In this document: one piece after another, positions 1-64,000 of the stretch
How positions within the stretch are numbered: position 1 is the first letter of the stretch
Layout of the letters: every line of letters begins with the position of its first letter
Source of the DNA: Octopus vulgaris
Lineage: Eukaryota
Assembly (NCBI GenBank): GCA_951406725.2
Contig: OX597833.1
Span: 31,186,001 to 31,250,000, forward strand
DNA length: 64,000 bases
Reading direction: 5' to 3'
Notes under the pieces: model-generated
The model's input: the letters and a program-made list of their open reading frames with translations, nothing else
What the model was told of the DNA's origin: nothing
The model's database searches: none
Position numbers and translations under genes: made by a program

Positions 1-1805
1 GGTGCTTTTCTCCGGCACGAACCCAAACTGCATCTCATCTAAACTGACTCTCTCTCTAATTAGTTGTGCTAAGTCCCTCTCCATGACCTTCATTACTTGA
101 TCCAGCAACTTGATACCTCTGTAATTATTTGTATCTAGGGCGTCACCTTTACCTTTGTAGCAGTTGACTATTATGCTGCTACACCAGCAATTGGGTATGA
201 TTCCTTCGTATATCACCTGGTTAACTATATGGGTGACTAGGCTATAGCCGACACTGCCAGATATTTTGAGCATCTCTGCGGTGATTCCTGGTGGCCCTGG
301 GGCTTTTCCTGCCTTCATACTCTTGATTGCTTTATCTACCAAGGTACTGTCAACTCGGATAGCTGGTCCCTCTGTTGGATCGACATTCAGCAGACTCTCT
401 TTCTCCCATTCATTCTCTTTATTGAGCAACCTTTCATAGTGGCGTCTCCAAACCTCTCTCTTTGCAGCCTTGTTTAGTGCAAGTGAACCATCATCCATAC
501 AGACACATTTCTCTCATACGACATCACAATTCTCTCTTTCTCACACTGTCTTGCAACATGAAATACTTCAAGTCTTTGGTCCTCACGGTGCAGAACATTG
601 GCAAATTTTTTCTTATCTGCTTCCCTTCTGCTTAAATAAACCTGTCTCCTAGCTTCCCTTCTGGCAGTCTGGTGCAATTCCCTGCTAACTCCGTTCTTCC
701 AGTCCCTCCAATCCTGTTTCTTTTGTCTAATAGCCCTGTCAACCACATTGTTCCACCACCACGTTACCTTGGATCGAGAGGGGACTTTGCACCATCCACA
801 GATCTGGTCAGTGGCTCTCAGCAGGTTGTCCCGTAGAAACCTCCAGTTGTCTTCTACATTATGTGATGCTATATCCCATTCTATTTCATCGAAGGCTTTG
901 AGTAATACGTCTCTAAATCTCTGTCCATTTGCAGGATCTTTAAGCTTCCTGACCCTTCTCCTCCAAGCTAGTCTTCTACTGGGCATCAATTTAGCCCTGA
1001 TCCTGAAGTCACTAACTACTAATCTATGTTGAAGAGTACATTCTTCGCTTGGGAAGGTTTTGGCATTTATGAGCAGCCCTCTTTCCCTTTTTCTGGCAAG
1101 TATGTAGTCAGTTTGGCTAGTGTGTCTGCCAGAACAGTAGGTGACTAGGTGAGAGGCGGGTTTCCTGAAGTTTGTATTACAAACCATAAGATCATTTGCA
1201 TCGCAGAACTCCAGCAGCCTGGTTCCCTCATTGCAAGAACCAAAACCATAGCCTTTATGTATGTCATGGAAGCCCCTGACATGTCGACCAACATGTCCAT
1301 TGAAGTCACCAGCCACAAAGAGAAGGTCCCTGTCATTTGTGAACGAGGTAGTCTACAATAGGGTGTCATAGAATCGGTCTTTCTGCCCCTCCGGTAGCCC
1401 CGGTTAAGGGGCATAGGCCAAGATAATGGTAGCTGACCTATGGTGAAGCACTAATCAAATCTTAAATACTCTGTTGCATACTCTGACTACCTCGATTACC
1501 TTATTAACCCATTTCTCCACAAGAAGTATACCCACAACCCCAACCCTGTCAGTGTTCCCTGCCCAGAAAATCTTGTACCTGTGTTCTTTGCCTGTGAGGA
1601 ACCTAGCGGAACCTTCTCTCCACCTTAGTTCTTGGATGCAGCACAAATCTCCACATCTCCGTTCAAGCATCTCAACAATCTCACCAGTCCTACCTTTCAG
1701 TGTGCCAACTCTGATGGTGTGGGAGGTGTGGGCCTCTGAGACCATAGGATGAGGGACAGCAGTGTCATGTACTTGAAAAGAAAGCTTGCATATGGCGGAA
1801 TTCAT
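1..1805 (-). mobile_element. RTE-clade LINE, decayed: APE endonuclease plus start of RT, running off the left edge of the window
   Basis: ORFs 1455-1805 (CCIQELRW) and 474-1316 (AGDFNGHVG, DYIL, HRLVVSDF) are APE-endonuclease motifs. Bases 1-470 match the RT N-terminus of the copies at 20565 and 37258. Confidence 0.92.
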
Positions 1806-1989
1806 AAAGAAACACTAGACTACAACCTACATACACTACACCATTTTTATGCGCTATATGATTAAATAAACCCTACGTAGGGGTGGCATTTGGCCTTTAG
1901 AAGTGTTCGCAGGAGGTAGACAAGGAAGATATAGGTTAGTAACTTCCGGTTAAGGTGGAAGGGGTGTGAGGGCGGAAGTACCGCGACCC

Positions 1990-3185
1990 AGCAAGTTTAG
2001 ACTAGAACATCATCTTCTGCACTTCTATACTGTGGTTAAACAAATTTAGAGAGAATGAAAATAACGAAATGATAACGTTAAATAAAATAAATAAAATATA
2101 AGGATTAACAGATATTCATGATCTTAAGACAAACAAGGAAGACGAAGCTATCGGAACTATGTTTACATGATAAAGAAATAGATGGATAATAGAGAACGAA
2201 TGGTGGGGTGGGATATGGGGTTAGGGTTACAATCTACGCATTAACAGGAGTATAGGAATGAGGTTGTAAAGTCAAAATTTTCCTTATCTGAACATCTGAA
2301 ATCCGTATTCTATCAGCAGAGGAATTGAAAATCGAGAAGGGGAAAAAAACAGAGCATACACTAGTTTATTTAGAGTTAGGGTGTGGGGGGGGGGGAGTGT
2401 TGGTGTATCAGGTGGGAAATCGAAGAGAGAAAGGCGGGGTTAGGCAGTAAATACAACACGAGGAAGAAGAAGAATATTCTTAGGGATTCTCTGTGATGAA
2501 ACAGCAAATGCTGAAGTCGTAAGATAGAATTGAAAAATATTTTTTGAGATTTTGGGAAACATAATTTAATGAAACAGCAGTGGTAAGTCAAAGAGAGCGA
2601 CAGTGAGCATAGAGAGAGGGGTCAGAGTTAGGTGGTCAGGCAGTAAATACAACACGAGGAAGAAAAATATTCTTAGGGATTTTGTGTAACATAAATTAAT
2701 GAAACAGCAAACGCCGAAATCGTGTGATAGAATTGAAAAATATTTTTTGAGATTTTGGGAAATATAATTTAATGAAACAGCAGTGGTAAATTGAAGAGAG
2801 AGACAGTGGGCATAGACAGAAGGGTCAGAGTTAGGTGGTCAGGCAGTAAATACAACATGAGGAAGAAGAATATTCTTAGGGAATTTGGGCAAGTTTAGAC
2901 TAGAGCATCATCTTCTGCACTTCTATACTATGGTTAAACAAATTTAGAGAGAATGAAAATAATGAAATGATAACCTGGAATAAAATATATAAAATATAAC
3001 GATTAACATGATCTTAAGACAAACAAGGAAGACGAAGCTATCGGAACTATGTTTACATGATAAAGAAATAGATGGATAATAGAGAACGAGTGGGGTGGGT
3101 GGGATATGGGGTTAGGGTTACAATCTACGCATTAACAGGAGTACATGAACGAGGTTGTAAAGTCAAAATTTTCCTTCTCTGAACA
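1990..3185. repeat. Complex direct repeats upstream of the RTE, possibly its 5' region
   Basis: A ~300-bp direct repeat (1990-2295 vs 2889-3185) flanks ~200-bp tandem units starting GGCAGTAAATACAACA at ~2443, ~2639 and ~2842. Confidence 0.75.
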
Positions 3186-3209
3186 TTATAAATATATATA
3201 TATATATAC

Positions 3210-4140
3210 ATGCCCACAGTCACTTGGCCTGCCATTGTCATTAGCTATGCCAATGACAAAATTATTGCAGGCAGTGAAAAACCAAGAGAATGTCAGAAGC
3301 TTGCAGTGGGACCTGAACTCAGTATACAATTAGGCCGAAATAAAGAACATACAGTTTAATGCTGGAAAATTTCAAGTACTGCAATGTAAACTCAGTGCCG
3401 ATACAGTACAATCCCAGAGTCACAGGCACTACAATCCCAGAGTCACAGACTTGGGGATCAGCATGTGCAATGATGCATCATTTCATATGCACATAAGCAA
3501 GATGGCAGACAAAGTGCAGACAACTGGCAGGATGGATACTGAGGTCCTTCAAGACAAGAGACCAAGAAATTATGTTGACCCCGTGGAGAAACTGTTCTCA
3601 ACCATCCAGTTATGGTCACCATGTAGCTTGAAGCAGTTATTGTCACCATATAGCTTCAAGCAGTCCAATGCCACTACACTAAAAAGATTGAAACAGTGCA
3701 GTGGATGAGCTATAGCGATAGGCTGAGAAAGCTAAAGCTCTACTCCTTGGAGCAAAGGCATGACAGATATGGAAAATCCTAGAAGGGCTAGTACCTATCT
3801 TTGGCATTGAGTGCTATACCAATGCCAGAACTGGCCGCCATTTTATTGTACCAAAGGTACTGTCCACTCCATCTAAATTCAGGGCCAGGTATTGCAATAG
3901 TCTATGGTTCAAAGGCTCACAGCTTTTTGATGACCTGTCACAAAAATTTAGAAATTTGCATAAGGTGGAAGCAGATGTCACCAAAGACATCTCCTCCTCT
4001 CTATAATACCAGAATTAAGCAACACCCCAACATGAGGGGCAGATGTGTTCAGTGGAATGAAACTCAGTTATACATCAAGTGTAGCAACAGCTGGGAAAAG
4101 GGCACATACAGGAATGGTGATGTGAAACACCCAGACTGAG
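3210..4140 (+). mobile_element. CR1/L2-like LINE RT C-terminal fragment, heavily decayed
   Basis: Degenerate SYANDK (YADD-like), QFNAGKFQVL, DLGI and LKLYSLEQR motifs. Related to the fragment at 59505. Confidence 0.6.
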
Positions 4141-4159
4141 AAGGTTAGAAAGACCGTGG

Positions 4160-4737
4160 TGATGCTCCAGCATGACCATGGCTGAAATGAATAAAAGAAG
4201 CAAGAAGGCTTGGCAAGCCTTCGCTATTCTTCGGCCAGTATGGAAGTCCACTGCCATCTCAACTCGAACTAAACTCTGCTTATTTGGTTCAAATGTAAAA
4301 TCTGTGCTTTTGTATGGCTCTGAAACATGGAGAGCCACCTGCAGCAACTACAAGAAGATCCAGACCTTCATCAACAAATGTCTCTGGCAGATCCCCCACC
4401 TAAAGTGGTTTGACAGAGTGCCAAACACCAACCTTTGGGAAAGGGCCAACCAGGAGCCCATACATGTTCAGATTACATGTAGGAAATGGAGATGGATCAG
4501 ACAAACACTACAGAAAGAACCCTCAAATATGACATTACAAGCACTTGACTGGAACCCATGGGGGAAAAGGAAGCGAGGATGCCCGGGGCAGACATGGAAG
4601 AGGAGCATTTTGGACGAGCTCAAGTCCACTGGCCTGACATGGGAAGCAGCCAAGAAATATGCCAATGACCGCAAAAAGTGAAAAACAACTGTTGAGGTGC
4701 TATACTCCACGAGGGGCAAAAAGGAATAAGAAGAAGT
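4160..4737 (+). mobile_element. RTE-clade LINE 3' fragment (second family)
   Basis: ORF 4172-4681 has VKSVLLYGSETW, RWI...ALDWNPWGKRKRGCPGQTW, followed by an AAG-type tail. Confidence 0.85.
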
Positions 4738-4754
4738 TTAAGTATATATATAAA

Positions 4755-6169
4755 TATATACAAGATAAGAAAATGGAGAAATACATCTAAATTAAATATC
4801 AATTACCAGATAATATTCAATCACATACTTTATTAAACCACCACATAAGAGACTGTAGGGTTAAATATAAAAAAGCAGAACAAATCAGTGTACATAAAGG
4901 AATGTACATAAAAAAGTGTACATAAAAGAGTAATGTTGTATAATAAGTAGAATATATATAAAAAAGAGAATATAAATATAAGTAAATATAAATATAAGTA
5001 TAGATTAGATCTTACAGCTGTTTCGGCCATGTAGATAAGTATGTCTCATTTTACCAATATTAGCCTTTTATGGTAGGTCAATATATAGATATAAATGAGA
5101 CATTTACAAAAATATCATAAGGCCTCTTCGGAGATATACATATACATATGAGTGCATATACTCACACTCCTATACATATAAAAATATACATATACATAAT
5201 GATGTAAATAAATAATATAAATTAGTAAACATATATATGTTCCACATTCAATGTTTCAGTTTTTCAACTTAATATTGTGATAATAAACATACACATATTA
5301 GTACCTAGATGCAAATAAACAGTCAATAGTACATTATATTACTTCCTACTAATTTCCAAAGTGACATTAAAGTTAACATCATTATTGTTGTCAATACCAT
5401 TAATGCTACCATTATTATCATTCATAATATTATTAATAACGCTTACATAGGATCCAAAGTGGCACATATGTATGTCCGGATTCCAGTTAGTAATTTTCCT
5501 TATGACATAAATACACTATTGGATTTGAATTTAAATTATCATTGTCTTACTCACGGTTGGTTCATTGAGAGCCGCCTGACCTCTACCACACCGCACAGGA
5601 AAAACATCCACATCCAGCCCTAAACCCACACGTCCACATAAAAACCCACACACACATGCACACACACATGAATACACCCCGACACATCCCTACACATTCA
5701 CTAGATTGCAGAGTGTATGTCTGTCATCGCATGGCTGATAGACAAATCAGTACAGGCAGCAGTGTCTATACACTAACACACACACTCACATGCGCATCCG
5801 CATATACTCATAAATATTAATACACTCTCATATACCGTATCAGGGAACATTCGCACACACATATATACATATTTAAATATATATCTGCGCACTCATACGT
5901 ACAAATAAAACCTGGTGGTTTAATAAAGTATGTGATTGACTATAATCTGGTAATTGATATTTGATTTAGATGTATTTCTCCATTTTCTTATCTTGTATTA
6001 GTAATTTGTGGTAAATCATTTTACCTTTGCCCATATAATACAGTAAATGAATTGATTGCATCGCAATCCTTAACATTTATGTATTAACTTTGTTAGGTAC
6101 TTCACTAGCAGTATATTGGATATATGTTATCCCATGGAGGGTTGCATTTACAACCCCTATCTCAATTTG

Positions 6170-6170
<1 letters not shown>
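4755..6170. mobile_element. Non-autonomous PLE-like element with partial inverted termini
   Basis: 4760-4842 is the inverted copy of ~5914-5996. The 5960-6170 end is homologous to 9770-9972 and to 48275-48500 (reverse). Contains a hammerhead motif and is flanked by (TA)n. Confidence 0.65.
5009..5135 (-). ncRNA. Type I hammerhead ribozyme motif with ~100-nt stem II insertion (CCGAAGA core variant)
   Basis: Minus strand reads atct-CCGAAGA-ggcc...ggcc-GAAA-cagctg-TA-agat. Stems I and II pair and stem III is palindromic. Confidence 0.7.
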
Positions 6171-6202
<32 letters not shown>

Positions 6203-6296
6203 ATGTATATATATGTATGTATATATATATATGTGTATGTATATATATATGTGTATGTATATATATGTATGCATATATATGTATGTATGTATGTAT

Positions 6297-6347
<51 letters not shown>

Positions 6348-6932
6348 TGTATATATATATGTGTGTATGTGTGTGTATATATATATATATATTGTTATAT
6401 TTCGGAATGGTCATTTTGCCAGTTTAGCTAATAAAAACACACGCACTATATATTTGGTGTTACTTTGCTTCAGTGTTATTTATTTTTTACATTAATCTTA
6501 ATCTTATTTCGGCCAGAGTTCTTTCGTCACACTCCTGTGACCGCATCAGTGGTCCTTTGTTTTCTTCTTTCTTATTTGTGTCTCTCCTTACTAACCGTCA
6601 GCCATTTTGTATTTCTATTGTATGTCTTCATTTGCGCATGCTTATATCTCTATGTGCGTTTATGTTTATTTAGTGTGTGTATGTGGGGGATGCCTGTAAT
6701 ATTTGTATCTTCTGTTTATATATGTTCATGTAATTTGTAATTTTATATGTTCATGTAATTTGTATGTTGTTTTTTGATTTTTGTTTTTGTTGTTTTTGTT
6801 TATTCTTATTTTGTTCATGTGTTTACATCCACCTATTATTATCATTACATATGCTTGTATGTATGTATGTATAACAACAATACTAGTAATAATAATAATA
6901 AATTGAATCGAAAAAAAAATTAAAAAAAATAT

Positions 6933-7033
6933 TGGCCTGGTGCAGCCTTCGGGCTCCCCAGACCCCAGTTGAACCGTCCAACCCATGCTAGCATGGAAAG
7001 CGGACATTAAATGATGATGATGATGATGATGAT
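6933..7033 (+). mobile_element. Extremely 5'-truncated RTE 3' tail
   Basis: CCTGGTGCAGCC..AACCCATGCTAGCATGGAAAGCGGACATTAAA(TGA)n, the same as the RTE 3' ends at 23085-23178 and 44500-44590. Confidence 0.85.
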
Positions 7034-7071
7034 ATATACATATATACATATATACATATATATATATGTAC

Positions 7072-7117
<46 letters not shown>

Positions 7118-7128
7118 TATATAGAAGG

Positions 7129-7179
7129 AGCTTCTACAGGACTAGAACTGTTTCATTCAAGAGAAATCTTCAGGAAGCT
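7129..7179 (-). ncRNA. Type I hammerhead ribozyme motif (family X)
   Basis: Reverse complement of the 12267-12317 motif. Confidence 0.75.
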
Positions 7180-7682
7180 AGTTAACAAGAATTGTATTGG
7201 CATTTATACATTTAGGCAGGTTTAAAGGGGTGTTGGTGGGGGACTTTTTGGGGGTAGGCATAGCGCAAAATATCATACTTGGGGGAGTGGTCAAGGAGTC
7301 AGTGTTAAATTAGATAGAAGAATAAATTTAAAAAAAATAAATAAATAAAATAAAATAAAAAATAAAAAAATAAAAAAATATATATATATATATAAAAAAA
7401 AGGGGGAATAGAGTTTTAGGTAAATAAGGAGATTCTCACTTATACCTATGCACATATGTATACATATATACACACGCACGTATACACACATGTATATATA
7501 CACACACGACCACACATACATATACACACAGAAAAATATATATACACATACACACACATACACTCACATACACGCATACACACACAAATCCACACACACA
7601 CATGCACACACAGCACACTAGTCCCTATATACACATATATACACATACACACATATATACACACACATACATATACATACAC

Positions 7683-7740
<58 letters not shown>

Positions 7741-8149
7741 GTGTACCTATGCATACCTACACATACACACATATATATATACACATACAAATACAGACCC
7801 ATTCCCTAATTTTAATTTTATTATCTTCATTTATTACTTTTGTTATCTTTGGCCGCTTGGTCACAAACATCTTGGCTATGACAGCCAGTCCATTTGTCTG
7901 TCTACTGGAAAACAAGCACTCATTCACTCACGCACACTCTTTAGCACGTACACTCACTCATTCGTACACTCATACACATACACGCACGCACGCGTTATAT
8001 TCATACATACATACATCTACATACATTCACGTATATACACATACGTACGCGTACCTACAGATTCATGTCTACACTCTTAGAAGGCTAGTCTATACATATA
8101 CACCAATAAATATAAATACACACACATACACGTACACCTACATACAAAT

Positions 8150-8216
<67 letters not shown>

Positions 8217-8435
8217 CATATACATACACATATATACATACACATACATACATACACATATATACACATATACACACATATACACATATATACACACATA
8301 CACATACATACATATACACACATACACATACATACGTATACATACATACATACATCCATACATCCATACATACATACATTTATACACATACACACACCCA
8401 CATACATACATATATATACGCGCATATATATATCT

Positions 8436-8468
<33 letters not shown>

Positions 8469-8858
8469 CATATATACATATATATTCATACACACACATA
8501 CATATACATACATACATATACAAATATACGCACACACATACATACATACTCCTATACTCATACACGCACATACACATGTACATGCGTACCCATACACACA
8601 CACACACACACGCGCGCATCCATATATACACATAAGTACACCCATGCGTGAAAGTATACATATATCTATGCTTACACATACACACGCACACGCGCGCCTC
8701 CTTATATTCATACTTACATGCATACTCAAAAAATAAGTAAATAGTAAAATATATATACGCGCAGTTATTCATACATGCATACTCAAAAAATAAATAATAA
8801 ATATTAAGTATATGTACGTGCAGTTACCTATTATATAGACGGATACATACATATAAAC

Positions 8859-8911
<53 letters not shown>

Positions 8912-8984
8912 CATACATATATATATACACACAGATACATACACACACACACATACATACATATATATATACACACACACACAT

Positions 8985-9022
<38 letters not shown>

Positions 9023-9080
9023 TTACACATGTACATATAAATACACACATAGATAACTCTACGTACCTACATATACATAA

Positions 9081-9120
<40 letters not shown>

Positions 9121-9127
9121 GTGTGTG

Positions 9128-9164
<37 letters not shown>

Positions 9165-9270
9165 GCGAGTATGTAGAGATATAAGTATGTGCATGTGTAT
9201 ATATATGTGTGTATATATATGTATGGGTATGTGTTTGTGTATGTATGTATATATATATATATATATATAT

Positions 9271-9975
9271 AATACTACAAAATTAGAGAATGGAGAAACA
9301 TACTTAAATCAGTAAAACATCAACTATCCGATGATACTCAATCCATACTTTAATACACCATTACATATGAGTAAAGGCAATATATAAAATGAAATGAGAT
9401 ATACAGTAATAGTAAAAAGATAAAGAGATATAAGTAAAAAATTTCAAATATAATATGCAAATAAATCAAAGCTGACAGCTGTTTCGGCAGTGAGGACAGT
9501 CATACCTCATTTAACCTATAAGCCATAAAGGCAGGTATAAATACCTGCCTTTATGGCTTATAGGTTAAATGAGGTATGACTGTCCTCACTGCCGAAACAG
9601 CTGTCAGTTTTGATTTATTTGCATATTATATTTGAAATTTTTTACTTATATCTCTTTATCTTTTTACTATTACTGTATATCTCATTTCATTTTATATATT
9701 GCCTTTACTCATATGTAATGGTGTATTAAAGTATGGATTGAGTATCATCGGATAGTTGATGTTTTACTGATTTAAGTATGTTTCTCCATTCTCTAATTTT
9801 GTAGTATTAATTTACGGTAATATTATTACCTTTACCCATTTAATACAATAGATGAACTGATTGCTTGACAATTTTTAACATCTATGTATTAATTTTGTTG
9901 GGTACCTATCTAGCAGTATATTGGATATATATTATCCCATGGTGGGTTGAATTTTCAACCCCTATCTCATTTTAT
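9271..9975. repeat. Near-perfect palindrome C/C' (9271-9538 / 9541-9808) with tail to ~9975
   Basis: Centre GGCAGGTAT-AA-ATACCTGCC. The tail is homologous to 5995-6170. Confidence 0.95.
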
Positions 9976-9979
9976 AACT

Positions 9980-10018
<39 letters not shown>

Positions 10019-10179
10019 ATGTATGCATATACGTATGTATGTATGTACATGTGTATGTATATATGTGTGTAAGTGTGTGTATATATGTAAATGTAAGTGT
10101 GTGTGCTTGTATGAGAATGTATGTATGTTTGCACACATGTATATATGTGTGTGTATGTGTATGTGTATGTATATATATG

Positions 10180-10210
<31 letters not shown>

Positions 10211-10413
10211 GTATATATATGTATATATATGTGTATGTATATATATGTGTATGTGTGTGTGTGTGTATACATGTGTGTATGTGTATGTATGTATGTATAT
10301 ATATGCGTGTGTATGTGTATGTGTATATGTACATATACGCGTACGCTCGTGTGTTTATGTATATGTAGGTACGTAGAGTTATCTATGTGTGTATTTATAT
10401 GTACATGTGTAAG

Positions 10414-10450
<37 letters not shown>

Positions 10451-10519
10451 ATGTGTGTGTGTGTATATATATATGTATGTATGTGTGTGTGTGTATGTAT
10501 ATGTGTGTATATATATATG

Positions 10520-10556
<37 letters not shown>

Positions 10557-10976
10557 ATATATATATATATATATGTGTGTGTGTAAGTTTATATGTATGT
10601 ATCCGTCTATATAATAGGTAACTGCACGTACATATACTTAATATTTATTATTTATTTTTTGAGTATGCATGTATGAATAACTGCGCGTATATATATTTTA
10701 CTATTTACTTATTTTTTGAGTATGCATGTAAGTATGAATATAAGGAGGCGCGCGTGTGTGTGTGTATGTGTAAGCATAGATATATGTATACTTTCACGCA
10801 TGGGTGTACTTATGTGTATATATGGATGCGCACGTGTGTGTGTGTGTGTGTATGGGTACGCATGTACATGTGTATGTGCGTGTATGAGTATAGGAGTATG
10901 TATGTATGTGTGTGCGTATATTTGTATATGTATGTATGTATATGTATGTGTGTGTATGAATATATATGTATATATG

Positions 10977-11009
<33 letters not shown>

Positions 11010-11231
11010 AGATATATATATGCGCGTATATATATGTATGTATGTGGGTGTGTGTATGTGTATAAATGTATGTATGTATGGATGTATGGATGTATGTATG
11101 TATGTATACGTATGTATGTGTATGTGTGTATATGTATGTATGTGTATGTGTGTATATATGTGTATATGTGTGTATATGTGTATATATGTGTATGTATGTA
11201 TGTGTATGTATATATGTGTATGTATATGTGA

Positions 11232-11307
<76 letters not shown>

Positions 11308-11716
11308 ATTTGTATGTAGGTGTACGTGTATGTGTGTGTATTTATATTTATTGGTGTATATGTATAGACTAGCCTTCTAAGAGTGTAGACATGAATCTGT
11401 AGGTACGCGTACGTATGTGTATATACGTGAATGTATGTAGATGTATGTATGTATGAATATAACGCGTGCGTGCGTGTATGTGTATGAGTGTACGAATGAG
11501 TGAGTGTACGTGCTAAAGAGTGTGCGTGAGTGAATGAGTGCTTGTTTTCCAGTAGACAGACAAATGGACTGGCTGTCATAGCCAAGATGTTTGTGACCAA
11601 GCGGCCAAAGATAACAAAAGTAATAAACGAAGATAATAAAATTAAAATTAGGGAATGGGTCTGTATTTGTATGTGTATATATATATGTGTGTATGTGTAG
11701 GTATGCATAGGTACAC

Positions 11717-11776
<60 letters not shown>

Positions 11777-12266
11777 ATGTATATGTATGTGTGTGTATAT
11801 ATGTGTGTATGTGTATATATGTGTATATAGGGACTAGTGTGCTGTGTGTGCATGTGTGTGTGTGGATTTGTGTGTGTATGCGTGTATGTGAGTGTATGTG
11901 TGTGTATGTGTATATATATTTTTCTGTGTGTATATGTATGTGTGGTCGTGTGTGTATATATACATGTGTGTATACGTGCGTGTGTATATATGTATACATA
12001 TGTGCATAGGTATAAGTGAGAATCTCCTTATTTACCTAAAACTCTATTCCCCCTTTTTTTATATATATATATATATTTTTTTATTTTTTATTTTATTTTA
12101 TTTTATTTTTTTTTTTTAATTTATTCTTCTATCTAATTTAACACTGACTCCTTGACCACTCCCCCAAGTATGATATTTTGCGCTATGCCTACCCCCAAAA
12201 AGTCCCCCACCAACACCCCTTTAAACCTGCCTAAATGTATAAATGCCAATACAATTCTTGTTAACT

Positions 12267-12317
12267 AGCTTCCTGAAGATTTCTCTTGAATGAAACAGTT
12301 CTAGTCCTGTAGAAGCT
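12267..12317 (+). ncRNA. Type I hammerhead ribozyme motif (family X)
   Basis: agcttc-CTGAAGA-tttctcttgaat-GAAA-cag-ttctagtc-ctg-TA-gaagct, with a 6-bp stem I, short stem II and closed stem III. Confidence 0.75.
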
Positions 12318-12427
12318 CCTTCTATATAATAAATTAATTTTACTCTGCTATGTATTGAGTACCTTATTTACTGTGGTTAACCCCGAATCAACCCGGGACC
12401 TACATATATATATATATATATATATAT

Positions 12428-13325
12428 AGTAATTTATTTCTGTTAGTTTATTTACCTGTGTATTTATTATGTTTTCAGGATCCTCTATCGTCATATGTTG
12501 TGGTGTGTGTTAGTGCTCCATTCTAGTTTTCTATTCAGGCTAGGTTTATTTTCTATTATGTGTGTAGCTTCTGTGTCTCTTTAACTCTGTGGGCTCGCAC
12601 ATGCATGACACATTTCTCATTATTCTGACGAGGTCTGCCATCAAAATATTGAATTTGGCATTGTCTGCAATGGCTGAGTTCCGGTGGATCAAGTATTTTG
12701 AGGCCATAGGTTTGGCATAGTATGAATGAAGGATTTGGGTTTTATTATTCACAATTTCTAGCCAGAGTTCGGTGTCTAGTACTGGTAGTCTATGGTTGGG
12801 GTGTTTAGTGGGGTAGTCTATTGTGACCTTAATACTCTGGTGGATGGAGTTAGCTATTATTTTAAATTGTGCTTCTATGTGGTCATTATTATGTCTAGGG
12901 ATGTAGACTCTTTTGTTGAAGGGTAATGTAAAGCCAGAAATGTAGTCTATAGTATAAGATGTATAGAGGGACGATGCAGTAACAAGACAACGACATACGT
13001 AGGGGAAACGGCAAGAAGCATAGGAGAGCGGGTAAATGAGCATTGGAGACAACTCAAGGAAGGTAAAAGCTCATCGATTCTGTACCAACACGCCGAACAA
13101 GAACACGGGGGATCAATCAATAACATAGAAATTAAAATATTATCCACACATAGATCAGATGCAACAATTACACAAATTACAGAAGCTACACACATAATAG
13201 AAAATAAACCTAGCCTGAATAGAAAACTAGAATGGAGCACTAAGACACACCACAAGATATGACGATAGAGGATCCTAAAAACATAATAAATACACAGATA
13301 AATAAACTAATAGAAATAAATAACT
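12428..13325. mobile_element. Rearranged Penelope-like fragment: RT C-terminus (- strand) joined to GIY-YIG endonuclease (+ strand), with ~145-bp inverted termini
   Basis: Minus strand LPVLDTELW..YAKPMASKYLIHRNSA. Plus strand from ~12939 reads NVVYSIRC..YVGETARSIGERVNEH..TEATHI..PSLNRKLEW. 12428-12574 is the inverse of 13179-13325. Confidence 0.85.
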
Positions 13326-13388
13326 ATATATATATGTATATATATATGTATATATATATATACGTATATATATTAATTTTATAGAAGG

Positions 13389-13439
13389 AGCTTCTAAAGG
13401 ACTAGAACTGTTTCATTCAAAAGAAATCATCAGGAAGCT
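13389..13439 (-). ncRNA. Hammerhead motif (family X, stem III mismatch)
   Basis: Minus strand agcttc-CTGATGA..GAAA-cag..ctt-TA-gaagct. Confidence 0.6.
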
Positions 13440-13642
13440 AGGTGACAAGAATAGTTTTGGCATTTATACATTTAGGCAGGTTTAGGGGGACTTTTTGGGG
13501 TAGGCATGGCGCAAACTATCTTTCTTAGGGGAGTGGTCAAAGGAATCAGTGATAAAGTAGATAAAAGAATAAATAGAATAATAGAGTTTTAGGTAAATAA
13601 GGAGACTCTCACTTATACATATATATATACATGTATACATAT

Positions 13643-13675
<33 letters not shown>

Positions 13676-14499
13676 CATACATATATATATATATAAATAT
13701 ATATATATACACACACATACATACACATACTCACATACATACACACACTTATATATATATATACATACATATATACATACACATACACATGCATATACAT
13801 ACACTCACATACACACACATTTCTTCCCTTATTTTAATTTTATTTTTATTTTTATTTTTATTTTTATTTTTATTTTGACCTCGACCACCAGGCCGGCACT
13901 GATGTAAGGTCCTCCCTAGGGAGCTAGCCTAGCTGGCCTAAAGAAACCATTTATTGCCCCTCTCCCTTCCTTTCTATCTTTCTTCCCACTGATACGAACA
14001 CAAACACTCACACACGCACACACACTCACACGCACACTCATACACATACACAAACGCACGTGTTATATTCATACATACATAAGTGTACCGACTTTCACAT
14101 AAACGTACACATAACTATGTACACACAAAACCACATATATAAATGTACTTCAGTACACATAAACACACATGAACATTTGCCCGCATATATAGACGCATAT
14201 GCCTATATACAGACATTTGTGCATATAAACATACATACGCATATATACGCATCCATACGCCTTTAAGTACATATTAGCACACATGCATGCATACACGTGT
14301 ACATAAAAGCATACCTACATATATCTACCTACACACATACATATACATACATGCACGTATATACACATACGTACACGTACCTACAAATTCATATCTACAC
14401 GCATACACATACATACATCTACACACACACACAGAAGACTAGTCCATATATATACACAAATATATATATACACATATATATACATATACATATATATAC

Positions 14500-14536
<37 letters not shown>

Positions 14537-14967
14537 CACGCACGCACATACCTACATATACATACACATATATACTTACACCAGTCATATACATACCTAC
14601 ATACACATGCATCCATATATCTATACATATACATACACATATATATACACATGCACATACTAATACACATACGCATATCTACGCACATACACGCACACAC
14701 ATCTATCTACCTATATAAAAAAAAGAAACCCAACAAGTCCATACATATACACGCATACACATACATACATACATATACACATATATACCCATACATATAT
14801 ACACACATATATACACACACACATATATACACACATGTATATATATATATATATACACATACATATACATACACACACATCTACATACACATACATATAC
14901 ATCCGTACGCACACCCATATACATACATCCACACAGGTATACAGGCATATCCACACATATATATACA

Positions 14968-15016
<49 letters not shown>

Positions 15017-15142
15017 GAACGCACACAAATACACATATATACACATATATACACCAATGCACATACGCATACATAAATGTATGCGTATGTGCATTGGTGT
15101 ATATATGTGTATTTGTGTGGGTTCGTGTGTATATATATATAT

Positions 15143-15200
15143 GTCCAACCCGTGCTAGCGCGGAAAACGGACGTTAAACGATGATGATGATGATGATGAT
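15143..15200 (+). mobile_element. Tiny RTE 3'-tail insertion in arm D' only
   Basis: GTCCAACCCGTGCTAGCGCGGAAAACGGACGTTAAACGA(TGA)n is absent from the matching TA tract in arm D (~14970-15010). Confidence 0.85.
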
Positions 15201-16440
15201 ATATATATATATAGGTGTATATATATGTGTGGATATGCCTGTATACCTCTGTGTGGATGTATGTATGTATATGGGTGTGCGTACGGATGTATATATATAT
15301 ACATGTGTGTATATATGTGTGTGTGTGTATGTGCGTAGATATGCGTATGTGTATTAGTATGTGCATGTGTATATATATGTGTATGTATATGTATAGATAT
15401 ATGGATGTATGTGTATGTAGGTATGTATATGTCTGGTGTAAGTATATATGTGTATGTATATGTAGGTATGTGCATGCATGTATGTGTGTATATATATATA
15501 TATGTATGTATATATATGTATATGTATATATATGTGTATATATATATTTGTGTATATATATGGACTAGTCTTCTCTGTGTGTGTAGATGTATGTATGTGT
15601 ATGCGTGTAGATATGAATTTGTAGGTATGTGTACGTATGTGTATATACGTGCATGTATGTATATGTATGTGTGTAGGTAGATATATGTAGGTATGCTTTT
15701 ATGTACACGTGTATGCGTGCATGTGTGCTAATATGTACTTACAGGTGTATGGATGCGTATGTATGTTTATATGCACAAATGTCTGTATATAGGCATATGT
15801 GTCTATATATGCGGGCAGATGTTAATGTGTGTTTATGTGTACTGAAGTACATTTATATATGTGGTTTTGTGTGTACATAGTTATGTGTACGTTTATGTGA
15901 AAGTCGGTACACTTATGTATGTATGAATATAACACGTGCGTTTGTGTATGTGTATGAGTGTGCGTGTGAGTGTGTGTGCGTGTGTGAGTGTTTGTGTTCG
16001 TATCAGTGGGAAGAAAGATAGAAAGGAAGGGAGAGGGGCAATAAATGGTTTCTTTAGGCCAGCTAGGCTAGCTCCCTAGGGAGGACCTTACTTCAGTGCT
16101 GGCCTGGTTGGTCGAGGTCAAAATTAAAATTAAAATTAAAATTAAAAATAAAAATAAAATTAAAATAAGGGAAGAAATGTGTGTGTATGTATATGCATAT
16201 GTATGTGTATGTATATATGTATGTATATATATATATATATATATATATAAGTGTGTGTATGTATGTGTGTATATATATATATAGATATGTGAGCATGTGT
16301 GTATGGGGGTGTATATCCTCTTTTATATTTATTTTTATATATATGTGTGTATGTATGAGCATGGGTATGGGTGTGTACATAGATGTATGTAAATGGGTGC
16401 ATATGTACATGTGTATATGGATGTATGTGAGTATGTGTAT

Positions 16441-16538
<98 letters not shown>

Positions 16539-16754
16539 ATGTATACATGTATATATATATGTATAAGTGAGAGTCTCCTTATTTACCTAAAACTCTATTA
16601 TTCTATTTATTCTTTTATCTACTTTATCACTGATTACTTTGACCACTCCCCTAAGAATGATAGTTTGCGCCATGCCTACCCCAAAAAGTTCCCCACCACC
16701 ACCCCTTTAAACCTGCCTAAATGTATAAATGCCAAAACTATTCTTGTCACCTAA

Positions 16755-16801
16755 CTTCCTGATGATTTCTTTTGAATGAAACAGTTCTAGTCCTGTAGAA
16801 G
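16755..16801 (+). ncRNA. Type I hammerhead ribozyme motif (family X, canonical core)
   Basis: cttc-CTGATGA-tttcttttgaat-GAAA-cag-ttctagtc-ctg-TA-gaag. Confidence 0.78.
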
Positions 16802-17524
16802 CTCCTTCTTTAAAATAAATTAATTTACTCTGCTATGTATTGAGTACCTTATTTACTGTGGTTAACCCCGACTCAACCCGGGACCTACATATATATGTAT
16901 ATATATATATATATATATTTTTTTCTTTTTCTTTTTCGATTCAATTTATTATTATTATTACTAGTATTGTTGTTATACATACATACATACATACATACAT
17001 ACAAGCATATGTAATGATAATAATAGGTGGATGTTAACACATGAACAAAATAAGAATAAACAAAAACAACAAAAACAAAAATCAAAAAACAACACAAATT
17101 ACATGAACATATAAAATTACAAATTACATGAACATATATAAACAGAAGATACAAATATTACAGGCATCCCCCACATACACACACTAAATAAACATAAACG
17201 CACATAGAGATATAAGCATGCGCAAATGAAGACATACAATAGAAATACAAAATGGCTGACGGTTAGTAAGGAGAGACACAAATAAGAAAGAAGAAAACAA
17301 AGGACCACTGATGCGGTCACAGGAGTGTGATGAAAGAACTCTGGCCGAAATAAGATTAAGATTAATGTAAAAAATAAATAACACTGAAGCAAAGTAACAC
17401 CAAATATATAGTGCGTGTGTTTTTATTGGCTAAACTGGCAAAATGACCATTCCGAAATATAACAATATCTGTTTCAACACACGACTTCACATAAAAAATC
17501 TTGCACAACAAATATTTAAACGTA

Positions 17525-17583
<59 letters not shown>

Positions 17584-17846
17584 ATATTTATGTATCTATA
17601 TCTATATATATATATCTATGTATTAAAGGTAGAAAATGCTAAAATAATTTTATCATAAAGACCATTCTAGTACCAGTTTCAGTCATTGAGACTTTTTCAG
17701 TTCCAAGTATGGAAAACAATTAAATTTTGGAATAATTAAATGAAAAGTATTTTAAAAGAATATTTGCCTAGCATTCAAGTATAAGGGGCATTTTCCTTGT
17801 TTCTGCCTATCTTTTTCTCTCTTGTTTACCCTTGTACGTTCAAGGT

Positions 17847-17934
<88 letters not shown>

Positions 17935-17935
17935 T

Positions 17936-19486
17936 GACGGATTGCCCCTGGGAGCTTCTCTATGCTGATGACCTGGCCCTCATAGCAGAATCACTACCAG
18001 AATTGAAACGAAATTTCGGGTGTGGAAGCAAGGTTTAGAATCAAAGGGCCTTATAGTAAATGTAGCAAAGATCAAAGTTATAGTAAGCAGAAAGGTGAAC
18101 TCCTTACACATACCCTCAGGCAGGTGGCCCTGCTCGATCTGTAGGAAAGGTGTAGGTAGAAACCCTATTAGATGTACCCAGTGTAAGCTATGGACATATA
18201 AGAGGTGCAGTAATATCAAAGGAAGGCTAACTGGGAAGATAGCTTTTGTATGTGGCAGATGCTCGGGTGCAATAAACACCACAGATACTCAGAAAACAGA
18301 TTCCATCACACTCCAGGGGAAGAAACTAAAAGTAGTTGATAGTTTCCACTACCTAGGTGACCAAGTTAGTAGTGGAGGTGGATGCTCAGAGAGTGTCACC
18401 ACTAGAATACGAATAGCCTGGGCAAAGTTTAGAAAGCTCCTACCCCTACTGGTGACAAAGGGTCTCTCGCTCAGAGTGAAAGGTAGATTGTATAATGCAT
18501 GTGTGTGAACTGCCATGCTTCATGGTAGTGAAACATGGGCTGTGACTGCAGAGGACATGCGAAGACTTGAAAGAAATGAAGCTAGCATGATCCGCTGGAT
18601 GTGTAATGTCAGTGTGCACACACGACAGTGTGTAAGCTCCCTGAGAGAAATGCTGGACATAAGAAGCATCAGATGTGGTGTGCAAGAGAGACGTTTGGAC
18701 TGGTATGGTCATGTACTGCGGATGGATGAGGAGAGATGTGTGAAGAAGTAACACTTCCAAACAGTTGAAGGTATAAGGGGGAGACCTTCGAATGTTGGGC
18801 CTCACAGAGGCAATGATGAAAGACCGAGATCTCTGGAGATATGCTGTGACTGCAAAGACCCGGGCTGCTTCCTGCACCAGTTTCGCATAGTCCCAGCCCA
18901 ACCAAAGTACCTTAGATTGCAGAACGACCTGCTGTGCTTGAGGGGACCTATTGAGTCAAGTACATCAATATCAAAATAAATATCAAATGGAATTTGTAGT
19001 TATGATACCTGTGCTAGCGGCATGTAAAGAGCACCATCGGAACATGGCCAATGCCAGCACTGCCTTGGCTGTCTTCTGTGCCGGTGGCACATGACCTGCT
19101 GTGCATGAGGAGACCTATTGAGTCAAGTACATCAACATCAACATCAAAATAAATATCAAATGGAAATTGTAGTTGGGATACCTGTGCCGGTGGCACGTCA
19201 AACGTGGTCAATGCCAGCGCCGCCTTGACTGTCTTCTGTGCCGGTGACATGTAAAAAGCACCAACCAATCATGGCCCTGCCAGCCTCCCCTGACACCTGT
19301 GTCGGTGGCACGTAAAAAGCACCCACTACACTCACGGAGTGGTTGGCGTTAGGAAGGACATCCAGCTGTAGAAATACTGCCAGATCAAACTGGAGCCTGG
19401 TGCAGCCTCCTGGCTTCCCAGACTCTGGTCGAACCGTCAAACCCGTGCTAGCACGGAAAATGGGTGTAAAACGTTGATAATGATGT
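17936..19486 (+). mobile_element. RTE LINE, 5'-truncated and decayed, with 3' UTR
   Basis: [10 protein letters not shown], Cys/His finger, HGSETW, WYGHV, and the conserved GGCGTTAGGAAGG..CATCCAGCTGTAGAAA 3' end. Confidence 0.92.
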
Positions 19487-19535
19487 ATGCATATATATGT
19501 ATATTTAAGTATGTACATATATAGATATGTATGTG

Positions 19536-19576
<41 letters not shown>

Positions 19577-19609
19577 ATATATATATATGTGTGTGTGTGT
19601 ATATATATG

Positions 19610-19650
<41 letters not shown>

Positions 19651-19654
<4 letters not shown>

Positions 19655-19847
19655 CGCCATGTTGATTCGCTAGCTTCTGCACGCATTTTTTTTCTCTCCT
19701 TGTTTCTTTTCTGTGTATCTTTCTGTTGAAGGCTCGAAACGTAAAAGACTTGTTTTATTTATATTCCTGAGCGCCATACTAATACAATTGTTTGTTTGTA
19801 TTCCACCTGCCTTCGTCTTTTGTTTATTTTCATAAAGCTTCCTGTTA
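19651..19847 (+). mobile_element. PLE pseudo-LTR-like fragment with partial hammerhead
   Basis: TGAAG-GCTC-GAAACGTA remnant. Similar to the reverse complement of 55705-55860, next to the Neptune-like ORF. Flanked by (TA)n. Confidence 0.5.
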
Positions 19848-19866
19848 TATATATATATGATGATGA

Positions 19867-19910
<44 letters not shown>

Positions 19911-19939
19911 GTGTGTGTGTGTGTATATATATATATATG

Positions 19940-20002
<63 letters not shown>

Positions 20003-20039
20003 ATATATGTGTGTGTGTGTATTTATAGATATAGATATG

Positions 20040-20076
<37 letters not shown>

Positions 20077-20425
20077 GTATGTACATATATATATATGTGT
20101 GTGTACGTATATATATATGTACGTATGTATATGTATAAACATATATATGTATGTATATATGTATCTATGTATGTATAGAGGTTATGAGAGGTAATGGTGT
20201 CAATAAGACCCAAAGGTGTCCGGTAATGCTGAGTAAGTGCTATTGACAGACGATAGTTAAGCTCTAGGATCAGTGATTATGCGAATAAGGTGTCCAATGT
20301 AGGTCATATATCAGCATGTGTGTATTTAAAAACATTTTTTTTGCAGAATGAGATAAAAATCCAAGTCTGTGAAGATATTAAGTTAAATATATAAATTAAC
20401 TATTTCTTAACCATTTTCTCACACC

Positions 20426-20473
20426 GTCTCTGATGAAGGGATATAAAACGTATCCTGGAAACAGCTGTAAGAC
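20426..20473 (+). ncRNA. Type I hammerhead ribozyme motif (family Y, canonical core)
   Basis: gtct-CTGATGA-agggatataaaacgtatcctg-GAAA-cagctg-TA-agac, with palindromic stem III. Confidence 0.8.
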
Positions 20474-20564
20474 TTATTATAAATGTTCTAGCTTTACAGC
20501 CTTGGATTTTTATTTCATTCTGAAAAAGAAATTTTATATTTATGTATGTGTGTGTATATATATA

Positions 20565-23175
20565 TGAATTCCAACAGGACAGCTTGCTGAGTGCCACAGA
20601 CCAAGTCTGTGGATGGTACAAAGTCCATTCCAGACCTAGAGTTACGTGGTGGTGGAATAGTGCAGTAGACAAAGCCATTAGTGCAAAGAAACAGGCCTGG
20701 AAATCCTGGAGGGTTGAGGGTAGCAGGAAACTGTACCAGGTAGCCAAAAGGGAGGCTGGGCAGCAGGTATACATAGCCAAAGATGTAGCAGAAAAGAAGA
20801 AGTTTGCCAATGTCCAGCGATGTGAGGACCAAAGAACTGAGGTATTTCAGATTGCCAGACAGTGTGTGAGAGAAAATAGTGATGTTACAGGAGAGAAATG
20901 TGTCCGCATGGATGATGGTGAAAAGAAAGAGGCTTGGAGAAGCCATTATGAAAGACTGCTGAATGTGGAGAATGAATGGGAGGAGGAGAGCCTGCCAAAT
21001 GTTGACCCAGTAGAGGGACCAGCTATCCGAATAGACAGCTCCCATGTAGTTAAGGCAATTAAGGGTATGAAACTAGGTAAAGCCCCCGGCCCATCAGGAA
21101 TCACTGCTGAGATGCTAGTCACCCGCATTGTAAACCAGGTGTTTCATAATGGAGTCATACCCAATGACTGGCGTAGCAGCACCATAGTCAACCGCTACAA
21201 GGGTAAGGGTGATGCTCTAGATAGAAATAACTACAGGGGTATTAAACTGTTAGATCAGGTGATGAAGGTCACAGAGAGGGCCATAACCCATCTCATTAGG
21301 GAGAGAATTTGCTTAGATGAGATGCAGTTTGGTTTTGTCTCAGGTAGAAGCACAACTGATGCTATATTCCTGGTCCGACAACTGCAGGAGAAGTACCTAG
21401 CTAAAGATAAACTCCTCTACATAGCTTTTGTGGACTTGGAGAAAGCCTATGACAGGGTCACCCGATCCCTTATCTGGTGGTCGATGCGGAAACTGGAAAT
21501 TGACGAATGGCTAATAAGGGCTGTACAGGCCCTATACAGAGAGGCTGTCAGCAAGGTTAGGATTGGCAACAAAGATAGTGAAGAATTCCGGGTAGGAGTA
21601 GGTGTACACCAAGGCTCACCCCTCAGTCCCCTTTTATTCATCATAGTCTTCCAGGCAATAACAGAGGAATTCAAAACAGGTTGCCCCTGGGAGCTTCTCT
21701 ATGCTGATGACCTGGCCCTCATAGCAGAATCACTACCGGAACTAGAAAAGAAATTTCGGGCGTGGAAGCAAGGTTTAGAATCAAAGGGGCTTAGAGTAAA
21801 TGTAGCAAAGACCAAAGTTATAGTAAGCAGAAAGGCGAACTCGGCACAGTCCCCCTTGGGCAGGTGGCCCTGCTCGATCTGTAGGAAAGGTGTAGGTAGA
21901 AATTCCATAAGATGTACCCAGTGTAAGCTATGGACGCATAAGAGGTGCAGCAACATCAAAGGGAAATTAACTGATAAGATAGCTTTCATGTGCAGCAGAT
22001 GCACAGGGACAATAGACACCACAGATACTCAGAAAACAGATTCCATCACACTCCAGGGGGAGAAACTAGAAGTAGTTGATAGTTTCCACTATCTAGGTGA
22101 CCAAGTTAGTAGTGGAGGTGGATGCTCAGAGAGTGTCACCACTAGAATACGAATAGCCTGGGCAAAGTTTAGAAAGCTCCTATCCCTACTGGTGACAAAG
22201 GGTCTCTCACTCAGAGTGAAAGGTAGATTGTATAATGCATGTGTGTGAACTGCCATGCTTCATGGTAGTGAAACATGGGCTGTGACTGCAGAGGACATGC
22301 GTAGATTTGAAAGGAATGAAGCTAGCATGATCCGTTGGATGTGTAATGTCAGTGTGCGGCACGATAGAGGGTAAGCACCCTGAGAGAAATGCTGCACATA
22401 AGAAGCATGAGATGTGGTGTGCAAGAGCGATGCTTGTGATGGTATGGTCATGTACTGCGGATGGATGAGGAGAGATGTGTGAAGAAGTGCCACTCCCAAA
22501 CAGTTGAAGGTATCAGGGGGAGAGGTAGACCCAGGAAGACATGGGATGAGGAAGTCAAGCATGACCTCAGAGCGTTGGGCCTCACTGAGGCAATGGCGAA
22601 GGACCGAGATCTCTGGAGATATGCTGTGACTGCAAAGACCCGGGCTGCTTCCTGCACCAGTTCCGCATAGCCCCTGCCCATTCAAAGTACCTTGGATTCC
22701 AGAACATCCCGCTGTGCTTGAGGAGACCTGTTGAGTCAAGTACATGAACATCGAAATAAATATCAATGGAAATAGTAGTTGTGATACCTGTGCCGGTGAC
22801 ACATAAAAAGCACCATCTGAATGTGGCCGTTGCCAGCGCTGCCTCAATTGGCTTCTGTGCCGGTGGCACATAAAAAGCACCATCCAAATGGGGCCGATGT
22901 CAGCGCCGCCTTGGCTGGCTTCCGTGCCAGTGGCACGTTAAAAGCTCCAACCGATCATGGCCAATGCCAGACTCCCCTGGCACCTGTGCAGGTGGCACGT
23001 AAAAAGCACCCACTACACTCACGGAGTGGTTGGCGTTAGGAAGGGCATCCAGCTGTAGAAACACTGCCAGATCAGACTGGAGCCTGGTGCAGCCCCTGGC
23101 TTCCCAGACCCCAGTCGAACCGTCCAACCCGTGCTGGCGCGGGAAACGGACGTTGAACGATGATGATGATGATGA

Positions 23176-23178
<3 letters not shown>
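20565..23178 (+). mobile_element. RTE LINE: RT domain and 3' UTR with (GAT)n tail
   Basis: ORF 20542-22248 has KAPGPSGI, NYRGIKLL, QFGF, FVDLEKAYD, GVHQGSPLSPLLF and YADD. Premature stop at 22248. Confidence 0.95.
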
Positions 23179-23214
<36 letters not shown>

Positions 23215-23223
<9 letters not shown>

Positions 23224-23870
23224 TAAATTAGAGATAAAACCATTATTAGGCAAATCAAACAGTGAAAGACATAAACCAAAACATAAAAATAAATATAATT
23301 AATATAATATACAAAATAAATAAAATATAAAATTTAAAATTTAAATTATTGTAATTTATATTTATAAATTTTTATATTTTTATATTTTTTAAATTTTAAA
23401 TTTATAAATTTTTAAAATTTTAATTTTTTAATTTTTTATTAATTAATTTATTAATATTTTTTAAACTATCAAAAAGTATTTAAAAGTTTATTATAATAAG
23501 TATATTATTATATTATATTAAACTTTTTAATACTTTTTGATAATTAAAAAAATTAATTAATTAATAAAAAATTAAAAAATTAAAAGTTTAAAAATTTATA
23601 AATTTAAAATTTAAAAAATATAAAAATATAAAAACTTATAAATATAAATTTAAGATTTTAAATTTAAATAATTTAAAATTTTAAATTGTGTATTTTATTT
23701 ATTTTGTATATTATATTATATTTTTTTAATGTTTTGGTTTATGTCTTTCACTGATTTGCCTAATAGTGGTTTTATCTCTAACTTAATTTATATTTATACT
23801 GTGAAATTTGATTTAATCCCAAATCTAATTTTTCCCTGTAAGTTTGGATATACTCCCTAATATTATTATA
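23215..23870. repeat. AT-rich palindrome E/E' (23215-23793, centre ~23503) with one-sided tail to ~23870
   Basis: Arms pair from AATTAAATTAGAGATAAAACC to GGTTTTATCTCTAACTTAATT. The tail resembles the reverse of 28755-28830. Confidence 0.88.
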
Positions 23871-24307
23871 ATATATATAGATATATATATATGTATATAT
23901 ATATATGTATATGTATATATAGAGATATATATATAGATATATATGTATATATATAAATGTATATATAGATATATATGTATATATATAAATGTATATATAG
24001 ATATATATGTATATGTATAGATATATATATAGATATATATGTATATGTATAGATATATAAATAGATATATATGTATATGTATATATATATATGTATATAG
24101 ATATATATGTATGTATATGTATATAAATACGTGTATATATATATCATGTATGTATATATATTTCATCGATCTTGATGTTTTGTCGTCCCTTTTTGTATCA
24201 CCTAGTTGTTCTGATGTTTTGCGTTCTTGTCCCATTTTGTATTTTATATTATATATAACTAGCAGCATATGTACACTTTGTTCTCTTAAATGCATATGTA
24301 TGTACAT

Positions 24308-24344
<37 letters not shown>

Positions 24345-24346
<2 letters not shown>

Positions 24347-24734
24347 CAACAATTGAGGGTAAAATTAATTAATTAATCAATTTCACCAAGTATTCAGTAT
24401 GCAAAGGGACCATTTAAGGCGAATTCAAATTATTACATTATATAAAAGGGCTTAGTAAAATAAATTACTTTGCCACATACTGAACTCATTAGAAATAGCA
24501 GCTAAAAAAAAACTTTTTAAAAAACTATTTCCAATACTTAAAGAAAATCTCTCTCATATAGTGTTTGCTCAATTCAACTCGTGAGTTGAATTGAGCAAAC
24601 ACTATATGAGAGAGATTTTCTTTAAGTATTGGAAATAGTTTTTTAAAAAGTTTTTTTAGCTGCTATTTCTAATGAGTTCAGTATGCGGCAAAGTAATTTA
24701 TTTTACTAAGCCCTTTTATATAATGTAATAATTT
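24345..24734. repeat. Near-perfect palindrome F/F' (24427-24734) with one-sided tail 24345-24426
   Basis: Centre CAATTCAACTC-GT-GAGTTGAATTG. Confidence 0.92.
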
Positions 24735-24973
24735 TATATATATATATATATATCTTTATATATAAAAGTGAAGTTGTGTGTCTGTCTGCTACGATTTAGA
24801 TTCCTAACTACTCCCACATTTTGCAGTGCAGTTTAACCAAAACTGGGTATCTTATAGTCGTGATTCATATTGAGCCTTTCTGGGTATTAGCGCACATCTA
24901 CGATTTTAAAAATAATTTACCATCATTTTTTTCCATTTTAATGCATTTTTTTGACTATTATATAAGGAAAGTA

Positions 24974-26265
24974 CAAGGGACGTTCAATAAGTAATGCCTC
25001 TGACCCACTTCCAGGTGTTTGATCTAGTTGAAATTTTGCATGTGCAATTACTTATATCTCTATAGATTAGGTGGCAAATTACAGCTCTGAACTAATTATG
25101 GTTTCTGCTCTACAAGTGTTTGAACTGAGTCAAGTGTGAAATGGAGCCAGTTGAGTGTCGAGCAGTGATCCGGTTTTTGTATTTGAAAGGACGCACACCA
25201 CGGGAGACTTTTGATGAAATGAAAGTAACTCATGGTGATGATGCCCCATCATATGACCTTGTAAAACGCTGGCATCGTGAATTCAAACATGGTCGGAACT
25301 CTGTGGAAACAGCTCCCAGATCTGGTCGCCCCACTTCTGCTATTGATGAGGCATCTGTCCGTCAAGTTGAGGCTGCCATTTTGGAAGATCGATGCATAAC
25401 TATTCGCCAAATAGCCCATGAGGTCAAGATTAGTACCGGGTCAGTGGAAACTATCATTCATGACCATTTGCACATGCAAAAGTTGTCTGCCAGATGGATT
25501 CCCAGGCTGCTCACACTTTTCCAGAAGCAAGAACGCATCGAATGCTCAGGGATGAATTTGGAGACGTACCAAGAAGATGAGTCAAACTTTTTCAAAAGAC
25601 TGATTACACAGGATGAAACCTGGGTCCATCACTATGATCCAGAGACCAAAGCCCAGTCAATGCAGTGGAAGCACTGTGACTCACCTCCTCCAAAGAAGAC
25701 AAGGGTGCAGCCCTCTGCTGGCAAGGTCATGCTCACAGTCTTCTGGGACCAGGACGGAGTAGTGATGACAGATTTCCTGGCAAAGGGTACCACAATTACA
25801 GGAGCCTATTATGCTTCACTTTTGAGGAAATTAAGAGAAGCTATCAAAATCAAGAGGCGGGGCAAGATCAGCGAAGGCATCCTCCTCCTGCAAGACAACG
25901 CTCCGGTCCACAACTCGCGTGTCGCCAGATCAGAAGCACAGGCGTGCGGCTATGAACTCCTCCCCCATCCCCCTACTCTCCTGACCTTGCACCCTCTGAT
26001 TTTCACCTCTTCCCAGCCATGAAGTTGTTTTTGAAAGGAAAGCATTTCCCAGATGATGCGGCTTTGATTTCTAAAGTCACGTCGTGGATGGAGGACCAAG
26101 CTGGGGTCTTTTACAAAAACGGTCTCCAGAGCTGGATCAAACAATGGGAGAAATGCCTAACTCTGAGTGGTTCCTATGTAGAAAAAGACCAATAACTGTG
26201 CCACGTTCCATTGCTCTACTGGTATGGGAAGTGGGTCAGGGGCATTACTTATTGAACGCCCCTCG
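24974..26265 (+). mobile_element. Full-length mariner DNA transposon (1292 bp)
   Basis: ~39-bp imperfect TIRs (CAAGGGACGTTCAATAAGTAATGCC.. / ..GGCATTACTTATTGAACGCCCCTCG) and TA TSDs at 24972 and 26266. Confidence 0.95.
25141..26195 (+). pseudogene. Mariner DD34D transposase with a single frameshift at ~25970
   Basis: WIPRLL, QDETW and QDNAPVH in frame. YSPDLAPSDF..YVEKDQ* continues in the shifted frame after a C run. Confidence 0.93.
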
Positions 26266-26935
26266 TAACTCTCTAAAAATGTCTACGATGAGTCAATGAT
26301 TTAAAAAAAAATTTACCATAATTTTTTTTCCATTTTTAATGCATTTTTTTGCTATTTTTAGGCTATAACTCTCTAAAAATGCTTATATAGTTATTTCCCT
26401 TACAAACCCGAGCAACGTCGGGCGATACTGCTAGTATATATATAAATATATATTAGAAGGTTTGGAGATGATTTTAAGGTATTTTATATGAGAAGAAATG
26501 AGGCACCCAGAAATTTGGATAGTTTTATATTTACAGATATTTATTTGTATATTACATGTTTTTATACATCATATAACATATATCATATATTAGCTCTTTC
26601 GCCTATTCTAGTGGGGTTTTCAAATTGAACTAAGTTTTGGGGGAAAAATTTGAACATTTTATAGTGTTTTTGAGTGTGTAGTGGTGGGGAGAGATATAAG
26701 ATCGTACAAGAGGGTGATGAATAGGGAGAAAGTGAGAATGAGCATGTGTGTATGTGTGTGTGTGTGTGCGTGTGTGCGTGTGTGTGTGTGTGTGTATTTG
26801 TATCTGAAAGTGGTGTTAAAGAAAAAGAAGGAAAGGAAGAAAAGGGAGAGAAAGAATAAAAAATTGTTTTGCTGGTTTCTTTTGTAGTTGGTCAGGATGT
26901 TTACTCCAAGCGGGGTATATATATATATATCTATG

Positions 26936-27428
26936 TCATCATCATCGTTTAACATCCGCTTTCCATGCTGGCATGGGTTGGATGGTTTGACTGAGGATTG
27001 GTGAATCAGAAGACTGCACCAGGATCCAGTCTGATCTGGCAAAGTTTCTACAGCTCGATGCCCTTCCTAACGCCAACCACTCTAAGAGTGTATTAGGTGC
27101 TTTTACGTGCCACCAACACGAGGGCCAGTCAGACTGTTCTTACAATGAACATGCTCAAAAGGTGTTTTTTACATGCTACCTGCATGGGAGCCAATCCGAC
27201 AGCACTGGCAATGACCACTCTCGGTTATTGTTTGTCATGTCCCAGCAAAGCGATGCTGGCAATGATCACGCTCGAATGGTGCTTTTTATGTGCCACTGGC
27301 ACGGAATCCAATCACCAGCCCTGGCAACGATCACGCTCGAAGGGTGCTTTTTACATCCCACCGGCACAGGAGCCAATCAGTGGCCCTGGCAACAATCACA
27401 ATCGGATAGTACTTTTAATGTTCCACTT
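26936..27428 (-). mobile_element. RTE 3' UTR fragment
   Basis: (CAT)n followed by CGTTTAACATCCGCTTTCCATGC..CCCTTCCTAACGCCAACCAC. Confidence 0.85.
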
Positions 27429-28613
27429 GATAAATCTTATCAAATAGGTAATAATTTTTGTTTACCATGTACAAATGAATTTATGGAGATATTACTATCT
27501 AATAATAAATTAATTAATTCCCAAGATGAGAGAAAAAATTAAATGTAGACATAGGTTAAATTACTTATGTAATAAGTTTAACTAATTTGTGTATATATAT
27601 AAACCCTGATTTATGTTATTAATTTATGTAGTTATAATTTGTAGTAGTATGAGTAAATGGTAGTATAATGAGTAAATGAGATTATGTAGTGTATGTACAT
27701 AACTAGGATAAGATTAAACCAAGGTGTTTATAAAATAAATAAATAAATTGATGAATATAGATTAATTTATCGAAATTTTGCTTATTTTATGAATTTTAGT
27801 TATAAATTAATGAGAATTTAGAATTTTTCCTGTAAATGGTATATTACATCTAGTTTATTTGTTATTTTCACAGCTAAAATACATATTTCTATTTATTTAT
27901 TCTATAGTTATTATTTACATCATGTTTTCACGTGATAAATTTCTTAGCAATGCTAGGTTCTGAGTTTAATGTTTACAATTTCAGTTAACTGGTATTCTTC
28001 AATAAGATAAGTTATGATTTTATTTTTCATTAATATTGTTACATTTTATTTGATTATTTATTGTTACGATACGTATATTTCTATATTCATTTGTTAATTA
28101 TTATATGTTAAGATGATATATGTATTTATTGATTGCTATTTCCAATAAACATTGGTGCCTTGTTGTACCACTATTCTATATTTACATGTATATTTATATG
28201 TATATAAAGAAGTGATACAATACAACCGTTTCAAGTAGCTCAATTACATGGAGCCACTTGAAATGGTTGTACTGCATCACTTTTTGATATCCTGTTGCAT
28301 ATTTTGATTTTATTCACCTTACTTGGATCTGTGCGGATAATACTGGACTGACTTAGTGCTTACAATTAAGTACCTAATTCAACTGAATCTCAATTATTAG
28401 GAGGTGCAGATGAGGGCAGCTGCATCAAACTCTCTCATGCACCAAATGGTAGTTGCTAAAAAGCATTCGTGAAGTAAAATCATGTAGCAACACCAAATGG
28501 CGGTGCCCCAGCATGGTCACAGCCCGTGAGCTGAAACTCGATAAAATAAATAAAATATAAAAATAAAAATATTACATCGAAACTAACTATGACTTAATTT
28601 TTCCTCTCACACC

Positions 28614-28665
28614 GTCTCCGATGAAGGGATATTATTAATTGATATCCTAGAAACAGCTGTAAGAC
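28614..28665 (+). ncRNA. Hammerhead motif (family Y, CCGATGA variant)
   Basis: gtct-CCGATGA-agggatat..atatccta-GAAA-cagctg-TA-agac. Flanks are homologous to 20410-20520. Confidence 0.7.
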
Positions 28666-29004
28666 CTTCTATCTATAAATGCTCTAATATCTATACAGCC
28701 TTGGTTTTTTTATCGCATTATGCAAAAAATTCATATATATATATATATAATTAATATTTGAGGGAATAAAATCAAAAACTTACAAGGAAAAAAATTTAAT
28801 TTAGAAATACTAAATCAAATTTCACACAATATATATAAAAGATTAGAAAAAACCCCACCTTTTATCAATTCAAAATGAACAATTAAATTACACCATCTAG
28901 TAAATTACATATAATAGAAATATTAAAATTAAAATAACAATAAAATGTCAATGATTAAGTAAATTGCAAAATAATAATAATAAAAACATATATAAATTGT
29001 AGAA

Positions 29005-29091
29005 TAACGACGCGTTTTGTGGCTATATTTAAGAAATGCTTATAGTAGTAGAGAAATCACTTCGATATAAATATAGTCACTCATCAGGTCA
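29005..29091 (-). ncRNA. Degenerate hammerhead motif (GAAA to AAAA)
   Basis: tgac-CTGATGA-gtgactatattt..aaatatagccac-AAAA-cgcg-TC-gtta. Confidence 0.55.
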
Positions 29092-29150
29092 AAAATAAAC
29101 TAGAACAATAAAATAATTAATTAATAAATATACTTTAATATATATATATA

Positions 29151-30716
29151 TGAAAATACCAAATATACATAAGTGAAAATATACACATGTATATTTATTA
29201 TATGGTTAGCTTATTTAAGGAGTTTCTCTATATTTGAACCATAGGCAGATAGGATTACGGCGAGAGGCAACGACAGCGCAGAGGAAGACAGACAGATAGG
29301 ATTAAGGAGCTAAGAGAGAGGGACTACGGTATGAGGGCACTGGCTATTGTGTAACGGTATGTGTTTATTTATGTTTTGATATGTGTTAAAGAAGGAAAAA
29401 GAATTGATGTGTTGAAATGAAAGAAAGAACTGTGTAAAGACATTGTGAAAAGAGTTGTTGAAAAGTAGTGTTACAGAATTGCAGAGAGCAAAGAAAGAGA
29501 AAGACTTTAAAGAACTTTGAACTGTATCGTTAATTTTGATTACAATTTAATGACTTGTACTAGCTTTGTGTATTTTATTTAATTTTAAAGTATTGATATG
29601 AGTAGGTCAATTCGGAAACAAATGCTATGACCTACTTTGCTCGTTGTAGTCTGAAAGTCTGGAATCTAAAGTTATTGTCCTTTGTTCTGTTAGATTCACG
29701 AGCGAGTAATGGCTTTCGGAGAGACCTCTGCCCTTTTTCCGGTCAAAGAAAGTTCGAGGAAGCACCCCCATAAAAAGCAGACGTTGTGAGTCTGTGGAAC
29801 AGTCGGCCGGCAGTTCTGGCCAGAAACGGAGTGATACGGACGGTCAGCCAAGAAGGTGGCGATGGCGAAGGCGGTCAGTTGAGAAAGACAGACAGACAAT
29901 GTGAGGGATGACAAGCGAGAGAATGACAGTGAATGTGAAAGAGGAAGACAGGCAGATAGGATTACGGCGAGAGGCAACGACAGCGTAGAGGAAGACAGAC
30001 AGATAGGATTAAGGAGCTAAGAGAGAGGGACTACGGTATGAGGGCACTGGCTATTGTGTAACGGTATGTGTTTATTTATGTTTTGATATGTGTTAAAGAA
30101 GGAAAAAGAATTGTTGAAATGTAAAAGAATTGATGTGTTGAAACAAAAGAAAGAACTGTGTAAAGACATTGTGAAAAGAGTTGTTGAAAAGTACTGTGTT
30201 ACAGAATTGCGGAAAGCAAAGAAAGAGAAAGACTTTAAAGAACTTTGAACTGTATCGTTAATGTAGAACTGATTTGTCTCTGAACTATAATGTGAACGTT
30301 AAAGTGATTTGAACTGTTGTCTCTGAACTGTATCTGCATGCTTTGATTTGTTGTTTCCTTGTTTTCTTGCACGTATTTTCTTTGATGTATTTGATGTAAT
30401 AATTGTTATAAACTACTGTTGTTAAATGTAGCCAATTGCCTTCCGCCGTCTCTCTTTGTGTCTCTTCCTGCTGTTGTTTGTTTGTTGTTGTGTTATCTCC
30501 GGTCGCCGGTTGCCGAGTTCGCTGCCGCCCTCCCCTTGCCGAATTCTCCCTCTGAGTCCGTGGCGAATTCACCGTTCGATCGAGCCGGTCGATCGTCGTC
30601 GCTCGACTTGGTAGGGTCCCGTGTTTTTCCGAAGAGTTTGAGCGACGGCAGGTGATTCGTAACAGTATTTAATAATTTAAGTATTGTTTTAGTTTTCACT
30701 TATGTATATTTAGTAT

Positions 30717-30721
<5 letters not shown>
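29151..30721. mobile_element. Unclassified element with ~29-bp terminal inverted repeats and an internal ~300-bp duplication
   Basis: TGAAAATACCAAATATACATAAGTGAAAA / TTTTCACTTATGTATATTTAGTATTTTCA, (TA)n flanks, and 29245-29533 repeated at 29951-30262. Confidence 0.6.
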
Positions 30722-30764
<43 letters not shown>

Positions 30765-31210
30765 CGATAGGTGAATGAATTATCCTATGTTTACCGTCAA
30801 CATGGAAAATTCGATGAACTGATACCAGGGTAGCAAATTCACGTCAGAAACACAGTTGAAGTGACCTGTCCAAGGGTAGAAACTCCGGGTTCATGTGCAG
30901 AAATTTATGTGTTATATATGAATAAATAAATAAATGGAGTTGAATGAAGATGTTAAAAAAATTCCTTTACTCTCGACATATGTTTCGAAGACAACATGGT
31001 TTTATTCCAAAGGAATAAACGGTGCAAGATGCAATCTTCTCATCAGGAAAGAAAGGGAGCCTCTCTCAACAACAAGACAAAACAAAAATTGCAATGGCTG
31101 CCTACATGGTAACCAAAACGATAATAAGTGTTTAAAAAAACCATTAGTAGAATTGACGTCAAAGTTAGATAGTAGGAAGAGAAGGGTTAAAGGAATAATA
31201 GGTAGGGAAC
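30765..31210 (-). mobile_element. Solo 3' region/pLTR of the Nematis-like PLE family
   Basis: Homologous to 51050-51465 and 61860-62250. Confidence 0.75.
30970..31051 (-). ncRNA. Type I hammerhead motif with extended stem II (canonical core)
   Basis: ctttc-CTGATGA-gaaga..tcttc-GAAA-catatg-TC-gagag. Confidence 0.8.
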
Positions 31211-31268
31211 AATATATATATATTAAAGTATATTTATTAATTTTTATTTTATTGTTCTAGTTTATTTT

Positions 31269-31357
31269 TAACCTTATGAGTGACTATATTTATATCGAAG
31301 TGATTTCTCTACTACTATAATCATTTCTTAAATATAGCGACGAAACACGTGTCGTTA
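31269..31357 (+). ncRNA. Degenerate hammerhead motif (CTTATGA)
   Basis: taac-CTTATGA-gtgactatattt..aaatatagcgac-GAAA-cacgtg-TC-gtta. Confidence 0.55.
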
Positions 31358-31520
31358 TTCTACAAATTATATACGTTTTTATTATTATTTTTTGCAATTT
31401 ACTTAATCATTGACATTTTATTGTTAGTTTAATTTTAATATTTCTATTATATGTAATTTACTAGATGGTGTAATTTAATTGTTCATTTTGAATTGATAAA
31501 AGGTAGTTTTTTTCTAATTT

Positions 31521-31624
<104 letters not shown>

Positions 31625-31727
31625 TATGTATGCATATATATATATTTATATATGTATATATATACGTATATATATGTATAATTATATGTGTGTGTGTATA
31701 TATATATATATATGTATGTATGTACAC

Positions 31728-31828
<101 letters not shown>

Positions 31829-31844
31829 GAATTTATAAATGAGG

Positions 31845-32525
31845 GTGAAAAATTTGATATTAATTTAATAATACCATCAATTTAACACCAAGTGGCTTAG
31901 CACATAAAACCAGGGAGACAATATAAATTCATACATAAATATAAGAGAGTGACCACTATGTGATTAACTCTAGTGCTAAAAATAGCTCCGTTACTGGTAT
32001 AGCCACAAAAAGTTGTTTCCAAGAAGAAATAACATTACATTTAATGTAAGGAAAGTGAAACATAACGAAAAAATAGATTAACCCTGAACAATTGTTTCAT
32101 TATTAATGTAATATGCAATTTTACTTACATAACATCTATAAATCATCGGCAGAGGTTTGTCTTGAATACAAATTATTAGATCTTCATGAGTGTCTTATCA
32201 TTCTTTTGGCGGGGGAATTTGAATCATAACTACGAATACAATCGATTAAACCACACGTGTATTTGACGCTCGTGATGGTCTAATAAATTGTATTTAAGAC
32301 GAACCTCTGCCGATGATTTATAGATGTTATGTAAGTAAAATTGCATATTACATTAATAATGAAACAATTGTTCAGGGTTAATCTATTTTTCGTTATATTT
32401 CACTTTCCTTATGTTAAATGTAATGTTATTTCTTCTTGGAAACAATTTTTTGTGGCTATACCAGTAACGGAGCTATTTTTAGCACTAGAGTTAACCACAT
32501 AGTGGTCACTCTCTTATATTTATAT
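31845..32525. repeat. Inverted repeat H/H' (~31932-32205 / ~32263-32525) with ~60-bp spacer and one-sided tail
   Basis: ATAAATATAAGAGAGTGACCACTATGTG pairs with CACATAGTGGTCACTCTCTTATATTTAT. Inner arms CATCGGCAGAGGTT / AACCTCTGCCGATG. Confidence 0.9.
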
Positions 32526-32536
32526 ATAATTATATG

Positions 32537-32571
<35 letters not shown>

Positions 32572-35140
32572 ATGTATATATATATATGTGTGCTTATGTG
32601 TGTGCATGTGTGTGTGTGTGTGTGTATCTCTTTATCTCTCTATATATACTTATATCAGAGGTGACTCCAGATCATCAGCATCACTCGGGCTCATCACAGA
32701 TTTCGCATGAGACATATGTATAAAAGAAGGTAAGTGACGTAATGCATACCACAGACTTACATTTGCATGGATAATTTAACAGTAAGTAAGTTTTCTGCTT
32801 CTAACCAAAGAATGTCTCACATTTTCCCACAATATTTCTCGCCCCAAATAGCATATTTTTTATATCTAGCACCATGTCTTTCTCCCTTTCTAAGTTAAGG
32901 GTAAATATAAGGCAAACATACAAAACATAACTGATCTTTACACATAGATGCACAGAGTAACAGCAATCGAATAATGATAGTGGAGTACACATCAAACATC
33001 AGCCATCTGACTGTGGCCTGTACTCTTGACAAGAGATGTCAGTCCTTTGCACCAGTGCTTCTCAAACTACCTGTTGTGGCATACCGGCAGCTTTTTTTTC
33101 AATGTGCCAGGGACTGGTAATATTTCTTAGTAATATTAATTTATACCGGAAACAATATTTATAATGAATATAAAAGCTGACAATTTTTTAAATCTTATAT
33201 TTACTTTGTAAACAAATAATACAATATTACATAAGCATTTTTATAATCTTAATCTTTACTAATGTGAAAGGTGAGCCCGCTTCTTCTTTGTCAGTTTATC
33301 TAGTCGTGGTTTAATTGGGGACAGTGTATACTTATGTTATTTCTGTACTTTGTGTTAACAACACTCATAGTTGAGAAGCCAGTCTTGCAGAGGTATGTTG
33401 AAGGCAATGGGAGAAGAGTTTTCAGAGCAATTTCACTAAGCTCAGGATATTCTGCTTTCACTTTAATCCAAAAGGAACCAAGTGATGTTATAGTTTCAAA
33501 ACTCTTCTCCAATCCTTCTTCACAAGCCAACTCCAACAATTTATTCTCCACAATGACACTTAGGTGTCAGTGGAATAAACGGATTTCAGATCCATCCATT
33601 CCCTTTCTGTGGATCTTCTGCTCGAAAGTAAAACTGAAACCAGTCTGCCGGATTCGTCAATTGTTCTCTGATGACATTTCTTAGACATGTAGCATTAAGG
33701 TCTTCACCTGCATCAGTGATGATTGTCGCTAATTGATGAAACATGTCATAACAATCTTTTGACACTCGATTCTTCCATGCTTCTAGCTTTCATTTCTGTC
33801 CTTTGATCTTGTCTGCCATTGTAAAACACGAAGCCATCATTCCCTGCATGGAGGTGTTGAGATCATTAAAGATGGCAAAGATATCAGCCAAATAAACCAG
33901 CTTGACAACCAATCCACATCTCCAAACAATTGTGACCAATTTGGATTTTTGTCCTGAAGAAACTCGGCAAGCTCGTTTCATAGCTCAAACACTCTTGACA
34001 GGACTTTCCACATCGATAACCAACGTACATCGGTATGCAATAGGAGCTGTTTATGATTAGCTCCCATATTATCACATGATGCAGTAAATAGTCTCGAATT
34101 TAAAGCATTCACCTTTACATGGTTGACAATTTTTATAACTTCACTGAGCACACTGCTTAGTTCTGTTGACTTTTTTATTTCTTTCTGCAAGGGGAAGGAA
34201 GCAGTGTGATGAATTGCATTCTGGGGCAAGTGCCTTTATCTGAGTAACCATTCCTGAATGCCGTCCTGTCATTATGGCAGCACCATCCAAACATATACCT
34301 ACACAAAATGTGAAATCCAACCCAGATTTGTTAACGATGTAGTCGTTCACAGTCTTGAACACTTCAGAACTAGTTGTTTTTGTTGGTAGTGAAGCAGAGT
34401 AAAAAGACTCTTCCTTCAAATCACCTTCATGTTCAGAATTGCCTGATTAGCAAAGTCTGCAAATTCATCAAGCTGCAAAGAAAAGTACTTTGCTAATTTA
34501 ATCTGTCGTATGAGCTGATCTTCCATATTGTGAGCCAGATTGTGAATTCATTGAGTTATAGTGTCACTTGAAAGTGCCACCTGAGCCACTTTCTTTGCTG
34601 TCGGCTTGCCTAGCATTTCCAGGCAGACATCTTGAATACAGCATATCGCTAATATCTCACTGACTGTGTATGGCATTTTAGCCTTAGCAATTCGAAGTGC
34701 TACTTTATAAGAATCCTGCGAAGCACAAGTATTTATGTATGACACTTTAAAGATCTGTTTCTGACATCCTTTTAAATCAAAATGCTTTCTTTCAAAGAAC
34801 TCTTTTGGCTTTGAACTCATTCCATTATGCTTTGTATTTAAATGTCCCTTGAGATTTAATGGCCAACACATCTCCACAAATAACACACTTCAGTTTTTGC
34901 ACTCTCCCATCATTTATGATCACAAATGTGCATTGAATGTATAGGGTGTTATATTTCCAAGTGAAGCTAGTACGAATTCTTTTTGCCTGCAATACTTCAG
35001 TTGCATTTACATCACCTTCATCTAATTCAAAATCGTGTTCAGCAACCAGATGTCTTGGCTTGATAAACATGTCCATCTGTAAATTAGGAATAAAAATAAT
35101 TAATATTGTTGCAAATATTCAAGTGTTTCTATCATTTTAT

Positions 35141-35510
35141 TTACTCTTTTACTCTTTTACTTGTTTCAGTCATTTGACTGTGGCCATGCTGGATCACCAC
35201 CTTTAGTTGAGCAAATCAACCCCAGGACTTATTCTTTGTATGCCTAGTAATTATTCTATTGGTCTCTTTTGCCAAACCACTAAGTTACAGGGATGTAAAC
35301 ACACCAGCATCAGTTGTCAAGCGATGTTGGGAGGACAAACACAGACACACAGACATATACACACACATATATATATATATACATATATACAACGAGCTTC
35401 TTTCTTGGTCGGCCTGAGGCTATAGTAGAAGACACTTGCCCAAGGTGCCACGCTGTGGGACTGAACCCAGAACCATGTGGTTCGTAAGCAAGCTACTTAC
35501 CACACAGCCA
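35141..35510 (-). mobile_element. tRNA-derived CORE-type SINE
   Basis: Reverse strand has A/B-box-like head TGGCTGTGTGG..GGTTCAGTCCC, CCTTGGGCAAGTGTCTTCTACTATAGCC body and (AAAAGAGT) tail. Confidence 0.85.
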
Positions 35511-36000
35511 GGTAAATAGTTTTTTCTTAAATTTTTTTTAATGGAAGAAAATATTTTCCATGCGTAACAATTATAACTGAATTATTTTCTTTGTTTTTTT
35601 TGTGTTAAAAAGAAAATTATTATTCTGGTAAAATCTCTGGAATCTTGTGAATGCATTGTTTTTAAATTATATTGAAAAATTACAGTTTAATATTTCTTTT
35701 AATGTAATAATAATAAAGAAGCCATTTGGGTATTATTAGAGGGCCACAATCACAGTACATACATTATTACACCCACAGTAACAATATACTTGTCCTGATT
35801 GATTTTTTTTTTCTGCCACTTGAGAAAACGGAACTGGTAGGTAAGGAATTTAGTTAATTGAGATTTTTTGTTCTCATAATTTTAGTAAAAATTTATTTTA
35901 TTACAAAGAGGATAAAAATGGTAAAGTTAAGATTATTCATACTTACATTCTCAGATCAGTGGGTTATAATAGGGTCCCAAATGACAAATGCGCATATATA

Positions 36001-36384
36001 GGCTGAAGAGTGGTTGTGTGGTAAGTAGCTTGCTTAAAAACCACAGGGCTCCAGGTTCAGTTCCACTGTGTGGCACCTTGGGCAAGTGTCTTCTACTATA
36101 GCCTCGGGCTGACCAAAGCCTTGGCAGATGGAAACTGAAAGAAGCCCATTGTATATGTATATATATATGTGTGTATATGTTTGTGTGTCGGTGTTTGCCT
36201 CCCCCCCCCTATTGCTTGATGACCAATGCTAGTGTGTTTACATCCCCCATTTAGCGGTTCAGCCAAAGAGACCGATAGAATAAGTACTAGGCTTACAAAG
36301 AATAAGTCCTGGGGTCGATTTGTTCGACTAAAGGTGGTGCTCCAGCATGGCCACAGTCAAATGACTGAAACAAATAAAAGAATA
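36001..36384 (+). mobile_element. tRNA-derived CORE-type SINE, full length
   Basis: Same head, core and ..GTCAAATGACTGAAACAAATAAAAG tail as the 35141 copy. Confidence 0.88.
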
Positions 36385-37110
36385 TCCATATGATGCTCTC
36401 TTGAATGGGTGACCAGCCTATTCACAAGATTGCCAGATATCCCCACTCACCAGAGCTCCACTACCTCAACTCACTCCCTTTTGATCTCACCACATCACTA
36501 GAAACAAATTCCTTTCTACAAGCTCAAACACTAATATAATCTTAATACTACACCAGTAAGTTATGGTAAATAGAAAATATATTGTCATATTACAAATATT
36601 CTACATTTACTTACGCAATCTCTACCACGGTCGGCTGATAAGTTGTTTACTGCAGTGTATAAGGCAAAATTACTGAAATTATGTTCTTGTTTCTTTCTTT
36701 TCTGGAAACTCGCCATGTGCCAACAGCTGATGGCTCATGGATCAGCACAGGTCTGCAGACCACCACTTTAAGAAGCACTGCTTTACTCATTACAAGGCTC
36801 GTTCGTATTAAGCCCGAGTTACTACTGTATAACAGCAATCAAATAATGAAAGCAGAGTGCACAGCAAGCATCACCGATCTAACTGTCACCTGTTCACTTG
36901 ACCAGAGATGTCAGTCCTTTTTACCTACCAGGCTCGTTCGTAATTAGCCCATGAACTGCAACCAGGTTCAATAAATGGAGCTGCAATTACATACTTGAAG
37001 TCAGTATTGGCAGAAATTAAATCAGCTTGCAAATACATGTTCATTCTACTAAATTTAAACTTGGGCTAAGCCCAAACAGCCCGAGTGTCGGAGTCGCCAC
37101 TGACTTATAT

Positions 37111-37258
37111 AGGCACAGGAGTGGCTGTGTGGTAAGTAGTTTGCTTACCAACCACATGGTTCTGGGTTCAGTAGCACTGCATGGCACCTTGGGCAAGTGT
37201 CTTCTACTATAGTCTTGGGCCAACCTTGTGAGTGGATTTTGTAGACGGAAACTGAAAG
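37111..37258 (+). mobile_element. SINE 5' part, truncated by an RTE
   Basis: GGCACAGGAGTGGCTGTGTGGTAAG..CCTTGGGCAAGTG..GGAAACTGAAAG. Confidence 0.85.
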
Positions 37259-40208
37259 TAGCCCCTCAGGCGGGGCTACCCGATGGACAGAAAGACCGAT
37301 TCAGTGACACCCTACTGCTGACTACCTCGTTGACGAATGACAGGGATCTTCTCTTTGTGGCTGGTGACTTCAATGGACATATTGGACAACATACAGGGGG
37401 CTTCCATGGCATACATGGAGGCTACGGCTATGGTTCACACAACGAGGAGGGAACTAGGCTGCTGGAGTTCTGCAATGCAAATGATCTTATGGTTTGCAAT
37501 ACTAACTTCAGGAAACCTACCAGTCACCTACTGATCGGGCTGGCATACTAGCGAAATTGTCTACATCCTTGCCAGAAAAAGGTATAAATGGCTGCTTATA
37601 AATTCCAAAACCTTCCCAGACGAAGAATGTACCCAACAAGATAGACTGGTAGTTAGTGACTTTAGGATCAGGACTAAGTGGACACCCAGAAGACGACCAG
37701 CATGGAAAAGAAGGGTCTGGAAGCTTAAAGATCCTGCAAATGGACAGAGATTTAGAGACATATTACTCAAAGCCTTTGACGAAATAGAAGAGGATATAGC
37801 TTCACATAGTGTAGAAGACAACTGGAGGTTTCTACGGGACAACATGCTGAGAGCCACTGACCAGATCTGTGGATGGTGCAAAGTCCCTTCTCGACCCAAG
37901 GTAACGTGGTGGTGGAACAATACTGTAGACAGGGCTATTAGAGAAAAGAGACAGGCTTCAAAGGACTGGAAGAATGGTGGTAGCAGGGAATTGTATCAGA
38001 CTGCCAGAAGAGAAGCTAGGAGACAGGTTTACTTAGCCAGAGGGGAAGCAGATAAGAAAAAATTTGCCAATGTTCTGCGCTGTGAGGTATTTCGTGTTGC
38101 AAGACAGTGTGTGAGAGAGAATCGAGATGTTGTAGGAGAGAAATGTGTCTGCATGGATGATAGTTCTCTTTCGCTAAATGAAGCTGCAAAGAGAGAGGTT
38201 TGGAGACGCCACTATGAAAGGTTGCTGTATAAAGAAAATGAATGGGAGAAAGAGAGTCTGCCGAATGACGACCCAGCAGAGAGACCAGCTATCCGAGTTG
38301 ACAGTACCTTGGTAGATAAGGCAATTGGAAGTATGAAGACAGGGAAAGCCCCAGGCCCATCAGGAATTACTGCAGAGATGCTCAAAATATCTGGAAGTGT
38401 TGGCTATAGCCTAGTCACCCATATAGTTAACCAGGTGATACACGAAGGAGTCATACCCAATGACTGGTGTAGCAGCATAATAGTTAACTGCTACAAAAGT
38501 AAAGGTGACGCTTTAGATACAAATAATTACAGAGGTATCAAGCTGTTGGATCAGGTAATGAAGGTCATGGAGAGGGTCATAGCACAACTAATTAGAGAGA
38601 GAGTCAGTTTAGATGAGATGCAGTTTGGGTTCGTGCCAGGGAAAAGCACCACTGATGCTATATTCCTGATAAGACAGCTGCAGGAGAAATACCTAGCCAA
38701 AGATAAACCTCTGTACCTGGCTTTTGTTGACATGGAGAAAGCCTTTGACAGCATCCTCCAATCCCTTATCTGGTGGTCATTGAGGAAGCTAGGGATAGAT
38801 GAATGGTTAGTGAGAGCTGTGCAAGCCATGAACATGGATGCTGTCAGTAAGGTGAGGGTTGGCAACGAGTACACTGATGAATCCAGGGTAGAGGTAGGGG
38901 TCCACCAAGGTTCAATCCTCAGCCCCCTCCTATTTATCATAGTTCTCCAGGCAATAACGAAAGAATTCAAGACAGGATGCCCCTGGAAGCTTCTCTATGC
39001 TGATGAACTTGCTCTAATTGCTGAGTTACTATCAGAACTAGAGGAGACGTTTCAAGTGTGAAAACAAGGATTAGAATCGAAGAGCTCTTATCCCTGCTGG
39101 CGACAAAGGACCTCTCGCTCAGAGTAGAAGGTAGACTGTATGACACATGTACAAACAGCCATGCTACATGGCAGTGAAACATGGGCTGTGACTGCTGAGG
39201 ACATGCATAAGCTCACAAGGAATGAAGCCAGTATGATCCGATGGATGTGTAATGTCAGTGTACATACTCGACAGAGTGTAAGTACCTTGAGAGAAATGTT
39301 GTACCTAAGAAGCATCAGTTGTGGTGTGCAAGAGAGATGACTGCGCTGGTATGGTCATATGGCGAGAATGGTTGAGGACAGCTGTGTGAAAAAGTGCCAC
39401 ACCCTAGCGGTTGAGGGAACCTGTGGAAGAGGTAGACCCAGGAATACCTGGGATGAAGTGGTGAAGTACGACGTTCGAACTTTGGGCCTCACCAAGGAAA
39501 TGACTAGTGACCAAGACCTTTGGAAATATGCTGTGGTTGAGAAGACCCGGCAAGCCAAATGAGACCATAACTTCGTGGCCTATGCCAGGGGTGTAACCAG
39601 CCCACTTGTGCCTACCTTTTCCTTCTTTCGACACTAAACTCTGCTTGCGAAGACCTGTTGAGGCAAGTGAAATCAAAATCAAAATCAAAGTGAAATTCGA
39701 TGACGGGCATGAGCACCATATGAGCCTGATTGTTGACAGAGCAGCTAACCGGCTTCTGTGCCAGTGGCACATAAAAGGCATCAATCGAGAGTGTGATCGT
39801 TACCTGCATCACCTTACTGGAACTTGTCCCCATGCTAGTAGGGTTCCAAGAGCACCATCCGAGTGTGATCATTGCCAGAGCGGCTAACTGGCTTCCGTGT
39901 CGGTGGCATGTAAGAGGCACCATTTGAGCGTTACCAGTATCACCTACCTGGCACCTGTGCTGTTGGCATGGGTAAAAAGATTTGAGTGAGGTCATTGCCA
40001 TTACCGCCTGACTGGCCCCCGTGCAGGTGGCACATAAAAAGCACCCACTACACTCTCGGAGTGGCTGGCGTTAGGAAGGGCATCCAGCTGTAGAAACTCT
40101 GCCAGATCAAGACTGGAGCCTGGTGCAGCCATCTGGTTCACCAGCCCTCAGTCAAACCGACCAACCCATGCTAGCATGGAAAGTGGACGTTAAACGATGA
40201 TGATGATA
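37258..40208 (+). mobile_element. RTE LINE, decayed: partial EN, RT, internal deletion near 39085, 3' UTR and (GAT)n
   Basis: AGDFNGHIG, ORF 37844-39061 RT motifs, HGSETW and the conserved 3' end. Confidence 0.95.
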
Positions 40209-40504
40209 GATGTATACATGTATGTGTAGATGTATATATATAGATGTACATGTAATATGTACACACACACACACACATATATACATGCATACATATAGAC
40301 ACCCATACACACAAACACACACACCTATACACACACACACATAGGTGCAGGTGTGGCTGTGTGGTAACAAACTTCGTTCCAAAACACATGGTCCTGAGTA
40401 CAGTCACACTGTGTGGCGACTTGGCATGTGTCTTAGACCAACCAAAGCCTTGTCAGTGGATTTTGGAGACAGAAACTGAAAAAGTCAATTGTATATATAT
40501 ATAT

Positions 40505-43500
40505 GTGCCGAATGTCGACCCAACAGAGGGACCAGCAATCCGAGTTAACGGTTCCTTAGTAGATAAGGCAATTAGAAGCATGAAAACAGGGAAAGCCCCA
40601 GGCCCATCAGGAATTACTGCAGAGATGCTCAAAATATCTGGTGGTGTCGGCTATAGCTTAGTCACCCGTATAGTTAACCAGGTGATACACGAGGGGGTCA
40701 TACCCAATGACTGGTGTAGCAGCATAATAGTCAACTGCTACAAAGGTAAAGGCGACGCCCTAGAGACAAATAACTACAGGGGCATCAAGCTGCTGGATCA
40801 GGTAATGAAGGTTACGGAGAGGGTTATAGCCCAACTAATTAGAGAGAGTTAGCTTAGATGATATGCAGTTTGGGTTCGTGCCAGGGAAAAGTACTACTGA
40901 TGCTATATTCCTGGTAAGACAGCTGCAGGAGAAATACCTAGCCAAAGATAAGCCCTTGTACCTGGCTTTTGTTGACTTGGAGAAAGCCTTTGACAGGGTC
41001 CCCCGATCCCTTATCTGGTGGTCAATGAGGAAACTAGGGATAGATGAATGGTTGGTGAAAGCTGTGCAAGCCATGTACAGAGACGCTGCTAGTAAGGTGA
41101 GGGTTGGCAATGAGTACAGTGAAGAATTCCGGGTAGAGGTTGGGGTCCACCAAGGTTCAGTCCTCAGTCCCCTCCTATTTATCATAGTCCTCCAGGCAAT
41201 AACGGAGGAATTCAAGACAGGTTGCCCCTGGGAGCTCCTCTATGCTGACGACCTTGCTCTAATTGCTGAGTCACTATCAGAACTGGAGGAGAAGTTTCAG
41301 GTGTGGAAACAAGGATTAGAATCGAAGGGCCTTAGAATCAACCTAGCCAAAACCAAAGTCCTAATAAGTAGGAAGGTAGATCAATCACAAACGCCTTCAG
41401 GTAGATGGCCCTGCTCAATCTGTAAAAAAGGTGTAGGTAGAAACTCTATAAGATGCACCAAGTGTAAGCTATGGACACATAAGAGGTGCAGCAATGTCAA
41501 AGGAAGGCTAACTAGGAAAATAGTTTTTGTCTGTGGCAAATGCTCAGGAGCAATAAACACTGGAAATGTGCAGAGACCAACTTCTGCCACGTTCCAGGGA
41601 GACAAACTAGAAGTAGTTGATAGCTTCCGCTACCTAGGAGACCAAGTCAGTAGCGGGGGTGGGTGTGCTGAAAGTGTAACTGCTAGAGTAAGAATAGCCT
41701 GGGCAAAGTTTAGAGAGCTCTTACCCCTGCTGGTGACAAAAGGCCTCTCGCTCAGAGTAAAAGGCAGACTGTATGATGCATGTGTACGTACAGCCATGCT
41801 ACATGGTAGTGAAACATGGGCCGTGACTGCTGAGGATATGCGTAAGCTCGCAAGAAATGAAGCCAGTATGCTCCGATGGATGTGTAATGTCAGTGTTCAT
41901 AATCGTCAGAGTGTAAGTTCCTTGAGAGAAAAGTTGAACCTAAGAAGCGTCAGTTGTGGTGTGCAAGAGAGACGGCTGCGCTGGTATGGTCATGTGACGA
42001 GAAAGGCTGAAGATAGTTGTGTGCAAAAGTGCTACACCCTAGCAGTTGAGGGAACCTGTGGAAGAGGTAGACCCAGGAAAACCTGGGACGAGGTGGTGAA
42101 GCACGACCTTCGAACTTTAGGTCTCACTAAGGAAATGTCTAGAGACCGAGACCTATGGAAGTATGCTGTGCGTGAGAAGACCCGGCAAGACTAGTCAGGC
42201 CATAACCCGTGGCCCCTACCTGGGGCGTAGTCAGTCCACCTGTGCATACCTTCCTTCTTGTGACACTTATGAAGACCTGTTGAGGCAAGTGAAAATCAAA
42301 TCAAAACAAATCAAAATAGATGAACATCAATGGAATTGTATCTTTGTGCTACCAGTGCCGGTGGCACACAAGAAAACCACCCGAACGTGGCCGTAGCCAG
42401 TACCACATCGACTGGCCTCCGTGCTGTGGGCACAACAAACACCATCCGATCGTGGCCGTTCGCCAGCCTCATCTGGCACCTGTGTCGGTGGCACATAAAA
42501 ACACCATCCGAAGACCCGGTGACGTAGTCAGTCCACCTGTGCATACCTTCCCTCTTATGACACTTGTGAAGACCTGTTGAGGCAAGTGTGTGACACTTGT
42601 GAAGACCTGTTGAGGCAGAGGCAAGTGTGTGACACTTTGTGAAGACCTGTTGAGGCAGAGGCAAGTGTGTGACACTTGTGGAGACCTGTTGAGGCAAGTG
42701 TGTGACACTTGTGAAGACCTGTTGAGGCAAGTGAAAATCAAACCAAATCAAAATAGATGAACATCAATGGAATTTGTATCTTTGTGGTACCAGTACCGGT
42801 GGCACACAAGAAAACCATCCGAACGTGGCCGTAGCCAGTACCGCATCGACTGGCCTCCGTGCTGTGGGCACAACAAACACCATCCGATCGTGGCCGTTCG
42901 CCAGCCTCATCTGGCACCTGTGTCGGTGGCACATAAAAACACCATCCGAAGACCCGGCGACGTAGTCAGTCCACCTGTGCATACCTTCCTTCTTATGACA
43001 CTTGTGAAGATCTGTTGAGGCAAGTGTGTGACACTTGTTGAGGCAAGTGTGTGACACTTGTGAAGACCTGTTGAGGCAGAGGCAAGTGTGTGACACTTGT
43101 GAAGACCTGTTGAGGCAAGTGAAAATCAAATCAAACCAAATCAAAATAGATGAACATCAATGGAATTTGTATCTTTGTGGTACCAGTACCGGTGGCACAC
43201 AAGAAAACCATCCGAACGTGGCCGTAGCCAATACCGCATCGACTGGCCTCTGTGATGTGGGCACATAACAAACACCATCCGATCGTGGTGGCCCCTACCT
43301 GGGAGTCCACCTGTGCATACCTTCCTTCTTGTGACACTTATGAAGACCTGTTGAGGCAAGTGAAAATCAACAAATCAACAAATCAAAAAAATCAAAACAA
43401 ATCAAAATAGATGAACATCAATGGAATCTGTATCTCTGTGGTACCAGTGCCAGTGGCACACAAGAAAACCATCCGAACGTGGCTGTAGCCAGTACCGCAT

Positions 43501-43740
43501 CGACTGGCCTCCGTGCTGTGGGCACATAACAAACGCCATCCGATCGTGGCCGTTCACCAGCCTTATCTGGCACCTGTCCGAAGACCCGGCAAGACTAGTC
43601 AGGCCATAGCCCGTGGCCCCTTCCTGGGACGTAGTCAGTCCACCTGTGCATACCTTCCTTCTTATGACACTTGTGAAGACCTGTTGAGGCAAGTGCTAAT
43701 CAAATCAAATGACACTTGTGAAGACCTGTTGAGGCAAGTG

Positions 43741-43775
<35 letters not shown>

Positions 43776-44590
43776 CATAATCAAATCCAATCAAAACAAA
43801 TCAAAATAGATGAACATCAATGGAATTTGTATCTTTGTGGTACCAATGCCGGTGGCACACAAGAAAACCATCCGAACGTGGCGGTAGCCAGTACCACATC
43901 GACTGGCCTCCGTGCTGTGGGCACGTAACAAACACCATCCGATCGTGGCCGTTCGCCAGCCTCATCTGGCACCTGTGTTGGTGGCACATAAAAACACCAT
44001 CCAAAGACCCGGCAAGACTAGTCAGGCCATAACCCGTGGCCCCTACCTGGGACGTAGTCAGTCTACCTGTGCATACCTTCCTTCTTATGACACTTGTGAA
44101 GACCTGTTGAGGCAAGTATGTGACACTTGTGAAGACCTGTTGAGGCAAGTGAAAATCAAACCAAATCAAAATAGATGAACATCAATGGAATTTGTATCTT
44201 TGTGGTACCAGTGCCGGTGGCACACAAGAAAACCATCCGAACGTGGCCGTAGCCAGTACCGCATTGACTGGCCTCCGTGCTGTGGGCACTAACAAACACC
44301 ATCCGGGCACGTAACAAACACCATCCGATCGTTGCCGTTCGCCAGCCTCATCTGGCACTTGTGTCGGTGGCACATAAAAACACCATCCGAGCGTGGCCGT
44401 CTGCCAGCCTCGGTGGCACATAAAATCACCCACTACACTCTCGGAGTGGTTGGCGTTAGGAAGGGCATCCAGCTGTAGAAACACTGCCAGATCTGACTGG
44501 CCTGGTGCAGCCTTCGGGCTCCCCAGACTCCAGTTGAACCGTCCAACCCATGGAAAGCGGACGTTAAATGAGGATGATGATGATGATGAT
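40505..44590 (+). mobile_element. RTE LINE, 5'-truncated and relatively young, with tandemly amplified 3' UTR
   Basis: ORF 40863-42194 is uninterrupted (QFGF, DLEKAFD, HQGSVLSP, YADD) with one frameshift at ~40848. (GAT)n tail at ~44573-44590. Confidence 0.95.
42175..44400 (+). repeat. Six-unit modular tandem array derived from the RTE 3' UTR
   Basis: ATAGATGAACATCAATGGAAT recurs at ~42316, 42753, 43146, 43407, 43806 and 44171, with variable numbers of 33-39-bp GACACTTGTGAAGACCTGTTGAGGCAAGTG subunits. Confidence 0.95.
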
Positions 44591-44636
44591 GTAAGTCTAT
44601 GTGTGTGTCTTTGTGTTTCTCCCTCATTACTGCTTC

Positions 44637-45040
44637 ACATCATCATCATCATTGTTTGACCGTGGTCGAGACAATGGAATTTACTTTGTTACAGCAGACT
44701 TCATGGTCCATCATAGCATTATGGAGGTCCTGTTGCTGGATGCCTGTATCCCTGGAGATTACATCAGGGTAGGAGAGTGTGCGCCCTCTGGTATCGCGAG
44801 CAGATGGCTTCCAGAGGAGAAGAGTAGAAATAACTTCGTTTTCAGCTCTACAACAATGTCCAGCTAACTGGACTCTTCTAACTTTCACAAGAGATGATAC
44901 AGGTGGTAGTTTCCCATATATTTGTATTTTGGTTGGATGACGCTTCCACGACAGATTTTGAGCCCTCATAAGGAGGCGAGTGTAAGTTCCATCCAACCTC
45001 CTGTCAAGCTTCTTTGATAACGTCCAGGTTTCTGAGCCAT
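44637..45040 (-). mobile_element. RTE-clade LINE 3' fragment (third family)
   Basis: YGSETWTL..LDGTYTRLLMRA..LAGHC..LLW, with a (GAT)n tail. Confidence 0.85.
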
Positions 45041-45234
45041 AAACAACTGGTGTTCGTTTATTTACATCCCCATAACTTACTGGTTTCACAAGAAGAAACT
45101 GCTAGAATAAATACCAGGCTTCTCAAAATGAAAAAAAAATGGGCAGTGTCTCATATTTTTGTTTGCCCACTCAGTTGTATCTATCAATTTATCTTTGTGT
45201 GTGTGTGTGTGTGTGTGTGTATACATATATATAT

Positions 45235-46500
45235 GACACCCTAATGGGGGCCTTAACTCCCAAATTTTAGTCATTTCTTTTATGATCCAAAACTAGGTCA
45301 AAAGTACTGACTGGATCTTTGTGAAGTTTGGAAATGATATTCTATGCATAAGGGCCATAACAGCGATGACAATTCATATATTTTTGCTGTTGATGAAATT
45401 TTAATCACAGATATTAGACACAAGTGAAGTAATATTTATAAAATTTCATCTTCTTATAAGCTAGAAAGACCCCTCCATGGGGACTTAACACCCACAATTT
45501 TGTCATTTTATCTAAGCAAAGACGAATACAGTTGTACTCTTGGAAGCTGTAGGGTCACCCGAGCATAGAGGATAAGCATTATTTGTAATTCAATGGTACA
45601 ACAGTGTAAGAGTTTGCTTTCACATACACTTACAATGTGATTTCTGCAATGTGCTGCATAAATTGTCAAGTAAATGAGAGGCATCTTTGCCTCCACTGAT
45701 TCAGTTGCAAAGTGTTGAGTAAAGTTATTTGATTGCAGATCTCCTTTCAGTCTTTTTATTATCACTGGGTCACACATAATCCCCAGATGGTAACATTGAT
45801 TTCAAGGCCTTCCCAGGTGAGTGACTTGTTATTCAAAGACATTTATAGATTTTAAATTTATTCTGTCCAGTTACGTATCAGTATAGTGGTCATTTGCAAA
45901 CTCCAACTTTCATTTCTCCTTAGCCCTCATGTCACACAGTTGTTAATGTTTATTTCAGTTAGGTCACGCCCTTCCAATTGTTGAGGAATCCTACATTGGG
46001 AGTGGTAGCGACTAGGGTAGGGTAGCTGACTGCTTATTGTGATCATTCGTCTTTTGGTTTCCTGTAGCTTTGCTCTCTTTTACAAACCCAGTGAACATAT
46101 ATTTCCTATTTCAAAGAAATTCAAACAATAGATATAAGACCCAAGTTAAAAAGATTCTCAACAATTCAACATCTGTGCTTGACATTAAGATGCCCACCCC
46201 CAATAGGGGCCTTCACTCTCACATTTTAGAGCTCCATGACCTTCATTTTTCAGGAGCAAAATCCTTTTAATAGGTTCAATAAAACTGGAATTTTGGAATA
46301 TGCACATAAAAATCAGTAGTATGGGATACATGTGGCATGATTACAATTTTTTTAGGGTGTGTAAAGAGGGAAATAACCCTCATCTACAATTATCATGAAA
46401 TTCGAAACATAGGTTTATTACAGTTCATTACAGAAAATATAACGGAAAAGTCTAATTCTTCAATTGAATGTAACATGGGTAACGCTGGGTAACTCTGCTA

Positions 46501-46501
<1 letters not shown>
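45235..46501 (+). mobile_element. Probable non-autonomous Helitron (5' end uncertain)
   Basis: 3' end GGGTAACGCTGGGTAACTCTGCTAG-T resembles the 26405-26434 terminus. An internal motif CCC..ATRGGG..CTT.AC.C recurs at ~45238, 45470 and 46196. Confidence 0.5.
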
Positions 46502-46537
<36 letters not shown>

Positions 46538-46763
46538 GATGATTTTATCATTGATAAATAATAAGTGGGTAGTTATCAAAAACCAAATTGCACATATTTA
46601 AATAAGGGTACTACATAGCACCAGTATTGCTAGAAATAGGAGTCGAAAATCAACTCAATTATCCACAAGCACTGAAAGTTAACGAGCTGGCGAAATCAGG
46701 GAAGTCAGTAGAAATAGCCAACATACCAAGGTGATGCACAATCGCAAATGAGAATGCAGATAT

Positions 46764-46820
46764 ACCCATATCACTTGATTTCGATCTCTGAAATATTCCT
46801 TTTAGATCTCCTCAGTGAGT
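46764..46820 (-). ncRNA. Type I hammerhead ribozyme motif (CTGAGGA core)
   Basis: actca-CTGAGGA-gatct..agatc-GAAA-tc-aagt-ga-TA-tgggt; all three stems pair. Confidence 0.72.
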
Positions 46821-46989
46821 CTATATATATAAATATATATGTCTCCATTTTCAATTTTCCTATTTTCTCCTAAATTTGTCTCGCTTCTCCCTGGAATCAA
46901 ATCCCACACAAATGTAACCATTGATTCTTCGTAAGCAACATTTAGTGACCTTGTAATTCTTCCCGTGGATCTTTCCTATAAATTGTACT

Positions 46990-47694
<705 letters not shown>

Positions 47695-47700
47695 GTATGT

Positions 47701-47805
<105 letters not shown>

Positions 47806-48243
47806 TATGTATGTATATATATATATGTATGTATGTATATACATATATATATGTATATATATGTATAGATATGTGTGTGTATATATATGTGTGTGTGTGT
47901 GTATACATATATATATATGTAAATATATATGTATTTATATATTTACATATATATACATATATATATATATATACATATATATATGTGTGTGTGTGCATAA
48001 ATGTATATATACATATGTAAATGCCTATATATGTACATATGTAAATATTCTTGGAAATGGATGCATAGCATTCAATTAAATAAATTATATATATATAATA
48101 TATATTTTTTTTTATAGCGTTTTTTTTTTTGTCATAGCGTTTTTCAGATGGTCAGACAACCAAAGAGATGGTGTTCCACCTCGGCATCTGAAACTCAGAG
48201 TTTTATCTTGGCTATTGAATAACTGTCACATATTATTTTACAG

Positions 48244-48271
<28 letters not shown>

Positions 48272-48274
<3 letters not shown>

Positions 48275-49019
48275 CAAAGTGAGATAGGAGATGTGAGTGT
48301 AACCCTCTATGGGATAACATATATCCAATATACTGCCAGTAAAGCACCCAGTAAAGTTAATACATAAATGCTAAGAATTGCAATGCAATTAATTCATTTA
48401 TTGTATTATATGGGCGAAGGTAAAATGTTTTACCTCAAATTCATAATACAAAATAAGAAAATGGAGGAATACACTTTAATCAGTCATCAACTACCAGATA
48501 ATACCCATTCACATAATTTATTAACCAACTACATAGGAACATCAAGATCAAACACAATAATACAGAACAAAACAGTACACATCAATGAGTAATATGATAC
48601 CATAAGTACAATACGTATAAATAAATATAAATATAAATATAAACTAGATCTTACAGCTGTTTCAGCCATGTAGATAGGAGTATCTCATTATGCTCATATT
48701 AGCCAGGTGTGTTAAGGTAATATGTGGTTATAAATGAGATACTTACATATATATCCCAGAGATTATAAAGTACAATTCAAATATGAATATAAGAGAAGGT
48801 ACACATATACAAGAATAAGTACATATACATAATATACACATACATATAAGTGCATATACACATGCACCTACATATATATAAGTATATACATAATAATATA
48901 CATACATATAAGGTTACAGTTAGTCAAATCAATATATTAGAATATACATACATAGACACATCCACATGAAAGTGTACATATACAAAGTCCAGAGTTCATT
49001 GTATTAAGTTACAAAAGGC

Positions 49020-49020
<1 letters not shown>
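48272..49020 (-). mobile_element. Further copy of the 4755-6170 family, with the hammerhead GAAA half at ~48648-48668
   Basis: 48275-48500 is the inverse of 5940-6170. TAGATCTTACAGCTGTTTC.GCCATGTAGATA is shared with 5006-5037. Confidence 0.7.
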
Positions 49021-49053
<33 letters not shown>

Positions 49054-49102
49054 AATAATAATAATACCAGTAAAAGAATATATGCATTCTGCACATATAT
49101 AT

Positions 49103-50056
49103 AGCTCGCAAGGAATGAAGCCAGTAAGATCCAATGGATGTGTAATGTCAGTGTGCATACTCAACAGAGTGTAAGTATCTTGAGAGAAAAGTTGGATCTA
49201 AGAAGCATTAGATGTGGTGTGCAAGAGAGACGACTGCGCTTGTATGGTGATGTGGCGAGAATGGATGAGGATAGCTGTGTGAAAATGTGCCACATCCTAG
49301 TGGTTGAGGGAACCTGTGGAAGAGGTAGACCCAGGAAGACTTTGGATGAAGTTGGTGAAGCACGAGAAATGACTAGTGACCAAGACGTTTGGAAATATGC
49401 TGTGCTCGAGAAGACCCGGCAAGCCAAATGAGACCATAACCCGTGGCCTATGCCAAGGGTGTAACCAGCCTGCTTATGTGTACCTTTTTCCTTCTTTGGT
49501 CACTAAACTCTGCTTGCAAAGACCTGTTGAGGCAAGTTTAATCAAAATCAATTCGATGACTGGCATCCATGCTAGCGAGGTGCAAAGAGCACCATACGAG
49601 AGTGATCATTGACAGAGCGGCTATTCGAGTATGATCGTTACTAGCGTCGCCTTACTGTCACTTATGCCTGTGCTAGTAGGGTGCCAGGAGCACCATCCGA
49701 GCGTGATCGTTGCCAGAGCAGCCAACTGGCGTCCGTACCCGTGGCACGTAAAAGGGCACCATTCGAGTGTGATCGTTACCAACGTTGTTTCACTGGCACC
49801 TGTGCCGGTGGCACGTGTAAAAAGATTCGAGCGAGGTCATTGCCAATACCGCCTAACTGGCCCCCGTGCCGGTGGCACGTAAACAAAATCTACTACACTC
49901 TCGGAGTGGTTGGCGTTAGGAAGGGCATCCAGCTGTAGAAACTCTGCCCGATCAAGACTGAAGCCTGGTGCAGCCATCTGGTTTGCCAGCCCTCAGTCAA
50001 AATCGTCCAACCCATGCTAGCATGGAAAGCGGACATTAGACGATGATGATGATGAT
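49103..50056 (+). mobile_element. RTE LINE 3' fragment with 3' UTR
   Basis: MCNVSVH..GRGRPRKT, the conserved 3' end and (GAT)n. Confidence 0.9.
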
Positions 50057-51466
50057 GCCTTAATCAAAGCAGGTTATACAGAAAAAATTTTCTACATTGA
50101 TTCTGCTCAGTCTAATTGTAAATTCAATAATGTAGATAAGATTTCTAGTCGTAAAAGAATTATTGATAACAAACATAACTTACGCACCGATACAAAGCGA
50201 ATGAAGGCAGATAACCCTTATTTAATCCCCTATTATCGATCTAAAAGTAAATATAACACCTTCAAAAGTAATTACGCTATGAATACTAGTAAAAATATTT
50301 GGTTAATAATTCCTTACGGGAGACAAATTAAATCTAATCTCCCACTGCTGTTTCGTCAAGCTAGGAATTTTCCAAACAATTCTAGATATTACTCTATAAT
50401 TAATTCACATAAGGTTAGGATAGGTTTTTCAAACACAAAAAATCTCTTGCAAATTATATCTTCTCATTATAACAAACTGTTAAATATTAATACATTTACT
50501 AATACTAACATTAATTTAGCTAATACCATCCAACCCTCTAGAAATATTAATAACAAGGTTATTGTATCTGAAGTCAATTCCAATAGAATTAAATTTATGT
50601 CAAGTAACTCTAAGATTAAAAATTCTGTATACCAGTGTATAATCAGTACTCGTAATAAAGTACGATTTTACATTGGAAGCACATCGTTAGAGTTATCTAA
50701 AAGAATTTCTATCCATTACTCAACATTTAGGGATAGAAATAAACGGAATAGTACTGGTCTCAGCAAACTGATTTGGGATTTAAAAGACCACAATGAACAA
50801 TTTCATTTAGAATGGTCTATCCTCTCAATTTCGATACCATATGACAAAGGCAAGAAATTCTGTCTTCTCTGCAATTCTGAGCTATTTTTCATTTTTTTTT
50901 TCTAAAAATACTCTAGTAAACATGGTTATAGAGCGAGCGTACAGATGTAAGCATTGGCAAAAACATACATTTAGTGCATATAAGTAGTCTCTATCATTAT
51001 ATATAATTTAAACTTTAATTTCCTTTATATTTAACATTCACTATTAATATCCCTACTCTTTCTGTTAGCTACTTATGACGTTATATCATATAAGGTTTTT
51101 TTAAACAATATTAATAGCGTTCTGTCTATCGCTATACAAATCCATCACTTTTTGCTAAAATGTCGTATTGACGAGTTTCGTTTTTTTCACTTTCCCGAAG
51201 AGAAGATTGCATTGGTTATACCATTTATTCTTTTGAATAGTATCAGTGGAATTTTCGAAACATGTGTCGAAAGTAAAAATAATTGTTTACACCTGCGTTA
51301 ACTCCATTTTTTATTCATATTATTCAAAATATTCAACGTAAACACGAAGTTTCTACCTTTATAAACAAGGAGTTACAACTTTACTTGTGAGATTTTTGCT
51401 GCCCTGGTAACTATTTATTTATTTTTCCGTGTTAATTGTTAACAAGGTAAAAATACACTCATCTAT
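50057..51466 (+). mobile_element. Penelope-like element 3' part (GIY-YIG, Nematis-like) with pLTR
   Basis: ORF 50201-50905 has NSVYQC..FYIGST..RISIHYSTF..TGLSKLIWDLK..CLLCNSE, with a downstream hammerhead. Confidence 0.85.
51189..51274 (+). ncRNA. Hammerhead motif with extended stem II (CCGAAGA variant)
   Basis: actttc-CCGAAGA-gaagatt..aattttc-GAAA-catgtg-TC-gaaagt. Confidence 0.72.
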
Positions 51467-51467
51467 T

Positions 51468-51510
<43 letters not shown>

Positions 51511-51511
<1 letters not shown>

Positions 51512-51716
51512 GAAGCGCAATGGCCTAGTGGTTAGGGCAGCGGACTCGCGGTTTCGATTCCCAGACCGGGCGTTGTGAGTGTTTATTGAGCGAAAACACC
51601 TAAAGAGCTCCACGAGGCTCCGGCAGGGGGTGGTGGCGATCCTTGCTGTACTCTTTCGGCACAACTTTCTCTCACTCTTTCTTCTGTTGGCCTGCTCGCT
51701 TAGCCTGCGGGGTGGT
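51511..51716 (+). mobile_element. tRNA-derived SINE 5' part (second family)
   Basis: A box TGGCCTAGTGG and B-box-like GTTTCGATTCC followed by a non-tRNA body. Confidence 0.75.
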
Positions 51717-52539
51717 GTGTATATATGTATACACACGTACACACACACACACACACACACACAACACACACGCACGCAAGCATATGGGGCCGACTGCACC
51801 CCAAGCGCGCGCGCGCGGACCCACAAACACCCACACCAAAAAAACCCGAACTCCATCAATCCCTCAACTAAAAAGCGTGCGCCTGGATACAAATATATGT
51901 ATGTGTGTGTGCATGCGTGTAAGCGTGTGCTTATGTATGCATGTATGTGTGCATGCGTGTATGTGTGCATGTGTGTGTGTATGTATGTATGTAAGTATGT
52001 ATGTACGTATGTGTGTGTGTGTATGTGCGTATGTGTGTATGTATGTGTGTATGTATGTATGTGTGTGTGTGTATTTATGTATGTGTGTATGTATGTAAGT
52101 GCGTGTGTATGTGTATGTTTGTTTGTGTGTGTATGTATGTAGGTATGTATGAATAAATGTGTGAATGTATGTATGTGTGTACGTATGTATGTGTGTGTGT
52201 GTGTGAATGTATGCGTGTGTGCGTGGGGTTTCCTCTGGGGTTGTGTGGGCGTAATGTACATGCGCGTGACGTGCGTGTATGTGTGTGTGTGTTTCTACTG
52301 GGTGTTTATAAAGGTGTGCGTATCTGTATGGGTATTGTTTTGTTGGTGTGTGTGTGAAGGTGTGGAAGTTTGTGTGCGTACAAGTGCGTGTAGGTTGTAT
52401 GTGTGTGGTGTGTTGGAGGTAGGTGTGTTGGAAGTAGGTATGTGGGTGGGTGTCCGTGGATACGTGGGTATGCGTGTGTGTTTCTGTATAAGGATTAAAA
52501 AAAAAAGAAGAGGGGGAAAAGAGAGGTGGAGCGCAGTCA

Positions 52540-55533
52540 CTAAGAGGAGGGGCTGTGTTTAGTCCGTGTGGGGTATTGGTTTGTAGAGTGAAGATGAAAC
52601 GTTGCTCCAAGTGAAGCCTGGATTGTGGAAGACCGTTGTGTGGGGCGAGACCAAACACAGATGTCATCGGGGGAATGGCTGGCCGAGCGGAAGTGACGTG
52701 CGACGGGAGAAAAGGACCGTAGGCGAACATCCCTCAGATATTCGGCGAATCGGTCTGACAACCGGCGTCCTGTCTGTCCTGTATACAGCATTCCGCAGAG
52801 GTTGCATTTAATACAGTATATGAGGCCAGACGAAGTGCACGTAAAAGAATGTCTGATACGTACAGTTCGCTGGTTGGAGCCGGTGACAGCAGTGGTGTTG
52901 GTGATGAAGGGGCAGGTGTTGCAGCGGGATCTAGAGCACGGGAATGATCCGTGTGGGGCTGAGGGGGAAGAAGAGAGGGTGCTATGGACCAGGAGGTCGC
53001 GTAGATTTCCGGGCTCGTTTGAAGGAGGACAGGGGTGGGTTGGGGAAAATGGGGCGGGTCGTGGGATCGAGCAACGGAAGGCACGTAGTATCTTCCGACG
53101 AAGGGATAGAGTAGAGGGGTGGAAAAGGAGGGGAAAGGGGGTGCGGTTGGGGGGGTGAGAGGAAGGAGAAAGGGCGGTGGTGCGGTCGATGCGACGGGCG
53201 CGGGCAAGGGCATTTGAGACTAGTGTAGGTGGGTATCCTCGGTGCCTGAACAGGCGGGCCAGGTATTGAGATTGGGTCTCGAAATCCTGGTCGCGGCTGC
53301 ACAAGCGTCGGAGGAACTGGGAGTAGGGGATAGCCCGTTTGGTGTGGAATGGGTGGGAGGAGGAGAAGTTGAGATAGAGGTGGGAATCCGTGGGTTTAAA
53401 GAAGGCGGAGTTGGCGAGAGAGTGGGAGGGGTGGTCGATGCTGAGAGAGATATCAAGGAAGTTGACAGAGGTGTTGGAGATGGTTGAAGTGAATTGTAGA
53501 GAGGGGTGGGAGTTGGAGAGGAAAGAGATGAATTGGCAGAGATGTTCGCGGGAAAGGGAGGTGGCGCCTATGCAGTCGTCTATATAGCGACCGTATAGTT
53601 CAGGGGTCGGCCTGGAGAATTGGGAGAATACTTGGGCCTCAATGTAGCCAAGAAAGAGATTGGCGAAATTGGGCCCCATTCTCGTTCCCATCGCGACCCC
53701 GGACCACTTTTGGTACGTTTCCCCGGCGAACGTGAAACAGTTGAGGGTGAGGACGAGCTCTGCCAGGAGAAGAAGGGTGGGGTCGGGACGACGGTCGAGG
53801 AAGTGTTGGACGGCTAAGAGACCGTCGTTGTGGGGAATTACCGTATACAGAGATTTTACGTCTAGGGTGAAGAGGAGGTGTGAGGGGCTGGAAGGGAAGG
53901 AAAAGGAATTGAAGAGACGAAGGGCGTGGTTGGTGTCGTGTACGTGGGATGGGAGGGCTGCGACTAAGGGGGACAGGATGCGGTCGAGGTATAGGGAAAT
54001 GTGTTCAGTGGGGCAATTACAGGCGGAAACGATGGGGCGGCCAGGGTTATGGGGTTTATGGATTTTGGGAAGGAAATAGATGGTGGAGGTGCGGGGTGTT
54101 CGGACGATGAGGTTGGTGGCGGTGGGGGGAGAGCAGAAGAGGAGATGAGGTCGTGGATGGTGGAGGACACTCGCTGTTGGTAGGAAGAGGTGGGATCGGA
54201 GGGGAGGAGGCGATAGAAGAGAGGATTTTGAAGCTGGCTGAGCGCTTCCTCCCTGCATAGATCCGCGCACCACATGACCACTGCTCCGCCTTTGTCCGCC
54301 GGTTTGATGACAATGTCATTGCGGCGGCGGAGGTGGCGAAGGGCAATCGATTCAGCCCGAGTGAGGTTGTCTCGGAGGGGTCTTTGTTTAAAGTTAAACT
54401 GGTGGACCAACGCGTTGCAGTCATTCACGAACAAATCTAGGCTACTGAATAGGCCTGGGAGCGGCGTCCAGTTGGATGGGCGGCGCCCCAGCTCCAAAAA
54501 GCAATCCTGATTGTTGTGACGCTGCGGGGGACGCGTGGAAGAATGCGCAAAGTTTGAGGCGGCGCAGGAACTGGTTGACGTCGGTCCGAGTCTCGAATTC
54601 ATCACAGTGGCGCGTGAGTGGCGTAAAGCGGAGTCTCTTACTGAGGAGAGAGCGCTCGGCAGCGGAGAGGGGGAGATTGGGGGGTATAGTGACAACAGTG
54701 CGAGGATGCGGAGTGGTGGGATGACTGGGGTCAGGAAGAGGGGTGCAGAGGTGTGAGGAGGAGGGTAGGGGTGGTTGGGTGAAGATGGGTTAGGCGTAGG
54801 AAGGTCAGGGTGGGGTGTGTGTAGGTCCGTGGAGTGGGAAGGGGGAGGGGTGGTGGGTGCGGGAATGGAGGGAGTCGGGGGAGCAGGAGGGGAGGATGTA
54901 GGGGATGGGGAAGGGGGTGAAGGGTTGAGGAGGTGGTGGAGTTTTTTGTTTTTTGTGTGTGTGAGGAAATTGTGGAGTTGGTGGTTGAGATTAAGAATGA
55001 AGCGGAGAATAGGTTGGGTGAAGAGTGGAGGGCAGAGGGAGGAGAGAAGGAGGTAAGCCTGGGGAAGTTGGTGGTCAAGGGAGTGAAGGAGAAGGCGGGT
55101 GGAACGGATGGTGGCACGGATGAGGAGGCGGGAGGTGCGAGCGAGGGTGGGTTCGATGAGGGGGAGGAATAGGGGGTAGCGTGGAACTTCAAGAGGAAGC
55201 CACGGGGTGTGACGTGATGGCGGAGGCAACGGCTGAGGAAGGAGAGATGGCTAGAGTGGCGAGTTTTTTTAAAAAGTAAGTGAGAAAGTTTTTTTGCGGG
55301 TGGTAAGCACTGTGGCGGGAAGAAGGCGAGAAAGCGGCTAAGAAGGGATTGAAGGTGTTGGACGAACGAGTGCAAGTCAGGCATGTTGAGAAGTGGTGAA
55401 AGTTTGTGTAGGTGTAGGTGGTGGCGACACAAGTGGGAAAATGGAGGTAGAAGAAGAAAGGTGAAGAAGAAGAAAAGAAGACAAAAAGAAAAAAGTTTGA
55501 GAGAGTCACGGACAAATTATTTTTGATTTCCAA
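52540..55533 (-). mobile_element. Penelope-like element, Neptune-type, near-full-length RT + GIY-YIG ORF with several frameshifts
   Basis: KPADKGGAVV, LPKIHK, GRPIVS, LDVKSLYT, GVAMGT, RYIDD, Cys linker CSRSRCNTC and LIYCIKCNLCGMLYTGQTGR. Confidence 0.92.
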
Positions 55534-55554
55534 TCACGATTTCAGTGGCGTACT

Positions 55555-55643
55555 CCGGAAGAATGGTAACAGTAATCCGTAGGTCCGGAAGAATGGTAAC
55601 AGTAATCCGTAGGTCCGGAAGAATGGTAACAGTAATCCGTAGG
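55555..55643. repeat. Three tandem ~30-bp repeats upstream of the Neptune-like ORF
   Basis: TCCGGAAGAATGGTAACAGTAATCCGTAGG x3. Confidence 0.95.
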
Positions 55644-55704
55644 TATAAAAATCCAGGAATTGGTATCCAAGGCACTCAATATCCGTGTGAGCGTGCGCGG
55701 TATA

Positions 55705-55960
55705 TAAAGTTAATCCAAACAAGAAAACAAAAAGACAACAACGCAAGGATGTGGAACAAATAAAGTATTATTGGACGCTCAGGAAAGAGCTCTTCGTCTG
55801 AAACATAGGAGAAGGAAAGATCCCGAGACGGGAGGACAGAGGAAAAAAAAATTGCCGGTGGTATTCACGAGGTCACATACTAAAAGACGGAAGTGGTAAA
55901 AATGGAGGAAAATGTTTTTAAAAACAAGAGAGCTATATCAAAGAAGGAATGGTAAAAAAG
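55705..55960 (-). mobile_element. pLTR-like segment upstream of the Neptune-like ORF
   Basis: Similar to 19651-19847. Only a GACGAAGAGCTC hammerhead half remains. Confidence 0.5.
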
Positions 55961-56708
55961 GTGTGCGAGATGACAAGTGTGTGTGTGTGTGTATGGTGGA
56001 CAATGGCTAGTAGCAGGCAGTAGTGGAATTAAGGAGTGATGTGGGGGTACCCTAGCAAGTCAGAAAGGCAGGTCAGAAACAGGGAGGTATGTGTGTGTGC
56101 GTGTATATGTATCGTGTGTGTGTTTTGTTGTAGTATGTGTGTGTGTACGTGTGCGTTTTTTGTGTGTATGGCGAGTAACTGTGCTTAACTTAGTGTATGT
56201 GTGCGTGTGTGCTTGTACGTGCGTGTGTGTGTATATATACGTATATATAATTGTGTGCGTGTATGTATGGTTGTGTGCCGTATGGGACGTATGTGTGGGT
56301 TCATATGTGCGTGTGTATGTATGTGCGTGTAGTTGTGTGTGCGTGTATGTGTGTGTGTGTAAACGTAAATGGATGTATATGCGTGTATCCGTGGGGATGT
56401 GGGGGGTTTTCGCGCGTGTGCGTGCGTATGTGTGCGCATGTTTTGGTGTGCGTATGTATGTGTGTGTCTGTGCTTATATGTGTGTACGTATGTGTATGTG
56501 TGCGTGCGCGTGGAGGTATATGTTGTGTGTATGTATATGTGTCGGTGTGTATGTGAATTAGTGTGTGTTTGTACGTGTGTATGTGTGTGTGCGTGTATTG
56601 TATATATATGTAAATGTGTGTGTGTGTGTACGTGCGTGGGAGTGAATGTATGTATGTGCGTGTGTGTACAGATGTAGGGGTTTATATGTATGTATGCGAA
56701 TCTATCTA

Positions 56709-56760
<52 letters not shown>

Positions 56761-57399
56761 TATAAATATATGCATATATACATACATATATGTACATACC
56801 TACATCTATATGTATATATACATGCATAAATGGGTACAGGACATCAAGAAACGTTGAACACAATGAGGAACGAAAACATAAAAACAGAAACATGGAAACG
56901 AACTATTTTTCAAACAACGAAGAAACAGAGTACAAGGCATACAACACAAGGAATATTCCCCTTCTTCAGTTGTCCCTGTTTCATCTACTCCGCGTTTCGA
57001 TGGTAAGGACAAGACGCGACTTCATTGAAACAATCCTTCCCGCAAAGCAAATTAAATCAAATTTGGGATTTTTTGTGGTGGGGTAAAAGTGGTAACAAGA
57101 ACGGGACAGTAAGAACAAAACAAGACAGTACAAAACAATAAAAGTAAAAACAGTAAAAGACAGAACAAAGAGAATAACACGCTAAAAACAAACGATGTGG
57201 GTTGTTAAGTCAAGACGATCGAAAAAAATTTTTGAACGCTTGAGGAAACAGCTTATTATGAGAGAGACAGGATAAGCGGTACAGCCTATGATTCGACCCA
57301 TCAGTCTGAGTCTCATCAGGTACATCGGTAATGATATGTCTCACTACAGATTTTTAGTGTCGGCTAATTTGTTGTTATATGTCATTCAAGTTAGGAAAT

Positions 57400-58284
57400 G
57401 AATAAAAGGAGATAATATTCAAGTAGGAACATGGAAATCTCACGGTAATTCCCGGGAAAACGGGGCTTATCCCTTGGTTCCGTTCTCATAATTGTTTCGC
57501 TAATCCAATAACAATAATACAAAGTATATAGCCCTTAAAACGGTTTTTGTGCATTTATTGAGAACACCGAACTGTCTTACACAGGATCTTGTTTTTAGGA
57601 ATTCCCAACAAGTTATGAATACCCAAATTGTGAAGTCTATGTAATAACATGAAATTAATTACTCGATAGTAAGAATTCAACTAAAGTAACCCCGAAAAGG
57701 GCTTTAATACGTTCCCAGCGTATATAGAACTTAGGAGGAAATACCAATAAGGTATGTATACTAAAATCGTGAAGCATGTTACATCATAATAGGCTAATCA
57801 GATATGAGATAATAACAATTCAAAGTAAAAAACTCTTTAAAAAGCTTTTGTGCGTTCGCAGAGAATATTACCCTTAGCGGTGCTACTGTTGGTATATTCG
57901 TGAATAGGTCACTAACCGAAATAAGTGGATCTATTGTTTAGGGAAATACTATTTAATTGTTTAAGCGTTGTACTGGATAAATTGCGAAAATAACTCAAAT
58001 AGTTCAAATATTAAGAAAGAAGCATACTCAATTTGAATTATATGAAATAATTTACGAATATGAATGGGTTATTTCCCTTGGCTATATAAGGATCCCTTTC
58101 AGGAGCGAATGGGTTATTCCCCTTGGAATCGATTTTTTTTTTTCAACAATCTAAGTGCATTACTAGTTTTCCAGACATGAGTTCTACTCACGTGTCAAGT
58201 TTCATCAAAATCGATAGAACGCTGTAGGGGGAGTTAGATAACAACGCCACAAACACGCCTACAGATTTCTACATATGTAGTAGA
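57400..58284 (-). mobile_element. Possible Helitron-like non-autonomous element (left boundary uncertain)
   Basis: AAGTTTCATCAAAATCG..GGGAGTTAG..TAGTAGA-T end, giving a 5' TC on the minus strand. Loosely similar to 24753-24850. No 3' CTAG hairpin found. Confidence 0.35.
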
Positions 58285-58398
58285 TGTGTAGACTCACACA
58301 CACACCCATATACACAAGCTAGCGTTTAGATTTTTGCATCTCGACTTCCCCATTCATCTATCAAGTCTGATAGTATTTATTGGTACATTTTACTTATA

Positions 58399-59271
58399 TG
58401 GGGTCTGATCAATAAATATCCGGATTGGTGCTATAGAAGCACAACTACAACACATAACAATTTGGCATTTAATCTACTTCAAAGTAATCACCTTCGGAAG
58501 CCATACACTTAATCCAGCGCTATTTCCATTGATGGCGCATTCCTGGAATTCGTTTTCTTGTATAATTAGCTGCTGCCTCGTCGCATTCACTTCGATTTAT
58601 TCGACGTCCTGAAATCTTCTTTTGAAGCAAGATTTGATTTTTGGATAGAGGAAAAAGTCACAAGGAGCGAGATCTGGGGAATACGATGACTGTCAAACCT
58701 GGTGAATGCTATGCCTGGCCAAAAACTACTGCACATGCTGCACTGAATGGGCAGGTGCGTTGTCAGTTGAAAGCAGTTTTGGCACAAACTTGGCAGACGT
58801 GCGTCTCATACCCAAATCTTCAGGTATAATGGACTGAACCATATGTAATCAGTACATCCTCTGATGACTCGCGGATGGTGATTCGACAACTTCCGTCATA
58901 GCTTCACGCACATCTGCAGTGTTTTTCTCAGTTCTGATGGTTGCGGGTCTCCTAGAATGTTCGTCACTATCGACATTTTTTCGGCTCATACACTCCTCTC
59001 CATACATTTTCTGCATCTTTGCGTAGGCCAATGAACAGGTATTGCTAAGCTTTTGGCAAAATTCAATGCAGACTTATGGTCAATGCGATGATCATACACT
59101 ATACACGTTCTGTCTAAGCACTGCTGTAATCAGTGAAAGTGAGTTAGAATGTTAAAACTTTCTGCGCATGCACAACAGAGCTCAAAGTCAATCTGTGCCT
59201 GGCAACTTTACTCTGCATGCTTTAGCTTTGTTACACTGGCAACAGTCCGGCTACTTATTGACTAGACCACG
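58399..59271 (-). mobile_element. Internally deleted mariner
   Basis: TA-flanked imperfect TIRs (GGTCTGATCAATAAATATCCGGA / TCCGGCTACTTATTGACTAGACC). Minus strand carries YSPDLAPCDFFLYPKIK and EGDYFE remnants. Confidence 0.85.
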
Positions 59272-59504
59272 TATGTAGTTGCATTGTAAAGTTAGATGTT
59301 TAATTACGTTATTCGCATACGGTTATTCTTTAGTATAGTTTTCATGGTTACAATTCATTAGCTTTTAACTCAAGGGGATTAATCCGAGTTGTGTGTTTAG
59401 CTGCATGCATGCACCTGGGTAATCATTCCGTAAATCTGTTTATAATGCGCTCCTTTATTAATATTGTTAATAATTTATGAAGCCCCCTCAAAGGAAACAC
59501 AAAT

Positions 59505-59785
59505 AGTGAGTGGTGTTCCACAGGGCACTGTCTTGGGACCATTGCTTTTCATAGTGGCCCTCTCAGATATACCCTCAGCTGCTTGGATTGCTACCCTTGC
59601 TAGCTACGCAGACGGCACGAAAGTCTTGTAGAAAATACAAAACCCTAGCGATGTTGCACGCTGCAGGAGTTGGGCGCAATTTACAGATGGGCTGAGGACA
59701 GTAATATGCAGTTTAATGCTGGGAAATTCCAAGCCCTGCACTACGAGCACCCAAAACTGAACGAAAAACTTACAGTGTACACCTG
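59505..59785 (+). mobile_element. CR1-like RT fragment
   Basis: SGVPQGTVLGPLLF..SYADGTK..QFNAGKFQAL. Confidence 0.8.
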
Positions 59786-59789
59786 TATA

Positions 59790-62250
59790 TGCTTACCAAG
59801 GACCATTACGTAGAATTGCTTAGAAAAGAAATACAAAAGAATTATAGGATTACCGGTAAAAGTGCAATCAGGAAAGTCAACCCTGAGGCTAAGAAAATTA
59901 TGGAGAAATATGACTTGCAGATGAAGACAGAACCCTTTGATTCTAAACAACCTCGTTTTATTTTAAAAGAGCACAAACAAAATTCTTTTAATAACCCATC
60001 TTTACGACTTATTTGTCCTTCTATCTCTAACGTCGGTGTACTTAGGAAAAATATTCTAGATAAATATATTCCTACCTATTCTTAATTTATGGTCTAATTC
60101 GTTCCAAGTGGTCGACTGGTTTAATTCTAAGTGTACTAAGTTTATCCAGTTTGACATTTCTAGTTTCTATTCCTCTATCAACCCAATCTTACTCAACAAG
60201 GCACTCTGGCGCGATCGCAACAAAGTCGGTCTCACCAGGGATGAAATTAATGTGGTGTTAGCTGCCAGAAAATCTATTATTAAATTCGATAACAAGCTGT
60301 GGGTCCAGAAAGATACACCCGACAGTTTTGATGTCACGATGGGAAGTTCTGATTCAGTACAAATCACTGATTTGGTTGGTATATGTATCCTTTATGAGAT
60401 GGCTGACTAATTCCCAAACATCAACGGATAGTGATGATTGTCTACTCTACTTTCAAAATGCTTCTAACCAAAAATTACAAATAGCTTAGTTAAATTTTTC
60501 TGAAACATGGGCTTAAGTATTGTTTTTGGCGATGATATAACTAAAGCCACTTTTTGGATATTACCCTTAATTTGCATAATGATTCATACTTCCCATACCA
60601 TAAACACTCAACTAATTAAAAATATATTAGCTCTTTCAGTAATCACTCAAAGAATTAAGTAAGGAATATTTCACTTAGACTTTCTAGATTATCTGCTAAT
60701 GTTGATATCTTCAACGATAAAGCTAAATTTTATAACTCTGTCTTACTTAAAGAAAAATTACCTTTATTAACCCTATTGACATTAATTCTACCTCTATTAA
60801 TCAGGACATGAAATCAAGTCATAATGATATTAACAATATTAATTTTATTCCGAATAATAACACCAAATCGAGTAATGTAATTACTATAGCGTAATGGAGA
60901 TAACCGTTATTTAAGACCCTTTTTTTTTCATTATAAAGGTACATCGAGGACATTTAAAGATAATTACCCTAATAACAAGGTATGTCCTGAAAAAACTGTT
61001 TGGTTAATAATTCCATATGGTAAGTAGATCAAATCCAACCTTCCTTACCAGTTTCGTGAAGCTATAGAAAAGAATTTCCAAGAAATTCAAAATACTATTC
61101 GATTATTAATTCACACCGAATCAGGATAGGGTTTTCTAACACAAAAAATCTTTCACAAATCATCTCTTCACATTATAATAAGTTGTTAAAAACAAATTCA
61201 CTTAATGAAAATACTAGCATTGATTTTGTTAACACTAACCATTCTTTAAATAATAATAGCAGCGGTGTTGGTGTTTCTGATGCTGATTCCAATTGCATTC
61301 GTTTCCTTAGCTTGTAAGACTAGAAACTCTATTTATCACTGTAAAATTACTTCCGGATCTAACGTCTTTTTTTTTAATTTATGTAGTTCTTCATCTCAGT
61401 TGTCCAAAAGAATATCTAATCATTACTCTACATTGAGACATATCAATAAAAGTAACAATACTGGGCTTAGTAAATTAATTTGGTATCTAAAGGATCGTAA
61501 TAAACAATTTGATTTGGAATGAAATATTCTGTCTATATCTTTTCCGTATGACAATGGTAAATCTTTTTGTCCGCTTTGTAACAGTGAAATCTATTTCATC
61601 CTGTTCTCAGAGAATCCTCTTGTAAACACATTTATCATTGCAAACATTGGCAAAAACATACCTTTAGTTCCTATAAGTGATTTCTACCATTCTATAAAAT
61701 TCGACCTTTGACTGTCTTCTTACCTTTCACTTCCACAAAATATATCTACTCTCAAGCCTTTAAGCTTTATTTAGTCCTATTCACCTATCGCTCTATATCT
61801 CTCCACTATTAGTTTTCTGTTAATTTCTTTCTTTCTCCTCCTTCTCTTTCTATAAACTATCTTTGACGTCATATCTACTAACAGTTTTTTTTTTAAACTT
61901 GCTATCATCGTTCCCTTCACCATATACGCAGTCACCACATTCTGTTAAAATGTCTTATTGATGAGTTTGGTTTCTTTCTTTCCCTGATGGGAAGATTGCA
62001 TTGTTTTACACCAGTTTATTCCTTCTGGAATAATACCAATGTTTTCTTCGAAACATATGTCGGAAGTAAAAAGACTTGAATAACACCTGCTTTTAACTCC
62101 ATTTATTTATTTATCTATATGATACAAAAACATTTCACATAAACCTGGCATTTCTACCTTTACATCCTTGGTACTTGTGTGAATGTTTGCTACCCTGGTA
62201 ACTATTTATTTATTTTACCCGAGTTATTTGTAAACATTGAAAAAATACAC
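59790..62250 (+). mobile_element. Penelope-like element (Nematis-like), decayed RT + GIY-YIG + pLTR
   Basis: FIQFDISSFYSSI, FDVTMGSSDS and TGLSKLIWYLK. Homologous to 50057-51466. Confidence 0.85.
61980..62065 (+). ncRNA. Hammerhead motif with extended stem II (CTGATGG variant)
   Basis: ttcc-CTGATGG-gaaga..tcttc-GAAA-catatg-TC-ggaa. Confidence 0.62.
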
Positions 62251-62260
62251 ACACACACAT

Positions 62261-63345
62261 ATAATAATTATATACATAATTATAACAAGATATTGGCATT
62301 ATGCCTCTCCACACTCTGAAAATACACGCCAAATGATGCCAACACCACCTTGAAAAACTCCCAAAATACACAGGCTGTAGTCGAGCAAAAGAAAGATAAT
62401 GAATTAAACTTTTGGTTAAACGTGTACAAAATCTTGTTTCAAGCTTAAAGTAAAAAATTATACCTGCTGCTATCTTCAGTACCGTTAGTCCGCAGCATAA
62501 ATTTACAAGTATCTACACATGTATATGAGCAGCGACTTTGTACAACAATATATATATATATACACACACTTGCAAAAATATACAGTAAAGTAGAATTCCC
62601 ATCTTTCTCTTCAACCACATGATATATATAAAAATAATGCTGCAGTGAATGCAACTTTGATCAGGAGTGAAATTTGTTTCCATATTAATTATATAATAAA
62701 GGATAAAATCATTAATAATTTAATTAAGTGGCTAACACGAAAATAAAAACCCTATTTTACAAATATTATAATAATTATATACATAATTATAGCAAGATAT
62801 TGGCATTACGTCTCTCCACGGACTGAAAATAGACGCCAAATGATGCCAAACCACATTTTTAAAATTCTAAATACACAGGCTGTAGTCGAGCAAAAGAAAG
62901 ATAATAAATTAAACTTTTGGTTAAACGTGTGCAACATCTCGCTTCAAACTTAAGGTAAAAATTATACCTACTGCAATCTTGAGCACCGTTATTCCGTTGC
63001 ATAAATTTACAAGTATTTACTCATACGTATACGAGCAGCGACTTCTTAAAACAATATATATATATATACACTTGCAAAAATATACAGTAAAGTAGAATTC
63101 CCATCTTTCTCTTCAATCAATAATGCAAAATAATGCTTCAACTGCATTGTTTTACACCAGTTTATTCCTTCTGGAATAATACCAATGTTTTCTTCGAAAA
63201 TATCAGAATAATCTTTCTTTTGCTCGATTACAGGCTGTGTTTCTTAGTGTTTTTTAAAGATGGTGTTGGCGTCATTTGGCGTCTATTTTCAGGGCATGGA
63301 GAGGCGTAATGCCAATCCCTTGTTATAATTATGTATATAATTACT
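62261..63345. repeat. Tandem plus inverted repeat cluster (62261-62640, 62769-63137, inverted 63209-63345)
   Basis: ATAATTATATACATAATTATA.CAAGATATTGGCATTA occurs twice in direct orientation and once inverted. Confidence 0.88.
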
Positions 63346-63396
63346 ATAATATGTCTAATATATATATAAATATACATACACGCATACATACATACA

Positions 63397-63945
63397 TGGT
63401 GGCTGCCCCCTCGTTATCAAGTATGGCCATTGCATGAAGCTTAATCAATGCTGTTATCGTGCAATGCCTGTGCAAGAAGATTTTTTTTAAAGTGAGGAAA
63501 GGCTGTGCACTGAGTCAATCCCACTCACTAAGCAACAGCAGCCATAATCCGAAAAGAACAAGTCAACATCATGGGTAACCACTGAGCCGCAGGTTTTATG
63601 CCGGAGTTATCCCAGTTACCTGAGTTACCTTCTCCTAGAAGGATGCCCTAACAAAGGCTAGGAGTCCTTCACTCCCAGTGGTTTAACCGCGCAATCGGGT
63701 ATTCAGTCCGATTATTTCTGTCTCCGCGCATGATACAGCCTTAAAACATTTATTGGATGGCCGTTGACTCTCAAGAGTTCCTCCGCCCTTTGACGGGTTT
63801 TGTTTTTCATCCCACAGGGTGTCCAATAAACACCCTCCTCACCAAGCAAGCTTGGTGGGGTTGCCGGTTTAGTCGCCGACGACCCGACCATGCAACAGGT
63901 TGTACTAAGTTACATGTTACCAGTAGCACTCGAAAGTGACATGAC
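63397..63945. mobile_element. Unclassified interspersed repeat, possibly LINE UTR-derived, between (CATA)n tracts
   Basis: GC-richer block bounded by microsatellites. No diagnostic ORF. Confidence 0.3.
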
Positions 63946-64000
63946 ATAACATACATACATACATACATACATACATACATACATACATACACATTTCCTT

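Follow-up and report, generated by a model that had tools for sequence, protein, structure and literature searches.

An 11-kb nest of inverted repeats in the Octopus vulgaris genome, very probably built by four insertions from three Penelope-like retrotransposon families

Based on self-alignment and arm-by-arm alignment, we propose that an 11-kb stack of inverted repeats in Octopus vulgaris (positions 6392-17524 of the window, a 64,000-nucleotide stretch of contig OX597833.1) very probably represents four nested insertions from three families of Penelope-like retrotransposons (PLEs), namely P, B/D and C. Each insertion consists of a tailed arm and a tail-less arm placed head-to-head with it. 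The stack is real and mostly ordinary, an unusually deep instance of a common and already known insertion pattern, both the inverted tail-less copies and the targeting of (TA)n by PLEs having been published. The full explanation, in which the arms of each of the four insertions likely arose as two cDNAs, is one that we hold with reasonable confidence. The five inverted pairs noticed in an initial annotation were recovered at about the same places: A (6392-6930/16919-17467; 3 substitutions in ~530-537 aligned sites), B (7112-~9085/~10350-12334), C (9270-9539/9540-9809; 1 substitution in 268), a pair labeled “PLE IR” (12429-12574/13179-13324; 5-6 substitutions in 146) and D (13374-15075/15076-16820; 7 substitutions in 251, terminal part). 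Arm identities of 97-99.6% across 146-1,960 bases far exceed chance, and the extra tail of ~60-170 bp said to be present on only one arm of A, B, C and D was indeed found, its lengths being 57, 69, 169 and 68 bases respectively. The stack reads as follows:

6392..6930, minus strand: outer part of P tail-less arm (“A”); pseudo-LTR (pLTR) in inverted orientation with hammerhead-like core, outer end adjoining host (TA)n
6933..7031, plus strand: LINE (non-LTR) 3' stub with TGA-repeat tail, inside P's internal (TA)n
7032..7111, no strand: P element-borne (TA)n, left arm, portion outside B; in other copies the tract sits between the GIY-YIG 3' end and the pLTR
7112..9085, minus strand: B tail-less arm; pLTR and ~1.7 kb from the 3' region of the family, which is microsatellite-like
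9086..9269, plus strand: B tailed arm, unpaired 5' extension lying to the left of C; family copy L129 has it contiguous with 9980-10345
9270..9539, minus strand: C tail-less arm
9540..9809, plus strand: C tailed arm, 5'-truncated within stem II of the hammerhead-like motif, the CUGAAGA core missing here
9810..9978, plus strand: C tail of 169 bases; (TA)n follows
9980..12334, plus strand: B tailed arm, whose hammerhead-like core, CUGAAGA...GAAAC...GUA, lies at ~12273-12317
12335..12403, plus strand: B tail of 69 bases; (TA)n follows at 12404-12428
12429..12574, minus strand: P tail-less arm, continued (“PLE IR” left); inverted GIY-YIG C-terminus and 3' UTR
12575..12930, minus strand: P tail-less arm, continued; RT pieces from the thumb (12575-12858) and the N-terminal part (12865-12930)
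12927..13324, plus strand: inner part of P tailed arm; GIY-YIG endonuclease in an open frame of 111 aa, with 3' UTR
13325..13373, no strand: P element-borne (TA)n, right arm, portion left of D
13374..15075, minus strand: D tail-less arm; an older B subfamily, with 92% identity between the pLTRs
15076..16820, plus strand: D tailed arm; internal (TA)n holding a LINE 3' stub (15143-15200), and a hammerhead-like core close to 16759-16803
16821..16888, plus strand: D tail of 68 bases; (TA)n follows at 16889-16918
16919..17467, plus strand: P tailed arm, outer part (A'); pLTR, hammerhead-like core near 17308-17347, ORF start codon 17443
17468..17524, plus strand: P tail, ~57 bases; ORF N-terminus codons, then host (TA)n

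The count of five elements given earlier falls to four, with A/A' and the “PLE IR” being parts of one P insertion: 13 of 20 other P loci run without a break from the GIY-YIG end through (TA)n into the A arm, the remaining seven are truncated in A or just before it, and the stretch maps piecewise onto a single natural P copy (L037). Partner arms of P in 14 other loci end at, or a few bases from, the element position at which the outer end of A falls. The P tail-less arm at 12575-12930 has two internal deletions with 3 and ~7 bases of microhomology, whose breakpoints agree with loose ends of family contigs in four runs, and its head-to-head junction falls on TGTA at 12927-12930. B and D belong to one family and each occupies an element-borne (TA)n, one per P arm; C is located in (TA)n within the tailed arm of B, ~190 bases from the B junction. 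The earlier proposal of siting in (TA)n stands, but not that of siting at or near the centre of an older pair, as B and D lie inside P arms and C inside B's tailed arm. It might instead be supposed that a younger A/A' pair carried or enclosed an older inner block, made up of the GIY-YIG inverted repeat and D, or that A/A' were homogenized by gene conversion, and the 3/537 differences of the A arms are indeed the lowest of 13 P pairs, against 6/146 for the GIY-YIG arms and 7/251 for D. We consider this very unlikely, as the order GIY-YIG, (TA)n, A on both sides is the P family's own, an A arm lies downstream in 0 of 19 D-family loci, the P junction is unique to this locus among the 40 candidates scored of 628, and the private-substitution rates show no significant difference. 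Moreover, the A arms share just two rare variants, both in an ambiguous duplication, which argues against a converted old tract.

By raw arm-to-arm counts the outer A seems younger than the inner parts (3/530 versus 5/146, p=0.014), and P differs from D (p=0.038); as private substitutions these contrasts give p=0.20 and p=0.13. Private substitutions per sites number 9/1,825 in P, 6/552 in D, 0/862 in B and 1/698 in C, suggesting that P and D are of similar age and probably older than B and C. Dating by itself falls short of proof that P preceded D; the order that we infer is P, then D in its right arm, B in its left arm and C in B. Two LINE 3' stubs missing from the initial annotation (6933-7031 and 15143-15200) could have entered at any time after their respective hosts; the former matches LINE 3' ends at 19395, 23082, 40118, 44498 and 49963 at 78-88%, and the RT of the matching LINE is RVT_1.

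The locus comprises 11 kb of repeats, and since spanning by an independent whole-locus read or contig is not shown, the assembly order rests on internal evidence. That part of the stack was made by an assembly or library artefact, such as inverted chimeras or mis-joined repeats, is nevertheless extremely improbable. Substitutions and indels have arisen independently in the arms, at rates typical of the families, the very divergence that the initial annotation had named as a check, and this rules out a single mirrored read. Furthermore, tail-less ends fall at element positions matching dozens of other loci, C interrupts B exactly in the family (TA)n, and the junctions show microhomology.

RT and GIY-YIG frames were found in all three families. 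In P (L037 and L042) the frames have YVDD and profile matches to RVT_1 (E 1.7e-3) and GIY-YIG (E 4e-4 to 1.4e-3), all below curated cut-offs, as is the PF01541 match of the 111 aa frame in the stretch (E 4e-4). In B (L129, L125, L128) and C (L131, L133), YRDD frames are followed by GIY-YIG-type frames and match the PLE proteins of the window by tblastn; a Pfam search of these frames returned no RT or GIY-YIG match. Thus, in place of the separate “fold-back” class proposed earlier, we recognize copies of three protein-coding, putatively active PLE families, with at least 358 (P), 992 (B), 2,525 (C) and 1,262 (D) candidates by query, arms being counted apart. A foldback or MITE-type DNA transposon was also considered and rejected: symmetric fixed TIRs are absent, and the elements have an asymmetric tail, variable 5' ends, and RT and GIY-YIG rather than a transposase. 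The pLTR of P contains the ORF start, 27 codons running from 17443 through the tail, and at L009 the tail frame continues into the ORF 5' region; at the C locus L094 the tail continues into sequence resembling an ORF 5' region. The 3' region between ORF and pLTR is long, ~2.3 kb in C and ~3.5 kb and microsatellite-like in B. An Asn-rich N-terminal stretch was observed in the P copy L037.

This anatomy, with RT, C-terminal GIY-YIG and a pLTR holding the ORF start, is that of the EN+ PLEs described in PMC8557442 and PMC3846280. PMC8557442 also describes a head-to-head inverted truncated copy, a single-end tail and simple-repeat targets, and PMC3846280 an insertion of PLE into PLE, Pen2a_Av in Pen3 of Adineta vaga. 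Compared with the EN+ PLEs described there, the tails here are longer (57-169 versus 30-40 bases; PMC8557442), the long ORF-pLTR 3' regions bear (TA)n targets, and the nest reaches a depth of three, with insertions in each arm of the outer element. The B and C frames carry a CxCX5C linker before GIY-YIG that P lacks, and by inspection they lack CCHH, only a single Cys lying between the GIY half and the YIG half; C has SDKT and RWR where the Hydra clade has DKT and RWK. As the Hydra clade of PMC8557442 combines CxCX5C, absence of CCHH and (TA)n targets, we suggest from motifs and targets that B/D and C may be Hydra-type, although that clade is given as “generally <3 kb” and the elements here exceed 5 kb. 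Hydra-1_Obim is listed with a (TA)n preference in File S1 of the same source. The P frame has CX4CxxC before GIY-YIG, CCHH and DK(S)G, comparable to Neptune and Nematis (clade CX2-5CxxC; PMC8557442), and by its motifs P is probably of Neptune or Nematis type.

Hammerhead-like cores missed by a strict descriptor search were seen by eye in the pLTRs of B/D, the C family and P (position 9 in P being C, not A). In the MFE fold the B/D core has a stem I of 5 bp and a stem III of 4 bp, with B and D differing only at N7 and loop II. These motifs gave no Rfam match, and their fold z-scores of -1.2 to 0.7 constitute no folding signal.

TA directly follows the tail in 101 of 107 family copies (B 30/30, D 19/19, C 28/29), bearing out the (TA)n targeting proposed earlier; insertion ends lie within (TA)n, where target-site duplication is unreadable. 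P and B/D have (TA)n in their own 3' regions, so that every insertion adds targets, in both arms. Nesting is fed by (TA)n, as had been suggested, but the target is carried in these regions and not regenerated at the hairpin centre.

We then examined arm shape across family copies, which are the best matches to the stretch and not a random sample. An upstream partner arm was found at 22/29 C, 16/24 B, 14/29 P and 4/19 D loci, the last viewed only within ±1.5 kb. In agreement with the known pattern of an inverted tail-less arm, all 55 partners with a visible outer end are tail-less (in L133 this end lies beyond the region edge). The 5' ends of the two arms are independent: in 22 C pairs, >50 extra bases occur in the tail-less arm in seven (up to 2.9 kb, L137) and in the tailed arm in nine, the arms being about equal in six. 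Extra sequence in the tail-less arm was likewise found at six of 12 B loci (L113, L123, L126, L128, L129, L130) and at P loci L035, L042, L046, L049 and the stretch itself, where each arm has ORF sequence missing from the other. In L140 the tailed arm begins further 5', an internal deletion accounting for the difference. Within a C locus the arms share minor variants (21 against 14 differences in 22 pairs; 26 against 17 in 8 pairs), pointing to a single donor for both. The partner is strictly the nearest sequence in 7/22 and 3/8 C pairs and in 1/13 pairs of the older family P.

We posit that the two arms of an insertion were probably made as separate cDNAs primed from both strands of one (TA)n target. 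The GIY-YIG endonuclease would nick both strands; one 3' end would prime reverse transcription at an outer start site, yielding the tail, and the other at a fixed inner site, yielding none. Both cDNAs would be copied from the RNA of a single donor in the direction of its 5' end, stopping or jumping independently, and would join head to head via the 0-6 bases of microhomology observed at arm junctions. In L1 twin priming, primers from both target strands similarly give an inverted 5' part and a microhomology join, but those arms derive from non-overlapping parts of the RNA, whereas the PLE arms cover the same region from two fixed starts and thereby form a palindrome.

The route to the inverted PLE arm is stated as open in PMC8557442 and PMC11167929. 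Fold-back, in which the first cDNA snaps back and centre deletions follow, or an antisense transcript self-primes and the endonuclease leaves one tail (the self-priming model of Arkhipova et al. 2013, PMC3846280), seems to us rather unlikely, even though near-perfect centres in C and D of the stretch and in 6/22 C loci, donor variants common to both arms, and short inverted microhomology at junctions would suit it too. Plain snap-back forbids extra element sequence in the tail-less arm, yet this is seen in 7/22 very young C loci, and in P of the stretch each arm has sequence missing from the other; the balanced direction of the asymmetry (7 versus 9, p=0.8) also tells against it. The fold-back synthesis of the initial annotation is therefore a poor fit, and two separately primed cDNAs are favored. 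Deletions across palindrome centres are common in long palindromes, and later ones could equally yield a longer tail-less arm. Double priming finds a parallel in the Poseidon protein of Anolis (PAc), of a different clade, which in vitro cleaves and extends both strands at AT-rich targets from two tail-separated RT starts, as is posited here (PMC11167929). As that study reports no difference in start site between strands, this alone does not predict the strict one-tail rule, a tight constraint on work in vitro. Its main text does not trace the inverted arm to a pair of cDNAs, and it is this step on which the arm statistics from the genome bear. Families that are young and abundant, C among them, provide dozens to thousands of natural end products for telling fold-back from double priming.

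No host function of the locus is shown, and within 264 kb around it no host exons were recognized save an intronless WW+PTB+PTB ORF ~55 kb away. If transcribed, the locus would give ~4.3 kb of stems (sum of paired columns). Exceptional dsRNA potential and hyper-editing are reported in octopus (PMC5625713), and the palindromic Harbinger elements of Xenopus (foldback/MITE; PMC5625713) resemble the present ones in being self-complementary and dsRNA-capable without a neighbor. It is conceivable, if doubtful, that double-primed PLE hairpins with their own (TA)n are the main source of near-perfect dsRNA in this genome and explain octopus hyper-editing, edited (UA)n being written back as sense TG. 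In support of this, of the 12 inverted pairs that reach >=95% identity in 400 kb, six bear the TA-plus-tail signature (2,706/4,340 arm bases, versus 3.8% for random intervals), and the sense strand of P's internal tract has 16 TG and 0 CA, the host target tracts having 222 TG and 274 CA. Against it, at >=90% identity the signature covers only 3,153/17,827 bases, and A>G changes are not in excess among the copy variants of C and P; a single ancestral change in each family may account for the TG bias. Signature hairpins at >=95% identity are common, at 5-7 per 400 kb, which by rough scaling suggests that the genome may hold tens of thousands of them, a testable source of editing substrates.

Self-BLAST of the window (G000:C20:31,186,001-31,250,000 of the 2.8-Gb assembly), combined with a global alignment of each arm pair, recovered at 6392-17524 all five inverted-repeat pairs described in the initial annotation, together with the tails it had placed on one arm only, of ~57 (A'), ~69 (B'), ~169 (C') and ~68 (D') bases. 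Examined for independent divergence, the arms display independent substitutions and indels, and are therefore not a mirrored read; the paired columns of their alignments total ~4.3 kb. The five pairs do not, however, represent five elements as originally supposed. Searching the genome with A' yielded 29 further best copies, for 20 of which we retrieved 10 kb of upstream sequence: in 13 of these a (TA)n tract and a GIY-YIG endonuclease 3' end, the latter corresponding to the pair annotated separately as 'PLE IR', directly precede the A arm, and in the remaining seven the truncation falls within A or immediately ahead of it. The tail-less arm also maps onto L037, a natural near-full copy of the family, as A, (TA)n, GIY-YIG end, RT thumb and RT N-terminal pieces, with two internal deletions showing short microhomology. 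Based on this contiguity in family copies and the mapping onto L037, A and 'PLE IR' constitute a single element, P, leaving four Penelope-like element (PLE) insertions:

6392-17524, P, comprising A, A' and 'PLE IR', with its head-to-head junction TGTA at 12927-12930
7112-12403, B
9270-9978, C
13374-16888, D, of the same family as B

The arms of P meet at the 4-base junction, from which the tailed arm runs through GIY-YIG, (TA)n, A' and a tail that is the start of the ORF. The (TA)n of its left arm hosts a LINE 3' stub and B, and the equivalent tract of the right arm hosts D; pLTR (pseudo-LTR) and tail are common to B and D (92%). As the sequences flanking C are contiguous in the B-family copy L129, C sits in a (TA)n of B's tailed arm, ~190 bases from the B junction. 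Hence the suggested rule of insertion at or near the centre of an older pair has to be revised, B and D likewise lying in the (TA)n of P's arms. Read from the assembled sequence, the nest is a single P in which arm A, the (TA)n with the LINE stub and with B (itself carrying C) and the inverted endonuclease end are followed, across the junction, by the endonuclease end, the (TA)n with D (carrying a LINE piece in its second arm), A' and the tail. B and D initially seemed non-autonomous; in family copies B reaches a GIY-YIG end and RT. Contigs from four sequencing runs, compared at 90%, contain the families in the organisms labelled A, B and D, with loose ends at the P breakpoints; among the contigs listed for these runs (two covered to 76-80% only) no piece bridges the P junctions. 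At 99%, 12865-12924 is without cover in the four runs, a gap that is no evidence either way. The locus is real and is explained by known PLE biology.

The tail is followed by (TA)n in 30/30 B, 28/29 C, 19/19 D and 24/29 P copies, and the tail-less ends lie at (TA)n in all 12 B and all 11 C cases. With respect to relative ages, raw arm differences make the outer A pair seemingly younger than inner parts (p=0.014 and 0.038). Private substitutions, i.e. changes unique to each arm relative to family copies, number 3/1,017 in A, 6/808 in the ORF parts of P, 6/552 in D, 0/862 in B and 1/698 in C, and separate neither A from the ORF parts (p=0.20) nor P from D (p=0.13). By these sequence comparisons P and D belong together as the older class, B and C being younger, in agreement with the nest; that P preceded D is read from the anatomy, the dating giving no such order. 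Neither arm variants nor private substitutions support gene conversion of A/A', no support was found for the inner block as older cargo, and a 39-base duplication common to A and A', seemingly private, proved to be a subfamily trait.

We then considered how the paired arms might arise, for which the arm statistics give this locus its value as a test of double priming. Among family loci, which are best matches to the window rather than a random sample and exclude the window's own matches, the tailed copy has a partner arm upstream in 22/29 C, 16/24 B (six of 30, L075-L080, being dropped as covered to +-1.5 kb only), 14/29 P and 4/19 D loci (all covered to +-1.5 kb only). The tail is absent from 55/55 partner arms with a visible outer end. 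Minor variants common to both arms of a C locus exceed differences between the arms, hence a single donor supplies both. The clean junctions, among those resolved by script, overlap by 0-6 bases. If the first cDNA simply snapped back onto itself, the tail-less arm could not be the longer one; however, in 7/22 C loci it holds more than 50 bases missing from the tailed arm (up to 2.9 kb), with the tailed arm the longer by more than 50 bases in 9/22 and the arms about equal in 6/22, and longer tail-less arms likewise occur in B and P loci. In light of this we favor two separately primed cDNAs as the simplest reading: both target strands would be nicked and each would prime its own cDNA, from two fixed start sites, yielding the two arms. 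Such double priming agrees with in vitro work on a PLE, in which, according to the accessible part of PMC11167929, both strands are cleaved and extended, with two start sites. Antisense self-priming, as discussed in the available text of PMC3846280, may be an alternative. Long palindromes are prone to deletion across the centre, and a later deletion of this kind may also render the tail-less arm the longer. Our literature search, which reached few subscription papers, returned no publication on twin priming of PLEs, and the accessible portion of bioRxiv 10.64898/2026.07.22.740005 has no passage on priming. Among C insertions, L142 and L140 show three segments or a large internal deletion in one arm, and in L140 and L094 the tail continues into the next unit as a partial tandem.

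As a background we took 400 kb that excludes the window: 100 kb adjoining it and 300 kb from three arbitrary places. Here 12 inverted pairs reach at least 95% identity, six of which, representing five insertions, bear a signature (TA at one end, tail plus TA at the other) that 3.8% of random intervals display. At a threshold of at least 90% there are 83 pairs, most of them from a single dispersed repeat and a tandem array of it, and eight with the signature; this repeat, which makes up most of the inverted pairs of at least 90% in its block, gives rise to an array of ~33 units of 184 bases in L169 (G000:C5:60,092,000-60,098,000). As a clear core lies inside or near the arms in only 3/14 hairpins checked, PLE identity is not proven for every signature hairpin; a PLE ORF within 3.5 kb was left unused as a marker because the retrieved loci are PLE-enriched. 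The nesting census found a foreign hairpin within the span of 1/29 paired loci, a C inside a B (L128:3584-5911); by eye, L041:8943-9377 has a B-type hairpin at P's TA tract, and L039 and L042 show further contacts between families. Therefore, from the background and nesting counts, the three-deep nest of the window falls in the upper tail of what is a common process. Single insertions can also be large: L133 (G000:C5:115,297,500-115,307,499), a C insertion of ~10 kb, forms a hairpin whose arms, each 4.6 kb or longer, are 99.8% identical, the 5' part of the ORF being confined to the inverted arm. The accessible text of PMC8557442 and PMC3846280 already describes inverted copies without a tail, insertion of one PLE into another and a bias towards (TA)n, and our search, again reaching few subscription papers, returned no publication on nested PLE hairpins in cephalopods.

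Genome queries gave at least 358 P, 992 B, 2,525 C and 1,262 D candidate copies; among the 40 scored for each, pLTR identity to the window is 100% for B and 99-100% for C. The microsatellite-like 2 kb of the B arms is family sequence common to copies, part of a ~3.5 kb 3' region. RT plus GIY-YIG frames are present in family copies of P, B and C; those of P bear CX4CxxC, CCHH and DKSG motifs, and those of B and C have CxCX5C and lack CCHH, C also bearing DKT. By the motif lists in the accessible part of PMC8557442, rather than by a tree, P is assigned as Neptune/Nematis-type and B/D and C as Hydra-type; for an octopus, the same source already lists a Hydra family that prefers (TA)n. Pfam matches of P fall under curated cut-offs, and the B and C frames give no RT or GIY-YIG match. 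A P-family frame at L037:1734-3944 (-) has a long Asn-rich N-terminal stretch, resembling the N-rich inserts of Adineta Penelopes described in the available part of PMC3846280.

A second, putative point of value is a link between PLE hairpins and editing substrates. Among the sequencing runs listed, none is recorded as RNA. According to the accessible text of PMC5625713, octopus has exceptional near-perfect dsRNA potential and hyper-editing; its repeats were left unanalysed there, and lizard Penelope was found to be heavily edited. The part of PMC9989829 available to us adds nothing further on Penelope. Variants among C copies (A>G 10, T>C 13) and P copies (A>G 30, T>C 15, as composition predicts) contain neither ADAR-type clusters nor an A>G excess. 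B copies have A>G 62 and T>C 46, yet G>A 53, a pattern that we read as TA/TG slippage. On the sense strand, the internal (TA)n of P holds 16 TG and 0 CA (12 arms) and the element-borne TA tract of B' 354 TG and 35 CA (TG-bias regions 9980-12010 and 15076-16570), versus 222 TG and 274 CA in host target tracts. This bias is suggestive of written-back A-to-I editing, but may descend by slippage from one ancestral change.

By eye, every pLTR has a hammerhead-like core, without Rfam or folding support: Rfam found no hammerhead in three pLTR pieces and, on 4500-18500, solely microsatellite-driven miRNA matches under the gathering threshold, a strict descriptor missed the motifs of B, D, P and C, and their folding z-scores are not significant. 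Minimal hammerheads in PLE pLTRs are known (accessible text of PMC4209133). A second hammerhead-like word, CUGA-N-GU, occurs in a G+C-rich island within the D arms (13880-13960 and 16040-16125), its fold not being significant.

Inspection of ORFs over 264 kb, from which small exons would escape, recognised no host exons save for one frame that lacks introns, is 546 aa or longer and matches WW and two PTB domains in Pfam, at L150:1-1641 (G000:C20:31,136,001-31,137,641). This nearest host-like gene, which we take to be Fe65/APBB-like and which is possibly a retrocopy, ends ~55 kb left of the nest. The window contains several further elements:

4758-6170, older diverged relative of family C, arms 4758-4843 and 5913-5998 (96.5%), tail to 6170
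23211-23798, 24427-24734, 28829-31531 and 31921-32535, four further hairpins, arms 84-97%
25129-26192, + strand, Mariner-type transposase pieces (Pfam)
33303-34889, - strand, decayed hAT-like transposase pieces (by eye)
50021-50902, + strand, further Penelope-like frame with GIY-YIG end, another family
52543-54315, - strand, further Penelope-like frame with RT and endonuclease, another family

P landed in a TA/TG tract just past the tail of the C relative, and the hairpin at 28829-31531 has a long-stem hammerhead-like core near 31046, which recurs near 61984.
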